From Candidatus Latescibacterota bacterium (GTDB taxonomy: Bacteria > Latescibacterota > UBA2968 > UBA8231), in the NCBI GenBank assembly GCA_965197905.1, contig CBDAOB010000001.1, positions 1-64,000 on the forward strand: a stretch of DNA of 64,000 nucleotides, read 5' to 3'. The notes under the pieces are model-generated. The model did no database searches. It was not told the DNA's origin and saw only the letters and a list, made by a program, of their open reading frames with translations. Made by a program: the position numbers and the translations under genes. Position 1 is the first letter of the stretch; each line of letters begins with the position of its first letter. Below, one piece after another: positions 1 through 64,000 of this stretch.

Positions 1-106
1 GAGGCTTCGTTGGGCTAGTCCCGTCCTTGGGTGCAGCTTCCGCGACTACACATCTACGCCCCGCCTGACGACGATACCTAGAGCTGAGGTTGGGGCACCA
101 ATTTAC

Positions 107-3100
107 TCAAGGTTTCGGATGGGCGGTCGATTTCTGTAGATGGACGCAATGTCCAATCTTCTTGGGGCTCCCTGTCGAGTGCCGCACGGGTATTCGACAG
201 GGATTTTTTTGGGGGGCGATTACTCGCTGGGCCGGCCCGGCGGCCCCGGGCGGGATCGCCAGCGGAATCGTCGTCGACGGATTGAACGGATTCGGGTAGT
301 TGGGAAAGAGAGCGAAGCTGCGCGGCAGCACCTTTGCCCTGCCCAGCTCGGCGACGCTCCAGGCACGGCCGGCCCCCTTGCTGATGAACGCTTCGTAGAG
401 CTCCAGCTCCACATTGCGGGGCGCTCCCTTTATTTCAAACAGCAGGTCCACCCCCATCTCTTCCTCCACCTCCACCCCACGCTGGCGACCGCGTAGATGC
501 TCGGCGAATACGAACAGATCGCCCATTTCGTGGTCCAATTCCAGGGCCGTCTGCGGTCCGCCCAGATAGGCTACCGAATCCACCCTTCCACGGTAGCGCA
601 GGATCGGAGGATCAGCGCGCACGCCCAAGCCGTATCCCAACAGCTGGGGCACCCCCTTCAAGCGCAGTTGAACGAGCACGTGCTTGCCGGAAAACGCCTC
701 CGCCGTCACCTCCATGTGGGAACCTTCCGCCACTTCCACTTTCTGGGCAAAGAGCAGCTTCCGAGCCGCCGATTCGCCGAAGCTCTGTTTCAAGAGGGAG
801 AGATCCGATTTCCCCACACGGCCGTCGCGATCCAGATCGAGATTCGGGTCGCTGCTGCCGAAACCGCTGGCGAAGATGAAGAAATCCGCGAAGGAGACAT
901 TGCCGTCGCCGTTGAAGTCGCGGGAAGCGAGGGAAGGTGTGGTCGCCTGTCTGGGTCGCAGCCGTACCGGTTCACTCCACGGGCCGGTGAAACGACCGTC
1001 GGTAGCGCGCACCCGCCACCAGTAGAACCGGCTGGAGACCAGGGTGCGATTCACCCTCCAACGGGTAAGCCCGAACCCTTCGGTAATGTTGCCGCCGCGA
1101 TCGACGATGCTGCGAAATCTGGAGGTAGTGGAGAGCTGCACGGTATAGGTCAGCTCCTCCCCCATATCCACCGCCTCGGCGTTCTGGATGACCAGGATCG
1201 GCCGCCCCGCGGTCGCGCCCTGCTCCAACCCCAGAATCGCCGGTGCCTTTGGTACATGGGACGGGTCGGGCAACCCGGCGGCGATCTCGCTCGCCCCGCT
1301 CTGGTTGGGAATCGGCTGCTGATCCACGGCGGCGACCTGGTAGCGGTAGAGCTGTCCATTGGTCAGACCCAGATCCCGATAGCGGGCTTCTTGAACCTGG
1401 GTGGCGATGGGCACGAATCCGCTGTCGTTTTCGCGATACACCGTGTAACCGCTCAGATCCGGCTCGTCGTTCGGAGTCCATTCCAGCAGATTCTCGCCGC
1501 TGCCCGGAAAGACGACCAGACCTGCGGGTATGGCGGGGGCGATCAGGTCGCGGCCCATCTCGGTGGTGAAGCTCAAGACATCGCTCACCGTCGGGCCGTT
1601 GTCGGCGCGGTCGGTGGAGCCCACCCGGTAGAAGTAGTCGGTACCCGGCTTCAGCTTGGTGAGCATGACCACATGCTCGAGCAGGTCGCGGGGACTGCCG
1701 ACCACCGCGCCCAGATACGGTGTGCTGTCGAAGTCGACGTAGGAATCAGCCAGCTCGTCCGTGGTCCAGCGGATGGTAGCGGTGCGATCGGTGATGCTCA
1801 CGACCTCGGGCCCGTCGACGAAACGCGGTTCCTCCAGATCGGGCTCACCTTCGGTCCGCGCTCTTAGCAGAAACGGATCGGGATCCTCGTTTTGGCTGGC
1901 ATCGTTGGTGAAGATGCGCAGCAGGTACTCGGTATCCACCTGGAGATTGGTGAGTATCACCTGCTGGTCTGCTTGCCGCGAGCGCACCTGGCGGACGAGT
2001 TGGTCTCCATCAGGGGTTTCGTACTCGACGCGGGCGGCGGCGGCCTCGTCGGTGCGCCACTCCACCACCAGCTCGTCATCCGTTCGCGCAGCTACTTCGG
2101 GCTCCGACACAAAACCGGGTGGTGTCAGGTCCAGTTCCACCGCGGTGGAGACGATCGCCACCGGGCTGATAGCGGCTCCGTTGTCCGAGGGATCGGTGGA
2201 CTGGACGTTGTAGAAGTACTGACGACCGGGCTCGAGATCGGTCACGGTGATGTTATGATCGCGTACATCCTGAGCCGAACCGGCGATCTCTCCCAGCGCT
2301 TCGATGGTGCCGAAATGCACGAAGCTGTCGGAGAGCTCGTCGGTATTCCAGGCTATGCTGAGACTGGTAGAGGTCTTTTCGAGGACCTCGGGTCCTCCGA
2401 CAATGAGCGGAAACTGGGTGTCTGCCTGATTGTCCGTGACGAAGAAACCTCCACCACCGGGGGGCTGCAGGATCTTCGCCGAGGCGTCGACGACCACCTT
2501 TCTTGGACCATTGATAGAGCCCCATTCCAGCAGATTGCCCGCTTCGTCCTGGGAGCGGATCCTGATCCGGTATGCGGTCCGTTTTCTCAGATTGGTGAGG
2601 GTGAGGCCGTGTTTGAAGCGCAGGTCGTTGTCCTCCACGAATCCACCCTTGCCGCCACCGATCCAGTCCACTCTTGAGGTGGCCTGCTCGTCGGTTCCCC
2701 ACTCTATCACTGCCGTCTGGTTGGTCCAGGTCACGATGGGATTCTGGGTGAATCTCGGCACCATTTGATCCTGACGGCCGCGGGTCCTGAAGCTGTGGTT
2801 TCTACTGTGGAGCTCGGTTCCAGCGGGATCAGTACTGACCTCGTTTCCAACCTGGTCGCGGCTGGTGACGACGATGTGGTAAGTGGTCCCCTGCAACAAT
2901 TCAGTGAGTGTGATGCTGTGGTTTCTCCTCAACGCCCCACGCTCGATCCGCCCCTCGTTGCTCACACTCTGCATAATGCCCGCACTCTCCACCGCTTTGC
3001 TGGAGGCGATGTCGCCGCGCCAGGCGACGCTGGAGGTGGCAGGCTCGCTCGTTGTCCAGGTCACGGTGGCCTGGTTCGTCCTCACACCCTGGAACGCCGG

Positions 3101-6100
3101 GCCGGAGGTGATTCTTGGTGGCAAAACATCCGGGGCCGCGCGGGTCTTGAAGCTGGCGCTGGCCGTGGTCGTAGCGTTGCCGGCCGCATCCCCCAGCACC
3201 GTGGAATACTCGTACTGCTGATCGGCGAGCAGACCTGTGAGCACCAGGCGATGGCGGTCACGGAACTCCGGTTCCACCTCCTCCCCGGTTTCGCCGTTGC
3301 CGCTGTAGCTCAGGGTCAGACTCGCAGGCTCGACGGTGGACACCTCGAACACCGCCCCATCCTCCGAGGTTGAGACGACGATCGGTCCCGAGTTCACGTG
3401 GGGAGGGCGCTCGTCGCGGGCATCGAGGGTCTCGACGGAGATATCGCCGGAAAAGCGCTGATTCCCATCGCCGTCGGTCACCCCGACTCGCAGATGATAG
3501 CTCGTGCCGGGGTCCAGTCGTCCCACCCGCAGCTCGTGGGCGATCTGTTGTCCCGCATACGAGAGACGTCCCAGCTCATAGGAGGTGGAGGTTCCCACGT
3601 CCAGGGTGGACAGGGCCGGCTCGTTGGTGGTGAATCCTACCACGAGCGTCTTCTGGGTGCGCCCACGGATCACCGGAACGCGACTGAAGCGAGGGGGCAG
3701 AACATCCGCTGCGGCGGGTGTCCGGAAGGACAGGTTGCGCAGCCACTGGCTCTGGTTTCCCCCCCGGTCAGTACAGAAGGTCTGGAACGTGAACTCCGCA
3801 TTGGCCGGCAGGTTGGTGAGCACCAGTGCGTGGTTCTTTACGTGTTTGGGATCGGTAACTACCTGTGCGAACCCATCGGGGCCGGAGACCGAAACCCTGC
3901 TGTCGGAGGGTTCGTTGGAGCGCCACTCGATGCGCACCCGGCCCCGTTTGATGTCGGAGACGGTGGGCGGACCGACAAATTTCGGGGGAACCGTGTCGGC
4001 TTCGTCATCGGTCACGAAGGTGCCCGATACGTCGAGGGAAACCAGGCCCTGACGGGCGCGCGAACGCGCCGTGAAGCTGTACTCCGTGCCGGCAAGGAGG
4101 TTGGTGAGTACGACGCGATGTCGGGTCTGGGAGCGGCCGCGGGTTTCGGTGCGCAGGTCGGCCGGGGAAGCTGTTGGAAAATAGTCCACCTGGGCGTCGG
4201 CCTCGATGTCGGTGCGCCAGAAGATGGTGGCCCGGTTGTTCGCCACCTTCTCCGCCACCGGTCCCACGGTGATCTCCGGCGGCAAGGAAGCCGCCTGCCC
4301 CAGCGTCGTGAAATCGAGCACCCTTGATTGGCCCGTATTGCCGCTGGCGTCCGCAACACTCACTTGGTAGAAATACCCGGTGTCTGCGGTCAGGTTCGTC
4401 ACCACCACGCTGTGATCCTTGCGGCGGTTCAGTACCTGTTCCTGGCTGGCGTCGTTCAAATCCCGGCTGGTAGCGACGCCGAGACGGGCGTCTCCCGGTT
4501 CGTCGAGCGTCCAGACGCGCGCGCTGGTCTCGCTGATATCGGTGGCAAACGGCGGATCGACGAAGGTGGGAGCGGTCTCGTCCCTCGCTGCGCTGGTAAC
4601 AAACGAAAGGGCTCGTTCGGTGGAGCGGTTGCCGACGGCATCTCGGGCTAGGAGACTCACGAAATAGGTGGTTGCTGCCTCGAGGCCGGTGAGGTCCACG
4701 CTGTGGGTTCGCTTGCGAGCGCTGACCGTGCGATGCTCAGCGCCGGCAAGATCGGCGGAGCGGCTATAACGCAGCAAGAACTCCACCGGCTCATTGTAAG
4801 TCACTTCGATCGAGACTCCGGCGTCAGAGATGCCCTGGACGTCTGGACCGGTCTCCACCAGCGGCGGCTCCGCGTCGGTTTGCAAGGTCGCAAAGGCGAA
4901 CGGCGCTGCGGGAGCTGGATTGCCCTGGGCGTCTTCGAGCTCCACGGTGCCGTCGTACCGCGCGCCGGGTAGAAGCTGGGTCAGCTGCACCCGGTGCTCG
5001 CGCGCCAGATCGGTGCGAATCACACCGGCGGCGGATCCTGCCGCCACCTTGGCCACGTTCGTCCTGGCAAAACTCAAAACGCCTCGAGTGAGCTCATCTG
5101 AGCTCCAGGAGATCGTGGCACCCGCCTCGTTTACCCCTTCGGCGAACGGCAGGCGTACAAATTGAGGCGGTGTCGTATCGCTGGTTTCCCAGGTCGTGAG
5201 CTCACCTCGAGCCGGTACGGTTTCGTTGTTGAAGGCATCCCGCACCTGCACTTCATAGAAGTACTGGGTGCCGCTCTCCAGATTGGTGAGGGAAAGACTG
5301 TGTTCGGCGGTCAGCTGACCGCTTTCCTTCAAGGTCGGTGTGGAAAGATCTTGCTCGGTCGACAGCAATGCCTGCACCCGGGTTGGTTCGTCGGTGGTGA
5401 GCACCAGGACCCCGCTGCTTGCGGTCAGACCCTGGATCGCTGGACCGGTGAGGATCGTCGCGGGGCGCATGTCGGGAGCCCCTCGCGTCTCGAAGGTGAT
5501 CAAATCCGAGGCGGCGGCGTTACCCGTCTCGTCGGTGATAAACACCTGATAGAAGTAGGTCGACGCGGGCTCCAATCCGGTCAGCTCCAGCTGGTGCACG
5601 GTTCGCGCCGCCTGGCTCTCGACCGCGCGCCCGTCGCTGAGCCCCTCATCGGTGTCGAAGCGAACCTGGACGGTGGTCAGCTCATCCGTTTCGAAATCGA
5701 CGCGGGCAGAGAGATCGGTGATGCTGCGGGTGGCGGGTCGGGCGACAAAACCTGGCTGGGTGTCGTCTTTGATCGCCGCGGTTGTGAACTGTCCGCTGCG
5801 GACCGTCGGCGGATTCCCTGCCGCGTCGGTGGAGGAAGCATCGAACCCGTAGGTCGCCCCGGGAATCAGACCACTGAGGCGGACGATGTGGTCTGCCACC
5901 AGCTCATCGAAAACCACCTCTTCGACGGCCTGCAGCAGATCGAACGGTTTGGCCGAGGCGATGGTCTGGTAGCGAACGACGCTGTTGCTCGGCTCATCCG
6001 TCGTCCAGCGCACCACGGCGCTTTCGTCGGTGATCCCGTCCACGAACGGGTCTCCCAGAAACAGAGGCGAGGTTTCGTCCGGTGCCGCCAGGGTCAGGGT

Positions 6101-8270
6101 ATTGGCGAGAAAAGGCGGAGATTCGTTGCCAAACAGATCCGTGGCGAACAGCTCGTAGGTGTACCGCGTCGCCGCCTCCAGTCCGCTGACGGTCACCATC
6201 TGCGCTATCGCCGAGGTTGGCGACGAGCTTTCCTGGGCGGTGCCATTCTCCGCTACGACCCGTACCCGGGCAAATGCCGCCTCGTCGGTTTGCCAGTTGA
6301 AGGTTGTGGAGGTCACGTCCGGCACCACGAGAACCTCAGATATGACGGGCGGCAGCCGATCCTCTTCCGTGGTAAACATGAAACTAGAGTTCGACGATGC
6401 GCCGTCCGGGTCCCTGGCGGTCACCTGCCAGGTGTAAGTTGATCCCGGCGCCAGGTTCATTGGACTGTAGGTCGTGCCGCTGCCGGACTGCACCTGTGTC
6501 GCCGAACCCGTTTCGCCGAACGCCAGATCGTAGGTCAGAGCATCCCCGTCCGGATCGGAGCTTTCCCACGAGAGCTGCGGCGTCAGCGTCACCTCGGTGG
6601 CACCGTTGCCGGGAAATCCGGCCATCGGCACGCTGGGCGGATCGTTGACCGGCGTCCAGATCAAGGTCACTTCCTGGGTCGCCTTGGAGCCGTTGTCCGG
6701 ATCAACGAGTTCGACGGTAACCGTCGTCTCTCCGTTGGCGTTGGTATGCGGGGTGAAATCGACGCCCTCGGACCCTCCCGCTGCCGCAGCGACAAGAGTC
6801 GGGTCGAATCCCACGGCTCCCCAAACCAGGGAGCCGGTGTCCGTGTCAACATCGCTGGCATTTCCGGGACCAGCCACGTGAATGCTGGCTTCCTCCTCCG
6901 CCGTGAAGCTGGCCGCTAGCACCGGCTCGATCTTCGGTGGGTCGTTTACCGCCGTCCAGGTGAGGGTCACATCCTGGGAGGCAGTAAGACCGTGGACGTC
7001 GGTACGAGTGACCGTGACCACATCGTTTCCAGAGGTGTTGGCCACCGGGGTGAAGACGATCATGTCTCCCGTCACCGAAGTCTCGGCGATGAGACTGCCG
7101 TCAACGCCGCTGACGCTCCAGGTGCCGGCACCCGCGTCTATACCCGTCAGATCCAGCTCGATCTGCTGGTCTTCGAAGGTGGAAGCGTCATCGATAGCGC
7201 TGAGGGTCGGAGGCGCATTTACCGTGACCGCTGTCTGGACAACGCTCGATCCGCCAGGACCACGAACTGTCAGTATGGCCGTGTGCGTGCCGGGGGTTGA
7301 ATAGGTCGCCTGCACCGTCGTGCCGAAGCTGGTGGTGTTTGCGTAGGTGTTGTCGGAGATCTTGCCGGCGTCGTCCTTGGTTTCGAGGAAGGCGGAGCTC
7401 GAGTAGCCAGTGGCTGACACGGTGTAGGTAACCGAGAGCGGAGGATTGCCCGAGCTTGGCGATACGCTCAATGTAGCCGCCGGAGCCGCCGGGGCGTGAA
7501 TCGTCATGCCTCCCGTGGCGCTGCCTACGTAGTTGACGTCGCTGATCGTGGCGGTTACGCCAAAAACACCAGGGCCTGCCGGAGGTCCCGTAAGAGGTAT
7601 TCCTTCCTGATCGTAGGAGAAGGAAACCGGCAGGTTGGCCGGGACCGTCGCCGCCGCCGCCGATTTGGCGGTACCGTCGAAGGTAGCTTCCAGGGTCGGA
7701 AAGGTTACGGTGGCCTGAGCCTTGCCAATGGAGAACGGCGAGCTCGTGGCCGAAGTGAGATTGATCGGCGTCGTGGCCTCCAGGGTGCGATTGGAACCGG
7801 CGCCGCTGACGGTGATACCGCTGAAGGTGGCCGCCCCCAGGATAGCCGTCGCAACCGTGGTCGACAGGGTGCCCGAGCTGATCGCCAGGGTTGATGGTGC
7901 TCTGGAAGTCTGCATCGAGCGTTCCGCTGGCATCCACCGCGTTGACCACCACCGTAAAGGGTTGCAGGTGGATGATGTCCGAGGGCAGCGTAGCGAACGA
8001 CAGCTTGACGGCGGTGATGTCGGTGTCGAACAGGAGCGCTGCGAGGGTCTTGTAGTTGGAGCTGGACGGTCGCGAGCTGAACAGGCCGCCGACCTGGGTC
8101 ACGGGCCGGAGCTTGTAGTTGGTGCCGGAGTAACGCACCGAGGGCGTGCCGCTGAAGGTGCTGGTGGTTACCCGGTAATTGGTGCTGGTGTTCTTCTGGG
8201 CCGATGCGGGTCCAGCCAGGCAAACCATGCCTGACAGGCAACAGACTCTGAAGAGAGCGCGTGATCTCAC
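107..8270 (-). CDS. Giant (~2,700 aa) secreted multidomain surface protein: signal peptide, MBG-like, PKD-like, 2 cadherin/Big-like, ~18 FN3-like repeats, EF-hand/dockerin-like pair, truncated T9SS-A/FlgD-type C-terminal domain; +1 frameshift at ~7891
   Basis: GTG at 8270 gives the signal peptide VRSRALFRVCCLSGMVCLAGPASA-Q. Removing one extra A in 'acc atc a acc ctg' joins ORF 7188-8375 to ORF 107-7933. Repeated 'D..PP....P.V..IT..SA.I.W.TDE..H...LT.L...T.Y.Y....D..GN' units, DFNGDGNVSFADFFIFASGFG, and NYPNPFNPSTTI. The true 3' end is uncertain (~220). Confidence 0.85.
170..210 (+). terminator. Intrinsic terminator
   Basis: Stem ccctgtcgagtgcc / ggtattcgacaggg (14 bp, two G-U pairs) followed by attttttt. 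Confidence 0.7.
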
Positions 8271-8283
8271 GGTTTCACCAGAT

Positions 8284-11200
8284 CTAGTTGAGGTCCGCCC
8301 GCTTGATTGGAATCGCCTTCGTGAGTGGCGACGCCTGAGATCCTGAAGAGTACTCAACCATATCCTGGCCCTCAACTCTGTCCACCAGATACTCGACCAG
8401 CTCCCGAGTCTTTCTCAGCTCGTCGCGAAGTTTCTCTACCTCGACCATCTCCTGGTCGAGTCGATCTATTTCATTGCTCTGGCGTCGAAGGGTTCTGGCT
8501 TGCTCGCGAATCTTGAGCTCGTGGGTTCGGATGGTCTCATCCTGCTGCTGCACAACGCTGTTTAGACCCTGGATCGCGGCCAGCGCTATCCCGGGCGGAT
8601 CGATCGTAGAAATCCTCGTGTCACTCGCCCCGACTCCGAAAATGGCATAGAAATCCTGCGCCATTGGCCCGATGTGCTCGATGCTGGGGTCCTGGGACTT
8701 GAGACTCCACTGCTTGATGGGCAACTGCATGACCTTGGCCAACATTTGCTCACCGTCCACGGTCCTTATATTGCGTTTGAAAGTGCTGTCCGAGATGACG
8801 CTAAAGGCCGTAGCGCCGGCCAGCAACTCTGCGCCGACCGTTGCGGCGGCATTGGTCAAAAACCGCACCCCGCCTGCGGCCTGGACACTAAACTGGTTAA
8901 CCGCCGTGGAGGCGAAGATCCCTGAGCCGTCGGCCCACACGAAGGCGTCGTTGTGATTGGCCTGTGCTTGGAACCCCGCCGCAAAGCTACGTATCCCAGC
9001 TGCCACGTTTTGGTAGCCGCCGGGAACCGTGGAGCCAATACCGCTGGCGATGTTGCTCCACCCACCGCTGATAACGGCGAAACTGTCGTATGAGGCATTG
9101 CTGCCGCCGCCGCCGACCGTGGATTGATTGCCGCTGGCGGTGTTGGCGTTACCACCGCCGACCGTGGCGTAGATATTGCTAGCCGTGTTTGCCCCACCGC
9201 CACCGACAGTAGCGTGGGTGTTGGTGCTGGCAGTGTTGTTCTGCCCCCCGCCCACCGTGGCGTAGGTGTTGCTGGCGATGTTCAGAAGACCACCGCCGAC
9301 CGTGGCGTATTGGCCGCTTGCGGTGTTTTGCGCGCCGCCGCCAACGGTGGTGTTGTCGTTGCTGGCGATATTGATGCTGCCGCCACCAATGATGGAGCGA
9401 AGGCCGCTGGCGGCGTTTCTAACACCCCCACCAATGGTCGCCTCTATGCCACTTGCAGTATTACTGCTGCCGCCACTGATGACGGCGAGCACACCGGATG
9501 CGATGTTGTTCTCGCCACCGCCGACGGTGGAAGAGGAGCCAATCGCGTCGTTGCTGTGACCGCCACTTATTACGGCGTTTAAGGCACTTGCTACATTGAG
9601 CTGTCCGCCTCCAACTGACGAATTGTATCCGCTCGAATTATTGGCAATGCCACCCGAAACTGTAGCATTCGTATTGTTAGCTATGTTGCTGTCACCACCT
9701 CCGACGGTGCTTCTCAAACCGCTAACAGTATTTCCCGCGCCTCCTGCGATCGTGGAGTTGGCTCCGCTGGCGGTGTTGGTACCACCTCCGCCCACGCTTG
9801 CGGTTTGACCGGTTGATTTGTTGTTCGTCCCACCTGCGACGGTTGCTCCAGCACCGGTCCCTGTATTGTTCTTGCCACCTCCGATGGTAACGTGAGTCCC
9901 GGTTCCGGTCGTGTTGCTGCTACCGCCGGCGACAACGGATAGGAGACCGCCCGCAATGTTGTTCTCGCCGCCACCGACAGTAGCGGAAGCAGCACTCGCG
10001 TCGTTGCTGCGGCCGCCGCTGATCACGGAGTAGACCCCGCTGGCGGTGTTGCCTTCGGCTGCGGTTGCGTCTCCACCTCCTCCGACAGTGGAGTAGACTC
10101 CGCTGGCGGTGTTGAATCTCCCTCCCCCCACCGTGACGTAATCGCCGGTACTGGCGGTGTTGCTCTGACCCCCACCAACAGTGGCGCTCGTGCTGCCCGC
10201 GATGTTGTTGGTGCCGCCGCCAATGGTGGCGCCGGTGCCGTTGGTGTTGTTGCCGTCACCACCGCCAATGGTGGTGCCGGCGCCGCTAGCGGTGTTGCCC
10301 CAGCCGCCTGCGATGGTGGTTCTTAGAGCGCTGGCGTTGTTAGATTCGCCGCCGCCAACCGTGGAGGTCTGGCCGCTGGCTTTGTTTTGGAGACCGCCTG
10401 CTACCGTGGCATGAATGTTGGTGCTGACGGTGTTTCTTTCGCCGCCACCGATGGTAGCGTAGTCACTGCTTGCAGTATTGCTCGATCCACCGCTGATAAC
10501 CGCCAGAAGTCCGCTTGATACGTTGTTAAATCCGCCACCAACTGTTGCAGTGTTGCCCGTGGCATCGTTGCTGCGGCCACCGCTTATCACCGAATTCACT
10601 CCACTGGCCGTGTGGCCTTCGCTGGCAGAGCCGCCGCCACCACCACCAATGGTGGCGTACCAGTTGCTCGCCGTATTGAACACCCCTCCACCCACGGTCG
10701 CGTATTGCTGCGTCGCGGTGTTGTTCTGTCCGCCACCGATAGTCGTCCTGTGGTTGGTTGCGTCGTTGCTGCTCCCCCCACCTATGGAGGACCAGCTACC
10801 ACCAGCGGAGTTGTTGATACCGCCGCTGACAGTCGCGAACTGGCCGCCTGCACTGTTTCCTTGCCCGCCTCCGACTGTAGCGTGGCTGCTGTTAGTGATA
10901 GAGTTGTCCTCGCCACCGCCAACGGCACCGTAAATTGCGCTGATTGTATTGCTGCTGCCGCCGCTTATAACGGACAGTAGTCCGCTGGCGATGTTGTTGA
11001 ATCCACCCGAGACCGCACTCGTATTTCCTGAGGCACTGTTGCTGTGGCCGCCGCTGATGACGGAAGCAAACCCGCTGGCCCCGTTGACGGCACCGCCCCC
11101 GACGGCTGCATTCTGACCACTGGCAACGTTTTCGTCGCCGCCGGCCACGGTGGAGGCGATGCCGATGTTGCCGTCATCCCACTCCGTTCCCGATACCTTT

Positions 11201-11865
11201 CCGGCCCGGAACGCCGCCTTCGCCGGCACCCACATCAACCGCGTCCCGGCTCCCGAGACGGGGGTCGATCCCGTGTTGCCATCCACCAGCAAAACGCCAC
11301 TTACCTTGAACCCTGAGCTGATCAGGGTTGCGATGGTAACGCTGTTGCGCTTCAAATCCAGATCGGCAGCGGCCAGGTTGTCGATGGCCGCAATGCCATC
11401 CGCCGTGGCCGCCCTAAGAGCATATGGCGCTGAGAGCAGCGGCTGTCGCGGCGACAAGGTCTCCAATCCACTTCCATCGTTGACCTGGATCTCCAGAAAG
11501 AGGGAATCCGAGAACACCGAAGTGGAGATCGCCTCTGTACTGCCCAGAATCACACTGAACAGTCCGCTCTGGACGCTCACCACGTGGTCCTCGCTGGCAC
11601 CAGAAGGCCACTTCTTGGTGCCACCGCTGGAGGCGTCGTACAGCGCGAACTTCATGGTCACTGCGCCATTGGTGATCAGTTGACCGTTCTCGTCAGTGAG
11701 CTGGCCGTCATAGCTGATCCTGCCGGGGACCTCCTGAGCAAGGGCATGACCTGTCATCATCCCAGCCGCCAGAAACACACAAACACACACCAGCGCTCGT
11801 TTTCTGGGACACAGACGAGGCTGGTATCGCGCAAAGCTGATGGCTAGTCGCCGCATAATCGTCAC
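8284..11865 (-). CDS. Secreted tail-fibre-like protein with Gly-rich 14-aa repeats and C-terminal peptidase S74-like chaperone (paralog 1)
   Basis: Signal peptide ending ALA-QEVP, N-domain ISYDGQL..FALYD..GLFSVILG..SAPYAL, GGGxxNxASGxxATV repeats, SDSTFKRNI..HIGPMAQD..GIALAAIQGL, then a coiled coil. Start may be the ATG at 11856. Confidence 0.85.
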   Translation of the reverse strand: MTIMRRLAISFARYQPRLCPRKRALVCVCVFLAAGMMTGHALAQEVPGRISYDGQLTDENGQLITNGAVTMKFALYDASSGGTKKWPSGASEDHVVSVQSGLFSVILGSTEAISTSVFSDSLFLEIQVNDGSGLETLSPRQPLLSAPYALRAATADGIAAIDNLAAADLDLKRNSVTIATLISSGFKVSGVLLVDGNTGSTPVSGAGTRLMWVPAKAAFRAGKVSGTEWDDGNIGIASTVAGGDENVASGQNAAVGGGAVNGASGFASVISGGHSNSASGNTSAVSGGFNNIASGLLSVISGGSSNTISAIYGAVGGGEDNSITNSSHATVGGGQGNSAGGQFATVSGGINNSAGGSWSSIGGGSSNDATNHRTTIGGGQNNTATQQYATVGGGVFNTASNWYATIGGGGGGSASEGHTASGVNSVISGGRSNDATGNTATVGGGFNNVSSGLLAVISGGSSNTASSDYATIGGGERNTVSTNIHATVAGGLQNKASGQTSTVGGGESNNASALRTTIAGGWGNTASGAGTTIGGGDGNNTNGTGATIGGGTNNIAGSTSATVGGGQSNTASTGDYVTVGGGRFNTASGVYSTVGGGGDATAAEGNTASGVYSVISGGRSNDASAASATVGGGENNIAGGLLSVVAGGSSNTTGTGTHVTIGGGKNNTGTGAGATVAGGTNNKSTGQTASVGGGGTNTASGANSTIAGGAGNTVSGLRSTVGGGDSNIANNTNATVSGGIANNSSGYNSSVGGGQLNVASALNAVISGGHSNDAIGSSSTVGGGENNIASGVLAVISGGSSNTASGIEATIGGGVRNAASGLRSIIGGGSINIASNDNTTVGGGAQNTASGQYATVGGGLLNIASNTYATVGGGQNNTASTNTHATVGGGGANTASNIYATVGGGNANTASGNQSTVGGGGSNASYDSFAVISGGWSNIASGIGSTVPGGYQNVAAGIRSFAAGFQAQANHNDAFVWADGSGIFASTAVNQFSVQAAGGVRFLTNAAATVGAELLAGATAFSVISDSTFKRNIRTVDGEQMLAKVMQLPIKQWSLKSQDPSIEHIGPMAQDFYAIFGVGASDTRISTIDPPGIALAAIQGLNSVVQQQDETIRTHELKIREQARTLRRQSNEIDRLDQEMVEVEKLRDELRKTRELVEYLVDRVEGQDMVEYSSGSQASPLTKAIPIKRADLN

Positions 11866-11918
11866 ACCCTTTTTACGAGGGACCGATAAAATGCACTAAT
11901 GGTTCATGAATTGCTCAA

Positions 11919-11953
11919 CTCACGTACGGAATAATTCTTTGTTAAACAAGCAG
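11919..11953 (-). promoter_or_regulatory. Conserved promoter-like motif upstream of fibre paralog 1
   Basis: Minus strand CTGCTTGTTT-N17-TACGTGAG; the same motif with the same spacing occurs at 15591-15625. Confidence 0.45.
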
Positions 11954-11959
11954 TTGCAG

Positions 11960-14900
11960 TTATTCACTGGCTGCCAGATCGTCCGATGATGTATCGATCA
12001 GCAAAGACTCCAGCTTATTCATACGAGCTTCGAGTTCGCCGTTTCGCTTCCTCAATTGGTCGATCTCACGTTTTTGTTCCCGCAGTTTTTCTGTTTGATC
12101 GCGGAGCCAGGCGTCCTGGTCATCATTGCGAACCGCTTCTGACTCGAGTTGGCGTACTGTCACCATTCGGTGCTCGCGGACCGTTTCGTTGAGCCCCTGA
12201 ATCGCCGCTAGTGCGATTCCCGGCGGGTCGATTGTTGAGATAGTAGTATCACTCTCGCCAATGTGGAAGGTGGCGTACAAGTCCTGTGCCATAGGCCCGA
12301 TGTGTTCGATGGATGGGTCCTGACTCTTGAAACTCCAGCGCTTGACTGGCATCTCCATGAGCTTCGCCAGTACTTCCTTGCCATCGAGAGTGCGGATGTT
12401 CCGTTTGAGGGTGCTGTCGGAAACGCCGCCCCAGGCGTTGGCGCCACTTGCCATTGTGACGCCGGCGGTGAGGGCCGTATTAGAGTAGAGCCGGTAACCC
12501 CCGTTGGCCCTGACAGTGAACTCGTCGGTGTTAATCGAGAACAGACCCGCGTTTGTCGTAAAATCTGCCCAGACGAACGCGCCATCGTGTTGGGCCACAG
12601 CGTGCCTGCCTGCCGCGAAGCTCATCGTTCCTGAAGCAACGTTGTTCCCGCCACCCGGAACCATAGCCTGGGAGCCGCTGGCGAAATTACTGAACCCGCC
12701 ACTGACGACCGCGTAGAGAGCGCTGGCCTCATTGAGCCGTCCTCCGGACGCCATACTGTAGTTCCCACTGGCGATGTTGCTACTGCCGCCGCCGACTACA
12801 GCCTGTAAGCCGCTCGCGATGTTGTTCTCGCCGCCACCGACGAAGGAAGATAAACCTGTGGCATCATTACTGCGTCCTCCGCTGATAACGGCGTAGACGG
12901 TACCTGCCGCGTTGTTCTGACCGCCACCAATCGCAGCATAGAGGTCGGTCGCGTTGTTCAGGTTGCCGCCGGCAACCGTGGCGTTGGTATTGGTCGCCGT
13001 GTTATTGGTGCCACCGCCAATGGTGGCTCGTAAACCGCTGGCATTGTTGGTCGCACCTCCGGCAACGGTGGCTTGTTGGCCACTGGCGGTGCTTGAAGTA
13101 CCCCCGCCTACGGTGGCATTGACGCCGCTGGCGGTATTACTCCCACCCCCTGCGACCGTGCCCTGATTACCGCTGGCGGTATTTGCGGAACCGCCCCCCA
13201 CTGTGGCTTGCAAGCCGAGGGCGGTATTGTTCTGGCCGGCGGCGACAGTGGTGTGTGTATTGGTGGTGGCCGTGTTTCCTTCACCTCCACCCACAGTCGC
13301 GTAGTTGCCGCCTGCTGTGTTGCTGGAACCGCCGGCGATGACTGCGAGGATACCGGAGGCGATGTTATTTTCCCCACCACCAACGACCGCCGAGTTACCC
13401 GTGGCGTCGCTGCTGTGGCCGCCGCTGACCACGGAGTAGACGCCGGCGGCGATGTTCCCTGCGGGAGCAGTGGCACCGCCCCCTCCACCGACAGTGGCAA
13501 AGTCACCACTGGCCGTGTTCTGCTGACCACCGCCGATCGTAGCCTGTAGACCGCTGGCGGTGTTGTTAATGCCGCCGACGACGGCAGAGTAGGTATTGCT
13601 GGCCGTGTTAAGCCTTCCTCCAGCTATTGCGGACTCCTGCCCACTAGCGGTATTGGTATTGTCCCCGCCGACGAAAGAGTACTGGGCACCGCTTGCCGTG
13701 TTGCTGGTGCCACCCGTTACGGCACCGCCAGGAGCGCTCGCCGTGTTGTTTAACCCCCCGGCGATAACGGAACTGTTGCCTGTAGCATCGTTTCCCTGAC
13801 CACCCGCCACCGTCGCGTTTAGCTGGGTTGCGGTGTTCCTTTGCCCGCCGCCTATGGTGGCGTGGGTGCCTGTGTTGACGCTGTTTCGTTCACCGCCGCC
13901 GACTGTGGCGTAGTCAGTGGTGGCGGTGTTGCTGGAACCGCCGCTTATCACGGACAGGCTGCCGCTGGCGATGTTGTTTTCGCCGCCACCGGCGACCGAA
14001 GAGCCACCTATTGCGTCGTTGCTGCGACCTCCGCTAATAACGGAGTAGACCCCGCTGGCCGTGTTGCCCTTGCCGACAGCGCCTCCTCCTCCTCCAATGG
14101 TGGAGTTGAAAGCAGAGGCAGTGTTGTTCTGACCCCCGCCGACTGTGGAGTTTTGGCCGCTGGCGGTGTTTAGCTCGCCACCGCTGACCGTGGCGCGGAA
14201 GCTGCTGGCGGTGTTGTTCTGACCACCACCCACCGTGGAGTTTTGGCCGCTGGCGGTGTTGGTAAAACCCCCGCCGACCGAAGCGCTTTGGCCGCTAGAC
14301 GTGTTGGTTTGCCCACCGCTGAGGGTGGCATTGCTGCCGCTCGCGGTGTTGTTTGCGCCTCCCCCGATGGTGGCGTTGAAAGCCGAGACGGTGTTGTTCT
14401 GGCCGCCGCCGATGGTGGCGTGGGTATTGTTGGCTGTGTTGCGCTCACCGCCACCGATGGTAGCGTAATTACTGTTCGCCGTGTTACTGCTACCGCCACC
14501 TACAACGGCCAGGATTCCGGAGGCAATATTGTTCTCGCCCCCGCCTACAGCAGAAGAATTGCCAATTGCGTCGTTGCTGCGGCCGCCGCTGACCACTGAG
14601 TAAACACCGCTGGCGGTGTTGCCCTCTCCAGCGTTCGCACCTCCTCCGCCGCCGACCGTGGCGTAGTCGGCACTGGCGGTGTTACGCCTACCCCCTCCAA
14701 CGGTGGCCAAAAGCCCACTGGCGGTGCCCATGGAGCCGCCACTGACGGTTGCACGTGATCCGCTGGCGGTGTTGGTCTGGCCCCCACCGACCGTCGATTG
14801 GATGCCACTGGCTATGTTGCCCTGACCACCGCCCGCGGTTGCGTAGGTGTTGCTAGCGGTGTTGTCCAGGCCACCTGCGACGGTTGAATTCGTACCTATA

Positions 14901-15534
14901 TTGGCGTCGTCCCATGCGGTGCCCGTAACTGCCCCTGCTCTAAACGCCCCTTTCGCCGGCACCCACATCAACCGCGTTCCCGCACCCGATACGGGCGTAC
15001 TCCCAGTCGTACCTTCAACCAGCAAAACCCCATTGACCTTGAACCCTGAGCTGATCAGCGTCGCGATGGTGACGCTGTTTCTCTTCAAATCCAGATCGGC
15101 TGCGGCCAGGTTATCGATAGCCGCAATGCCGTCGGCGGTTGCCGCTCTCAATGCGTAGGGGGCCGACAAAAATGGTTGCCTGGGTGATAGCGTCTCCAAG
15201 CCACTGCCGTCGTTGACCTGGATCTCCAAAAACAAAGAATCGGCGAAGATGGCGGTCGATATCGCCTCCTTGCTGCCCAGAACCACACTGAAACTTTACG
15301 ACGCCTCGAGCGGTGGCACCAAGAAATGGCCCGCTTGGTTACGGCGCCATTGGTGATCGGCTGGCCGTTCTCGTCGGTGAGCTGGCCGTCGTAGCTGATA
15401 CGGCCAGGAACCTCCTGAGCCATCGTCTGGCCGACCATGGCGCCCGCAAACAGGAACCATATCAGCAACGCCAACCTCTTAGTGATGAACTGGGCTAATT
15501 GTAGCAGCAAAATACCTCTGATTCGCTGGCACAT
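11960..15534 (-). pseudogene. Fibre paralog 2, interrupted by a 42-bp inversion with flanking deletions at 15294-15335
   Basis: ATG at 15534 (GGAG upstream) encodes the signal peptide plus QEVPGRISYDGQL..NGAVT. The remainder resumes at FSVVLGSKE and runs to the S74-like SDSTLKRNI. The LYDASSGGTKKWP codons lie on the opposite strand. Confidence 0.8.
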
Positions 15535-15590
15535 GACCAAGTCTCCGTTTTGGACGATATGATGCAAATTTGCGTTCGGGATAGTGATCG

Positions 15591-15625
15591 CTCATGTACG
15601 GAAATAGCTATCCGCTGACAAGCAG
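15591..15625 (-). promoter_or_regulatory. Conserved promoter-like motif upstream of fibre paralog 2
   Basis: Minus strand CTGCTTGTCA-N17-TACATGAG; matches 11919-11953. Confidence 0.45.
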
Positions 15626-15635
15626 AATTGTACTC

Positions 15636-18600
15636 CTATTTGTCTACCAATGGGGCTCCTCGCGTTGCGCGAAACAATATTGATTCCAGCTCAACTAGGC
15701 GAGCCGCCAGCTGGCTGTTCTGCTCCCGCAGGGCTACTAGTTCCCGCTCCTGCTGTTGGAGCAATTCTTCGTGCTGATCGAGGCGAAGGGATTCTGATTC
15801 CAGCGACTCCAGTCGTCGGGCAGTCAGATTGCGATTTTCCTTCACGACTGCATTCAGTCCTTGAACGGCTGCCAGAGCGATCCCGGGCGGGTCGATGGTA
15901 GAGACGGTAGTATCGCTCTCGCCCACGTGAAAAACGGCGTACAGGTCCTGCGCCATGGGTCCGATGTGTTCGATACTTGGATCCTGGCTCTTGAAGCTCC
16001 AGCGCTTGACGGGCATCTTCATGAGTTTTTCCAGCACTTCCTTGCCGTCGAGGGTGCGGATGTTGCGTTTGCGCGTGCTGTCGGACACCGCCGACCAGGC
16101 GCTGGCGCCGCTGGCCATGGTAACCCCAGCGGTAGCGGCAGTGTTGGAATAGAGGATATAGCCGCCGTTGGCGCGTACGGTGAAATCGTCGGCGAGCGTA
16201 GAGGTCAGCGTGCCCCCCTGGTCGGCCCAGACGAAGGAGCCATTGTTGAGTGCGCGGGCCGATTTTCCGCCCGCGAAGCTGTAATCACCCCACGAGGTGT
16301 TGCTGAACCCACCTGAAATGACGGCATATTGTCCGCTGGTGTAGTTGTTGGTGCCACCACTGACAGTGGCACCTATCGCAGCGGCCGTATTGTTACTGCC
16401 CCCTCCAATCACCGAAGTCGTAGCGCTGATCGTATTCAGCTGTCCACCAGCAATAACCGACTGCGTCGCACCGCTGATTCGATTTCGGTTCCCACCGCCG
16501 ATGAAGCCGTCGACACTGTAAGCGAAGTTGCTCGATCCTCCACTGATGACGGCTTGGTTGCCGCTGGCAAGGTTTTTCAGACCGCCACCGATAAAGGCGT
16601 GGTTGCCGCCGGCGGTGTTGCCCGTGCCTGCACCCCCCCCTCCGCCGACAGTGGAGTTGACGCCGCTGGCAGTGTTTTGGGAACCGCCGCCCACCGTGGC
16701 ATGAATCGCGCCGGTGGTGTTTGATGAGCCGCCGCCGATAACGGATTCTTGGCCATTGGCGGTATTTAATTGTCCTCCGCCGATAAAGGCCAGTTGGTTG
16801 CCGGCGGTGTTGGTGCGACCCCCGGCAATGGTGGCTTCGACGGCGCTCGCGGTGTTGCGGAAGCCGCCGCCGATCGTGGCATGTTGATTGATGGCATTGT
16901 TACTGCTTCCACCGGCGATAACAGCCAGGATACCGCTGGCATTGTTATTAAAGCCCCCGCCGACAAACGACATGTTGCCCGTAGCGTCATTGCTGTGACC
17001 GCCGCTGATGACGGCATAGAGGGCGCTCGATGTATTGCTGAAGCCGCCACCCACCGTCGCATAATCGCTGGCGCCGGCAGTATTGCTCTGGCCGCCGGCC
17101 ACGGTAGTCCGCGTGCCGCTGGCGGTATTGCTCTGGCCGCCTCCGATCGCCGTATAGGATTGCGTGGCCATGTTGCCGGTGCCCCCACTGACAACAGCGT
17201 AGGTATTGCTCGCCGTGTTGGCGGCACCGCCTCCTATGAACGACCAGTTCCCGCTGGCGGTGTGGCTCTGACCGCCGGCAATGGTGGGCCAGGTGCCGGA
17301 GCCTGTGTTGGAGCTGCCTCCGCCAATAGTGGCGGCTTGCCCGGTCGCCTTGTTGGCTGCCCCACCGCTCACTGTTGACTCTGTGCCACTCGCCGTATTG
17401 CGAAAGCCACCGCTAATCGTGGCGGCAGAGTTATTGGCTGTATTGCTGCTGCCGCCACTGATGACCGACAAGACTCCGCTTGCGATGTTGTTCTCGCCGC
17501 CGCCGACGACGGAAGAATTGCCAATCGCATCGTTACTGTGACCGCCGCTGATCACAGCGTTGACAGCACTTGCCGTATTGTTGTCACCACCGCCGACCGA
17601 AGCATCCTGGCCACCCGCTGCATTCTGGCTGCCTCCGCCCACAGATCCATGAAGACCGTTCGCTGAGTTGGCGTTTCCGCCGCCGACCACGCCATAAGCT
17701 CCTGTAGTGGAGTTTCCGAATCCCCCACCAATCGTCGCCCAGGAGTTGCTGACGGTATTGTTTCTGCCACCACCAATGGCCCCAAAATCCCCGCTCTCAA
17801 CATTTTGGAATCCACCGGAAATCGTTCCATGGGGATTGGTCACCGTGTTGTCTTCGCCACCGCCGACAGTACTGTAATTGTTGTTCGCGGTATTGCTGGA
17901 GCCTCCACCTATAACGGACAGAAGACCGCTGGCGATGTTGTTCTCACCGCCACCGATGGCAGATGAGTTGCCCGTGGCGTCGTTGCTGTGGCCGCCACTC
18001 ACGACGGCGTGTACTCCAGTTGCGGTGTGGTTCCGACCACCACTGACTATGGAGTACAGGCCACTGGCAGTATTGGTGAAACCACCACCGACTCTGGAAT
18101 GGGACCCGCTGGCGGTATTGGTTTGTCCCCCGCCAACACTGCCGTAGGCTGCAGAAATAGTGTTCGAAGACCCACCGGCAATTGTTGCTCCCCCTGCGTT
18201 GGCGTTGTTGTTGTTCCCTCCTGCCACGGTCGCGTTTATCCCACCGCCGGTGCCTGCCAGGTTACTCTGGCCGCCACCTACAAAGGCGTACGTCCCTCCC
18301 GCTTTGTGACCCGTGCCTCCGGCGACGGTGGACCAATTACCACTTGCTGTATTTCCCTCACCACCGCCGATTGTTCCGTGGTCGCTGGTTGCGGTATTGC
18401 TACTGCCGCCACTAATAATGGACAGGAGCCCGCTGGCGATGTTGTTGAACCCACCCGAAACTGAGCTGGTATTGCCGGAGGCGCTGTTGCTGTGGCCGCC
18501 GCTGATGACCGATGCGAACCCACTGGAACCGTTAACAGCTCCACCGCCGACAGCAGCATTCTGGCCACTGGCGACGTTTTCATCGCCGCCGGCGACAGTG

Positions 18601-19298
18601 GATGCGATGCCGATATTCCCATCGTCCCACTCCGTTCCCGACACCTTCCCCGCCCTGAACGCTGCTTTCGCCGGCACCCACATAAGACGTGTTCCGGCGC
18701 CCGATACCGGTGTTGATCCCGTGTTTCCATCTACCAGCAGTACCCCGTTCACCTTGAATCCGGAGCTGATCAGCGTCGCGATGGTGACGCTGTTTCTCTT
18801 CAAATCCAGATCGGCGGCAGCCAGGTTGTCGATGGCCGCTATGCCATCCGCCGTAGCTGCCCTCAATGCATATGGAGCCGAAAGAAATGGCTGTCTAGGT
18901 GCCAGGGACTCCAACCCACTTCCGTCGTTAACCTGGATGTCCAAGAACAGAGAGTCTGCGAAAATGGCGGTGGACATCGCCTCCTTGCTGCCCAGAACCA
19001 CGCTGAAGAGACCGCTCTGGACGCTCACCACATGGTCCTCGCTGGCACCAGAAGGCCACTTCTTGGTGCCGCCGCTCGAAGCGTCGTAGAGCGCGAACTT
19101 CATGGTTACGGCGCCATTGGTAATCAGTTGGCCGTTCTCGTCGGTGAGCTGGCCGTCGTAGCTGATACGACCGGGCACCTCCTGTGCCCCGCCAATTCCG
19201 GGCAAAAAGGTCATCAAGGCGACAACTCCAAGCGCCGCCGTGCAGGTCCGCAGGATCGATGTTAGTCCCAGTCTGAAAAAATGCGCCACGCGGGTCAT
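15636..19298 (-). CDS. Fibre paralog 3 (Gly-rich 14-aa repeats, S74-like chaperone)
   Basis: AAGGAG RBS before ATG 19298; same architecture as paralogs 1 and 2; SDSTRKRNI..HIGPMAQD. Confidence 0.85.
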   Translation of the reverse strand: MTRVAHFFRLGLTSILRTCTAALGVVALMTFLPGIGGAQEVPGRISYDGQLTDENGQLITNGAVTMKFALYDASSGGTKKWPSGASEDHVVSVQSGLFSVVLGSKEAMSTAIFADSLFLDIQVNDGSGLESLAPRQPFLSAPYALRAATADGIAAIDNLAAADLDLKRNSVTIATLISSGFKVNGVLLVDGNTGSTPVSGAGTRLMWVPAKAAFRAGKVSGTEWDDGNIGIASTVAGGDENVASGQNAAVGGGAVNGSSGFASVISGGHSNSASGNTSSVSGGFNNIASGLLSIISGGSSNTATSDHGTIGGGEGNTASGNWSTVAGGTGHKAGGTYAFVGGGQSNLAGTGGGINATVAGGNNNNANAGGATIAGGSSNTISAAYGSVGGGQTNTASGSHSRVGGGFTNTASGLYSIVSGGRNHTATGVHAVVSGGHSNDATGNSSAIGGGENNIASGLLSVIGGGSSNTANNNYSTVGGGEDNTVTNPHGTISGGFQNVESGDFGAIGGGRNNTVSNSWATIGGGFGNSTTGAYGVVGGGNANSANGLHGSVGGGSQNAAGGQDASVGGGDNNTASAVNAVISGGHSNDAIGNSSVVGGGENNIASGVLSVISGGSSNTANNSAATISGGFRNTASGTESTVSGGAANKATGQAATIGGGSSNTGSGTWPTIAGGQSHTASGNWSFIGGGAANTASNTYAVVSGGTGNMATQSYTAIGGGQSNTASGTRTTVAGGQSNTAGASDYATVGGGFSNTSSALYAVISGGHSNDATGNMSFVGGGFNNNASGILAVIAGGSSNNAINQHATIGGGFRNTASAVEATIAGGRTNTAGNQLAFIGGGQLNTANGQESVIGGGSSNTTGAIHATVGGGSQNTASGVNSTVGGGGGAGTGNTAGGNHAFIGGGLKNLASGNQAVISGGSSNFAYSVDGFIGGGNRNRISGATQSVIAGGQLNTISATTSVIGGGSNNTAAAIGATVSGGTNNYTSGQYAVISGGFSNTSWGDYSFAGGKSARALNNGSFVWADQGGTLTSTLADDFTVRANGGYILYSNTAATAGVTMASGASAWSAVSDSTRKRNIRTLDGKEVLEKLMKMPVKRWSFKSQDPSIEHIGPMAQDLYAVFHVGESDTTVSTIDPPGIALAAVQGLNAVVKENRNLTARRLESLESESLRLDQHEELLQQQERELVALREQNSQLAARLVELESILFRATRGAPLVDK

Positions 19299-19488
19299 AC
19301 GGTTGCTCCTTGAATGCAGATCTATCTCGGGAATCAGGCCCAATGACGAAAGGCCGGTATATGTGTATCAATGAAAGCAGAAAACGGTGCCAATCCTATG
19401 CAATCGTGGATGGCTGCAGAGTGATCCGCATCACAATAATGCGTGAGCGGGGCAGGGTTCAACAGCTTGATGGCCGGAGAGGGTCGAG

Positions 19489-19511
19489 CTGACCCAGGGA
19501 GGCTGGGTCAG
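19489..19511. terminator. Hairpin downstream of the SDR gene
   Basis: Perfect 9-bp stem ctgacccag/ctgggtcag; no clear U-tract. Confidence 0.3.
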
Positions 19512-19552
19512 GGTGATTGGGGTATTGTGGCGATAACCGGTGTGGGTTCAGA

Positions 19553-20323
19553 TTATCGGGGCAAGCCACCCTCCGTCCACCGGAAGAGCGGTACCGGTCA
19601 CCATTCGGCATCGTCGGAGGCGAAGAAGACGCAGGCCCGACCGATATCCTTCGGCAAGCCCAGCCGTGGCAGAAGCGTACGCTCAGCGCAGGCTTCGATA
19701 TCCTCTTTAGTGAGGTAGTCCTGGATCGGGGTTTCGATGTAACCCGGACAGATGGCATTCACGGTTATGTTGTCGGCCGCCACCTCCACCGCCGTGTCCC
19801 GGGTCAAATTCACGACCCCCGCCTTGGCCGGCGGGTAAACCGGTCCACCACCGCCGCGAAATGCATGGATTGAGGCGATGTTAATGATTCTGCCGGCGCT
19901 GGATTTCTTCAGACGGGGAATGGCGTATTTCGCGGCGAGGAACAGGCCTCTGAGATTCACCCCCATCACCTTGTCCCAGTCGGCAACACTGAGTTCCTGG
20001 CTGTTTCCCGGAACGTGGATGCCGGCGTTGTTGACGACGATGTCCAGACCCCCAAAGCGGGACACCGCCTGATCTATCACATTCCGCACGGCCGCTTCTT
20101 CACCCATGTCCGTCTTCACGAAATGCCCCTGCGAACCCAGCTTCTCCACCTCGGCTCCGGTGGTGGTTTTCAGATCGGTTTCGTGCCACTTACCCTGTTT
20201 CGGTGCTTCCTGGATATCGGCCACCACCACCCTGGCTCCCTCGCGCGCAAATTCCAGACATATGCCCCGACCAATGCCCGAGCTCCCCCCCGTAACAATC
20301 GCTACTCGATCTTTCAGTCGCAT
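19553..20323 (-). CDS. Short-chain dehydrogenase/reductase (classical SDR); 1-nt deletion at ~19601
   Basis: TGGSSGIG, NNAG and YPPAK motifs. Adding one G (tgg gtg) restores the C-terminus VTGTALPVDGGWLAR*. Confidence 0.88.
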
Positions 20324-20483
20324 GGTCCCCTCGCTTTGATCTGCCGGTGACGATTCCCAGTGTTGGATCCAATTCTAGCACAATCGCCGAGTCGTTCAAG
20401 GTGTCGCATCGGCTTCGTCGAAGGGCCGGAGGTGGTTCGAGCGGGGAGCATCCATTAGGGAGGCAGGATGGGCATTCGGAACA

Positions 20484-20614
20484 GGGGATTCGGCGTGATG
20501 TCCGAGCGGGTTCACGTGCCGCGGCGGCGCAGGATAGCGCCGCAAGAGCACGTGCCTCGGAGCCCGCCAGGACGGCGGGCGAGAATGAGCGAGGAGATCG
20601 GCGCGCGAATCCCC
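20484..20614. other. ~130-nt multi-stem palindromic intergenic element (ncRNA- or MITE/REP-like)
   Basis: Nested inverted repeats ggggattcg/cgaatcccc, tccgag/ctcgga, cacgtg/cacgtg, gcggcgc/gcgccgc, gcccgcc/ggcgggc. Confidence 0.45.
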
Positions 20615-20682
20615 ATTGACGGAACCACCCCTTCTGCCGAGCGTCTGTTCCCCCGGAAACCCATTATCGACAACTACTTGTC

Positions 20683-21300
20683 ATGCGAGCACACCGCCTC
20701 ACGATCCTGTTAATAGGCTTCCTTCTGCCATGCGGGTTCGGCTACGCCCAGGACGCCGAATCACCCGAATTCATCATGTCGCAAATCGAACAGGGCCGGG
20801 CGGCCAAAGACAGCTTTCTCGTGCACAGCGCCGAATCGCCGCTGACCGAGGAGATGAAGAAGAGCTTCTCCGGGCTAGAGTATTTCCCTGTCGATCTGTC
20901 CTACCAGGTGTTGGCCGATTTTCATGTCTATGGGAGACCTCGTCGCATCGCCGTTCCGACCAACCTCGAGTCGGTTATCCAGATGGAGCGATATGGGCGC
21001 GTTCTCGGGACTCGTGCTGGAAATCCCTTCTCCCTGGAAGTTTTCCGCAGCCTCGAAGACGGATCGCACCTGGTCCTGTTTCGCGACGCCACCAACGGTT
21101 CCGAGTCGTATTCCGCGGGCCGTTACGTGCACGTGTCCGATGCCGGAGAAGGATCATATCTTATTGATTTTAATAACTCTTATAGTCCGTACTGTGCCTA
21201 CAATAGCACCTACGTTTGTCCTCTTCCCCCACCCGGAAATACCCTCACGTTTCCGATCAGTGCGGGCGAGAAAGATACTGGCGCGAATCTTGCTCATTAG
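20683..21300 (+). CDS. DUF1684 family secreted protein
   Basis: Signal peptide; GLEYFPVD, FRDATNG.ESY.AGRY and IDFN..Y.PYCAYN..Y.CPLPP..N.L...I.AGEK. Confidence 0.9.
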   Translation: MRAHRLTILLIGFLLPCGFGYAQDAESPEFIMSQIEQGRAAKDSFLVHSAESPLTEEMKKSFSGLEYFPVDLSYQVLADFHVYGRPRRIAVPTNLESVIQMERYGRVLGTRAGNPFSLEVFRSLEDGSHLVLFRDATNGSESYSAGRYVHVSDAGEGSYLIDFNNSYSPYCAYNSTYVCPLPPPGNTLTFPISAGEKDTGANLAH

Positions 21301-21366
21301 GGCGCGGACCCCTATCTTGAATTAGGTATCAACGATCGTTGTATCCTCAATATTAGGAGGGGTCTT

Positions 21367-21597
21367 GTGAACAAGAACATGTTCACCCGAGATTTCGATT
21401 TCAAACTTGAAGGTACCATCAACCGCTATGCCGCCTGCCGCGCACTGTCGCGCCGAGCCCGCAATGTCAACACCGAGACCCAACACCCCGAAGAAGAAGA
21501 ATCCCTGGTCTCGGAGCCCAACCCCGCCGTCACCGCCCTCTCCGACTACGCTGAGGGACGGATCGATCTCGCCGACGAAGCCGACGAGCAAGAGTAA
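21367..21597 (+). CDS. rpoZ: RNA polymerase omega subunit (divergent)
   Basis: 76 aa with NRY....SRRAR...P...AL..Y.EG.I pattern; AGGAGG RBS. Confidence 0.7.
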   Translation: MNKNMFTRDFDFKLEGTINRYAACRALSRRARNVNTETQHPEEEESLVSEPNPAVTALSDYAEGRIDLADEADEQE

Positions 21598-21654
21598 AAC
21601 TAGCCCCGACCTACTTCTCGTTTCCTTCACACCCTCACTGGGCAACCCGGAGGC

Positions 21655-22311
21655 GTGGAAGTGAGACGTTTTATTATTGCTTTTGTCTTGGGCGCCGTGT
21701 TGATCGGCATCGCGCTCGTTGGAATTGGGCTTGGCTCTCATCCGGAGCGTTTTGCTTCATTGCGCACCTTGCTGATTCACAGCCTCACCCTGGTTATGGG
21801 AGCAGCTATCATCGGTTCGGGCATGGTCGGCATGGCCGAGGGGTATGAGAAGGTATCCCGGCGCCTGGCAGAGCTCATGAGGTCGCGATCGGTCGCCGAT
21901 ACTGAGGCTTCGCTGAAAACGACGGCAGAGCTGGATTCCCGCGATCGCACCTTCTGGACGGCCTACCGCAACTCGTCGCTGGCGGTGGCCCTGTTCATGG
22001 CCGCCATTCTAGCTATAACGGTAAGCACGACCGGGTATTCACATCTAGCCTATCTCGCCTGCCTCAGTGCCGGAACCGCCCTCTTCGGGGTGACCGCACT
22101 GCTATTCACCTATCGTGGCATGCGGGCCATTCGACACCGGCAGGTGGAGGTTCGCCAGGCTGCGGAACAGCTGGAAGATCTGCCGGAAGCGGTCGAGGAA
22201 GTGCCCGCACCACAGACTCAGCGGGCACAGTGGCGTACTCGCCGCACCAATCCACGCTACTCCGTGGAGTCCTACCGACGTCGGGTGCGCGACTCGTCCA
22301 GGCCATTGTAG
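21655..22311 (+). CDS. Hypothetical membrane protein (~4 TM)
   Basis: Four hydrophobic segments and a charged C-terminal tail; start at 21655 or 21661. Confidence 0.7.
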   Translation: MEVRRFIIAFVLGAVLIGIALVGIGLGSHPERFASLRTLLIHSLTLVMGAAIIGSGMVGMAEGYEKVSRRLAELMRSRSVADTEASLKTTAELDSRDRTFWTAYRNSSLAVALFMAAILAITVSTTGYSHLAYLACLSAGTALFGVTALLFTYRGMRAIRHRQVEVRQAAEQLEDLPEAVEEVPAPQTQRAQWRTRRTNPRYSVESYRRRVRDSSRPL

Positions 22312-22344
22312 GCACCTGACGGTAGCGCTTCCTTCCGTATCTGC

Positions 22345-22374
22345 TTGACCCTGCCGCCCTGACCCCTCTATATT
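22345..22374 (+). promoter_or_regulatory. Sigma70-like promoter
   Basis: TTGACC-N18-TATATT upstream of the two-component operon. Confidence 0.4.
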
Positions 22375-22602
22375 GAACATCGAACCCAGAAATTATTTCC
22401 GCTCGGCAGAGAAATAATTTCCACTGGAAGCTGACCTCCGCAACCAGCTTCGTACCGATTTCTATGCGGAATTGGTAGCCAAGACAGTCTTTTTCCCCCA
22501 GTACCCTCTTGAACAGGTGCATTATTTCCGCTTCCGACCCGCTTGGGGCACTCAATTTGCTAAACTGGCCTCGATACTATTTCAACGACCAGGAGGGTCG
22601 AC

Positions 22603-22929
22603 TTGGGCAAGCAGGAGTTGGAGCGAGCGGACTGGCAGCAGGCAGAAGAAACCTGCCAGACGGCTATCGAACTGGCGCGATCCGTCGGTTACAGGCTGGG
22701 CAAGGGCGCCGCAGCCCATACGTTGCTGGCTCTCCTGCGACAGGAGCTGCAGCTGGCATCTCGGCTGCGCGCGGAGATCAACAAGATCGACCCATCGCAA
22801 ATCGGGTTTGTCGCCCGTCGCGATCGGCTGGCCCAGAAGCTCCGCGAACTCGCCGGCCTCGAAGATCGCAACCGCAAGCTGTTGAGCCGCCGCGGCGTTT
22901 TGCTCAATGGCCCTGGCATGTATCGCTGA
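22603..22929 (+). CDS. Small helical hypothetical protein (5' end uncertain)
   Basis: Helical/coiled-coil composition; ends 22 nt before the kinase start. Confidence 0.5.
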   Translation: MGKQELERADWQQAEETCQTAIELARSVGYRLGKGAAAHTLLALLRQELQLASRLRAEINKIDPSQIGFVARRDRLAQKLRELAGLEDRNRKLLSRRGVLLNGPGMYR

Positions 22930-22951
22930 AACGCAGGGATAGCGCTCCGAA

Positions 22952-24213
22952 ATGACCAGTGCACCTGATCCGATTCCCGAAAATACGCTGAAGCTGGGAC
23001 AGACCAGCGCCCAGCTGGAAGAGGTGTTCGCCGATTCCTACATCCTCTTCAACGAAACCACGCGCCGTTACATGGAGGCGTACAAACAACTCGAGGAGCA
23101 GTTTGAATTCCTCAATGTCAAGCTCGAAGAAACAAACCTGGAGCTGCGCAAGAGCCTCGAAGAGAAAGACCGGGTCAGCAATTATCTCAACAACATTCTC
23201 GAAAGTTTGAGCGGCGGTGTGCTCGTGGTCGACCTTGATGGAAAGATCACCCTCTTCAACGAAGCCGCCGAGACCATTAGCGGCTGTTCCCAGGCGGCAA
23301 ACCGTACGCCGAAGTGATCGGCGTCGACGCCGGCCGCGAACGCACGGTACTGCACACCCTGGACTGCGGCAGCGCGCTCATCAACCAGGAGAAAACCTTA
23401 AAACGACCGGACGGACGGCAGATTCCTCTCGGTTTCAGCACCTCGGTGGTACGCGAGAACGACGGCAGGATGTTGGGGGCTGTTGAGGTGTTCAACGATC
23501 TCACCGAGGTCAAACGGCTCGAGGCCGAGCTACAACGAGTCCACGTACTGGCCGCCCTCGGTGAAATGGCAGCCACGGTGGCACACGAGATTCGCAATCC
23601 GCTGGGCGGCATCGCCGGCTTCGCGGCCATGCTGCAACGCGACCTGGAAGCCGCCGACCCGCGCTATCGCCTGGTGCAGAAGATCACCGAGGGCGTCGCC
23701 CGGCTCAATCGCATCGTTTCCAGCCTGCTCACCTACACTCGACCGCTGCAGTTGAATTCGCACCCGGTCCGCCTTGCGGAACTGGTCGAGGAGACCATCG
23801 CTTTTTTCGAGATCGACCTGGAGCGGGCGCACAAGAACATAAAGGTCGAGCGCCACTTCCCCGAGGCGGAGCAGGTCTGCAATATGGACCCGGAACAGTT
23901 TCAGCAGGTCATACTGAATCTGCTGCAGAACGCAACACAGGCGATGCCGGAGGGCGGCACCATCGACGCCACGGTAGATACCGCAAATACTCCTTCGGGA
24001 CCCACCGCCAAGTTGTGCATCAGCGACACCGGCGTGGGCATGAGCTCGGAGGTCCGGGAGCGATTGTTCACCCCCTTTTTCACCACCAAGGAAGACGGCA
24101 CCGGATTGGGTCTCGTGACTTCCAAGAAAATCGTCGAGGCTCACGGTGGTTTCATCGCCGTCGAGAGCCAACCAGATCAAGGCACTTCTTTCACCATTTC
24201 TCTACCCCAATAA
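22952..24213 (+). pseudogene. PAS sensor histidine kinase, FleS/FlrB-like; frameshift or small deletion at ~23294
   Basis: LFNE..Y.QLE..EKDR..L.NILESL.GGV.VVD PAS start, LGEMAATVAHEIRNPL H-box, NLLQNA, DTGVG and FFTTK..GTGLGL. Frame break at CSQ|GKPYAEV. Confidence 0.85.
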
Positions 24214-24234
24214 TCCAGCGAGGCAGAAACCACC

Positions 24235-25287
24235 ATGGCTAACAAGCGCATTCTCGTAGTAGACGACGATTCTTACGTCCGCGAGGCGACCGAAGAGATC
24301 CTCACCCGCCGTGGCGTACGATGTGGATACGGCTCCCGAAGCGGCCACCGCCCTGCGCAAGCTGGATGAGGGTGAATACGATCTGATTCTTTCAGATATC
24401 CGCATGCCTGGCATGAGCGGCCTGGAACTCTTGGAGGGTGCCCGGCTCAAGGCTCCGGATGTGCTGATCATCATGATGACGGCCTTCGGCACCATCGAGG
24501 ATGCGGTAGACGCCATGAAGAAAGGCGCTTTCGACTACATCCAGAAGGGATCCGATCCGGCAGAAGTGGAGATGGTGGTGGAACGCGCACTCAAGTTTCA
24601 GACCACGCAGCGGGAAAACCGTCAATTGCGCTCCGAGCTCAAGGAGCGCTACAGCTTCGGCAATATGATCGGCAAGGCGCACAATATGTAGAGCAGGTGT
24701 TCGATTTGATCGACACGGTGTCCGACAGCCGCGCCACGGTGCTGGTAACGGGCGAAAGCGGTACCGGCAAGGAGCTGGTAGCTCGAGCGTTGCATTACAA
24801 CAGTCCGCGAAGCGCTGCGCCCTTCATTCGACTCAACTGTGCGGCGCTGCCCAAGGAGCTTATGGAGAGCGAGCTCTTCGGCCATGAGAAAGGAGCTTTT
24901 ACCGGGGCCATCAAACAGACCCGGGGTCGCTTCGAGATGGCCGACGGCGGCACCCTGCTGCTGGACGAGATCAGCGAGATCGATCCCGCCCTGCAGGCCA
25001 AGCTCCTGCGTGTGCTGCAGGAACGCGAGTTCGAACGGGTCGGCAGCGCCCAGACCATAAAGGTGGACGTCCGCATCGTCGCCACCACCAACCGCGATCT
25101 CACCAGACAGATCGATGAAGGTCGCTTCCGCGAGGATCTCTACTACCGGCTGAACGTGATCGAGATCGCCTTGCCATCTCTGCGCGAGCGGCGGGACGAC
25201 GTGCCCGCGCTGGTGCGCTCGTTCATCGAGCGCTACAACAGCGAAAACAACAAGAACATCGAAAGCATCTCCGACGAGGCCATGTGA
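24235..25287 (+). pseudogene. Sigma54-dependent response regulator (NtrC/FleR family); two frameshifts and missing C-terminus
   Basis: REC domain (ILVVDDD, DIRMP), [14 protein letters not shown] and LLLDEI. Frameshifts at ~24316 and ~24689. Ends at ISDEAM without WPGNVREL or the HTH. Confidence 0.88.
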
Positions 25288-26533
25288 TCGGACATACCAG
25301 GGTAGCTCTGGGTGGCCTGGTCCGTGAGATCTTCGGTCCAACCGACGGCGACGACCTGAAACTCCTGGACCGCATACTCGACCGTGTGGCCGCCATCTAC
25401 GCGGGACGCGAGATCGTGCTGGAAGATTGGAAGCTGCTCGCCGGCGGCTACGAGGATATGGGCGATCTGGTGCGACTGGCCGAGCGCGCCGCCGACTCCG
25501 ATCCGGCGTTAGAGGATGTCACCGCCGCGATGGAGCTCTTCTATGTCACCTTTGCGTTGGCGCAGACCCTACAGTTCGCGCTTGACGACCCCAACGAAAT
25601 CGACGCCCGCGTGCTCTACAAGAACCTCGCCGACTTCTTCGCCGAAACCATCGATGACCACTGGCATGCCTATTTGCCCTGGGTCTACAGCAGGTGCCCC
25701 TCCATGCGAGGGAAGGACGCCGACGAGCTTTATGGTCTGGCCGTCCGCCGCCATTCCTGGCTATACCGCTACCTGCGAATGGTCTTGACCCGATGCACCG
25801 ACCTCCGATTTCGCAGCGCTGTCGAAATGGACGCGCTGCTGGGTTCGATGGACGACGAACAGCTGCTAGCCGGCATCGGAGCCGGAGGCTCCACCGACAA
25901 CGAGCGGCGCTGGCGCGCCTACAATCAGCTGCGCGAGATCGCGTTCGTCCTCGGAGATGGTTTTCCGACGCCGATGGTTTTCGAGGAATTCGACCCCGAT
26001 CTGATCGACGCCGACCGCCGCGCCAATCTGGCGTTTCTCTACCCTGTCGGGCGGACCCATGTCTCCCGCGCGCTGCGCGAAGGACCCACACTCAACTCGC
26101 ATCTCGAAGCAGACGGCCACGTTTCGCGCGGTGCGAACCTGTTGATTTCGCGTCAACGCCGCAGGTGCATCGAATCTCCCCGAATTCACCCGTGAGATGT
26201 GGACTTGCGATCCGGTGATGCCCCCATTTATACTGGTCGATCGAGCCACAGTACGATGCCGGCGGTCTACCGAGTGGTTCGGTGGCGATACTCGAGGATG
26301 AATCCGGCCGCTTCGAGGGGCAGATCGTGGACTGGCACTTCATCCATCTCGAGCCCAATGTGGGCATCGGTCTCTGGGACCGCTTCAATCTGCGAGAAGA
26401 GGTCCTCGAACGAGAAGCCAGCACCCGCGATCAACGTGCTTTCGACTGGTCGAACGTCGGCACCAGTGACCGGGTCGTCCTCAGAAACCTGGTGATCTCA
26501 GGGGCGCAGTATCTGGACGCCATCCGGAGCTGA
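25284..26533 (+). pseudogene. Fragmented C-terminal part of an unknown protein
   Basis: Protein-like 290-aa ORF with no real start; continues through frame changes at ~26155 and ~26222 to ..YLDAIRS*. Confidence 0.5.
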
Positions 26534-28066
26534 GTGCCGATGCCGGGCTCGATCGCCTACCGGCTTGAGTCTCAGCAGAATCCCGTCTACCAACAGGCTC
26601 TGGCCGAACTGGGTCAGGCCGTTGATCTGCAGCTGGGTGCACTTGGCCACTGCGTCGCGCGGGCAGCCTCCTGCCGTTTGCGCGCCCACGCTGAACAATC
26701 GAAGCAACGCGATGGTCACCCGCGGACGGAGATCCTGGCTGCAATGCTGCCACAAGCCAGGTCTTGTTGCCTGGCCGAACTCCACGCCCTCTGCGATCGA
26801 GACACTCCGCAGATAAAGCCGCTGCTGACAAACGACCTCTACCTGGAGCGCCTGTCCCACCTGGCGCTTGAACATCTTCTGGTTCAGCGTGCCGCCCCCC
26901 CGCTGTTGCATTTCCCCCAACCCGACCCGGCGGCGGAGCGGACGGGTAGAGGCGGTACCTTGGTAGCTGTCCTCTTCGACTTTCCTCTGGCGTTTACCCA
27001 TGAGCTTTTCCCGCTGTGGACAGACGCCTTTGCGTTCGCACAGGAGACGGGAATCCCGGTCGAGGTTGTCGGAATCCACATCTCCTGGTTGAACGGAGAT
27101 CTGCGTGCCACGCGCTCGATTGCCTTCGATGCCCGTCTCGACGCGTTCCTAGAGGCCCCTACGGAAGACCCCCTCAACTTCCAGGGGGCGGTGCTTGTCA
27201 ACCAGTCTTCCGAGACCCACGCCGATCTGTCCCATCGTCTGCGGGACGCGGGCATCCCTCACGTGAACCCGAGCTCCTTGGCCGCGCTTGCCGATGACAA
27301 ATGGGCATGTTATCTGCGCTGGAAGGAAGCGCGCATCCCAACCCCCGAAACCGTTTTGTTGGCGGCCGACTGCCCGAGCGCCATCATGCAAAAAAAGGTG
27401 CTGAGGCTGGTCGCTTCGGATCCCGCGCAAGATTGTCAGCAGCATGAGTGGGTGGTGCAGCCGCGGCGAGGCACCGAGGGACGAGGTGTGTTTCTCATCC
27501 AAAACGGCGAGACCGCGCTCCCCCTGGTCCTGGAGGCCTGGCAGGAAATCGGGTCGTCCGACGACGCCATATTCCGCCCTCGGGTAGGCAACGTGGAATG
27601 GCGGAAAGATGCGTCGGAGGGCTGGCACCCATTGGAGTTGCGCCTTCACGTCACCTGGAATGGAGATACCTACGCCGCGGAAAGCGGGTACGTGGTCAGA
27701 TCCCGTTTCGACGAGACTCCGGGCAATGGGCCGTCTCCTCGTGTTTTCGACCTCGGCGAGCTCGAATTGACCAGCAACCGCGCCCCCCTCCGGCAGCACA
27801 TCCGCTTGGGGGAGCACGATCTCCGGCAGATCGGGCAGGTTGCAGTCGATGCGATCCACACACTGGGAAGAATGCCACTTGCCGGCGTGGACCTGGCATT
27901 GACCTGCGGCGCCGCTGGCATCCAGGCCGTTGTACTGGACGTCAACCCACGCCCAGCCGGCCTGATGCGCTCCGATCTGTTCGCAGATCCGACGGCAGCA
28001 GGGATCGGGCATGGACTCTGGAGGTTCCTTACGGCCAGCCGCGCCGACAACCCCGGCGCCAACTAG
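26534..28066 (+). CDS. ATP-grasp domain protein (RimK-like fold) with N-terminal extension
   Basis: VNP..LADDKW..IPTPET, VVQPRRGTEGRGV, ELRLHV, AGVDL and LDVNPRP. Confidence 0.75.
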   Translation: MPMPGSIAYRLESQQNPVYQQALAELGQAVDLQLGALGHCVARAASCRLRAHAEQSKQRDGHPRTEILAAMLPQARSCCLAELHALCDRDTPQIKPLLTNDLYLERLSHLALEHLLVQRAAPPLLHFPQPDPAAERTGRGGTLVAVLFDFPLAFTHELFPLWTDAFAFAQETGIPVEVVGIHISWLNGDLRATRSIAFDARLDAFLEAPTEDPLNFQGAVLVNQSSETHADLSHRLRDAGIPHVNPSSLAALADDKWACYLRWKEARIPTPETVLLAADCPSAIMQKKVLRLVASDPAQDCQQHEWVVQPRRGTEGRGVFLIQNGETALPLVLEAWQEIGSSDDAIFRPRVGNVEWRKDASEGWHPLELRLHVTWNGDTYAAESGYVVRSRFDETPGNGPSPRVFDLGELELTSNRAPLRQHIRLGEHDLRQIGQVAVDAIHTLGRMPLAGVDLALTCGAAGIQAVVLDVNPRPAGLMRSDLFADPTAAGIGHGLWRFLTASRADNPGAN

Positions 28067-28187
28067 CCCAAAACCTGGTTTGCAACCCCTTTTCGGCCCC
28101 GGCGGAGGCCGCTTTCGACCTTCTTGGCATACAGTCCCTTCTGGTCTATCTTCTTGCCCAGGCGGTTGATACGGTCACAAACTGACC

Positions 28188-30041
28188 ATGAAAGAGTTTC
28201 TCGAGAGCCTCCAAGAGGCGCCTAACCTCAAAGAGGTCCAGGGCTTGATCGATGGCGTGCTGCAATCGGCACGCTCCGGCAAATCCAAACCTGCGGACCG
28301 CCGGCAGTTCATTCGTCGTCTGCTGCTCAACAAACCTTTGAGGTGCAGCCTTACCACCCACAGCGCCGTCGATTACCTCCTCAAACAGGTGGACCGCGCC
28401 GAATGGACCGAGCGTTTCGGCTCCGCCGTGGAAACAGAAGCCCCACATGTGGTGGTGGAAATCGTGGGCGAACTGGCCGACGTCGATCACCGCGACCTGC
28501 TTCGCCTGCTGCCCATAAACCCCGCCAAGAGCCTTTTTGCCATCCTGCGCGAACTAAGTGACTTCCTGGAAAGCGTGGACGGCTCGGATCGCTACCTGCG
28601 CGGCATGCGAGCAACCCGTATTCTGGCCGATATCTACAGCCAACTCCACGAGAATCCAGCCTACTGGAAGCGTCGCTCCGCTCCCGCCTGCTGCATCGAC
28701 AGCAAGAAGATTGTGCAGCTCAAAGAGCAGAAAGACGGGGCGGCTCTTTCGGAAGCGTATCAGGCAAGAGCCAATCAATTGCAGCGCAAAGACTTGCGGG
28801 ACAGCCTGGCCGCCCTCGGACGGACTGAGGACGCCGCTCCTGTCATGGATGAACGGGACTTCGGACTGTCCCTGAAGGTGAGCGCTCCCCTGCGCATCGG
28901 CATCTCCAGCGCCAACGCCTCGGACAACCATTTGCGCAGCAAAGAACAGGGGGGCAAAACCCTGAACGCCAGTATCGATCTACAGCTGGAGGGTGAAGTG
29001 GAGCCCCGCCCCCCCATTCACGTGTCGGTCCGGCACATCGAGGATCCGCGGCTGATTCTGCGCTCCAACTCCATGGCTTTCAAGGCCGACTTCGAGGCCA
29101 GCACCCGTGGGGATGCCGCCACCCAGAGCAAGCTTTTCTTTGCTTATCGACGCGGTGGAGATGAGGCCCTGCGCCTGGTAAAGCAGGGGCTGGTACACAC
29201 CGGCATCGTGCGTCCCGACACCGACGACGTCATGAAGGACGTCTCGCGGTTTGCCGGCGGCGGAGGCCTCGAGATTGTCACGCAGAGCGAGTTGTTGCAG
29301 GGTTCCGGGTTGGGTACCAGCAGCATTCTGGCAGCGGCTATTCTGAAGGCGCTCTACCGCCTCTGCGGCAATCCGCTCGTCGACTCCGAGCGAGAGTATC
29401 CGGCGTTATATGACCAGAGCCTGTTGCTGGAGCAGAGCGTCGGTCTCAACAGCGGATGGCAGGATGCCCGTGGCGCCTGCGGCGGGCCGAGCGCGGTGAA
29501 GGACTTTCTCGCTGCCCCGACCCAAGGACTTCCAGCCCCGGAGATCCGCTATCTGGAAGGTGTCGACGAGGAGGAGTTCGAGCAGCGGATCGTACTCTTC
29601 GACACCGGTATAGCGCGGCCGGCCACACGGGGGCTCAATGTCGTGCTGGACGCCTACTTGACCAGGGACGCTGATCGTTATGCCGCCGTTCGCGAATCCC
29701 TCGACATCCACGACTCCATGGTGGAAGCTTTGAGCCGATGCGATTACAGCACCCTCGGAGCTCACGCCAACCGCTACTGGAGCTTACGTTGCATCCTCGA
29801 TCCGGATGCCACCAACGATGCGATCAAGTTTCTCTTCGAGTCACCCGCGCTCCGAGAGGTTACGGAGGGTGGCCTCCTCTCCGGCGCCGGAGGCGGCGGC
29901 TTCGCGCTTCTGGTCGCCGCGGAAGGCAGCTCGGAAGAGCTGAGAAAACGGCTGCGCAATCTGCGCCGGAAAAAGGCTTTCGCCGGCAGCCGCGTGGTTG
30001 GATACCGTCTCAACAAGACCGGAATCCGCTTATGTGAATGA
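28188..30041 (+). CDS. GHMP-family sugar kinase (fucokinase/HddA-like) with N-terminal extra domain
   Basis: SAPLRI, GG.TLNASIDL, GSGLGTSSILAAA, LEQ..G..SGWQD and SGAGGGGF. Confidence 0.85.
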   Translation: MKEFLESLQEAPNLKEVQGLIDGVLQSARSGKSKPADRRQFIRRLLLNKPLRCSLTTHSAVDYLLKQVDRAEWTERFGSAVETEAPHVVVEIVGELADVDHRDLLRLLPINPAKSLFAILRELSDFLESVDGSDRYLRGMRATRILADIYSQLHENPAYWKRRSAPACCIDSKKIVQLKEQKDGAALSEAYQARANQLQRKDLRDSLAALGRTEDAAPVMDERDFGLSLKVSAPLRIGISSANASDNHLRSKEQGGKTLNASIDLQLEGEVEPRPPIHVSVRHIEDPRLILRSNSMAFKADFEASTRGDAATQSKLFFAYRRGGDEALRLVKQGLVHTGIVRPDTDDVMKDVSRFAGGGGLEIVTQSELLQGSGLGTSSILAAAILKALYRLCGNPLVDSEREYPALYDQSLLLEQSVGLNSGWQDARGACGGPSAVKDFLAAPTQGLPAPEIRYLEGVDEEEFEQRIVLFDTGIARPATRGLNVVLDAYLTRDADRYAAVRESLDIHDSMVEALSRCDYSTLGAHANRYWSLRCILDPDATNDAIKFLFESPALREVTEGGLLSGAGGGGFALLVAAEGSSEELRKRLRNLRRKKAFAGSRVVGYRLNKTGIRLCE

Positions 30042-30100
30042 GAAGCGCTGGTCCGGTGTCCATTAGAGTACGGCGTCAATCGTTCCCTGGAGATCTATAG

Positions 30101-30868
30101 ATGATTATGAAGGACAAGGTGGGGCTTGTAACCGGCGTAGCCAATCACCGGAGCATCGCGTGGTCCATCGCCCGGTCCTTGGATCGCGAGGGCGCCCGGT
30201 TGGCGATCGCCTATCTGGGCGAAAGAGAGAAGCAGGGCATCGACAAGATCGTCGACCAGCTGAGTCAGCCTCCGTTTCTGGTCCCCTGCGACGTTTCGAA
30301 CGACGAGTCAGTCGACTCCGCCTTTGCAAGTATCAGCTCTGAATTCGGGCACCTCGACTGCCTGGTGCACGCCATCGCTTTCGCCAATCGCGAAGATCTG
30401 GACGGGCGCTACACCGATACGCCGCGCCAGGGTTATCACCTGGCTCTGGACATCAGCGCCTATTCCTTGAACTGCGTCACCCGTGGCGCCGAGCGCCTCA
30501 TGAAGGAGGGCGGCGGCATCGTCTCCATGACCTATCTGGGAAGTGAGCGAGCGGTTGCCAACTACAATGTGATGGGGGTCGCCAAAGCTGCCCTGGAATC
30601 GGGAATCCGCTACCTGGCGAGCGAACTGGGAGCCGCCGGAATCAGGGTCAACGGTCTTTCCGCAGGTCCGATAAAGACCCTCGCTGCTCGCGGGATCAAG
30701 GATTTCAACACCATGCACAAGCTGCATGCCGAGCGTTCGCCGCTACGCAGAAATACCACCGTCGAAGAGGTCGCCGACGCCGCTCTCTTCCTCTGCAGCC
30801 CGCTCAGCCGCGGCATCACGGGCGAGGTTATCTACGTGGACGGAGGTTACCGCACAGTTGGGATGTGA
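30101..30868 (+). CDS. fabI: Enoyl-ACP reductase
   Basis: GVANHRSIAW, YNVMGVAKAALE and SAGPIKTLAA. Confidence 0.95.
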   Translation: MIMKDKVGLVTGVANHRSIAWSIARSLDREGARLAIAYLGEREKQGIDKIVDQLSQPPFLVPCDVSNDESVDSAFASISSEFGHLDCLVHAIAFANREDLDGRYTDTPRQGYHLALDISAYSLNCVTRGAERLMKEGGGIVSMTYLGSERAVANYNVMGVAKAALESGIRYLASELGAAGIRVNGLSAGPIKTLAARGIKDFNTMHKLHAERSPLRRNTTVEEVADAALFLCSPLSRGITGEVIYVDGGYRTVGM

Positions 30869-30879
30869 AACTCTCCTTG

Positions 30880-31563
30880 TCAGGACGGAGGCGGCAGATT
30901 CAGTTCCTCGAGCACCGCACGTGTGCGAGGCGCCACCGGCGTGCCGGCGCGCTTGAGCGCGAAGAGGTGGATCTTTAGAAACGCCGCTTCTTCGGCGGTG
31001 TCAACATCGTACCAGGGATCGAGCAAAGAGAGTGAGCTGCTTCCCAACCCCTGAAGGCTCTGCTCTAGCACCCGACCGGTGCTCCACTGAATCCCGTCGA
31101 ACAGCTGCTCTTCGCCTGCCCGCTGCCCTAGCAAATAATACCCGCCGTCCGTGCTCGGTCCGATGACCACGTTGGTCTTCTTGAGAAGCTCCAATCCGTC
31201 GTCGATCAGGGAGCCCGGTAGCGAAGGACTGTCCGACCCGACGATCACCGCTCGGTCGCATCCCAGTTCAAAACTCCTCCGTAAGGCAGCGTTCATCCGT
31301 TCCCCAAGATCTCCTTCTTCCTGGGGCCAGAACTGAAAATCGTCTGGGTTCTCCACGAGCCCGGAAATCGAATCCCGTGCGGCATCCGGAGTGTAGGCAA
31401 CGACCTTGAGATCCGCCGCTGACTCGCCGACCGTGGCGGCGGTGTCGACGACAAAAGCTTTGTAGAGATTGGCCGCTTGCTGTGGAGTAAGCGGCGGTGT
31501 CAGGCGGGTTTTCACTGCGCCCGGACGAGGGTCCTTGACAAACAGTATGCAGCACGTCTCCAT
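30880..31563 (-). CDS. DUF2064/TIGR04282 family transferase
   Basis: FVKDPRPGAVKTRL, QEEGDLGERM, GSDSP, GPSTDGGYYL and WYDVDT. Confidence 0.88.
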   Translation of the reverse strand: METCCILFVKDPRPGAVKTRLTPPLTPQQAANLYKAFVVDTAATVGESAADLKVVAYTPDAARDSISGLVENPDDFQFWPQEEGDLGERMNAALRRSFELGCDRAVIVGSDSPSLPGSLIDDGLELLKKTNVVIGPSTDGGYYLLGQRAGEEQLFDGIQWSTGRVLEQSLQGLGSSSLSLLDPWYDVDTAEEAAFLKIHLFALKRAGTPVAPRTRAVLEELNLPPPS

Positions 31564-31719
31564 CGTTGTTCTACCAGCTTGCCAGGTGTCGGGGCGTCGT
31601 CAATCAGCCTAATCTAGGCTTCGGTGGCGCGGCAATCCAATACGGTTCGGTGCCTACGATCGCTTGACGCCTTTCGCCCGCCTGTTACCTTGAGTCCTCT
31701 TTCAAAAGAGGGAGTCGAT

Positions 31720-32211
31720 TTGATTCGCGCGGCAGGGATTCTGGAGCAGCTGAAAGACAACGACGTAACCCACGTGGTCGGCGTCCCAGACAACGGCTCC
31801 CGCGCCTTGTTCGAGCTCCTGTGGAGTGAACCGACCATACAGGTCGTCCCGGTGACCCGCGAAGGCGAAGCGTTTGCACTGGCCTCTGGGCTCTATCTGG
31901 GCGGGAAACAACCGATTGTGCTGATCCAGAACACCGGCTTCCTGGAAGCGGGTGACGCTTTGCGCGGTACAGCCCACAACATGGGGATTCCTCTGGTCAT
32001 GCTGGTGGGTTATCGCGGTTACACTTCGATGCAGTCGGGCAACCGCGTAGACTCAGCGGCCACTTTTTTCGAACCCACCTTGAATGCATGGCAGGTGCCG
32101 TATTCGTTGATGCACGACGATCGGCAGGTGGAGCTGATTTCCGAGGCGTTCCACCATGCGGCAGAGCGCTCGCTTCCCGCCGCCGTAATTCTCGTCGACG
32201 GTACCGAATAA
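31720..32211 (+). CDS. TPP-dependent decarboxylase alpha subunit (ComD / phosphonopyruvate decarboxylase-like)
   Basis: VVGVPD, VTREGEA..LASG..LGG.P..LIQNTG and YRG; TTG start after GAGGGAG. Confidence 0.8.
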   Translation: MIRAAGILEQLKDNDVTHVVGVPDNGSRALFELLWSEPTIQVVPVTREGEAFALASGLYLGGKQPIVLIQNTGFLEAGDALRGTAHNMGIPLVMLVGYRGYTSMQSGNRVDSAATFFEPTLNAWQVPYSLMHDDRQVELISEAFHHAAERSLPAAVILVDGTE

Positions 32212-32212
32212 G

Positions 32213-32782
32213 ATGCTGGACAAATACCGGTGCCTGGAGAAGCTGGCCGCACGGCGTGCCGACGAAATCGTCGTGAGCACCATGAGCGTGGCAGAGCCCT
32301 GGGCGCGATTGTCAGACGGGCCGTTGGACTTCGCCTCGGTGGAATCGGCTATGGGCCACGCCGCCGATTTCGCCTGCGGGCTGGCGATGGCGCAACCGTC
32401 GCGCCGGGTTATCGTGCTCAACGGCGACGGCAGCACGTTGATGTGCCTGGGAACGTTGGTTACGATCGCTCAGGTCGCACCCCCGAACCTCACCATCGTC
32501 ATCACCGAGAATGGCACCTACGAAGTCACCGGGAACCAGAGGGTGCCCGGGGCCGAACAGGTTGACTATGAACTGCTGTGCCGCGGCGCAGGTCTCGACC
32601 AGGTAGAGACTGTGACCGACGATTTGTCGTTCGACACCGCTCTGGAGGACCATTTCGTCGGCGCCGGTCCCCGGGTGTTCGTGTGGCGGATCGCCCCGTC
32701 CGACGAACCCGTACCTCTGCCTTCTCTCCCCATAGGGCAACGAGCCCAACGCCTGAGGCATGCCCTGTTGGGCACCCCCTGA
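32213..32782 (+). CDS. TPP-dependent decarboxylase beta subunit (ComE-like)
   Basis: SAMGHA and the GDGS..N..Y..TG.Q TPP-binding motif. Confidence 0.82.
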   Translation: MLDKYRCLEKLAARRADEIVVSTMSVAEPWARLSDGPLDFASVESAMGHAADFACGLAMAQPSRRVIVLNGDGSTLMCLGTLVTIAQVAPPNLTIVITENGTYEVTGNQRVPGAEQVDYELLCRGAGLDQVETVTDDLSFDTALEDHFVGAGPRVFVWRIAPSDEPVPLPSLPIGQRAQRLRHALLGTP

Positions 32783-32916
32783 AAAGCTTCCTCTCGCCTC
32801 ATTCACTCACAGAGCACAATACCATGTATTATTAAGTGCTAAAGAATAGTATGATTCTGCCGATCTAACGGATAGCGGGTTACGTGGGGCTTGTTCGCCA
32901 TTCGGGAGATTCGGCT

Positions 32917-33486
32917 ATGAAGACTGATATTACTTTTCGGGCCCTATTGCTGTTCGCGCTTGGGATTATCCCCAACACCGCGGCGCCCAGCAGCCAGGAT
33001 CCTGCCCCCAGCCCCCAATCCTCCAGTGACGGCGCGATTCTGCCTCAGGCGGCGCAGGATATCGAAAACATCTGCGCTCTTCTGGAGATGCCCTCGCTGG
33101 CCATGCAGAAAACCAACACCCCCAGAGTCTCGGTGACCACACAGGGAGGCGCCGTCTTGTACAATCCGTATGTCCTGACCAACGCGGCTTACTGGGGTGG
33201 CCCATGGGCGCACATAGGATTGCTGGCGCGGGAAGTAGGTCGACTCGCGGCCCCACAGACCAGCTGCCTGCAAGGCGATGGCGAGGCACTTACGGAGAAC
33301 CAAAAAGCGGACTTCGTTGCCGGGTTTGTTCTTGGCCGCATGGGGGCCTCGCTGGAGGAGGCTCAGCAAGCCGTGGAAGCCGCCACCCCTCCGGGTGCGA
33401 ATCGGTCCGTTCGTGCCGAGCAACTGCTGGCGGTCGAGCGGGGTTGGCAAAGGGGACAGTCTGAAAGGATGAGAGCGCCGGGTTAA
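32917..33486 (+). CDS. Secreted zincin-like protein with degenerate HExxH
   Basis: Signal peptide; LYNP..WA..LLAREVGR..ADF.AGFVL..MGASLEEAQ..GW. Confidence 0.6.
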   Translation: MKTDITFRALLLFALGIIPNTAAPSSQDPAPSPQSSSDGAILPQAAQDIENICALLEMPSLAMQKTNTPRVSVTTQGGAVLYNPYVLTNAAYWGGPWAHIGLLAREVGRLAAPQTSCLQGDGEALTENQKADFVAGFVLGRMGASLEEAQQAVEAATPPGANRSVRAEQLLAVERGWQRGQSERMRAPG

Positions 33487-35358
33487 GACCCGAGCGCGGC
33501 GCGAACCTTGTGCGCCAGATCGTTGTGATCGAACGGCTTTTGCACCACCATCTCCGCCTTCATGAACTCTTCGTCCACCATGGAGTACCCGGTAAGGATA
33601 AGCACGCGGACCTGTGGATCTATGCTACGCAATTCGGCCAAAACTTCCCTGCCCGACATGCCCGGCATTGACAGATCCAACATGATCAGCGAGATCCGTT
33701 CGCGGTGCTCCTTGAAGATGGCCAACCCTTCCATTCCGTCGACCGCTTCCATGACGTTGTAACCGCTGTTCTCCAACATCCTGCCAGTCACTTTTCTAAC
33801 CATCGCCTCATCTTCAACCACCAAGATCGTCTCCGAACCCGTGGGCCCATCCGTGGTCGCGTGCATATCGTCGCCACCAATCGCCTGCGTCGTCGCCGGC
33901 AGGTAGACCGAGAATGTCGTGCCTTCGCCAAGTTTGGTATCGCACGTTACCCACCCACCATGTTGCTGGGTTATTCCATAAACCGTTGAAAGACCCAGGC
34001 CGGTGCCCTCATCCACACTGCAGCATGTTGTTGAAGTTGTGCGCGATGCCCGCGGTGAGCTCGCCTACCGCCTCCATTTTTTGCGCCTGGCGCAGCTGCT
34101 CTTCCAGCCGCTTGTGTTCGGTGACATCCACCGCCATCGACCGGGTAGCGACGAACTCTCCTGCCGAATCCCTGATGGGCCTCACCGTAATACTGACCCA
34201 TCGAGTGGTGGTCCCCTCCGGCCGCAGGATTTCGAGCTCTTCATCGCGGACCTCGTGGCCGGTGAGGATGCTCTGGAAAAGGCGTCTCGCCTTCGTTTTG
34301 CCGGAGGGAGTGTCGGCGTAGAGATCGAGTAGGTGTCGACCGATGAGCTCGGGCGCCGGATAGCCGGTGAGTTCGGTGCAGCTCTTGTTAGCCCTGACTA
34401 GACGGCCGTCCAGGCCGACGGAGTAATAGGCGATCGGTGCGTTCTCGTAGAGATCGTGGTACTCCTCCTCCCGTTGGAGCGAGGTCTCACGCGCATCTTT
34501 TTCGGCGGTGACGTCCCGTCCAATGCCCACCAGCCCAATGGCGTTGCCGTGTTCATCGTGCAACGGCATTTTGGTGGTCGAGAACCAGTGTGTCTCACCG
34601 TCTCGATCGACCACCGGCTCTTCCACGTTTACGAACGCTTTTCTCGAGCGCAGAATCTCTACCTCGGCCAGGCGATAACGCTCGGCCATTTCCAATGGAT
34701 GGAAATCGAAATCGGTTTTTCCGATGAGATCTTCCCGGCGCTGCACCGCCATGTGGGGAACCATCGCGCTATTCGCGACCAGGAAACGGCCTTCGGTGTC
34801 CTTGAAATAGATGACATCCGGCATGGCGTCGATGAGGGTGCGCAGCATGTTGCGTTCCTCTCGCAGCTCCTCCGTGCGCTCGCCGACCGTCTTCTCGAGC
34901 TCCTGCGTCGCTCTTTCGGAGGCAGCTTCCGCTACCCTGAGCTCGGTAACATTTTCGAATACGGCGGCGACGTTGCGCGCGCCCAGCGGCACCAGGCGAA
35001 CGGAGTAGGTGCCTTGGGGAACCACGCTGTCACCGTACTGAAAATCGGGAAGCACCTGGACGCGCCCGGTCCGGATGGCCTCGACATATTTGGAGGGTCC
35101 TTCGGTCTCCATGAAGTCCGGAAACGCCTCGCGGAGGGTCTTGCCTTGCAGAAACTCGAAGGAGAGGTTGGCTAAGCGTTCAGCCGCGGAATTCAGGAAG
35201 AGGAATCGGAACGACCCGGGATCGTCGGGGTTTTCCTGATGCCAGACCGAAACGCCGCTGGGGAGACGATCCACGAGTCGACGATGGAGCTCGAAGGTCC
35301 CGCTCAAATCTCCTGTGCTGTCTGTTTGCGGCTTTTCGGACTTGGGCCGATCCGACAT
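33483..35358 (-). pseudogene. Hybrid histidine kinase (3 PAS, HisKA, HATPase, REC) with large internal deletion at ~34017
   Basis: QAQKMEAVGELTAGIAHNFNNMLQ is joined out of frame to VDEGTGLGLSTVYGI; the REC domain (ILVVEDE, LDLSMP) follows. Confidence 0.88.
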
Positions 35359-35431
35359 CGGCGGGGCCTCCGGAAATAAATCGCACTGCCATTGAGGCAA
35401 CGGCAGTGCGACATTTCTTGGATGGGCTTTT

Positions 35432-36892
35432 TTAAAGTGCTTTGCGGTACCTTTGCGAGTTTATTCCAAGTTGATCTCTGTATTTTGCGACCGTGCGACG
35501 GGCTATCTGCAAGCTCTCTTTGCTGAGGATATCGGCGATCTCTTGATCGCTGAGTGGCTTGGTTTTGTCTTCGTCTTCGATCAGACGGGATATGCGCTCT
35601 TTGACACTGCGGGCGGACACATCTTCACCGCTGTTGGTGCTGACCTTGCTATCGAAGAAGTACTTGAGCTCGAACACCCCGTGTGGGGATTGCATGTATT
35701 TGCCGTTACTGACTCTGCTGATGGTCGAGACGTGCATCTCGACGGCATCTGCTACGTCTTGCAGTACCATCGGTTTCAGATGTGCAGGTCCGTGCTCGAA
35801 GAAAGGCATCTGCATTCTAACGATGTAGTTGGCCACCTTGAGCATGGTTGTTCGCCGTTGATGGATGGCGTTTATCAACCAACGAGCATCGTTCAGCTTC
35901 TTTGTTACATAGGTTTTCACCTCGTCCTTGCCGTTGCGCCGCGAGTCCTTGAGTAACTGAGAATAGGAGCTGTTGATACGCAGGGAAGGCAGGGTTCCAT
36001 CGCTCAGGCTGACCACCCATTCTTCTCCGACCTTCTCGACGATTATGTCCGGCGTTATGTAGCTGACCTCCGTATCCAGTGTAAGCAGACCCGCATAGTC
36101 GCTACTGCTGGGCGAACCGGGGTACGGTTGCAGGTTCTCGATAAGGTCCAGGGCGTCGCGAAGATCATCCTCCGAAATGCCCAGCGCCCGGGTTATGCGC
36201 GTGAAGCGACGCTTTGTCAGATCCTCCATGTGGTCGCGCACGATCTCCAGAGCGAGAACCCGGCGTTCGTCTTCGAGCAAGCGCAACTGCAGCATGAGAC
36301 ATTCACGAAGATCGCGGGCGGCCACGCCCGGCGGATCAAAACCTTGAATGACTCCCAGTACCTCTTCGATCTCCTCAGTTGGCAGATTGAGATTCTCGAT
36401 GAGGTCCTCGACGGAACACCCCAGGTATCCCTTCTCGTCGAGATTTCCGATGATGAACTCGCCGATCTCGACCTGTGGTTCGGTCAGATCGCCAAGCACC
36501 AGCTGTTCGCGCAGCTGATCTACAAGAGGAGGAATAACCGTGATCCGGTTCTCCTGCGGTTCCCGGTCGGTTTCCCAATTCGGATCGTATTCCGTGCGTT
36601 CACTATTGTAGGAGCCCTGATCGAACTGGTCTTCCAGCAGCGCATCCCAGTCGATCTGCTCCATGTCCTCCGGCAGCTCCTCCTCTTCCTTCAAGCCGTC
36701 ATCAGCATCCGCCTCGGCGTCCTGGGAGTTCTCCTCCTGCTCCATCCCCTCCTCGAGCATTGGATTCAACTCCATCTGCTGCTTGATCTCCATCTCCAGC
36801 TCGAGAGTGGACATCTGCAGCAGCTGCAGCGATTGAATCAGCTGCGGCGCCATTTTCTGCTGCAGACTCAGATTTTGTGAGATGCGAAGCAT
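35432..36892 (-). CDS. rpoN: RNA polymerase sigma-54 factor
   Basis: Gln/Leu-rich region I, HVSTISR and the RpoN box ARRTVAKYR. Confidence 0.97.
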   Translation of the reverse strand: MLRISQNLSLQQKMAPQLIQSLQLLQMSTLELEMEIKQQMELNPMLEEGMEQEENSQDAEADADDGLKEEEELPEDMEQIDWDALLEDQFDQGSYNSERTEYDPNWETDREPQENRITVIPPLVDQLREQLVLGDLTEPQVEIGEFIIGNLDEKGYLGCSVEDLIENLNLPTEEIEEVLGVIQGFDPPGVAARDLRECLMLQLRLLEDERRVLALEIVRDHMEDLTKRRFTRITRALGISEDDLRDALDLIENLQPYPGSPSSSDYAGLLTLDTEVSYITPDIIVEKVGEEWVVSLSDGTLPSLRINSSYSQLLKDSRRNGKDEVKTYVTKKLNDARWLINAIHQRRTTMLKVANYIVRMQMPFFEHGPAHLKPMVLQDVADAVEMHVSTISRVSNGKYMQSPHGVFELKYFFDSKVSTNSGEDVSARSVKERISRLIEDEDKTKPLSDQEIADILSKESLQIARRTVAKYRDQLGINSQRYRKAL

Positions 36893-36987
36893 CGCGATAG
36901 TTTATCGATTCTGTATATCGTTGTTTTTAATTACTTTATATGAAGAGAACCCGAAGTCCGCCATTCAAAGCAATTCGCATACCAGTA

Positions 36988-37017
36988 ATAATAACTCCGT
37001 TTTCGATCGCATGTCAA
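36988..37017 (-). promoter_or_regulatory. Sigma70-like promoter for rpoN
   Basis: TTGACA-N18-TATTAT in an AT-rich intergenic region. Confidence 0.4.
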
Positions 37018-37081
37018 GCTCCTGTATTGGAGACGAGCGAAGGTGTCGTTCAGCGCTGATTGGATCGGTTGATGAGCGGTT

Positions 37082-37804
37082 TCAACCCATTTGAAAGCGG
37101 TCGCCGAGATAGGCTAGTCGCACCTTGGGGTCATTGATCAGCTCACTTGCCGTCCCCGAGGTCAGTATCTTGCCATCGACGATAATGTAAGCGCGATCGG
37201 TAATCTCCAGGATCTCGCGCACATTGTGGTCGGTGATCAGTACACCCAACCCCTTGCGTTTGAGGTCCGCGACAATATTCTGGAGATCTTCGACGGTCCG
37301 TGGATCGATACCGGCAAACGGCTCATCGAGAAGCATGTACCTAGGCTGTATTGCCAGCGCCCTCGCAATCTCGACCCGGCGGGTCTCGCCGCCCGATAGG
37401 GTATCGGCCGACTGCTGTGACATCGACTCGAGATCCAGCTCAGCCAGGAGTTCGGCAAGCCTCCGCCTCAGCTCCTGCCCACCGAGCTTATTGGATTCGA
37501 GGACCGCCCTAATGTTCTGCTCTACGGTGAGCTTGCGAAAAATGGAGGTCTCCTGAGGCAGGTAGCCGATTCCCCGCAAAGCCCTGCGATACATCGGGAG
37601 ATCGGTTATATCTTCATCGTCGAGAAATATGTGGCCGGAGTCCGCCCTAACGAAACCCACGATGCTATAGAACGTCGTCGTCTTTCCGGCTCCGTTGGGT
37701 CCCAGCAAACCTACGACTTCTCCCGGATCGACGGTCACACTGACCCCATCGACGACCCTTCGATTGCCGTACGACTTACACAGGGTTTCGGTTCCGAGTG
37801 CCAT
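37082..37804 (-). CDS. lptB: LPS export ABC ATPase
   Basis: GPNGAGKTTTFY, LSGGE.RRVEIAR, LLDEPFAGIDP and LITDHNVRE; located upstream of rpoN. Confidence 0.95.
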   Translation of the reverse strand: MALGTETLCKSYGNRRVVDGVSVTVDPGEVVGLLGPNGAGKTTTFYSIVGFVRADSGHIFLDDEDITDLPMYRRALRGIGYLPQETSIFRKLTVEQNIRAVLESNKLGGQELRRRLAELLAELDLESMSQQSADTLSGGETRRVEIARALAIQPRYMLLDEPFAGIDPRTVEDLQNIVADLKRKGLGVLITDHNVREILEITDRAYIIVDGKILTSGTASELINDPKVRLAYLGDRFQMG

Positions 37805-37809
37805 TCCTG

Positions 37810-39639
37810 TTACTCTTTGGCTTTTTCCAGAGGATAATATCGCCCCTTGATCGAGTCGAGCAGTCTGACGGCAGCTAGCTCCCCTTGAGAAAACTCGATC
37901 ACCAGCCGTTCTCCTTCTACCCGATTCATGGAGGCGCCGTCATCCGTTTCCTCGTCGGGAATGCGCGACACCACTGCCGCGTTGCCACGCACGTAGACGC
38001 GCTGCATGAGACGATTCTCAAACTCCATCGTCATCTCGGTACCCGAAAACCGGCTGATCTCCTCCGCGCCCAGTTTGCGATGTGTCACCTCGGCTCCGCC
38101 GCGCAGCTCGACGCTCTCCAGCTCATCCTCCCGCAGAAACAAGCTACCGGCCAACGCCTAAATCCAGTTTATTCGGCTCGCCCCGCCACCAATGGAACCC
38201 GCCAGAAAAGTCGGAATCTGGACCTCCACCGGCTTTCCGTTTTCGAGCTCGACCACCATCGAATCCGCCTGGACGAAGCTAACGATCGAATCCGCCATCG
38301 CCCGCATCCGGAAATCAACATCCCCAGCCAGCGTCAGCCGATTCTTCGAGTCTTCGAACAACCCCGACGCCGCGGTTGCCGTGGCCTCCGCCGACACCGA
38401 CCGGAAGGAACCATCGCAATCAAGCACCTCGCCGTTCAGATCTGCCGCGATCGTTTGGGCACTAATCGACATGTGGCTGCCATCCCCCCGCTCCCGCTGA
38501 AAGGAGGGACTCTTTTTCAGCGTGGCCTTCCCGTCGCGGACAGCATAACGCAGATCGCCGCCGCTGGCCACTCCATGCATTTCGGGAAGATTCAATCGAA
38601 ACGATCCCTCGACGGCAACGCTATCGGCTTCCCTGTCATAGATCAGCCGCGCGGACGTAAGGGTCTTAGCCCCGTCTCGAAACGAGACGCTATCGGTTGC
38701 CTGCAGAATGCCGGTTGAACGGTTGTAGGACAACAAGCTGGCGGCCACGAAACGCTCACCGCTTCGAAATTCAGCCGGATCACCTCGAAACGATTCCGCA
38801 TCACCCTCCTTCGAAAATTCAGCCGCGTCAATGGAAATGCTGTCGCTATCAAGCGTCACCGTGCCCGCTGCCTTGAAGCGACGATGGCGCAGATCATAGT
38901 CCAACTGTCCGGCCTCGAAGCGATGGGACGAGTCGGATCCGCTCACGCCTCCCTCCAACCGCAGCGCACCTCGGTTCTCATCGTAGAAAGCGCGCTCGCC
39001 GTTCATATCCAAACCGGCGAACCTTGCGCTCAAGTCCTCGTAGGATACGGCGATCTCTCCGTGGCGACGGCGGCCCAGCTGCCTGGCGGCGGTTACGGAG
39101 AGCGAGTCCTCGTCGATCCGCCACAACTCCCGCGTTCGTTCGAGGGACCAATCCGTGAGCCGCAGATCAGTTTTCATGTTGGCTCCCGCGACCCTGCCAC
39201 GCTGTAAACGCATGTCGACCGATTGCGGAATCCTGAACTCACCTGCCTCGCGATCCCATAGGAGAGAATCGGCTCGTACCTGCAAGCTATCCCCCGCGAC
39301 GAGTTCGACCGTTCCAGCAAGTGAGAGGAACGACGGATCGAATTCCATGCGTGCAGCCCGAACGCGGGAGAGCAGAACGTCATCACTCTGGATGAATGAG
39401 ATAGAAGCTCCACTGTCAGCTACGGTGCGCCGCCCGATTACCTCCAGGAACGGAGTGCTGATCTCGACCCGCAGGTCGGGCTCGGCAATGTTCAACCGCA
39501 GTCCCCAGGCCTGCCGGTCGGCTCGGGGAGGCACTGGCACCTCGATCTGTTTTTCCCGGTCCAACGGGATGCAGCCCGAGTGAAGCCACGCGGATTCAAA
39601 AAGGATTAGGAGGGTAATTTGGAAACAGAAAAGCCGCAT
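37810..39639 (-). CDS. Multi-domain LptC/LptA (OstA beta-jellyroll) lipoprotein; in-frame TAG at 38158-38160
   Basis: Lipobox-like LHSGC, repeated 'ADSL.YD...L.G.V' strands, position before lptB. The two ORFs share one frame (WI*ALAGSL). Confidence 0.75.
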
Positions 39640-39693
39640 GGTAGCGTCGACAAACCTGTCTGGGCCGCGGCCGAGCCCTGGTGCTCGGCTCGA

Positions 39694-41478
39694 TCAGGAG
39701 GCGTTGACTTGGGCGGCCTCGGCGTTGAGGCGCTCCTCCTGATATGAGAGTGCAGCTTCAACGAAACCCGCAAACAGCGGCGCCGGATTGTCCATGCGGG
39801 ATTTGAACTCGGGATGGGCTTGGGTGGCGACGAAATATCGATGATCGCCGAGCTCTAGAAATTCCATCAGCCGGGTGCCATCGAGTCTCCGGTGGTATCC
39901 CGAAAAGACCAGACCTGCATCCTCGAGCAGCTCGACGAATCTAGCCGAAATCTCGTATCGGTGGCGATGCCGCTCCAGGACAACCTTGTCGTGACCTTCC
40001 ATGATCTGTCCGACGCGAAAGGCCTGGTCCGGGTTATCGAGAAGCTGACGAATGCGCCGTGCATCCTCTTCGAGACGACCGGACTCCTCATACAGACGCA
40101 CGACCTTGCTCTCGCGCTTCAAGACCGCGGCGTAAGCTCCCAGACGCATGCTGCCACCGTACCGGTTCGCCGCCAACGTCTTCTTCTGGTTTTCCTGGAC
40201 GCTGACAACCTGGAATTCGGAACTGGTCTCGAATTCGGCTGAAGTCGCTTGCGGGATGCCGGCAACATTACGCGCATATTCGACAACGGCCAGTTGCAGT
40301 CCGTAACAGAGCCCGAGAAACGGGAGGCCGTTTTCGCGGGCAAACTGAATGGCTGCGATCACACCTTCGGCTCCACCGCCACCGAACGCCCCGGGCACGA
40401 TGATGCCGCTGAAGCGCTCCAGCTCCTCGATTGCCATCTCTCCGTTTTCGAATTTGTTGCCGTCGATCCACGTGATGTCCACCGTGGCATCGCAGCCGAC
40501 GCCGGCATGTACCAGCGATTGATTCACCGAGAGGTAGGAATCGGTAAGCTGAAACTCGCCGGTCTCCACATACTTGCCGACCATGGCGATCTTGACTCTG
40601 CTCGCGGGCTCGCGACTGTTGAGAAGCAGCTTCTCCCAGAAGCTCCATTCTGGGTCCTTGCGCGGTTCGATCCCCAGTTTCGTCATCAACTTGGAGCCGA
40701 AGTTTTCGGCTTCGAGTTCTAGCGGAATGTCGTATATGGTCTCCATATCAGGCGCGGAAATTATGTGCTCCGCCGGAACATTGGCGAAAATCTCGATCTT
40801 CTTTTTGCGCACCTCGTCGATGCGGGTAGCAGCACGGCAGACGATGAAATCGGGAAATATGCCGTGTTCACTCAGCATCCTGATAGCCTGCTGCGTCGGT
40901 TTGGTTTTCATCTCCCCGACGTGCGGGGGAACGGGCAGATAGGTGATCAGTACATAGGCGAAATGTTCTTTACCTATGTCCCGTTCCAGCGCCTTTACAG
41001 CAAACAGAAAAGGTTCGTTTTCGTAGTCACCCACCGTGCCGCCGATTTCCACGAGCACGATATCGTACCCATCGGCGGCATTGCTAATCCGTCGCTTGAT
41101 CTCGTCGGTAATGTGGGGAATCGGCTGGACCGTCTGCCCCAGATACTCGCCGTTTCTCTCTCGCTGAATGACCGCATGATAGACCTGACCGGTGGTGAGG
41201 TTGTTCTCGCGGGGCAGATCGACGCCGAGAAAACGCTCGTAGTTGCCCAGATCCTGGTCGATCTCACCACCGTCATCGGTGACCCAAACTTCCCCGTGTT
41301 CGGTGGGACGCAGCGTGCCCGCGTCGAAGTTGATGTACGGATCGATCTTGACGGCAGTGGTCTGGTAGCCGTACTGCTGCATGATCTTGCCCATAGAAGC
41401 GGTGGTCAGGCCTTTGCCGACTCCGCTCATTACACCGCCTGTCACTACGATATATTTGGGTCCTGCGTAATCTTCCAC
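39694..41478 (-). CDS. pyrG: CTP synthase
   Basis: VTGGVMSGVGKG, KTKPTQ, GLCYGLQ, ERHRHRYE and QAHPEF. Confidence 0.97.
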   Translation of the reverse strand: MEDYAGPKYIVVTGGVMSGVGKGLTTASMGKIMQQYGYQTTAVKIDPYINFDAGTLRPTEHGEVWVTDDGGEIDQDLGNYERFLGVDLPRENNLTTGQVYHAVIQRERNGEYLGQTVQPIPHITDEIKRRISNAADGYDIVLVEIGGTVGDYENEPFLFAVKALERDIGKEHFAYVLITYLPVPPHVGEMKTKPTQQAIRMLSEHGIFPDFIVCRAATRIDEVRKKKIEIFANVPAEHIISAPDMETIYDIPLELEAENFGSKLMTKLGIEPRKDPEWSFWEKLLLNSREPASRVKIAMVGKYVETGEFQLTDSYLSVNQSLVHAGVGCDATVDITWIDGNKFENGEMAIEELERFSGIIVPGAFGGGGAEGVIAAIQFARENGLPFLGLCYGLQLAVVEYARNVAGIPQATSAEFETSSEFQVVSVQENQKKTLAANRYGGSMRLGAYAAVLKRESKVVRLYEESGRLEEDARRIRQLLDNPDQAFRVGQIMEGHDKVVLERHRHRYEISARFVELLEDAGLVFSGYHRRLDGTRLMEFLELGDHRYFVATQAHPEFKSRMDNPAPLFAGFVEAALSYQEERLNAEAAQVNAS

Positions 41479-41491
41479 GAACGCTCCTGAT

Positions 41492-41524
41492 AAAGAAAAA
41501 ACGGCGGCAGTTGCCTGCCGCCGT
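41492..41524 (-). terminator. Intrinsic terminator between gatC and pyrG
   Basis: acggcggcag-GCAA-ctgccgccgt followed by tttttcttt. Confidence 0.8.
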
Positions 41525-41526
41525 GG

Positions 41527-41814
41527 TCACTCAATTACCTTGGGCACTCGGTAGTACGACTCCTGCCGCTGTGGCGCCGAAGCAACCATCGCCTCGGGAT
41601 CGGGGAACTCGACCACCTCATCGGTACGAAACGCGTTGGCGATGGGCACCACATGGGAAGTGGGTTCTACCTCATCGGTGTCGAGCTCGTTCAACTTCGC
41701 CATGTAGTCGAGAATGCGATTGAACTCGAGCGTCAACCTCTCTTCTTCCGCGGCATCGAACTCCAACCTGGCAAGAGCCGCAACCACACGCACGTCTTCT
41801 ACTGTAACTGACAT
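41527..41814 (-). CDS. gatC: Asp/Glu-tRNA amidotransferase subunit C
   Basis: VAALARLE..ILDYM.KLNELDT..VEPTSH..YYRVPKVIE. Confidence 0.95.
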   Translation of the reverse strand: MSVTVEDVRVVAALARLEFDAAEEERLTLEFNRILDYMAKLNELDTDEVEPTSHVVPIANAFRTDEVVEFPDPEAMVASAPQRQESYYRVPKVIE

Positions 41815-41939
41815 AATTTCAATATGTTAGGATAGCCCATGGAGGGGCATTCGGCGCGCTTTGCGGGCCGTTCTAATATGCCGCAATCACCACCCAGGCG
41901 CAAGGTAATTGTAACCTCCTTTTTCAACGAAGAGGATGC

Positions 41940-41968
41940 TTGATGGGGCACAAACCTTAACGTATAAT
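41940..41968 (+). promoter_or_regulatory. Sigma70 promoter
   Basis: TTGATG-N17-TATAAT, ending ~86 nt before the DUF2203 gene. Confidence 0.65.
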
Positions 41969-42054
41969 ACGACCTTCTTCAGCCGCCGACTGCCGTTCGG
42001 AGCGGTCTTTCGTGAGTCATTCTCTGCTACAACTGATCCGATCGGAACCCTGAC

Positions 42055-42537
42055 ATGGCCCGCAAGGCATTTACGGTCGAAGAAGCCAACATCATGCTGC
42101 CCGAGCTCGAAGAGATCCTCCTCTCGATCGATTCGAAGAAGGGAGAAATTGCCGAGAATGTGAAACAGTTGCAGATCCTCGACGCGCTGTGGGGCGAGCT
42201 TGTTGCCGCCGAGAACAATCCTGATCACTCGGAGTTCGTAGGGCACCGACGTACTGTTTCCGCAACCTACGAGGCAATCGAAGAGGTGGTCCACGAGGAG
42301 CTGTTGGGTCGCGGTCTGCGTTTTCCGGCAGGCGGGCTGGAGCACGGGCTCGTGGATTTTCCGAGCACTTTCAACGGTCGGTGGGTCTACCTGTGTTGGC
42401 AACGGGGCGAAGACCGGGTAGGATTCTGGCACGAGATCGACGGCGGTTACGGTGGGCGCCACGAGATCTCGGATTTGGAGTCCGCGGTCATGGGCACCGA
42501 GTATCCGCTACCCGACGACTCGTCACTCGATTTTTGA
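42055..42537 (+). CDS. DUF2203 family protein
   Basis: FTVEEAN.MLP and GLVDFP....VYLCW..GE..V.FWHEIDGGY.GR. Confidence 0.88.
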   Translation: MARKAFTVEEANIMLPELEEILLSIDSKKGEIAENVKQLQILDALWGELVAAENNPDHSEFVGHRRTVSATYEAIEEVVHEELLGRGLRFPAGGLEHGLVDFPSTFNGRWVYLCWQRGEDRVGFWHEIDGGYGGRHEISDLESAVMGTEYPLPDDSSLDF

Positions 42538-43305
42538 CAGCACCAGGCGGGCGGCCTCGACGGCATCTCCGAACACGATTTCGAACGATTGACAACGCTC
42601 AACCAAAGCCCCGATCAAGTCTGGCCCTTCCTGCTCCCACAATTCGAGATTAAACGATTGCTCGAGAATTCGTTCCGCCGCAGCTGCTTCACCCAAGGGA
42701 GAGCAACGAGGTTCGCAACCCCGCTGAAAATCGGGAAACAGTAGTGTTGCCGCCTCGGTTGGGGCCGGCGTGGGTAGGGTTGACAGATCTCCTGGAGGAA
42801 CGAAGGAGTAACCTTCGAACCTGGCAAACGGCAGGCTCGATGCTCCTGCCTCCGGGAATTCCGACTGGGTCCCCTGATGGACGATGAAATCGCGGGGAAA
42901 AGCGTGTACGCACAGGGTGGCTGGGTCGATGAGGGCGATCTCATCCGTCAGTGGGCGGGCACCCAACCGGGCGAACCCGATTACCAGAGAGGTCTTGCCG
43001 CTGTCTGGAGGTCCGACCATCAAGATGGCGGCCCCGGCCGACACCGTCGCCGCCGCGTGGATTTGCAGGTAATGGCCGAGCCCCGCCATTGCGGCTTCCG
43101 TGAGACTCCACTCGACCTGGCTGAAGAAGGTGGGGAGATCGTCGGACGTGCAGAGATCGACGCCATCCTGGACCATGGCGAATCGACCGCTCCGATTCTC
43201 GAGTTCGAAATAGGCTTGCGGCAGCCCGCTACCGACCCTGGCCGCGCGATACAACCCGCGTGCCATTTGATCTAGCCGCGGATCGTCGCCGCCCACGGCA
43301 AACAC
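42523..43305 (-). CDS. HPr-kinase-related P-loop protein
   Basis: IHAAA..G.AI...GPPDSGKTSL..LTDEIALID; the start may lie slightly upstream. Confidence 0.75.
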   Translation of the reverse strand: MFAVGGDDPRLDQMARGLYRAARVGSGLPQAYFELENRSGRFAMVQDGVDLCTSDDLPTFFSQVEWSLTEAAMAGLGHYLQIHAAATVSAGAAILMVGPPDSGKTSLVIGFARLGARPLTDEIALIDPATLCVHAFPRDFIVHQGTQSEFPEAGASSLPFARFEGYSFVPPGDLSTLPTPAPTEAATLLFPDFQRGCEPRCSPLGEAAAAERILEQSFNLELWEQEGPDLIGALVERCQSFEIVFGDAVEAARLVLSKIE

Positions 43306-43355
43306 GAAGTCAGCGATCGCATAAAGCAGCTGCCAGCGATCAGCGGCATTCGCAG

Positions 43356-43640
43356 CTATGCAGCTATCCTCCGATCGAGCTGTTCGCGTTGATCGCGCAG
43401 GTGCTGCAGCTCTGCGCGGGATTCTTCCATCTCGTTGAGAAGGCGGCCCCGTCGGGTCTCCATATGCTGTAGATGGTTGCGGACACCAATGGACTCCGCG
43501 CGCAGCGCGGAAAACTGTTTCTTGAGGTCACTGACAGAGCTGTCAACGCGGCGCAAGCGAGCGCGCAATTTTCGAAGGCGGATGGCGGTAAACCATCGAA
43601 GAACAAGCACGACGGTCAACAGAATTGAGAGCAGTAACAA
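43356..43640 (-). CDS. Small membrane-anchored coiled-coil protein
   Basis: N-terminal TM segment followed by a heptad-rich helix. Confidence 0.55.
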   Translation of the reverse strand: MLLLSILLTVVLVLRWFTAIRLRKLRARLRRVDSSVSDLKKQFSALRAESIGVRNHLQHMETRRGRLLNEMEESRAELQHLRDQREQLDRRIAA

Positions 43641-43717
43641 TGAAGCTTTCCTTTGGTTTCTCTAATACTACATGTTGCAATGTACTCCATTTATCGACCC
43701 CTATTTGGTCTGCTCCA

Positions 43718-43933
43718 CTACTTTTGCCGATCTTGGTCGATCTCGAATTGGTCCAGCTCACGAATGAGAAGCCGCACGATCTGTCGTTCCTTCGACGAAG
43801 CGCCGGCTACCAGGGCCATGAGCAGGCGGCAATTTTCGCCTCCGTCCAGCTTCTTCAATAGATCCTCCATTATTTCTCGGCGACCATCGGGAATCAGGGA
43901 GACAACCTGCTGGGTCAAATCCGTTTCTGTCAC
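43718..43933 (-). CDS. Small hypothetical protein
   Basis: Protein-like 3' part of ORF 43718-44218; GTG at 43933 follows AAGGA. Confidence 0.4.
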   Translation of the reverse strand: MTETDLTQQVVSLIPDGRREIMEDLLKKLDGGENCRLLMALVAGASSKERQIVRLLIRELDQFEIDQDRQK

Positions 43934-44259
43934 GATGAGATCCTTTTTTCCGGACGTCAATGAGGGCACTTCGCCGTCGAAATACGCCACGAACGAGTAC
44001 GGTCGGCACGACAACCAAACTAGCCGCGCGCCGATTGTGCCGTCAAGTGAGCATGTCCTTGACCGGCAATCCACCATATGGTATTGTTCTGCTCGAATTC
44101 CCCAATCTATTGTGTTGAACTCTCCCCCCAAACCAAGCTGAGCGTTGTCATCTCGCTGCCCCGGATGCCGAATTTTGGCCGCAGGCCCTGCGAAACTGGC
44201 ACCACCTCTCCACTTCACCCCTGTATCCGTCGATGAGTTGGGCGTGAAGGAGTTCTGCG

Positions 44260-47200
44260 TTGCGTCTTAGCCACCTGGAAATTTTCGGTTTCAAATCTTT
44301 CGCCCAAAAGGTTCAGATCCCTTTTGGAGCGGGCATTACGGCGATCGTCGGTCCGAACGGTTGCGGTAAATCGAACGTTGTCGAGGCGATTCGGTGGGTG
44401 CTGGGAGAACAGAAGGCTACCGCTTTTCGCAGCCACAAGATGGACGAAGTCGTCTTCGCCGGCACGCGGAATCGCAAGCCGTTGGGTATGGCGGAAGTCG
44501 TGCTGACCATCGAGAACACGAACAAGGTCCTGCCCGTCGATTTCACCGAGGTCACACTGGCCCGACGCCTCTTCCGTTCGGGTGAAAGCGATTACCTGCT
44601 CAACAAGGTCCCCTGCCGCCTGCTCGATATTCAGAATCTCCTGATGGACACCGGTTTGGGCCAGGGCGCCTACGCGGTCATGGAACAGGGCATGGTGGAC
44701 GAGATCATCAGCGAGAAGACCGACAACAGACGGCGAATTCTGGAGGAGGCCGCCGGCATAACCAAATACAAGGTGCGTCGGCGATCGACCTGGTCCAAGC
44801 TCGAATCGACCAATGCCGATCTCACCCGTCTGGCCGATATCATCGTGGAGGTCAAACGTCAGGTCGACTACCTCGGCCGTCAGGTAGGGCGGGCCCGACG
44901 GTACAAGGATTTGAAGGGTGAGCTCGACGAGCTGGAAGTGAAAATGGGTCGCTTGCGCTACTTCGGCACCCGAGAATCTCTGGCACCTCTCGAAGTTGAG
45001 CTCGGACGACTGGGCAAGCTGGCCGAGGAGAACTCAACCCGCTTTACGGTACGCGAAACGGAGTTGGAAAAGACGCGTCTCGCGCTTACGGAAGCCGAGA
45101 AGGCGTTGCAGGATCTGGGAGTCGAGATGACCAGGTGCGTCGAGGAGATCCACCACCGCGACCGCAAGCTGGTTGAGGCCCGCGAACGGCGCGAATCTGC
45201 CGACCAGTTTATCGTTCGAGCCGGCAGGGAAAAAGCAGAGAACGCGCAACAAATCGAGACCGCGGAGAAGCAGCTGACCGAGACGGCGAATCTGCTCGCC
45301 AATTCCGATGCGGAGGCGGAGCAGCTCCGCCAGCGGGTCGAAGCTGCCGCCGCGGAAGCAGCGGAAGCACAGACAGCATTCACCAGCAGCCGGACCGGGC
45401 TCGACGAGATCCGCGCCCAGCGATTGGAGCTGGTGAGAAAACAGGGAGAGCTCAACCGCGGGCTCGAACGACTGCGCACGGAAGACGGTGGCCTGCAACA
45501 GCAGGCCGCCCGCTTGACCGCCGATCTTGCCGAGGTCGAAACCAGAAATGCAAGCGTGGTCGCCGACGAGCGTGCCGCGCGCGCGAAGGCGCACGAGTAC
45601 GGCGAACGCCTGGAGGTTCTCCTGAAGGATCGCGAAGAGGTTCGAGGGCGTCTCGCCGAGGCGGAAGCGGAAGACCGTTCCCTGAAGGAAACGCACGGGG
45701 AGGTTCTTCGGGCGATCGAGGCCAACGATGCTCGCTGCCTCGTTATGGAAAAGGTACGCTCGGGCTACGAGGGTTATGCCAGCGGTGTGCGTACGCTGAT
45801 GCTCGAATGGGAGCGTCGGGATCTCTTTCGGGGGGTCCTAGGAGACCTGATCGATGTGGAGACCGGTTATCACCGAGCCGTGGAGACCGCTCTAGGGGAT
45901 TCGGTGGAATCTCTGATCGCGGAAAGCAGCGACGGCGTTCTGGACGCCATTAACTATCTGAAGGGTCATAGGGGACGGGCCGGGGTGCTCCCGTTGGACT
46001 GGGATCGAGGGGAGGTGCCCGACGTGGCCCTGTCCGATCTTCCGGGCCTTGTGGGCCCGTTGCGGAATTTCGTCCGAGCGGACCAGGTGGTCGCGACCCT
46101 GATAGACACGCTTCTCAGAAATACCTTCGTCGTCAGCGATCTCGAGACCGCGTTGAAGATGGCCCCCCACCTTGCCGCTCGAGGCGTGCGACTCGTCACC
46201 GCCGACGGCGACCTCTGCGACCTGACGGGCAGGATTGCCGGCGGCACCGCGGATTCGGATGACGAATCCGTGCTCGGCCGCAGAGAACAGATTCGCCACC
46301 TGCGTCTCGCGATTGCACGGGACAAGTCGCGTCTGGCCGCGCTCGACGGCAGGTTGACGGCGGAAGCGGCGCGGCGTCAGGTGCTCGGCGCGCGCGACGC
46401 GGAAATCGAGACTGAAATCGAAACCCTGCGCGAGGGGGAGCGGGAGCGGCTCAAGGCGGCGGAACTGTGTCAAAGCGAATCCCGTCAGTTAGGGGCGCGG
46501 CAGACCCTCCTCAAGACCTCACATGAGGAGATGTCCGTACGACGCCGGGAACTGGCCGAGGCGATCCAGACACAGGGGGAGAAAGCGGCCGAAATGGTGC
46601 GGGACGCTACCGGCTTGGAAGAGGAAGTGCTTTCCGGAGAGGAGTTGCTTCAGCGCACTGAATCGGCACATCAGGATTGCGTCAAGGGTCTTTCCCTTCT
46701 GCGCGTCGAAGAGGTCCGACAAACCGAGAAGAATGTCGGCATGAAGCGGGACCAGGAACGCCTCCAGCACATTCGCGCAAATCTGGCTCAAAACTACGAC
46801 CGCCTTGAGTCGGACATCACCGATGCGCACGAACGACAGCGCAGCTGGCGCCAGCAGGAGGTTGAAGTAACGGCCGAGCTCAAGGTGATGCACGAACAGC
46901 GGGATGAACTTCAACGAGAGCAGGACAAGAAACGCCAGAGTTGGAGCGATGTGCAGATTCAGACGCGACAGTTAGAGGAGCAGATCGGCAAACTGCAGAA
47001 AGAGCTCAACACTCAGCGGGAACGAAGACACCAGCTCGAGCTTGAAGTCTCCGAGTTGAAGCTGCGGGCGGAGCAGATTCGCACCTCACTGCAGGAAGAT
47101 CACAGCTGCGATGTCGAATTCCTGGGGCCGTTGGAAGAGGAAGGTTTCGACGGCGACAAGAAGGAGGAACGAATACTGCAGCTGCGCAACTCGATTCAAC

Positions 47201-47823
47201 GCCTGGGCACGGTGCACGTCGGCGTGCTCGAGGAGTACGAGGAGCAGAAAGAAAGGTTCGAGTTCCTCTGCCAGCAACGGGACGATCTGAACGCCGCGGT
47301 CGAGGATCTGCGCAAGACCCTGAGCCTCATCGACCGCACGGCGCGGACGATTTTTCGCGAGTCCTTTCACCAGATTCGCGAGAAATTCCGTGAGACCTTC
47401 GCCAGGTTTTTCCCCGGGGGTGAAGCCGATCTGCGGTTGGAGGAGGACGTGGATCCCCTGGAAGCGAACATCGACATCATTGCGCGACCTCGGGGGAAGC
47501 GCCTCCAGAGCATCGCACTGCTCTCCGGCGGGGAGCGGGCGCTCACCGCGATCTCCTTGCTGTTCGCGCTCTACCTGGTTCGACCGAGCCCGTTCTGCAT
47601 TCTAGACGAGGTGGACGCACCGCTGGACGACGCCAACATCGGTCGATTCGTACACGTCCTCAAAGAGTTCGCCCGCACCACCCAGTTTATCATGGTCACC
47701 CACAACAAGATCTCCATGCACGCAGCCGACGCCCTTCACGGGGTCACCATGCCGGAAGAGGGAATTTCGCAGCTGGTCTCGGTTGCGATCGGCGACGAGC
47801 TCATGAACGAGGCGGCGGGCTAA
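44260..47823 (+). CDS. smc: Chromosome segregation protein SMC
   Basis: GFKSF, GPNGCGKSN, hinge, LSGGE and PFCILDEVDAPLD. Confidence 0.97.
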   Translation: MRLSHLEIFGFKSFAQKVQIPFGAGITAIVGPNGCGKSNVVEAIRWVLGEQKATAFRSHKMDEVVFAGTRNRKPLGMAEVVLTIENTNKVLPVDFTEVTLARRLFRSGESDYLLNKVPCRLLDIQNLLMDTGLGQGAYAVMEQGMVDEIISEKTDNRRRILEEAAGITKYKVRRRSTWSKLESTNADLTRLADIIVEVKRQVDYLGRQVGRARRYKDLKGELDELEVKMGRLRYFGTRESLAPLEVELGRLGKLAEENSTRFTVRETELEKTRLALTEAEKALQDLGVEMTRCVEEIHHRDRKLVEARERRESADQFIVRAGREKAENAQQIETAEKQLTETANLLANSDAEAEQLRQRVEAAAAEAAEAQTAFTSSRTGLDEIRAQRLELVRKQGELNRGLERLRTEDGGLQQQAARLTADLAEVETRNASVVADERAARAKAHEYGERLEVLLKDREEVRGRLAEAEAEDRSLKETHGEVLRAIEANDARCLVMEKVRSGYEGYASGVRTLMLEWERRDLFRGVLGDLIDVETGYHRAVETALGDSVESLIAESSDGVLDAINYLKGHRGRAGVLPLDWDRGEVPDVALSDLPGLVGPLRNFVRADQVVATLIDTLLRNTFVVSDLETALKMAPHLAARGVRLVTADGDLCDLTGRIAGGTADSDDESVLGRREQIRHLRLAIARDKSRLAALDGRLTAEAARRQVLGARDAEIETEIETLREGERERLKAAELCQSESRQLGARQTLLKTSHEEMSVRRRELAEAIQTQGEKAAEMVRDATGLEEEVLSGEELLQRTESAHQDCVKGLSLLRVEEVRQTEKNVGMKRDQERLQHIRANLAQNYDRLESDITDAHERQRSWRQQEVEVTAELKVMHEQRDELQREQDKKRQSWSDVQIQTRQLEEQIGKLQKELNTQRERRHQLELEVSELKLRAEQIRTSLQEDHSCDVEFLGPLEEEGFDGDKKEERILQLRNSIQRLGTVHVGVLEEYEEQKERFEFLCQQRDDLNAAVEDLRKTLSLIDRTARTIFRESFHQIREKFRETFARFFPGGEADLRLEEDVDPLEANIDIIARPRGKRLQSIALLSGGERALTAISLLFALYLVRPSPFCILDEVDAPLDDANIGRFVHVLKEFARTTQFIMVTHNKISMHAADALHGVTMPEEGISQLVSVAIGDELMNEAAG

Positions 47824-48688
47824 TTCCCAATCCTGCCAGATCCAGGTCGTAGGGATTCTTTTCCACAAACATTAAGGCACGGGACCTCGTCCGCTCATCG
47901 TCTGACGCGATGGCTCGGCGCACGAAGTCGGGGTTGTTTTCCAGAAACTCTTTCATCGCCGCCTCGGGATCGCCGTAATACGCCACCAGCACGCGCCGCT
48001 GTTCGGTGTCGATCTGCCCCTCCTGCTCAAGCTCGTCGAACACCGACTCGTCCACCCGCAGCAAACATTTGGTCTCGACGCCCGCCGCGGACAATTTTTC
48101 GACGCCGCCCTGACCCCGATCCACCACGTTCAGCGACCTTGCAAGGACACCACCCCGTTCCGCCAGAGCCGGGATCCAGGCCCTGAAATAGCTGGATGCT
48201 TCGGTCACGAGATCAGCTATGTGCAGGGCTCGCTTCCCCTGCAGATCGGCGTCTTTGACGCTGTTGCCATTGACGAGAAGCACATCCTTGTTCTTGTAGA
48301 CCAGCAGATGAGGCTTGTCCATGCGGACGGCCACCGGTAGAGAGAAGAACCAGTCGCGCCGCTCGCCGCCGGACACGACATCGAAATCGTCGTTCGCGGC
48401 AGCTGCCTGTACCAGGCAGTCGATGGACCCGCGGTACAGCGCATCTTCTTCGAGCTGCTGCAGAAGCCTTCGCTTCATTTCGAGAGGAAACTGGGTGCGA
48501 TCGGAACGACCTTCTTCGATGAACGCAAGAAACCGCTCCGCCTCTCCCTGACCGCCGTAGAGATAGTGGGTGTTTATGTAATACGGTCCCACCGTTCCGG
48601 AGGTGTACCAAAAAAGCTCGCCAGCGGAGGCAAACCGGAGCGCCCCGCTTTTCAGCAGTGAGTTCAGGATGTCGGACTTCGTGGTCAT
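47801..48688 (-). CDS. Type I phosphoribosyltransferase, orotate PRTase-like
   Basis: F.YTSG..GPYYIN and the PRPP loop LHIADLVTEASSY. Confidence 0.7.
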   Translation of the reverse strand: MTTKSDILNSLLKSGALRFASAGELFWYTSGTVGPYYINTHYLYGGQGEAERFLAFIEEGRSDRTQFPLEMKRRLLQQLEEDALYRGSIDCLVQAAAANDDFDVVSGGERRDWFFSLPVAVRMDKPHLLVYKNKDVLLVNGNSVKDADLQGKRALHIADLVTEASSYFRAWIPALAERGGVLARSLNVVDRGQGGVEKLSAAGVETKCLLRVDESVFDELEQEGQIDTEQRRVLVAYYGDPEAAMKEFLENNPDFVRRAIASDDERTRSRALMFVEKNPYDLDLAGLGISPPPRS

Positions 48689-49224
48689 GTCGGTAGATCT
48701 CCCTCTGGTATCTCGCTCAGCTTCGAATTACTGCCATCTCTCGGAGAGAGGATCGGTGTCGCCGCAATATCCCAAGGTAACGCTATCTCGGGATCGTCCC
48801 AGGCTACACCTAACTCATCAGTATCGTCGTAGTAGTTGTCCACAAGGTAGTTGAGTGTTGCGTCGGTCTGTGCGAAGAAACCGTGAGCAACCCCGCTTGG
48901 AATGAAGAGACCCCGCGGTCGTTCCTGATCTAGATCTATGACCAGCTTGTTGGTTCGGGTTGGGGACGAGGACCGGAGATCGCACAGGCCAACTCGCAGT
49001 TCCCCGACGACACAATGCCAGTAATCTATCTGTCGATGGTGGTAGTGCAGCCCACGCAGAACCCCCGCTTTAGACTCAGACCGGCTCCATTGCAGCTTTT
49101 CCCACGAGCGCTGGGGGAACCACTCCTTCCTGAATAGCTCAATGAAGCGACCCCGCTCGTCTCCGTGGACTTCCATATCGACCAGAAACACTCCGGCGAT
49201 CTCCTTCGTTTCCTCCGGTAACAT
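48685..49224 (-). CDS. rmlC: dTDP-4-dehydrorhamnose 3,5-epimerase family
   Basis: HGDERGRF.E, GVLRGLHYH, DLR.SSPT, IP.GVAHGF and WDDP. Confidence 0.88.
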   Translation of the reverse strand: MLPEETKEIAGVFLVDMEVHGDERGRFIELFRKEWFPQRSWEKLQWSRSESKAGVLRGLHYHHRQIDYWHCVVGELRVGLCDLRSSSPTRTNKLVIDLDQERPRGLFIPSGVAHGFFAQTDATLNYLVDNYYDDTDELGVAWDDPEIALPWDIAATPILSPRDGSNSKLSEIPEGDLPT

Positions 49225-49931
49225 CACGATGAACCCTTTCCGCAGCACTTCTTATACTTCTTTCCGCTTCCGCAAGGACAGGGATCGTTCCGCCCTATCT
49301 TCGGAGCCTCCCGACGTTGGGTCTCCACCTTTTGTGGAAATAGGCCCGCTGCGCCGAGAAGCTCAGACGGTTTCTTGCCATTCAGCGCCTCTCGGGGTGT
49401 GGTCAGCCATTCGGTGTGAAGCTCCTGCATCGCAGCCTGCGACACTTCATCCGGCTCGCCCTCCCCTGTCCCCCGCTCCTGGCAGAACAACCCGAAATCG
49501 GCCATCAACTCACCCCTCGGCGAGGAGAGGAGCTCCTCCAGCTGCCCCATGTCGACGCGCTTGGGAAGCAGCTCCTGAAGGTCACCCATCTCGGGCATCG
49601 CGGCAGTCGGCACCGGAAGCGCGCCCGTCTCCGCCACGACTGGATCCATCTCGGCAACACCCTGCTCAGGATCCGGTTCCTCTCGGGTCTCGGCCGGCGC
49701 GACCTCCGATGACAGCTCCTCCAGCAAGCTCCTCAGCTCCTGCCCGTTGTCAGGTGTTGCCTCCGGACGGATCTGGTCCATGATCCAGTCCACCGTCTCA
49801 CCCTCTTCCAGGAGCTCGAGAATCTCATCAGCCGTGAATCGCTGCACACCACGTTCCCGACAATAGATCTTCAGTCGCTCGGTCGCTTCACCCAATATCG
49901 TCTTCTCAGATACGGTTGTAGTGGTCCGCAC
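49224..49931 (-). CDS. SEC-C motif protein
   Basis: C-terminal [21 protein letters not shown]. Confidence 0.85.
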
Positions 49932-49994
49932 ACGGACGAACGATTCACCCCAGCCATCAAATTCTTGAGACCCAACCTCAAAAATCTGAGGATT

Positions 49995-50024
49995 TGTAAC
50001 CTTTCGCGCAGCGGGGACATCTAA
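49995..50024 (+). promoter_or_regulatory. Putative ECF-sigma promoter (possible autoregulation)
   Basis: TGTAAC-N17-CATCTAA upstream of the ECF sigma gene. Confidence 0.4.
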
Positions 50025-50154
50025 TTAAGGCGGATACAGAGGCCAAAATGGCATGGATTCAGCCAAAATTGCGCGGTACGCATCTTGCTAAAACTGTGAA
50101 CAACCAGGAATCCCGGTTCTTGCCTCCTCCAACGATTCAACCGAAAGGTTCAAC

Positions 50155-50763
50155 GTGGACAGCAGCCGAAAATTGAGCGACAAGGAAGTCCTGATGCAGG
50201 CCGCGGAGGACAACAACAGCCTGGCTGTGCTCGTCAAACGCTATCGGAATCCTCTTTACAATTTTGTGTTCCGATTTGTCGGCGAGCGGGAAACAGCCGA
50301 GGACATCGTCCAGGAGACTTTCCTTCGCTGCCTCAAGCACAGCCACCAGTACCCGGCCATCGAGCAGGTCTCCACCTGGCTTTACACCATCGCCGGGAAT
50401 CTTGCCAAGACCGAGCTGCGCCGCCGCAAGCGCTGGCACTGGGTTCCCATAGGTCCCAGCGAGGATGAGGAGCGGGTCTCCTACTTCGAACCGGTTGCCC
50501 GCGATCTGCTGCCTGGCGAGCGCAGCGACACAACCACAGTGCACGATTCGGTCATTGTCGCGATTCACCGACTTCCAGAGGAGTTTCGCGAGGCGGTCTT
50601 GCTGCGCGACCTGAACGGACTCTCCTATGAAGAGATCTCCAAGATCATCAACTGTCCGGTCGGCACGGTCAAGTCGCGGGTAAATCGGGGTCGTATTCGC
50701 CTACAGAAGAACCTGCGGCCGCTGGCCGAAGAGGTCATCGGCAATCTCAGCGCCACCGCCTAA
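50155..50763 (+). CDS. ECF sigma-70 factor (RpoE-like)
   Basis: AEDIVQETF, STWLYTIA.N and LSYEEIS.I..CPVGTVKSRVNRGR. Confidence 0.93.
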   Translation: MDSSRKLSDKEVLMQAAEDNNSLAVLVKRYRNPLYNFVFRFVGERETAEDIVQETFLRCLKHSHQYPAIEQVSTWLYTIAGNLAKTELRRRKRWHWVPIGPSEDEERVSYFEPVARDLLPGERSDTTTVHDSVIVAIHRLPEEFREAVLLRDLNGLSYEEISKIINCPVGTVKSRVNRGRIRLQKNLRPLAEEVIGNLSATA

Positions 50764-50785
50764 AGCGTCCCCATTCGAGCGCCCC

Positions 50786-51838
50786 TCAAAACGCCCGGTG
50801 AATCAGAAACTCGAGCATCTCACCCATAATATCTCGTGCAGGGGTGGGCGGTAGCCTCTCCAGGTACTGAAGGCTGACCTCCGCAGTCTGCTGACAGACT
50901 TCGTCGGCGTAAGCCATGCAGCCGTACTCCTCGACGAGACCGATGACGCGTTCGATCTCGTCGGTCGATATCGACTCTCGATCTCTGTGGAGAATCTCCA
51001 GGACCTCCTTCGATTCGAGGTTGGTAGATTTGCGTAGTAGGTCGATGATAATCAGGGTTCGTTTGCCTTCGGCAATGTCCCCACCCCGCTCCTTCCCGTA
51101 AGCACCCGAAGTTATCCCGGGAGCAATGTCAGCGTCCTGCTCGGATGAGGTCAGGTTGAGCAGGTCGTCGCGAATCTGGAAGGCAACAGCCATCTCCTCC
51201 CCGAAGCGGCCGATGGTGGAGCGCATATTGGCATCGGCGTCGGCAATAATGGCGCCAGCCGTGCAGGGGCCGCGACCGGTATACCAGCCGGTCTTCTTGC
51301 GCAGCATCACCATAAATTCGGCTTCGGTCGGGATGTGCCGTTGACGAATCCAGCCAACATCGAACGCCTGCCCTTCGAACGTTTCCCGCGAGCCGCGGAC
51401 CATCTCTTGTATCAACTCGAGCACCACGCCGCCGGGAAGGTTCTCGTCGTTGGCGCAAAGAACCTCAAACACCTTTGAGTAAAGGGCATCTCCGACGTTT
51501 ACACTCAGGGGCACACCATGAAGCTTGTGAATGCATGGCTTTCCCCTGCGAAAGTCTGAATCGTCTTCGATATCGTCGTGCACGACGGCAAATGACTGGA
51601 ACATCTCGAAAGCGGCCGCCGTGCGGACGGCGCGACTGACATCGCCACCGAGTGCCTCGCACGCCAGCAGCACGAGGGCCGGGCGAAAACGTTTGCCTCC
51701 CCTTTCGGGGTAGTCGCGCATCGGTCCATACAGGAATCCCTCCGGCTCCTGCAACGGCAGAAACGAAAACATCTCGCGTTCGATTTCGGGAATGTATTGA
51801 TGCAGGTAGGAACGCAAGGCCGGCTGCACCGGTGCCAT
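50786..51838 (-). CDS. Polyprenyl diphosphate synthase (short-chain, GGPPS/IdsA-like)
   Basis: GGKRFRP, HDDIED..RRG, GQ..D, KT and FQIRDDLL. Confidence 0.92.
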   Translation of the reverse strand: MAPVQPALRSYLHQYIPEIEREMFSFLPLQEPEGFLYGPMRDYPERGGKRFRPALVLLACEALGGDVSRAVRTAAAFEMFQSFAVVHDDIEDDSDFRRGKPCIHKLHGVPLSVNVGDALYSKVFEVLCANDENLPGGVVLELIQEMVRGSRETFEGQAFDVGWIRQRHIPTEAEFMVMLRKKTGWYTGRGPCTAGAIIADADANMRSTIGRFGEEMAVAFQIRDDLLNLTSSEQDADIAPGITSGAYGKERGGDIAEGKRTLIIIDLLRKSTNLESKEVLEILHRDRESISTDEIERVIGLVEEYGCMAYADEVCQQTAEVSLQYLERLPPTPARDIMGEMLEFLIHRAF

Positions 51839-51847
51839 ACCTTGCGC

Positions 51848-52258
51848 CTACAGACCGCCGGCGAGCTTGAGGCGGTTCAGCGCCCGGCTGAGGGATGCTT
51901 CGGCCCGTATGCGGTCCACATCCTCTTCGTGAGCGCGGCTCAACCGGTCTTCTGCCCGTTGACGGGCAGCGCGGGCGCGGTCCGCGTCTATATGCGCGGC
52001 CAGCTCGGCGGTCTCAGCCAGTACCGTAACGCTCTGGCCGTCTACCTCCACGAATCCACCACTCGTTGAAGCGTACTGATCACCTGCGCTTGCCTCCTTG
52101 AAGGAGATGACGCCGACGGCAACCCCGGCGAGCATCGGCACGTGTCTTGGCAGCACGCCGAAACTCCCCTCGCTGCCAGGCACCTTCACGCTTTCAACGC
52201 TTCCGGAGTAGATGCGCTGCTCTGGGGTCACGATTTCCAGTTGAATCGGCATTTGCAA
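51848..52258 (-). CDS. atpC: ATP synthase epsilon
   Basis: LEIVTPE, GSFGVLPRH and SGGFVEV. Confidence 0.95.
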   Translation of the reverse strand: MQMPIQLEIVTPEQRIYSGSVESVKVPGSEGSFGVLPRHVPMLAGVAVGVISFKEASAGDQYASTSGGFVEVDGQSVTVLAETAELAAHIDADRARAARQRAEDRLSRAHEEDVDRIRAEASLSRALNRLKLAGGL

Positions 52259-52260
52259 AC

Positions 52261-54524
<2,264 letters not shown>

Positions 54525-54525
54525 G

Positions 54526-56046
54526 TTATACGGGACGGAATCTGGCTTTGAATTCCTCGACCACCGCCTTAAGCTTCTCCTGGGTGTCATCGCTCAGATT
54601 CTTGCTGTCGCGAATCTCGCCCAGCAGCTCTGAATGCTGCTGACGAAGGTGGTCGAGTAGGTTGGCTTCGAACTGCCGCACTTGGTCGGTGGGGAGGTCG
54701 TCGATAAGATTTCCTGCGAAAAGCGCTGCGACCTGCTCCTCCTCGGGCATGGGCACGAACTGATTCTGTTTCAGGATCTCGGTCAGTTTTTCTCCCCGGT
54801 TCAGCAGATTGCGCGTGGAGGCGTCCAGATCGGATGCCCCGAACTGGGCAAACGCTTTGACCTCGTTGTACTGGGAGAGGTCGACGCGCAAGGTTTTCGC
54901 AACCGCTTTCATCGCTTTCGTCTGTGCGGCGCTGCCGACGCGAGACACGGAGGCACCCACGTCCATCGCCGGCCTGACTCCCGCATAGAATAGCTCGGGC
55001 TTGAGCAGGATTTGACCGTCGGTGATCGACCAGACATTGGTCGGTATGTAGGTCGACACGTCCCCTTCGAGGATCTCGATGATGGGCAGCGCGGTCAGGG
55101 TGCCCCCACCCTTCTCATCGCTGAACTTGGCCGCCCGTTCCAGCAGGCGCGAGTGCAGGTAGAATACATCCCCAGGATACGCCTCGCGGCCGGGTGGACG
55201 GCGCAACACCAGAGACATCTCGCGATACGCCCACGAGTGTTTGGAAAGATCGTCGTAGACGATCAACGCATTCTCGCCCTTATCGCGAAAGTATTCACCC
55301 ATGGAACAACCGGAATATGGAGCAAGATACTGCAGAGGAGCCGGATCGCTTGCGGGAGCCGACACCACGGTGGTGTACTCCATGGCGCCGTTATTCTCCA
55401 GATCGCTGACGATCTTGGCAACGCTGGAGCTCTTCTGACCGATGGCCACGTAGACGCATTTGACGCCGGATTTCTTCTGATTGATGATGGCATCGATGCC
55501 GATGGCCGTCTTGCCCGTCTGCCGATCGCCGATGATCAGCTCCCGCTGTCCCATACCTATGGGAACGGTAGCATCGATCACCTTGAGCCCGGTCTGCAGC
55601 GGCTGCTCCACCTTCTGCCGATCGATCACCCCGGGCGCCATCCGTTCGACGGGTAGCGTGCGCGAAGTCGAGATGTCACCCTTTCCGTCGATAGGCTGCC
55701 CCAGGGGATTGACCACCCTGCCCAGCAACTCCTCGCCGACGGGCACCTCGACGATGCGCCCGGTGCGTTTGACCTGATCGCCCTCGACGATATGCGTGTC
55801 TTCTCCGAAGAGCACGCAACCGACATTATCTTCCTCGAGGTTGAGGGCCATGCCCATGATCCCATGGGGAAATTCCACCATCTCGGTTGCACGCACGTTC
55901 CCGAGCCCGTGAACCCTGGCGATTCCGTCACCAACGTAGAGTACCGACCCGGTTTCGGAGACATCGACCTCCTTTTCGAAACCGAGCAACTGCTGCTTCA
56001 GGATCGCGGAGATCTCTCCGGGTTGAACCATTGTCTCTGACGCCAT
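54526..56046 (-). CDS. atpA: ATP synthase alpha
   Basis: [14 protein letters not shown] and [25 protein letters not shown]. Confidence 0.98.
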
Positions 56047-56086
56047 CTCTCTTCCTTCCGGATTCTTCTTTTCTATAACCTTACTA

Positions 56087-56626
56087 TCAGGTACCGACCA
56101 AGTGCCGGTGCAGGCGCTCCAGATAGGTTGCAACGCTGCCGTCGTACACCGTGTCACCGATGCTAGCCACGGCGCCGCCGCGAATGGCCGGATCGACTTC
56201 GACGTGCAACCTTACCTCCTTGCCCGAAATCTCCGCCAGGCGCCGGCGCAGCCGTCCTATCTGATCTTCTCCCAGGGGAACGGCCGAACGAACCTCTGCG
56301 GAAATGACGCCGGATCTTTCGTCGCACAAGGCTTCGAAAAGCTCAAGCATTTCGGGAAGCAGGTCGGTGCGCCGCCGCTCGGTGAGGAGCAGGAGGAAGT
56401 TCAGGGTCAAACTCTGGACTCGTCCCCCGAACAAACGCTCGAGAGCACCACGCTGCAGCAATGAACTCATATAGCGATTGCCTACAAACGAGGCCAGCTC
56501 CTCCGATTGCTCGAGAGTCTGTCGTAGGCCCCGGACGTCGCTTCGAACCGCGTCGAGCACGCTACTTTCCTCGGCGGCTTCCAGCAGGGTGGCTGCATAG
56601 CGCCGAACTACCTCGGGTGCTTTCAT
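56087..56626 (-). CDS. atpH: ATP synthase delta
   Basis: RRYA..L, VRSAVPL and VDP.I.GG...IGD.VYDGS. Confidence 0.93.
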
Positions 56627-56653
56627 CTTCCTCTCGGAATCGCTTCGGGCCGG

Positions 56654-56814
56654 ATGCGCTGCTCAATAACTGGCCTTGCAAAATTGCGGCGCAGAGGCGC
56701 CCGGCCCGCAAGACGCGCGATCGAGCCATATTGGTGGATATGGCGAGTGAGCGCAACGCAGCGGGCTGGGATGCATCGGCGGCGAAATGCAAGGACGGTT
56801 GTTGAACAGTGCAT
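56654..56814. mobile_element. 161-bp MITE-like element between atpF and atpH
   Basis: 27-bp imperfect terminal inverted repeats (22/27 identical; 56654-56680 and 56788-56814), internal hairpins, non-coding. Confidence 0.7.
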
Positions 56815-57305
56815 TGGTTGTCGCTGGGAATGCCCGCAATGAGGTCCTCGACAAGTTTGCGGTTGCGCTCGTCGTCCAGGTTCGCTTCGATCAGAGCACC
56901 GGCCGCTTTCACGGCCAGATCCGCCGTCTCCTTGCGCAACTCGGCTATAGCCGCCTGCTTTTCGCTCTCGATGGCGCGCCGCGCTTGCTCGGTCGTCCGC
57001 TGAGCCTCCTGGCGAGCGTTCGAGACGATTTCCTGCTCGACCTTCTCCGCCGCTTCCCGGGCCAGCCGGACGATCTCTCGCGCCTCGGCGTCGGCGCCCT
57101 GAAGTTTCTGCTGATGCTCTTCGACGATGGACTGAGCTTCTTTTCGAGACCGCTCCGCCGTCTCCAGCGCGTCGCTTATCCGTTTTTCCCGCTCGTCGAG
57201 CGCGCCAAGAAGCGGACGCCATACGGTTGCGCGCAGAACCACCAGCACCACAAAGAAGGTGACTAGGGTCCATATTATGGTTCCTACATGGGGATCTAAT
57301 AGCAT
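56815..57305 (-). CDS. atpF: ATP synthase subunit b; native stop absent, so the ORF reads through the MITE to 56562
   Basis: N-terminal TM, W.PL..LDERE..I, coiled coil; similarity ends near LIAGIPSDN. Confidence 0.92.
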
Positions 57306-57325
57306 CTTCGGGTCTCGTCAGCTAG

Positions 57326-57565
<240 letters not shown>

Positions 57566-57589
57566 CTAGCCGTGCACATGTGATTCCCG

Positions 57590-58423
57590 CTAATGCTCCG
57601 GATGAGCAGCCATGTTGATAAACAAGGCAGATAGCAGGGTGAAGATAAACGCCTGAATAAAACCGATAAAGATGTCCAGCAAATAGAGAGCTACCGCGAA
57701 GGTCACCGAAAAGGGCGCCAGCCAGAGCGCCTTCATCATGATGACGAGGCCCAGAAAGACCAGGATCGCCACGTGTCCGGCGATCATGTTAGCGAAAAGT
57801 CGTATACAGAGGGCAAACGGTTTGGCGAGCAAGGAGATGAGCTCGATGGGAATCATGATAATCAACAGCGGCGCCGGCAACCCCGGGGGGATGAGGCTGC
57901 GAAGATATCCGAACAGACCGTTATTGGCGATGCCCGCTCCCTGGGTTATGAAAAAGGTCATCAGGGCCAGGGCGGCGGTCACACTTACGTTCCCGGTTGC
58001 CGTCGCGGTGTACGGGATCAAACCCAGCAGGTTGCAAAACAGAATAAAGAAGAAGACGGTCAACAGGTACGGTAGATACACCTTGCCGTGGTCGCCCATG
58101 ATCGGAACGACGACCTCGTCGCGGATAAAAACCACCAAAGCTTCGAAGAGATTGGCCAGACCACTTGGCACGAGGGCGGAACGACGAAAAGCGAGGGTGA
58201 GAGACACGATCAGGAGTGCGCTCGCCACCCACATCATCACGATATGTCGAGAGATTGACAGATCTACGGCGACCCCGAACACGTCAATCGGGGCAAACTG
58301 TGGAAGGGAAATCTTGCCGTCGAAGAAGTGGTTTGCGTTCCAGAATGGCACCTCGAGGTAGTCATGGTCGAGAATGTGACCGACGATATCTACCTCTTCG
58401 GACGCGTGCTCCTCGCTTGCCAT
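57590..58423 (-). CDS. atpB: ATP synthase subunit a
   Basis: NLLGLIP, TATGN and IRLFANMIAGH (essential Arg present). Confidence 0.96.
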   Translation of the reverse strand: MASEEHASEEVDIVGHILDHDYLEVPFWNANHFFDGKISLPQFAPIDVFGVAVDLSISRHIVMMWVASALLIVSLTLAFRRSALVPSGLANLFEALVVFIRDEVVVPIMGDHGKVYLPYLLTVFFFILFCNLLGLIPYTATATGNVSVTAALALMTFFITQGAGIANNGLFGYLRSLIPPGLPAPLLIIMIPIELISLLAKPFALCIRLFANMIAGHVAILVFLGLVIMMKALWLAPFSVTFAVALYLLDIFIGFIQAFIFTLLSALFINMAAHPEH

Positions 58424-58501
58424 CAAACCTTCAAAAATCGGAGAAATTTAAGGGAAAAACTGGAACAGACGGCTCCTACTTCTGGTCGAGCCGGGGCATA
58501 A

Positions 58502-58528
58502 ATTATATTGGTGCCAAAATTCTGTCAA
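58502..58528 (-). promoter_or_regulatory. Internal sigma70-like promoter for atpB
   Basis: Perfect TTGACA and TATAAT hexamers but only a 15-nt spacer. Confidence 0.5.
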
Positions 58529-58546
58529 CAGCCGCCAAGTGTGCTC

Positions 58547-58852
58547 CTACTCTGTAGTTGGGACCTGGAGCTGCCGCTGCCGCGCCTGTCTCGTGATCAG
58601 CGCGATTTCGAGAATCATGAACAAGATGTAAGCTCCGATCAGCACGAATATATAGACCGTGCTGTCGATGCTCGTGCGGGTGAGGAGCAGGTACGACGTC
58701 AAGCCCACGGCAATGAGACGAAAAAGGACTCCACCGCCGAAAAAGGCGAGGAATATGTGGAACTTCCGGTCCGCCGTCAGCGCGATTGCGGCCCATGCAA
58801 TTCCGGCGTTGACGGTCGCGACCGCCAGCCCCGCGAAAACCGCTTCAATCAT
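58547..58852 (-). CDS. AtpI-like membrane protein
   Basis: Small hydrophobic ORF between the atpZ-like gene and atpB; its ATG overlaps the upstream stop. Confidence 0.7.
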   Translation of the reverse strand: MIEAVFAGLAVATVNAGIAWAAIALTADRKFHIFLAFFGGGVLFRLIAVGLTSYLLLTRTSIDSTVYIFVLIGAYILFMILEIALITRQARQRQLQVPTTE

Positions 58853-59109
58853 TCGTCTTCCCCATTCCGCGCACTCTGGTCTACCGTTGCCTTGTAGATG
58901 CTGTAGAACCCCGACGCGATACCCAGCAGTATCCCGAGTATCAGAAAAAGGGGTGTGGTGGATAGCCATTCATCGATCCACAATCCGCCGAAGAGTCCGA
59001 TGGCGATAGCGGCCGCGAACTGGAATCCGACGTTGATGAAAGGTCCGGCTTTGGCGTAGGATCGCAGCAGCTTGCGGCTGCCTGATTCGGAATCGTCGTT
59101 CAAGGTCAC
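58849..59109 (-). CDS. AtpZ/AtpI family protein
   Basis: G..F...I.IG..GG.WID.WL.T.P.F.I.G.LLG...GF; GTG overlaps the nuoN TGA. Confidence 0.85.
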   Translation of the reverse strand: MTLNDDSESGSRKLLRSYAKAGPFINVGFQFAAAIAIGLFGGLWIDEWLSTTPLFLILGILLGIASGFYSIYKATVDQSARNGEDE

Positions 59110-60551
59110 ATCACCGAAACAACCGACGAACGGACAATACCGATCAATATGTCTGGGAATAGTCCCAGCGCAAGGGTGCTCGTCGCCGTCAGCAGCAGAA
59201 CAGCCATCGGTTCCGGCGAAATCCGGACTTCCAATGGCGCCGGCGCGGCCGGACGCATGTAGACGTCGACCACGAGGCGGCAGGAGACATAGGCAGAAAA
59301 CAAGGTTGTCAGCGCCGCGACCGCCACCAGCACGAATTGGCCGGCGTCTGCCGCTGCTCCCATCAGCAGAAAGCGACTTGCAAACCCGGCCGACGGAGGC
59401 AGACCCGCCAGATTGAGCAATAGGAGGGCGAAAATCAGCGCGATTGCGGGATGCCGATGAGCTAACCCCGCGTAGTCTCCAATCTCGGTATCGTCTTCGG
59501 CGGGACGACGGCACATCACCAGCAGAGAGTAACATCCCGCCGCCGCCAGAGCGCTCACGCAGATTTGAAACACTGCGCCGACCACTCCATCGGGATTGGC
59601 CGCCGCTATCCCCATCAATGCGAATCCACCTTGAGCGAGGAAGGCATACGCTAGCAAGCGTTTGAGGTTGCGCTGGTTCATAGCGAGAAGATATCCACCT
59701 ATCATGGTTGCGATGGCGAGGACGACGATCGCCGGAACCCATCGATCCGACAGCTGCTCGAAGCCGTAGAGAAAGAATCGCATGAGCACCGCCAGCGCGG
59801 CCGCGCCCGGAGCTACCGAAATGAAGCCTGCTACCGGCGCCGAGACACCGTGGCGCACATCGGGCGCCCACATGTGAAACGGCAGCACCGCGGTTTTGAC
59901 GCAGAGGCCTACGAGCAGGAATGCCAGGCCGCTGAGGAGCAGTGGATCGCCGGTGCCGCTATTCAATAGATGCACGGTCAATTCCCTTAGCCCGGTGGAA
60001 CCTACGGCGCCGTAGACCAGGCTGCCGCCGTAGAGGATTATGCCACTTCCCAACGCTCCCATAACGTAGAACTTCGCCGCGGATTCCACTGCGTGTTCCG
60101 GCCTCGCGGCGTATACGCTCAATACGCACAGGCTCAACGTCGTCAGCTCCAACCCCACATAAACTAGCACGAGGTCGGTCGCAGCCACCGATACCATTGT
60201 GCCGAGACCGGCGATCAAAAGCAAAGGGTAAAATTCGCTGCAGACGTCGCGCGGCAGATACTGCAACGCCAGCAGCACCGTCAGCACGGTGATACCCAGC
60301 AAGAGTACGTGGAAGAATGATGAGAACGCGTCGCGTGCATACATCCCCCCAAACGCCTCGGCGTTGACTTCCTGGTTCCATTCCATGAGCTCCAGGCAGA
60401 GGGCGATCAGGCCGACACAGAGACAGATATATCCGATTCCGCGGCTGGATCGGCGCGGCCAAAAGACCGCATCGAGCAGGAAAATCAAAATGGCGGCAGC
60501 GCCGACGACGATCTCTGGATAGAGGGCGGACCAATCTGCGGCCAAGCTCAT
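59106..60551 (-). CDS. nuoN: NADH-quinone oxidoreductase subunit N-like (divergent)
   Basis: GLEL, K..VLPFHMWAPDV, NLKRLLAY and LAGLPP.AGF; third gene in L-M-N order. Confidence 0.88.
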   Translation of the reverse strand: MSLAADWSALYPEIVVGAAAILIFLLDAVFWPRRSSRGIGYICLCVGLIALCLELMEWNQEVNAEAFGGMYARDAFSSFFHVLLLGITVLTVLLALQYLPRDVCSEFYPLLLIAGLGTMVSVAATDLVLVYVGLELTTLSLCVLSVYAARPEHAVESAAKFYVMGALGSGIILYGGSLVYGAVGSTGLRELTVHLLNSGTGDPLLLSGLAFLLVGLCVKTAVLPFHMWAPDVRHGVSAPVAGFISVAPGAAALAVLMRFFLYGFEQLSDRWVPAIVVLAIATMIGGYLLAMNQRNLKRLLAYAFLAQGGFALMGIAAANPDGVVGAVFQICVSALAAAGCYSLLVMCRRPAEDDTEIGDYAGLAHRHPAIALIFALLLLNLAGLPPSAGFASRFLLMGAAADAGQFVLVAVAALTTLFSAYVSCRLVVDVYMRPAAPAPLEVRISPEPMAVLLLTATSTLALGLFPDILIGIVRSSVVSVM

Positions 60552-62056
60552 GGCGTTCCCCCTTGCGGAGCTTTCACGGTGGTTTTGTGCCCCGGATCCG
60601 CGTGAGCCAGCACCTGTTCGATCGAGTGCGCCATCTTGTCGTGGATAGCCTGGGGACTCAACCCGATCCATAAGATCCCCAGGAACAAGGGAACCAGAAG
60701 GATTACTTCGCGGGGGCGCAGATCGTCACCGGGTGCAGGCGAAGTCCCGGCGCCGAACCCCAGACGCTGATAACGGCGCAGCAAGCTGGCAGCTAGAAAC
60801 AGCGATCCGATAACGGCGCCAATCGCGTAACCCAGATTTCGTTCCAGAGCGCCCAGGATCACGGAGATCTGGCTTACGAAAACGTTCAACCCCGGGATCC
60901 CGATCGCGGCCAGCATGATGAGGAGAAGGGCCGCACAGGTTTTCGGGTGGCTCCTGGCCAGCCCCCGCTCATCCTCCAGTCCCCTCCCTCGCAGAATTCC
61001 GGCCACTGCGAACAATCCCGCCATTACCAGACCCCGGTTGATCATGTGAGCCACCCCACCACCGACGCCGGCCACCGTCAGGGTTGAAAACCCCAGAACG
61101 ATCAAACCCACCTGGCTCACGGTCACATACGCCAGCAGACGCGGTAACTCCGCTTCGACGAGGGCGAGCAGACTGCCGTAGAGAATCGCACTCACCGCCA
61201 GCAGCAAGACATATTCGTCCACCCGGTGCAGGGCCTCAGTGAACAAGGGAACGCAAAACCTTACGAATCCGTAGATCCCCAGATTCAGCCAGATGCCCGT
61301 GACGACGATCGAGCCGGCGGAGCTGGCGTGTCTATGCAGATCCGCCAGCCAACTGTGGAACGGGAACAAGGCGGCCTTGAAGGCGAAACCAAAAAACATG
61401 GCTGCCAGGAGCCAGAGCTCGGCATCGGTTGACAGGGAGAGCTGGCTCAGGCGCGAAAACTCGAAACTCCGGGGCCCTTCCAGATCCGCTTGTAGCACGC
61501 CCAGATACACGATGGCACCGAGAATGAGGGCGCTTCCGGCCACATTCGTCAAAGCGAACTTCACCGCGGCATGGATTCGGCCCTCGCCACCCCACACGCC
61601 GACGAGGAGAAAAATTGGCAGCAAGGTGATTTCGAGGCTGATGTAGAACATGGTCAAGTCCAATGCCACGAACGCGGCAGCAGCTCCACCCGTTGCTGCC
61701 AGCAAGGTGGTCGAGAACTCCTTTACTCGGACCCGTACTTCGTTCCAGCTCGCCAGCTGGGCGATAGGCAGAAGCAGCGCCGCCAGCAAGACGAGAAGCA
61801 GGCTGATGCCATCCAGACCCACATGGTACTCGATCCCCAATTCCTGGATCCAGGTGTGGCGGTACTCCATTTGGGGTCCGTAGATGGCGTCGTCGAATAA
61901 TGCGTAGCAGACCGCGGCGATTGCGGTCTCCACCAGTCCGATTCCCAGGGACACGCCGCGGATCAAATCTTCCTTACCGCGGGGAAGCGCCATAACGAGA
62001 ACGGCGCCGGCCAGAGGCACCAGGATCAGCAGCGTAGGCAGATGATTCACATTCAT
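60548..62056 (-). CDS. nuoM: NADH-quinone oxidoreductase subunit M-like (divergent)
   Basis: WI..LGI.Y.VGLDGISL, VWGG..R..AA.KF and FAFK..LFPFHSWL. Confidence 0.88.
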   Translation of the reverse strand: MNVNHLPTLLILVPLAGAVLVMALPRGKEDLIRGVSLGIGLVETAIAAVCYALFDDAIYGPQMEYRHTWIQELGIEYHVGLDGISLLLVLLAALLLPIAQLASWNEVRVRVKEFSTTLLAATGGAAAAFVALDLTMFYISLEITLLPIFLLVGVWGGEGRIHAAVKFALTNVAGSALILGAIVYLGVLQADLEGPRSFEFSRLSQLSLSTDAELWLLAAMFFGFAFKAALFPFHSWLADLHRHASSAGSIVVTGIWLNLGIYGFVRFCVPLFTEALHRVDEYVLLLAVSAILYGSLLALVEAELPRLLAYVTVSQVGLIVLGFSTLTVAGVGGGVAHMINRGLVMAGLFAVAGILRGRGLEDERGLARSHPKTCAALLLIMLAAIGIPGLNVFVSQISVILGALERNLGYAIGAVIGSLFLAASLLRRYQRLGFGAGTSPAPGDDLRPREVILLVPLFLGILWIGLSPQAIHDKMAHSIEQVLAHADPGHKTTVKAPQGGTP

Positions 62057-62057
62057 A

Positions 62058-63959
62058 TCAAAATGCAACGAAGTAGAAGAGCGTGGCTACCAATCCCGCA
62101 GCGGCGACCGTGGCATACAATCCGACCCTACCGGTTTGGGTCGCGCAGAGAACCCAACCGATACCGCGGACAAACATCGCGCTGCCCCACACGCAACCGA
62201 GATCCAGGACAACCGTATCGACGGCGTCTCGCAAGAAACCCGCAATCCAGCGGAGAGGGCGAAGGACTACCTGCTGACATAGCCATTCGACGTAGAAGTG
62301 ATTTCGCGCCCATAGCTGCCAGAAACTCTCCTTCTCGGCCGGGGCTGTCTTGAACCCGAACAGGGTCCAGGCGATCCCTAGGCCGACCACAGCCGCCATG
62401 GCAGGCACGAACCAGTAGATCGTTTGCGGAAAATCGGTGGCGTAAGGCACGCTGACGGATAGCTCGGGCAGGATCATGCGGTAGAGTATCTGCGGCTCAA
62501 TCAGAAACGGAATCAACCCGGCTCCAAGGGTCGTAACCGACAGGACGATCAACGCCGCGGCGGCAGCGTGTGGCAGCGGTTTTGGCCGCTCGTCTTGAAC
62601 GGTTGCGGCGGGGCGGGCGTAGATGAGCAACACCACGCGAAAGCCGTAGAGGGCGGTCAGCAGCAAAGCAACGCAACCGACGACCCAGAGATGCAACATG
62701 TCCACCGAATAGATCGCCGCCATGGCCGCTCCCGTACTCCAGAAGGCGGCAGACGGGGGCAGTCCGACAAGACCTGTTATTCCGATGACGAAAGCCCAGA
62801 ACGGGACGAGGAGACGACCTGAACGCTGTGGCAGATTCCACACATCCAGATTGTGATTCGAGCGTGCCGAAAGCACTGAGGTACCGAGGAAAAGCAGGGC
62901 CTTTAGGCAAGCGTGAAGACAGACGTAAAGAATGGCAACCGCATGGGCACCCATGCCGACGACGGCAAGGACCAGACCCAGCTGGCTGGAGCTCGAGAAG
63001 GCCAGCACCTTCTTCAGATCGCGCTCTCCCAAGGCGACGAGGCCGGAGAAAATGGCCGTTGTCAGCCCGACTCCTATGAGAATCCATCGCAGGGACGGTG
63101 ACTGCTCGAGCAACACGCCTGCGCGCACCAGCGTATATACGGCGGCGATGCTCATGAAGCCGAAATGCACCAACGCGTTCGTCGAGGCCGGCGCCCTGGT
63201 CGCACTCGAAAGCCAGACGTGAAACGGAAACTGGGCGCTACGGCAAAATACGGAGACGAGCAGTAGGATCCCGGCCATCTGGGTCCAGCTGGAAGAGCCA
63301 GCTGTTTCCAACCCCTTGTATTCCAGCGTTCCCACTGCCGATGCCAGCATCAGGATGCAGATGAGAAGGGCCAGATCTCCCGCTCTGTCCACCACCCAGA
63401 AACCAAACGCGCCTCCTTCGGCGGAGGCACTGTGGGACTCGCTCAGAATGTCACCGGATTGAATCTCCGGTTCGGTTCGCTCGCGACCCCAGGTTGTCAG
63501 GAAATAACCGCAGATACCCAGCAACACCCATCCCCCATACAGCAAACCTAGATTGTTGGCGATCAGCAGCAGGGTCACCGCCGTCGAGGCCAGGCAGACC
63601 AGCGCGAAGAATCGGGCGCCGCTGCCATCGCGCTTGCGGGTGCCCACGGAAAACAGCTGGATAGCAAAAGCCAGGGTGGTCGTGGCAACCAGCAGTATCG
63701 CCGTGAGCCCGTCTACCAATACGCCGCAGGAAAAGGAAACATCACCGAGGCGCAGCCAAACAAACAGGATCTCATCGACCGTTTGCCCCTGGGACACTTG
63801 TGCAAAAACCAGCAAGGCGGCGCTCCACGACAAAAACAAAGCCGCGGTGGCAACCCACGCCGGCGCCTGCCCGCGGCCAAAGAGGATGCAGAGCGCGGCT
63901 CCTGAAGCCGGCGCCAACAGGACCAGGAGGGCGCCAATGAGGGTATCGGCAATCACCAT
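62058..63959 (-). CDS. nuoL: NADH-quinone oxidoreductase subunit L-like (divergent)
   Basis: RFF..L, RAGD, SAQFPFHVWL, DLKKVLAFS..SQLG, HA..KALLF and C-terminal QTG.V..YA. Confidence 0.88.
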   Translation of the reverse strand: MVIADTLIGALLVLLAPASGAALCILFGRGQAPAWVATAALFLSWSAALLVFAQVSQGQTVDEILFVWLRLGDVSFSCGVLVDGLTAILLVATTTLAFAIQLFSVGTRKRDGSGARFFALVCLASTAVTLLLIANNLGLLYGGWVLLGICGYFLTTWGRERTEPEIQSGDILSESHSASAEGGAFGFWVVDRAGDLALLICILMLASAVGTLEYKGLETAGSSSWTQMAGILLLVSVFCRSAQFPFHVWLSSATRAPASTNALVHFGFMSIAAVYTLVRAGVLLEQSPSLRWILIGVGLTTAIFSGLVALGERDLKKVLAFSSSSQLGLVLAVVGMGAHAVAILYVCLHACLKALLFLGTSVLSARSNHNLDVWNLPQRSGRLLVPFWAFVIGITGLVGLPPSAAFWSTGAAMAAIYSVDMLHLWVVGCVALLLTALYGFRVVLLIYARPAATVQDERPKPLPHAAAAALIVLSVTTLGAGLIPFLIEPQILYRMILPELSVSVPYATDFPQTIYWFVPAMAAVVGLGIAWTLFGFKTAPAEKESFWQLWARNHFYVEWLCQQVVLRPLRWIAGFLRDAVDTVVLDLGCVWGSAMFVRGIGWVLCATQTGRVGLYATVAAAGLVATLFYFVAF

Positions 63960-64000
63960 TTCAAACTGTCCACGGCCGAGAGATCGGTGTGGCCCCGCTG
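63953..64000 (-). CDS. nuoK: 3' end of NuoK (partial)
   Basis: ..RGHTDLSAVDSLKW* overlapping the nuoL start. Confidence 0.6.
   Translation of the reverse strand, partial: QRGHTDLSAVDSLKW

Follow-up and report, generated by a model that had tools for sequence, protein, structure and literature searches.

Among described systems, the closest to the locus reported here are the S74-bearing MAT fibres of Bdellovibrio bacteriovorus (PMC10769870; NF053851)—proteins in which a signal peptide is followed by a conserved beta-rich N-domain, a fibre of about 1,000 or more residues, and a C-terminal S74 domain with SDxxxK, and which form a paralogous family with no phage context. Fibres of MAT type outside predators are already noted in the accessible portion of that paper, which also describes the partner of the MAT N-domain as unidentified and states as open how the fibres attach to the cell. 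A second point of comparison is the tip protein of the CPR Pam pilus, PamT (NF058579). How this pilus grips its host is an open question in a 2026 preprint (PMC13278184); the accessible portion of the preprint notes a tail-fibre-like gene co-localised with PamT, and neither gives the PamT N-terminal segment a role nor connects it with MAT fibres. A literature search (mainly open-access papers, with chiefly the main text of PMC10769870 and PMC13278184) returned no paper on the PamT-like adapter described below or on a fibre-adapter pairing.

Our locus occupies positions 1..19298 of the window (the whole 64-kb stretch of DNA that was analysed), where three paralogous fibre genes and then a giant FN3 gene run co-directionally on the minus strand. 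As an earlier note on this DNA had claimed, only 13 nt separate the fibre C stop from the start of the giant gene (GTG, 8270), and the three paralogs share a signal peptide, N-domain, Gly/Asn repeats, S-D-x3-K motif, S74 domain, and coiled-coil-like tail. Fibre A (15636..19298) is intact at 1,220 aa and comprises a signal peptide, an N-domain (18843..19184; a MAT-N-like beta-sandwich, model pLDDT 83), a neck, approximately 49 Gly/Asn repeats, a Peptidase_S74 chaperone (15930..16085; SDSTRK), and a coiled-coil tail. Fibre C (8284..11865; S74 at 8638..8793) is also intact, at about 1,190 aa from a start at GTG 11865 or ATG 11856; fibre B (11960..15534; S74 at 12266..12421) is broken within its N-domain in the assembly. 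The Pfam Peptidase_S74 model, the HMM check proposed for these genes, scores 41.8-44.8 bits in the three fibres, above its cut-off of 22.

All three fibres have one architecture, with 114-aa N-domains that are 91% identical between copies, repeat arrays 52-56% identical, and tips 44-66% identical. The period of the array is mostly 15 residues—the commonest spacings are 15 (69), 16 (30), and 14 (21)—and the 14-mer period claimed earlier is therefore rejected. The three tips are homologous repeat arrays with no mosaic folds; the tips of MAT fibres, in contrast, are mosaic. In Pfam and NCBIfam scans, LbR_Ice_bind was found above cut-off in fibre B and UspA1_rep below cut-off, and no anchor family was detected; the C-terminal end consists of S74 and coiled coil, and with no sorting signal on the fibres, the view that they lack an anchor of their own holds. 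Trimeric autotransporter adhesins (YadA/UspA1-type) are anchored by a C-terminal beta-barrel. The short Gly/Asn repeats of the locus resemble the beta-roll heads of these adhesins; however, the locus fibres carry no such barrel and are of opposite polarity, their conserved base being N-terminal.

The fibre N-domain matches the NCBIfam model Bdello_MAT_N (NF053851) with an E-value of 7e-10 and 38.9 bits, below the 60-bit family cut-off, in agreement with the proposed MAT layout of signal peptide, N-domain, fibre, and S74. The same model is matched by 88 of 104 members of the N-domain family, and by sequence comparison the fibre N-domain is homologous to the MAT N-domain of Bdellovibrio. With 94,239 clusters at 50% identity, this family is huge, and it has neither a Pfam model nor a solved structure. 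The predicted model of the fibre N-domain is a beta-sandwich; structure searches with this model returned generic beta-sandwich matches alone (Foldseek best E 6e-3; best Z 6.4), PDB sequence searches gave nothing significant, and matches in the ESM Atlas were to unnamed clusters only. N-domain fibres are common outside predators, and the present host, in a difference from the MAT system, has SprA_N (129 bits) and PorU (661 bits), both above cut-off, and is not shown to be a predator. Further differences are the fibre body, which is a Gly/Asn 15-mer array, and the candidate partner gene that adjoins the locus fibres.

This candidate, the giant gene, opens with 126 codons (7893..8270, minus strand) that encode a signal peptide, a short adapter segment, and the beginning of an Ig-like domain. 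The stalk that follows (230..7891, minus strand) contains MBG, PKD, Big_9/cadherin, and FN3-type repeats, a dockerin-like repeat (782-919), and the first third of a T9SS-type CTD. The length of about 2,700 aa given earlier is right for 126 + 2,554 codons, but is reached only by reading across a +1 frameshift; the sorting-type C-terminus is likewise present, but only its first third, which ends at position 230. As in T9SS type A cargo (TIGR04183-like CTD), the giant and many other adapter proteins end in such a domain, and the genome has SprA and PorU; the fibre itself, in contrast to such cargo, lacks a CTD and would be carried by a partner that possesses one, and the window giant's CTD is truncated. 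A second giant in the same genome (giant 2, contig C5) has a complete T9SS-type CTD and lies behind another S74 fibre gene, fibre D.

Close relatives of the FN3 rod were found in 10 of 153 genomes of the phylum, and at the seven of their rod loci examined, several of which are cut at the 5' end, neither an adapter nor an N-domain fibre was found; five other rod paralogs in the source genome begin with FG-GAP or NHL domains. The earlier note was probably right to see the fibre partner in the downstream giant gene, but the FN3 rod is not the conserved part: we reject it in this role because its relatives and paralogs occur without fibres, and what travels with fibres instead is an N-terminal segment of about 55 aa.

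This adapter (8010..8198, minus strand), our proposed fibre-docking site, lies directly after the giant's signal peptide and consists of three repeats of S/T-x-x-Y-x-hydrophobic that resemble the PamT N-terminus. The giant's first 80 or so residues match positions 8-78 of 241 in the curated PamT model NF058579, at 22.1 bits against a cut-off of 240, and for each giant 1 in 500 shuffled sequences reached the PamT-model score. At E<=1 this model finds exactly two places in the whole 6.7-Mb genome, the N-termini of the two giants directly behind S74 genes; at E<=0.01 across the 153 phylum genomes it finds three, and all three are behind S74 genes. For the window adapter, hhalign gives a probability of 43% (P 2.5e-4). 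Genome-wide searches with five purpose-built adapter profiles (13, 51, 88, 25, and 125 sequences, none from the source genome) missed the window adapter, in which the GG and G[QE] turns of the family are absent; no natural fusion of adapter and N-domain was found among the proteins collected. The likeness to PamT covers the N-terminal segment alone (positions 8-78), and PamT-like genes precede fibres bearing the same N-domain as ours; the giant, in contrast, has no truncated-Ig pilin domain, and no Pam pilin, membrane-anchored chaperone, or pilus was seen among the window's genes.

Linkage of fibre and adapter was assessed at 78 loci chosen by S74 alone, eight of which were set aside as cut; an adapter gene was counted as linked if it lay on the same strand within 273 nt. 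Linked adapter genes occur at 30 of 51 N-domain loci from many phyla, but at 1 of 19 S74 loci without the N-domain (Fisher p 3.5e-5; without Pyrinomonadaceae, 19/38 versus 1/19, p 9e-4), p-values to be read knowing that the loci are not independent and linked genes are co-inherited. Profiles detect no adapter at the remaining 21 of 51, at least three of which have a divergent one by eye. Reciprocally, of 80 metagenome loci with a PamT-like gene, 25 encode an N-domain fibre (21 of 47 among those with at least 2 kb downstream). In 24 of the 25 the fibre lies 0.5-4.6 kb downstream of the PamT-like gene and shares its strand, and S74 had no match in these 25 loci within the available DNA. The adapter is usually on a small protein, and its tail varies by lineage: T9SS CTD, dockerin/EF-like, YLP-like, or TM+basic.

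We regard the locus, with reasonable though not full confidence, as a partly broken two-part display system, in which MAT-like S74 fibres would pair with a sorted neighbour whose adapter would bind the trimeric fibre base; gene context makes this binding likely. From known S74 and MAT biology, the fibres would be exported by Sec, and S74 would drive trimerisation and cleave itself off at the SD serine, so that the fibre tip left behind is rich in repeats. The three adapter repeats may each fold as a strand onto one N-domain, giving one adapter per trimer, and the partner's T9SS-type tail would export and attach the pair. Here the adapter appears to have been grafted onto a stalk of about 2,700 aa with Ig and FN3 domains, which could hold any of the three fibres, with their 91% identical bases, far from the cell.

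As assembled, the locus cannot make an intact scaffold. The +1 frameshift in the giant gene (7891-7893, minus strand) is also carried, gap-free, on contigs from runs X1 and X2, both of a single sample, and sequencing error is rejected as its cause. Fibre B is broken by a micro-inversion of about 40 nt with flanking deletions (~15293..15335), and the end of a mobile element (1..229) cuts the giant's sorting domain; this end is 99% identical to C1:149872-150099 and C2:462237-462464, copies that lie near a serine-recombinase-like ORF, and the window's contig ends inside the element. The remaining end of the sorting domain had no close match elsewhere among the best 40 matches listed. Mobile DNA also cuts fibre D, of which the assembly retains no N-domain. 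With the stalk gene and fibre B inactivated in the sequenced population, surface display at this locus has therefore probably been lost. An Rfam scan of window positions 1-25,000 gave zero matches.

The adapter protein could instead be an export escort or folding cap, which carries the fibre base through secretion or starts trimerisation, the fibre then being released or held otherwise. Many adapter proteins are as tiny as a carrier would be (140-230 aa, adapter plus sorting tail), and the adapter folded alone with 127 sequences is predicted to be unfolded (pLDDT 45), a result compatible with transient and permanent binding alike. However, adapters on long stalks (the window locus, L055 at 1,397 aa, and L090 at 1,303 aa) and on PamT better suit permanent display, and the pair is present in lineages that differ in envelope and tail; we consider an escort unlikely. 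It is distinctly unlikely, too, that the giant works as a T9SS-type surface protein in its own right, its S/T/Y-rich N-terminus being a mere lookalike of the adapter family or a non-functional remnant left by a rod gene recombining into a fibre-adapter operon. This would agree with rod paralogs that lack fibres, the miss by all five profiles, and a repeat-rich genome (138 repeat pairs of at least 900 nt) in which both loci are damaged, but the two giants, only about 30% identical, have kept the three repeats directly behind S74 genes, and an outside model picks just these two.

Two further readings have much less in their favour. It is highly improbable that the locus is fully functional and that its breaks reflect regulation or assembly, whether as a programmed frameshift, phase switching, or a contig-end chimera: an uninverted fibre B allele does exist on a contig from another study (run X3, record 20) and the 229/230 junction sits at a contig end, but the frameshift has no homopolymer or slippery run, is carried by contigs of both runs, and is matched by splits in giant 2 and other rod paralogs, besides the cut in fibre D. 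We give almost no credence to the reading in which a prophage or a contractile injection system uses these proteins as its tail fibres. The S74 family comprises phage tail chaperones, related domains are present on viral contigs, and the locus fibres share with phage tailspikes and fibres (C-terminal intramolecular chaperone, PF13884) an S74 domain that scores above cut-off and has the catalytic S and K; against this, they have Sec signal peptides and no virion genes, and their cellular N-domain gave no tblastn match among 50,697 phage records, has no PHROG, and is present in 2 of 80 S74 viral loci, while a PamT-like query matched no viral contig. None of 11 proteins tested matched phage structural families and the window's remaining genes are housekeeping, in line with the earlier statement that no phage genes are nearby, and a prophage origin is rejected.

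Beyond this locus, we see about an even chance that the two-part display is one undescribed plug-and-socket module spanning much of the bacterial tree. In such a module, a pseudo-threefold adapter of about 55 residues would clamp the trimeric MAT-type N-domain and mount tens of thousands of phage-like fibres on T9SS, dockerin-like, or YLP-like tails, on a giant FN3 stalk, or, via PamT, on the tip of the Pam pilus; it would provide Bdellovibrio MAT fibres with their anchor and the Pam pilus with its tip adhesin. One short, expressible segment is thereby named as candidate socket for both systems and, with cognate gene pairs in many phyla, the question reduces to a two-protein binding test. Given the size of the N-domain family and its lack of a Pfam model or structure, a confirmed docking rule would annotate many hypothetical surface proteins and provide a modular means of displaying trimeric fibres. 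The window copy is a degraded variant, unusual in mounting the adapter on a giant stalk, and makes a poor model for experiments. Loci L060, L064, and L066 likewise have more than one fibre per adapter, in favour of the two-part reading; against it, G015 has eight fibres with one detected adapter gene.

The three fibre genes and the giant, the long FN3-stalk gene that follows them, are a real feature of a 6.69 Mb genome in 5 contigs; the window covers the opening 64 kb of its contig C1. Fibres A (15636-19298), B (11960-15534) and C (8284-11865) are minus-strand S74 paralogs, and the co-directional layout described in the earlier note—signal peptide, N-domain, S74 domain, coiled coil—is seen in all three. 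Each opens with a signal-peptide-like start, with a predicted mature form beginning with Gln; the 114-aa N-domain is 91% identical between A and C, and the neck is 88-99% identical. The Gly/Asn repeats (44-49 per fibre) have a modal length of 15 rather than the 14 first proposed, the S74 domain exceeds the Pfam cut-off in the suggested HMM check and carries S-D-x3-K, and the C-terminal coiled-coil-like tail is variable. No phage genes were seen nearby, as claimed: the neighbours are housekeeping genes, and no phage structural family matches among 11 proteins scanned. The giant starts 13 nt past fibre C, as noted earlier, with matches to MBG, PKD, Big_9/cadherin, FN3-type and dockerin-like domains, but the sorting-type end ascribed to it is incomplete—the sorting domain ends at position 230 as assembled, and the next 229 nt are a repeated element.

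The fibres resemble Bdellovibrio mosaic adhesive trimers (MATs) in having the N-domain right after the signal peptide and S74 at the C-terminus. The sections of PMC10769870 consulted report that each of the 21 MATs has a beta-rich domain of ~130 aa behind its signal peptide, that Bd3182 cleaves itself through S74, and that the N-domain binds a surface element still to be identified; those of a 2025 and a 2026 review name no anchor. The NCBIfam model Bdello_MAT_N is matched by 88 of 104 N-domain members, including the window's (E 7e-10; 38.9 bits). Because they combine this homology with the MAT domain order, the window fibres would, on sequence grounds, act in a MAT-like way, with an N-domain score under the strict family cut-off of 60 bits. 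A beta-sandwich fold is confidently predicted for the N-domain (pLDDT 83), which at E<=0.001 hits 94,239 cluster representatives; no member (0/104) has a consistent Pfam or PHROG hit, and structure and PDB sequence searches found no solved structural relative. Four natural proteins (P0007, P0008, P0009 and P0012) carry three tandem N-domains per chain, an arrangement that might imitate the trimeric base within one polypeptide.

The earlier note cast the FN3 rod as the fibres' partner. Relatives of the rod turn up in 10 of 153 genomes, and neither an adapter (the ~55-aa three-repeat segment at the giant's N-terminus) nor an N-domain fibre is found at the 7 rod-relative loci examined, which argues against the rod as a conserved partner. 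The N-domain is present in 26 of 153 phylum genomes, and at 13 fetched loci of relatives the adjacent gene opens with a similar ~55-aa segment and then has a sorting-type tail. A profile seeded from these 13 genes gave 4 non-seed hits, 2 of them clearly preceded, at a contig edge, by a fibre-type C-terminus. Our independent set comprised 78 loci from many phyla, picked by S74 alone from the best 80 of 566 confirmed; 8 cut loci were left out of the count. A same-strand adapter gene is present no more than 273 nt away at 30 of 51 N-domain loci versus 1 of 19 without the domain (p 3.5e-5), and at 19/38 versus 1/19 when over-sampled Pyrinomonadaceae are removed (p 9e-4)—values that overstate the linkage because the profile was iterated on the same loci and related loci are not independent. 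The profile detects no adapter at 21 of the 51. Adapter proteins span 130-1,400 aa, with C-terminal tails that differ by lineage.

There is also a link to PamT, the CPR Pam pilus tip protein, which has been modelled as a tip pilin; a tail-fibre-like gene is co-localised in Pam loci, with no role assigned (PMC13278184). Giant residues 8-80 align to positions 8-78 of the NCBIfam PamT model (E 2e-4), which also matches 18 of 58 adapters (best 3.6e-9). The model finds two places only in the whole genome, both giant N-termini, and three across 153 genomes at E<=0.01, each behind S74 genes. PamT homologues were collected together with metagenome loci, and the best 80 of 113 such loci include 78 with an adapter-like N-terminus and 25 with an N-domain fibre (21/47 where at least 2 kb lies downstream), 24 of these 25 fibres being on the same strand 0.5-4.6 kb downstream; we call the contigs CPR-like from PamT match and gene order. 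Taken with the linkage in the S74 set, these loci therefore indicate that the adapter tracks the N-domain, rather than S74 or the rod.

Other arrangements occur. A short N-domain ortholog group in the phylum mostly has no adjacent adapter, and two members have one on the opposite strand. A short non-S74 N-domain protein (316-388 aa; L031, L032, L033, L041-L043, L046-L049, L051, L053, L306) is conserved in other families of the phylum, where it sits among housekeeping genes in synteny; at L041 and L043 a 160-180-aa adapter-dockerin gene adjoins convergently. The relative G015 (L020-L025) has 8 N-domain fibres in IS-rich arrays and one detected adapter gene, which suggests a shared socket acting in trans. 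At L045 (G128:C121), an N-domain fibre precedes a 2,323-aa protein with FN3 and a T9SS-type C-terminal sorting domain (CTD), possibly a second giant-stalk case; its N-terminus ends in a GFW motif and is matched by no adapter profile.

Both giants behind S74 genes carry three S/T-x-x-Y-x-hydrophobic repeats right after the signal peptide; the other 5 long rod paralogs start with FG-GAP or NHL domains. A pattern built from both giants, and so not independent of them, matches those two alone among 38,725 ORFs. Five adapter profiles of our own, made without this genome's rows, missed the window segment in genome-wide searches; in a directed test 1 of 500 shuffles reaches the score for each giant's segment, and hhalign gives P 2.5e-4 (probability 43%). 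Judged by these comparisons, the window's segment is at best a divergent family member.

The genome has SprA and PorU, and a CTD-type motif near the end of 62 ORFs. We propose, from known biology, that fibres would undergo Sec export, S74 trimerisation and S74 release. Three adapter repeats for a three-fold fibre base suggest that each protomer takes one strand (1:3); on its own the adapter is predicted to be unfolded, which is compatible with folding on binding without being evidence for binding. The sorted partner would carry the trimer out and tether it, the window's long stalk would lengthen its reach, and A, B or C could use one socket, their bases being near-identical. The locus is MAT-like fibres plus a candidate adapter-bearing partner, a variation on a known kind whose potentially new part is the putative docking module. 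As a general module it may be new: the literature searched holds no description of adapter-fibre pairing.

The window's copy is largely pseudogenised. In the fibre B N-domain, ~40 nt are inverted with deletions on the flanks, and an uninverted allele is present on a contig of run X3, a separate study. The giant is frameshifted by +1 at 7891-7893, and contigs of runs X1 and X2 bridge this site gap-free; the two runs come from a single sample and are possibly the assembly's own source. The repeated element (window 1-229; G000:C1:143312-151228; C2:455728-463594) holds a serine-recombinase-like ORF and an HTH regulator; it has at least 2 full copies, and one end interrupts the giant gene. The second locus (G000:C5:2652614-2673451; L035 = 2657200-2677160) contains fibre D, a fourth S74 gene with its 5' end cut by mobile DNA (an IS and a group-II-intron-like repeat upstream), then directly giant 2, with the adapter present, a frameshift near 2667600 and a complete CTD, and the NHL-headed giant 3. 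Its strand and order match a continuation of the window's locus.

Matches fall in two frames at 5 of 8 rod loci of the genome. FG-GAP-headed giant FN3 rod paralogs (G000:C3:690321-716175 and 1178718-1200280; C4:2097837-2101244) are mostly split by frameshifts, and the FN3 stalk resembles a chassis reused with differing heads. Elsewhere in the window, 190-300-aa ORFs at 25284-26195, 41887-43305 and 47801-48688 have no Pfam or PHROG match, and 26534-32782 holds ATP-grasp-like, GHMP kinase, enoyl-ACP reductase, DUF2064/CofC-like and split TPP-enzyme genes; this last pair possibly encodes an enzyme of the phosphonopyruvate- or sulfopyruvate-decarboxylase type.

Follow-up and report, generated by a model that had tools for sequence, protein, structure and literature searches.

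To judge by sequence, the bacterial genus that contains this Candidatus Latescibacterota genome retains a full set of complex I genes in which nearly all of the residues related to NADH, quinone and proton pumping have been replaced. The window (the whole stretch of 64,000 nucleotides that was analysed) holds the distal end of the corresponding operon, consisting of nuoL, nuoM and nuoN. The best reading, which is held here with about as much confidence as doubt, is that the operon encodes an old and selected derivative of complex I that would no longer pump protons and that would fill a non-canonical role. A preliminary description of this DNA had proposed a non-pumping or repurposed module; that part of the proposal stands, but the accompanying ideas that the changes were targeted, and that they affected the membrane arm only, do not.

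The three frames had been described as intact and as overlapping or abutting, and all three are indeed open, with overlaps of 11 nt (nuoL and nuoM) and 7 nt (nuoM and nuoN). Two further subunit genes lie outside the operon, on contig C5:

62058-63959, minus strand: nuoL, 633 amino acids, frame open, strongly diverged; PF00361 and PF00662
60548-62068, minus strand: nuoM, 506 amino acids, frame open; PF00361
59106-60554, minus strand: nuoN, 482 amino acids if the start is Met40 of a 521-residue open reading frame; PF00361
C5:1975683-1976243: nuoB, outside the operon
C5:1428335-1428760: nuoI, outside the operon

The longer nuoN reading frame extends to 60671, and its alignments to PDB chains begin at query residue 44-49. 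All three proteins match PF00361 (E values from 1e-36 to 2e-55), align over their full lengths with PDB chains (1e-42 to 1e-70), and have as their top NCBIfam models NuoL, NuoM and NuoN, respectively. The NuoM score lies above the cut-off of its model (TIGR01972; 393.6 bits versus 263.8), NuoN falls just below (TIGR01770; 322 versus 332.6), and NuoL falls below the cut-offs of both NuoL models (322.8 bits versus 556, and 310.8 versus 407.5). NuoL was nevertheless aligned over its full length with the NuoL chains of E. coli, M. smegmatis and T. thermophilus, and its C-terminal region follows that of the E. coli chain until the latter ends.

The operon is ordered nuoA-CD-E-F-G-H-J-K-L-M-N, and with nuoB and nuoI the genome contains the complete core set NuoA-N, nuoC and nuoD being fused. 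Four genes for Na+-NQR (nqrF, E, D and C) are located directly upstream, and an F1Fo ATP synthase operon directly downstream. A search of the genome for a second, canonical nuo operon found none (a single NuoD and a single NuoH are present), and a second trio of PF00361 genes proved to be part of an Mrp-like cluster on C5.

The 12 replaced residues of the proton-conducting axis that had been listed by eye were all recovered when the proteins were compared by phmmer with PDB chains and by MAFFT with E. coli K-12 NuoL, NuoM and NuoN. As placed by those alignments, they are:

63525-63527, minus strand: NuoL Val145, replacing the TM5 Glu (E. coli E144); position soft in other lineages
63240-63242, minus strand: NuoL Arg240, replacing the TM7 Lys (E. 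coli K229)
62925-62927, minus strand: NuoL Tyr345, replacing E. coli H334; soft position
62730-62735, minus strand: NuoL Thr409-Gly410, replacing the TM12 Lys-Asp (E. coli K399, D400)
61283-61285, minus strand: NuoM Asn262, replacing the central TM8 Lys (E. coli K265)
61112-61114, minus strand: NuoM Gln319, replacing E. coli H322; soft position
61034-61036, minus strand: NuoM Arg345, replacing E. coli H348
60869-60871, minus strand: NuoM Gln400, replacing the TM12 Glu (E. coli E407)
59805-59807, minus strand: NuoN Gly250, replacing the TM8 Lys (E. coli K247)
59631-59633, minus strand: NuoN Gln308, replacing E. coli H305; soft position
59373-59375, minus strand: NuoN Arg394, replacing the TM12 Lys (E. 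coli K395)

Read along the axis, the window proteins carry VDRHYHKTG in NuoL, EKNQRQ in NuoM and EKGQR in NuoN, versus the canonical EDKHHHKKD, EKKHHE and EKKHK. Several of these residues (NuoM K265, H322 and E407, together with NuoL K399/D400) belong to the proton path that is proposed for the E. coli enzyme (PMC9271201). Residues that are retained include D82, D178, H254, H338 and K342 of NuoL, E144 and K234 of NuoM, and E133 and K217 of NuoN. No compensating Lys or Glu was found in neighbouring alignment columns of TM8 or TM12, and near the axis just two charged residues are both new and conserved, a His in NuoM (E. coli position 344) and a Glu in NuoK (position 59).

Not every substitution carries the same weight, and as a body of evidence the original list must be shortened accordingly. 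Four of the 12 positions (NuoL E144 and H334, NuoM H322 and NuoN H305) vary naturally among enzymes that are canonical in other respects: of the 79 metagenome loci that yielded NuoL, 77 have Gly, Ala or Val at the NuoL E144 position (the loci were themselves selected by that motif), NuoM H322Q and NuoN H305Q are frequent in the same motif-selected loci, and NuoL H334 is Tyr, Phe or Met in several representatives. The argument therefore falls upon NuoL K229/K399/D400, NuoM K265/H348/E407, NuoN K247/K395 and NuoK E36/E72. Nor are the changes targeted at the axis, as had been supposed, since a set of 114 canonical homologues defines 108 NuoL columns with conservation of 90% or more, and 60 of these are changed in one or more of seven genus-level sequences.

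The alteration is likewise not limited to the membrane-arm subunits on which attention had initially centred. An inspection of the genes upstream, made with functional roles for residues of NuoF, NuoCD, NuoH, NuoA and NuoK that are assumed from the complex I literature, revealed that (i) NuoK carries E36G and E72Q, both Glu residues being absent from all three genomes of the genus and present in 72 of the 72 rows with a NuoK (71 metagenome loci and the same-class genome G024) once the three genus loci, L094 and L117 are set aside; (ii) in the E-channel region, the equivalents of NuoA D79 and E81 are Pro and Val, and the acidic motifs of NuoH are replaced; (iii) the quinone-site His of NuoCD (in the HPxxHG motif) is Thr in the window genome (G000) and in one sister species (G002), and Pro in the other (G001), with the Tyr retained, these two residues being presumably those of T. 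thermophilus Nqo4 H38 and Y87; and (iv) the NuoF motifs GRGGAGF, NADE, CGEET and KPPFP, which we take to contact flavin and NADH, are all rewritten in the genus and in the metagenome contig L094, whereas G024 and a NuoEF-like paralogue in the same genome have the canonical form of all four. The Cys and His ligands of clusters N1a, N1b, N3, N4, N5 and N7 are retained in NuoE, NuoF and NuoG (with one exception, an Arg at the first Cys of the N4 motif in the NuoG of G002), as are the N2 ligands in the stand-alone NuoB and both 4Fe-4S motifs in the stand-alone NuoI.

The question of whether relatives share the substitutions could be answered directly: the substituted states are identical in all three genomes of the genus, that is, also in both other species, at identities of 47-95% over the scored proteins from nuoA to nuoN (61-93% for NuoL, NuoM and NuoN), and five additional protein clusters, 63-98% identical, carry the same residues. 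Beyond the genus, the nearest NuoL representatives (among 1.84 billion) are P0124, at 39% identity, and P0125 and P0126, at 35%, all of which are also missing E144, K399 and D400. In L094, whose operon similarly excludes nuoB and nuoI, the NuoF motifs are rewritten in the same way, and 23 of the 32 NuoF columns and 58 of the 73 NuoL columns that are changed in the genus are changed as well. Within the same family, NuoL is degenerate in two further genomes (G014 and G006); in other families of the class, 27 of 27 NuoL loci are canonical.

The main rival to a selected, non-pumping derivative, which is regarded as possible but on the whole doubtful, is that the operon has become a relic that is slowly decaying. 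Complex I would have become dispensable after Na+-NQR took over NADH oxidation, the catalytic residues would have been lost under relaxed selection, the complex itself would be disappearing from one lineage after another, and the residual purifying selection would reflect only the burden of membrane proteins that fold or assemble wrongly, made from an operon still transcribed between nqr and atp. Its support comes in part from distribution, as, of 75 genomes in the family, just 11 yielded a NuoL match (E <= 1e-40), so that the complex appears to be dispensable and often lost. A quick tree gives the genus a very long stem branch, with 2.71 changes per column, and the residues at the lost positions vary by lineage (Thr, Tyr or Arg for K399; Gly, Val, Ala or Asn for D400), as is expected if those positions merely became unconstrained. 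While these observations fit decay, the NuoF motifs in their rewritten form are conserved across the genus and L094, the Fe-S ligands are retained, and frames remain open over about 13 kb in G002, G001 and L094, even though dS exceeds 1.5 between the first two.

Measurements of selection also bear on this choice. Ratios of dN/dS were calculated by NG86 between G000 and G002 (dS 0.28-0.41), this being the only reliable pair since the dS of G001 against the other two species is saturated. The resulting values were 0.20 for nuoL (bootstrap 0.145-0.279), 0.155 for nuoM, 0.108 for nuoN and 0.077 for nuoK, all far below 1, with 0.118 for nuoF and 0.131 for nuoG. Canonical nuoL, nuoM and nuoN of a sister family (G020 versus G022, dS about 0.33) gave 0.22, 0.24 and 0.14, and the purifying selection on nuoK, nuoL, nuoM and nuoN thus equals that on the canonical sister-family nuoL, nuoM and nuoN, which argues against slow decay. 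So do the stand-alone nuoB (0.119) and nuoI (0.20), which are constrained in the absence of any other partner. The subunits of the quinone site are the least constrained (0.25 for nuoCD, 0.32 for nuoA and up to 0.35 for nuoH), a point in favour of decay. The preliminary description had named two outcomes that would count against it, the restoration of Lys or Glu by formal alignment and canonical relatives combined with a ratio near 1, and neither was observed.

The same inspection of upstream genes uncovered frame damage in the window genome itself, and this also speaks for decay. Relative to G002, nuoD and nuoF each contain a 1-nt deletion, and nuoH, which is also interrupted by a group II intron, contains a 2-nt insertion that breaks its frame; all three genes are intact in G002 and G001. 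These indels are matched by contigs of two runs from two studies, X1 alone containing a minority variant (depth 3 of 11.4) that restores the nuoD and nuoF frames, and a near-identical strain in X3 has a nuoG with a 294-nt skip and an extra base. The lesions give the impression of ongoing decay in this species. Other conserved genes, over approximately 105 kb, nevertheless show about a dozen frame changes when compared with G002, and such comparable changes across the genome indicate that the lesions are not specific to nuo; either this strain's copy of the operon was recently broken, or the consensus sequence is imperfect. Two RNA libraries yielded only three exact contigs (162-210 nt, depth 2.6-3.6), located on nuoG and nuoE, which could be explained by DNA carry-over.

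It is unlikely, although conceivable, that the complex still converts energy by way of other residues or another coupling ion. Such a pathway would use the retained TM5 Glu and TM7 Lys of NuoM and NuoN, NuoL H254, H338, K342 and D178, the Lys-to-Arg replacements, and the new NuoM His and NuoK Glu; NuoL E144, NuoM H322 and NuoN H305 are in any case replaceable in otherwise normal enzymes, and the surroundings (Na+-NQR adjacent, an Mrp-like cluster elsewhere) suggest a sodium economy. The adjacent ATP synthase c subunit, however, does not contain the Gln/Ser-Thr/Tyr pattern that we take to be the Na+ motif. Moreover, the TM8 Lys is gone from both NuoM and NuoN, each of the three subunits has either lost its TM12 residue or carries Arg there, new acidic residues are absent from the TM8 and TM12 columns, and both NuoK Glu residues, the E-channel acids and the quinone-site His were lost together. 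Mutants of E. coli point both ways: the NuoM E407K variant continues to pump at reduced stoichiometry (PMC9271201), but either K247A or K395A in NuoN, by itself, nearly abolishes activity, leaving 6-17% of the wild-type level (PMC13073174).

An artefact (misalignment, sequencing error, or an Mrp, Hyf or Mbh protein taken for complex I), to which the sub-threshold scores of NuoL and NuoN and the many frame changes in this assembly might point, is very improbable and effectively refuted by three concordant and independent alignment methods (PDB and E. coli chains included), by residues shared among three genomes and five further clusters, by the presence of nuoA, CD, E, F, G, H, J and K in the order of a canonical relative, and by a NuoCD without Cys at the hydrogenase metal-site positions in a genome with a separate Mrp-like cluster.

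If the operon does encode a selected, non-pumping derivative, then an ancestor of the lineage labelled Latescibacterota may have lost the NADH:quinone proton-pump chemistry, including the Lys/Glu/His relay of NuoL, NuoM and NuoN, both NuoK Glu residues, the acids of NuoA and NuoH, the NuoCD His and most of the flavin/NADH motifs of NuoF, and would have kept the overall folds, all of the subunits and the Fe-S cysteines. The genes would since have evolved under purifying selection of the same strength as ordinary complex I genes experience. The complex would still be made and assembled, its redox chemistry probably no longer coupled to proton translocation; the likeliest role would be structural or in non-electrogenic electron transfer, the substrate pocket of NuoF having been remodelled, and NADH oxidation and ion pumping would presumably be performed by the Na+-NQR encoded directly upstream.

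In comparison with canonical complex I (NDH-1; 3rko, 4he8, 8e9g), the subunit set is the same, nuoCD is fused as in E. coli and the Fe-S ligands are present, whereas the window lineage differs in the NuoL/M/N relay, the NuoK Glu pair, the NuoA and NuoH acids, the NuoCD His and the NuoF motifs, in its unlinked nuoB and nuoI, in the 60 of 108 altered NuoL columns, and in NuoL and NuoN scores under the NCBIfam cut-offs. The PF00361 fold is shared with Mrp antiporters (MrpA/D), HyfB/D/F and Mbh, and NCBIfam Mrp and Hyf models are secondary matches at 100-150 bits. An Mrp cation/proton antiporter was ruled out by an operon with nuoCD, E, F, G and H and without mrpB, C, E, F or G, and a group 4 [NiFe] hydrogenase (Hyf, Mbh or Ech) by the lack of Cys at both the N- and C-terminal motif positions of NuoCD. 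The E. coli point mutants (NuoN K247A and K395A; NuoM E407K) affect the same positions and assemble normally, each single change costing most of the activity in the case of K247A and K395A (PMC13073174) and part of the stoichiometry in that of E407K (PMC9271201); the window lineage combines about ten such changes and conserves them.

Closer likenesses are provided by the other degenerate NuoL lineages (P0124, P0125, P0126/L094 and P0157/P0286, as well as G014 and G006), which also lack E144, K399 and D400 but are only 35-39% identical in NuoL to the window genus. One cluster member among them bears the name 'hypothetical protein [Gemmatimonadetes bacterium]'. L094 has the same operon layout together with NuoM K234R, K265S and E407L, NuoN K395R and NuoK E36G; unlike the genus, it keeps NuoN K247 and NuoK E72 and has lost the quinone-site Tyr (His to Arg and Tyr to Pro in its NuoCD). 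The same-class relative G024 (locus L023) displays an identical gene order, likewise without nuoB and nuoI, and is canonical at all positions checked: EDKHHHKKD in NuoL, EKKHHE in NuoM, EKKHK in NuoN, both NuoK Glu residues, the quinone-site His and the NuoF motifs. The G024 NuoL shares 44% identity with that of E. coli and only 31% with that of the window, its NuoF and the NuoD part of its NuoCD being 49% and 54% identical to their window counterparts; given this shared order and identity, the degenerate operon is most simply viewed as a vertical descendant of an operon of the G024 type.

The genes for NuoL, NuoM and NuoN form a series of overlapping minus-strand open reading frames that fill positions 59106-63959 of the window. 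These genes, and two neighbouring features, are as follows.

62058-63959, minus strand: nuoL, open reading frame of 633 aa with a PF00361 match
60548-62068, minus strand: nuoM, open reading frame of 506 aa with a PF00361 match
59106-60671, minus strand: nuoN open reading frame with a PF00361 match; the most likely gene is 59106-60554 (482 aa from Met40)
52261-58426, minus strand: F1Fo ATP synthase operon (a, c, b, delta, alpha, gamma, beta), directly downstream of nuoN
C1:64879-65630 (7879-8630 of L007, a stretch of the same contig), outside the window, minus strand and sense to nuoH: group II intron without an ORF, about 752 nt long, within nuoH

The best NCBIfam matches of the three products are the NuoL, NuoM and NuoN models, respectively, with scores that fall far below the cut-off for NuoL (322.8 versus 556, and 310.8 versus 407.5), slightly under it for NuoN (322 versus 332.6), and above it for NuoM (393.6 versus 263.8). 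A preliminary description of this region had listed twelve replacements of axis residues (E. coli numbering), and all twelve were reproduced both by phmmer comparison with solved complex I chains and by MAFFT alignment with NuoL, NuoM and NuoN of E. coli K-12 (NC_000913): E144V, K229R, H334Y, K399T and D400G in NuoL; K265N, H322Q, H348R and E407Q in NuoM; and K247G, H305Q and K395R in NuoN. Residues D82, D178, H254, H338 and K342 are kept in NuoL, as are the TM5 Glu and TM7 Lys in both NuoM and NuoN. The possibility that neighbouring charges might compensate for these losses was addressed by a scan for new conserved charged residues, which found no Lys or Glu of that kind in the columns of TM8 or TM12; near the axis, new conserved charges are confined to His at position 344 of NuoM and Glu at position 59 of NuoK, and in NuoL the same scan returned loop Arg residues. 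In PMC9271201, K265, H322 and E407 of NuoM, together with K399/D400 of NuoL, constitute the proposed proton path, and PMC13073174 describes NuoN K247A and K395A mutants that retain only 6-17% of wild-type activities.

The replacements are thus real, and the earlier view of an altered proton axis stands in that respect; the restriction of the change to the membrane arm does not, since NuoF and NuoCD are altered as well. In NuoK, E36 is replaced by Gly and E72 by Gln, the Asp and Glu of the conserved NuoA motif are gone, and most acidic residues have disappeared from the conserved loops of NuoH. In the HPxxHG loop of NuoCD the second His, which we take to be the quinone-ligating residue, reads Thr or Pro, and its presumed Tyr partner is kept. 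All the NuoF motifs that presumably supply the flavin and NADH contacts (the glycine-rich loop, NADE, CGEET and KPPFP) are rewritten, and the same motifs are intact in a paralogous NuoEF-like flavoprotein of the same genome. The Fe-S Cys and His ligands of NuoE, NuoF, NuoG, NuoB and NuoI are all retained. (The first Cys of the N4 motif, present in this genome and in its congener G001, reads Arg in nuoG of a second congener, G002, at locus L021.) Nor can the substitutions be described as targeted, as had been suggested, because the change is wholesale: from 108 NuoL columns with a conservation of 90% or more among 114 canonical homologues, only 48 are kept in all seven genus-level sequences, with corresponding values of 47/81 for NuoM, 58/111 for NuoN and 16/27 for NuoK (the canonical sets for these last three being non-random samples).

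The genome comprises 6.69 Mb in 5 contigs, and contig C1 begins with the 64 kb of the window. Upstream of nuoL lie nuoK, nuoJ, nuoH, nuoG, nuoF, nuoE, a fused nuoCD and nuoA, and beyond nuoA the Na+-NQR genes nqrF, nqrE, nqrD and nqrC; since the ATP synthase genes directly follow nuoN and those of Na+-NQR immediately precede nuoA, all three bioenergetic operons make up a single co-oriented block. The ATP synthase c subunit (57326-57547) is without the Gln/Ser-Thr/Tyr pattern that we assume to mark Na+ binding. Missing from their usual places are nuoB (between nuoA and nuoC) and nuoI (between nuoH and nuoJ), each of which occurs as a single copy on contig C5 with every cluster cysteine intact. 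The stand-alone nuoB adjoins a gene with a Mrp/ApbC-like P-loop motif (C5:1975683-1977028), of a family that we take to act as an Fe-S cluster carrier. Also on C5 (1218801-1223407, minus strand) is a fused NuoE/NuoF-like flavoprotein with fully canonical flavin and NADH motifs, next to a molybdopterin oxidoreductase and a NuoG-like 2Fe-2S/4Fe-4S protein, a cluster that looks like an NAD-linked formate-dehydrogenase-type enzyme. A second canonical nuo operon was sought across the genome and not found: NuoD, NuoH and NuoB each occur once, so that a second complex I is absent, and the other trio of PF00361 genes sits in a Mrp-like cluster.

The same operon, with every frame open and with identical substitutions, is present in both other species of the genus, as the preliminary description had proposed should be checked; NuoL, NuoM and NuoN are 88-93% identical to those of the window in G002 and 61-71% identical in G001, and a NuoM of 88% identity occurs in L031, a database record of a Candidatus Latescibacterota MAG. 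Within the family, NuoL is degenerate in the genomes G014 and G006, and a NuoL match at 1e-40 was obtained in 11 of 75 genomes; NuoL loci from other families of the same class are canonical in 27 of 27 cases. (One family member, G008, carries at locus L024 a different complex I-like cluster, with nuoB, C/D, H, I and K and four PF00361 genes, without nuoE, F and G, and with canonical M and N residues.) Among 5.8 billion clustered proteins only five close clusters were found (98, 89, 89, 83 and 63% identity), the next being at 29%. When 1.84 billion representatives were searched exhaustively with HMMER, intermediates were recovered, namely P0124 (39%), P0125 and P0126 (both 35%), and P0157, all of them without NuoL E144, K399 and D400; the canonical pattern is present in 123 of the 152 aligned NuoL rows. 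P0126 has its counterpart in metagenome contig L094, which resembles the operon described here in being without nuoB and nuoI, in the same rewritten NuoF motifs, and in degenerate NuoL, M, N and K. Of the 32 conserved NuoF columns changed in the genus, 23 are also changed in L094, and 58 of 73 changed NuoL columns are common to both. In a quick tree, from which G014 and G006 were omitted because their NuoL frames are shorter than 560 aa, the degenerate NuoLs form one group (SH-aLRT 92); the stem leading to the genus measures 2.71 changes, and such long branches, with the artefacts that they may produce, make the grouping uncertain.

A metagenome scan keyed on a Glu-less NuoL TM5 motif yielded 80 loci, from 79 of which NuoL was obtained. 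E144 is absent in 77 of these, with all other covered axis residues of NuoL, M, N and K canonical; in those otherwise canonical 14-subunit operons, found among loci L095-L173, the TM5 Glu is replaced by Gly, Ala or Val. NuoM H322Q is frequent among the motif-selected loci, NuoN H305Q occurs in four, and NuoL H334 reads Tyr, Phe or Met in several representatives, so that four of the twelve listed positions are soft. Since the NuoL TM5 Glu and NuoM H322 are missing from otherwise canonical operons, these 'conserved' residues are dispensable in some normal lineages.

Selection on the operon was estimated by the Nei-Gojobori method between this genome and G002 (dS 0.28-0.41), comparisons with G001 being saturated in dS. 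The dN/dS values are 0.20 for nuoL (bootstrap 0.145-0.279), 0.155 for nuoM, 0.108 for nuoN, 0.077 for nuoK, 0.118 for nuoF, 0.131 for nuoG, 0.25 for nuoCD, 0.29 for nuoE and 0.32 for nuoA; the stand-alone nuoB and nuoI give 0.119 and 0.20, and nqrF, for comparison, 0.031. Constraint is weakest in the subunits around the quinone site. Canonical nuoL, M and N of a sister family give 0.22, 0.24 and 0.14 at the same dS; the two sets being alike, the degenerate genes are as constrained as normal ones. A value near 1, which had been named as contrary evidence, is far from what was found for nuoK, L, M and N. An artefact is excluded by the data as a whole, as is neutral decay at the level of the genus.

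We predict, with about even confidence, that the operon encodes a non-pumping complex, engaged in non-canonical electron transfer or serving a structural role, that works beside Na+-NQR. Redox-coupled proton pumping would have been lost in an ancestor common to the genus and the L094 lineage, probably together with ordinary NADH and quinone chemistry; a burst of change would have followed, after which the complex would have been maintained for something that requires its subunits, folds and Fe-S chain.

The main rival, which we consider possible although clearly the less probable, is that the complex has become dispensable and is a relic in the course of being lost; in its favour are frequent losses within the family and the lesions present in this species. 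Relative to G002, nuoD has a 1-nt deletion (C1:70799) that splits its Pfam match at position 83/84, nuoF a 1-nt deletion (C1:68505) that shortens the protein by 36 residues, and nuoH a 2-nt insertion within a G run at about C1:65700. The nuoD and nuoF deletions are the same in contigs of two runs from two studies, and both are restored in one minor variant in sequencing run X1 (depth 3 of 11.4). The nuoH intron (RF02003, 106.8 bits; RF00029, 39.2 bits, where the gathering score is 40) begins GTGCG, its excision gives the NuoH frame found in G002, and at least 13 near-identical copies occur on contigs C2 to C5; it is absent from a near-identical strain in run X3, from another study, in which nuoG (L007 10089-10429) contains a 294-nt in-frame skip with 5-nt microhomology and one extra G. 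The three frame changes in ~13 kb of nuo compare with about a dozen in other conserved frames over ~105 kb of C1: three fall in adjacent genes for a PAS histidine kinase and a sigma-54 response regulator (window, about 22943-25284), which are 94-98% identical to their G002 counterparts, and one separates the genes for ATP synthase subunits b and delta, a single open reading frame in G002. The lesions thus extend beyond nuo, and pseudogenisation confined to that operon is unsupported; the frame changes represent recent pseudogenisation on a wide scale or, alternatively, indel errors in the assembly consensus. Two RNA libraries provided three short exact contigs at low depth, with most of the operon uncovered, and no conclusion rests on that gap.

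A pump that uses other residues or another ion is unlikely. The suggestion that the frames are held open solely against transcriptional polarity on the downstream atp operon was rejected, as it would leave dN/dS near 1 and the values are 0.08-0.20.

More tentatively, the non-pumping complex may belong to an old 'pseudo-complex I' clade of Latescibacterota-like marine and host-associated bacteria, with the 14-subunit architecture and Fe-S wire kept, a re-shaped NuoF pocket conserved across the clade, and a membrane arm that has lost its protonatable residues. If so, it would represent a new functional class within the complex I superfamily, one that takes electrons from another donor and pumps no ions, and a natural experiment in which coupling is parted from assembly and electron transfer. 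Full-text searches of open-access papers and preprints found no account of a degenerate complex I enzyme, in this phylum or elsewhere. Were the complex made, it would demonstrate a use of complex I architecture without the usual NADH oxidation or proton pumping, and structural and biophysical studies would gain a stable scaffold, 'dead' by nature, for comparison. Metabolic reconstructions in which complex I is scored as present from its genes would be in error for this lineage.

Debate continues over the coupling mechanism of complex I, which has been studied mainly through single point mutants. Here, essentially the whole residue set of those studies has been replaced by nature (Lys/Glu of TM8 and TM12 in all three antiporter-like subunits, Glu in NuoK, the acidic residues of the E-channel, His at the quinone site, and the flavin pocket), and the subunits, folds and Fe-S ligands have nevertheless long been kept under normal purifying selection. 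The operon of G024, a relative from another family of the same class, likewise lacks nuoB and nuoI and has its genes in the same order, but carries the canonical residue at every position.
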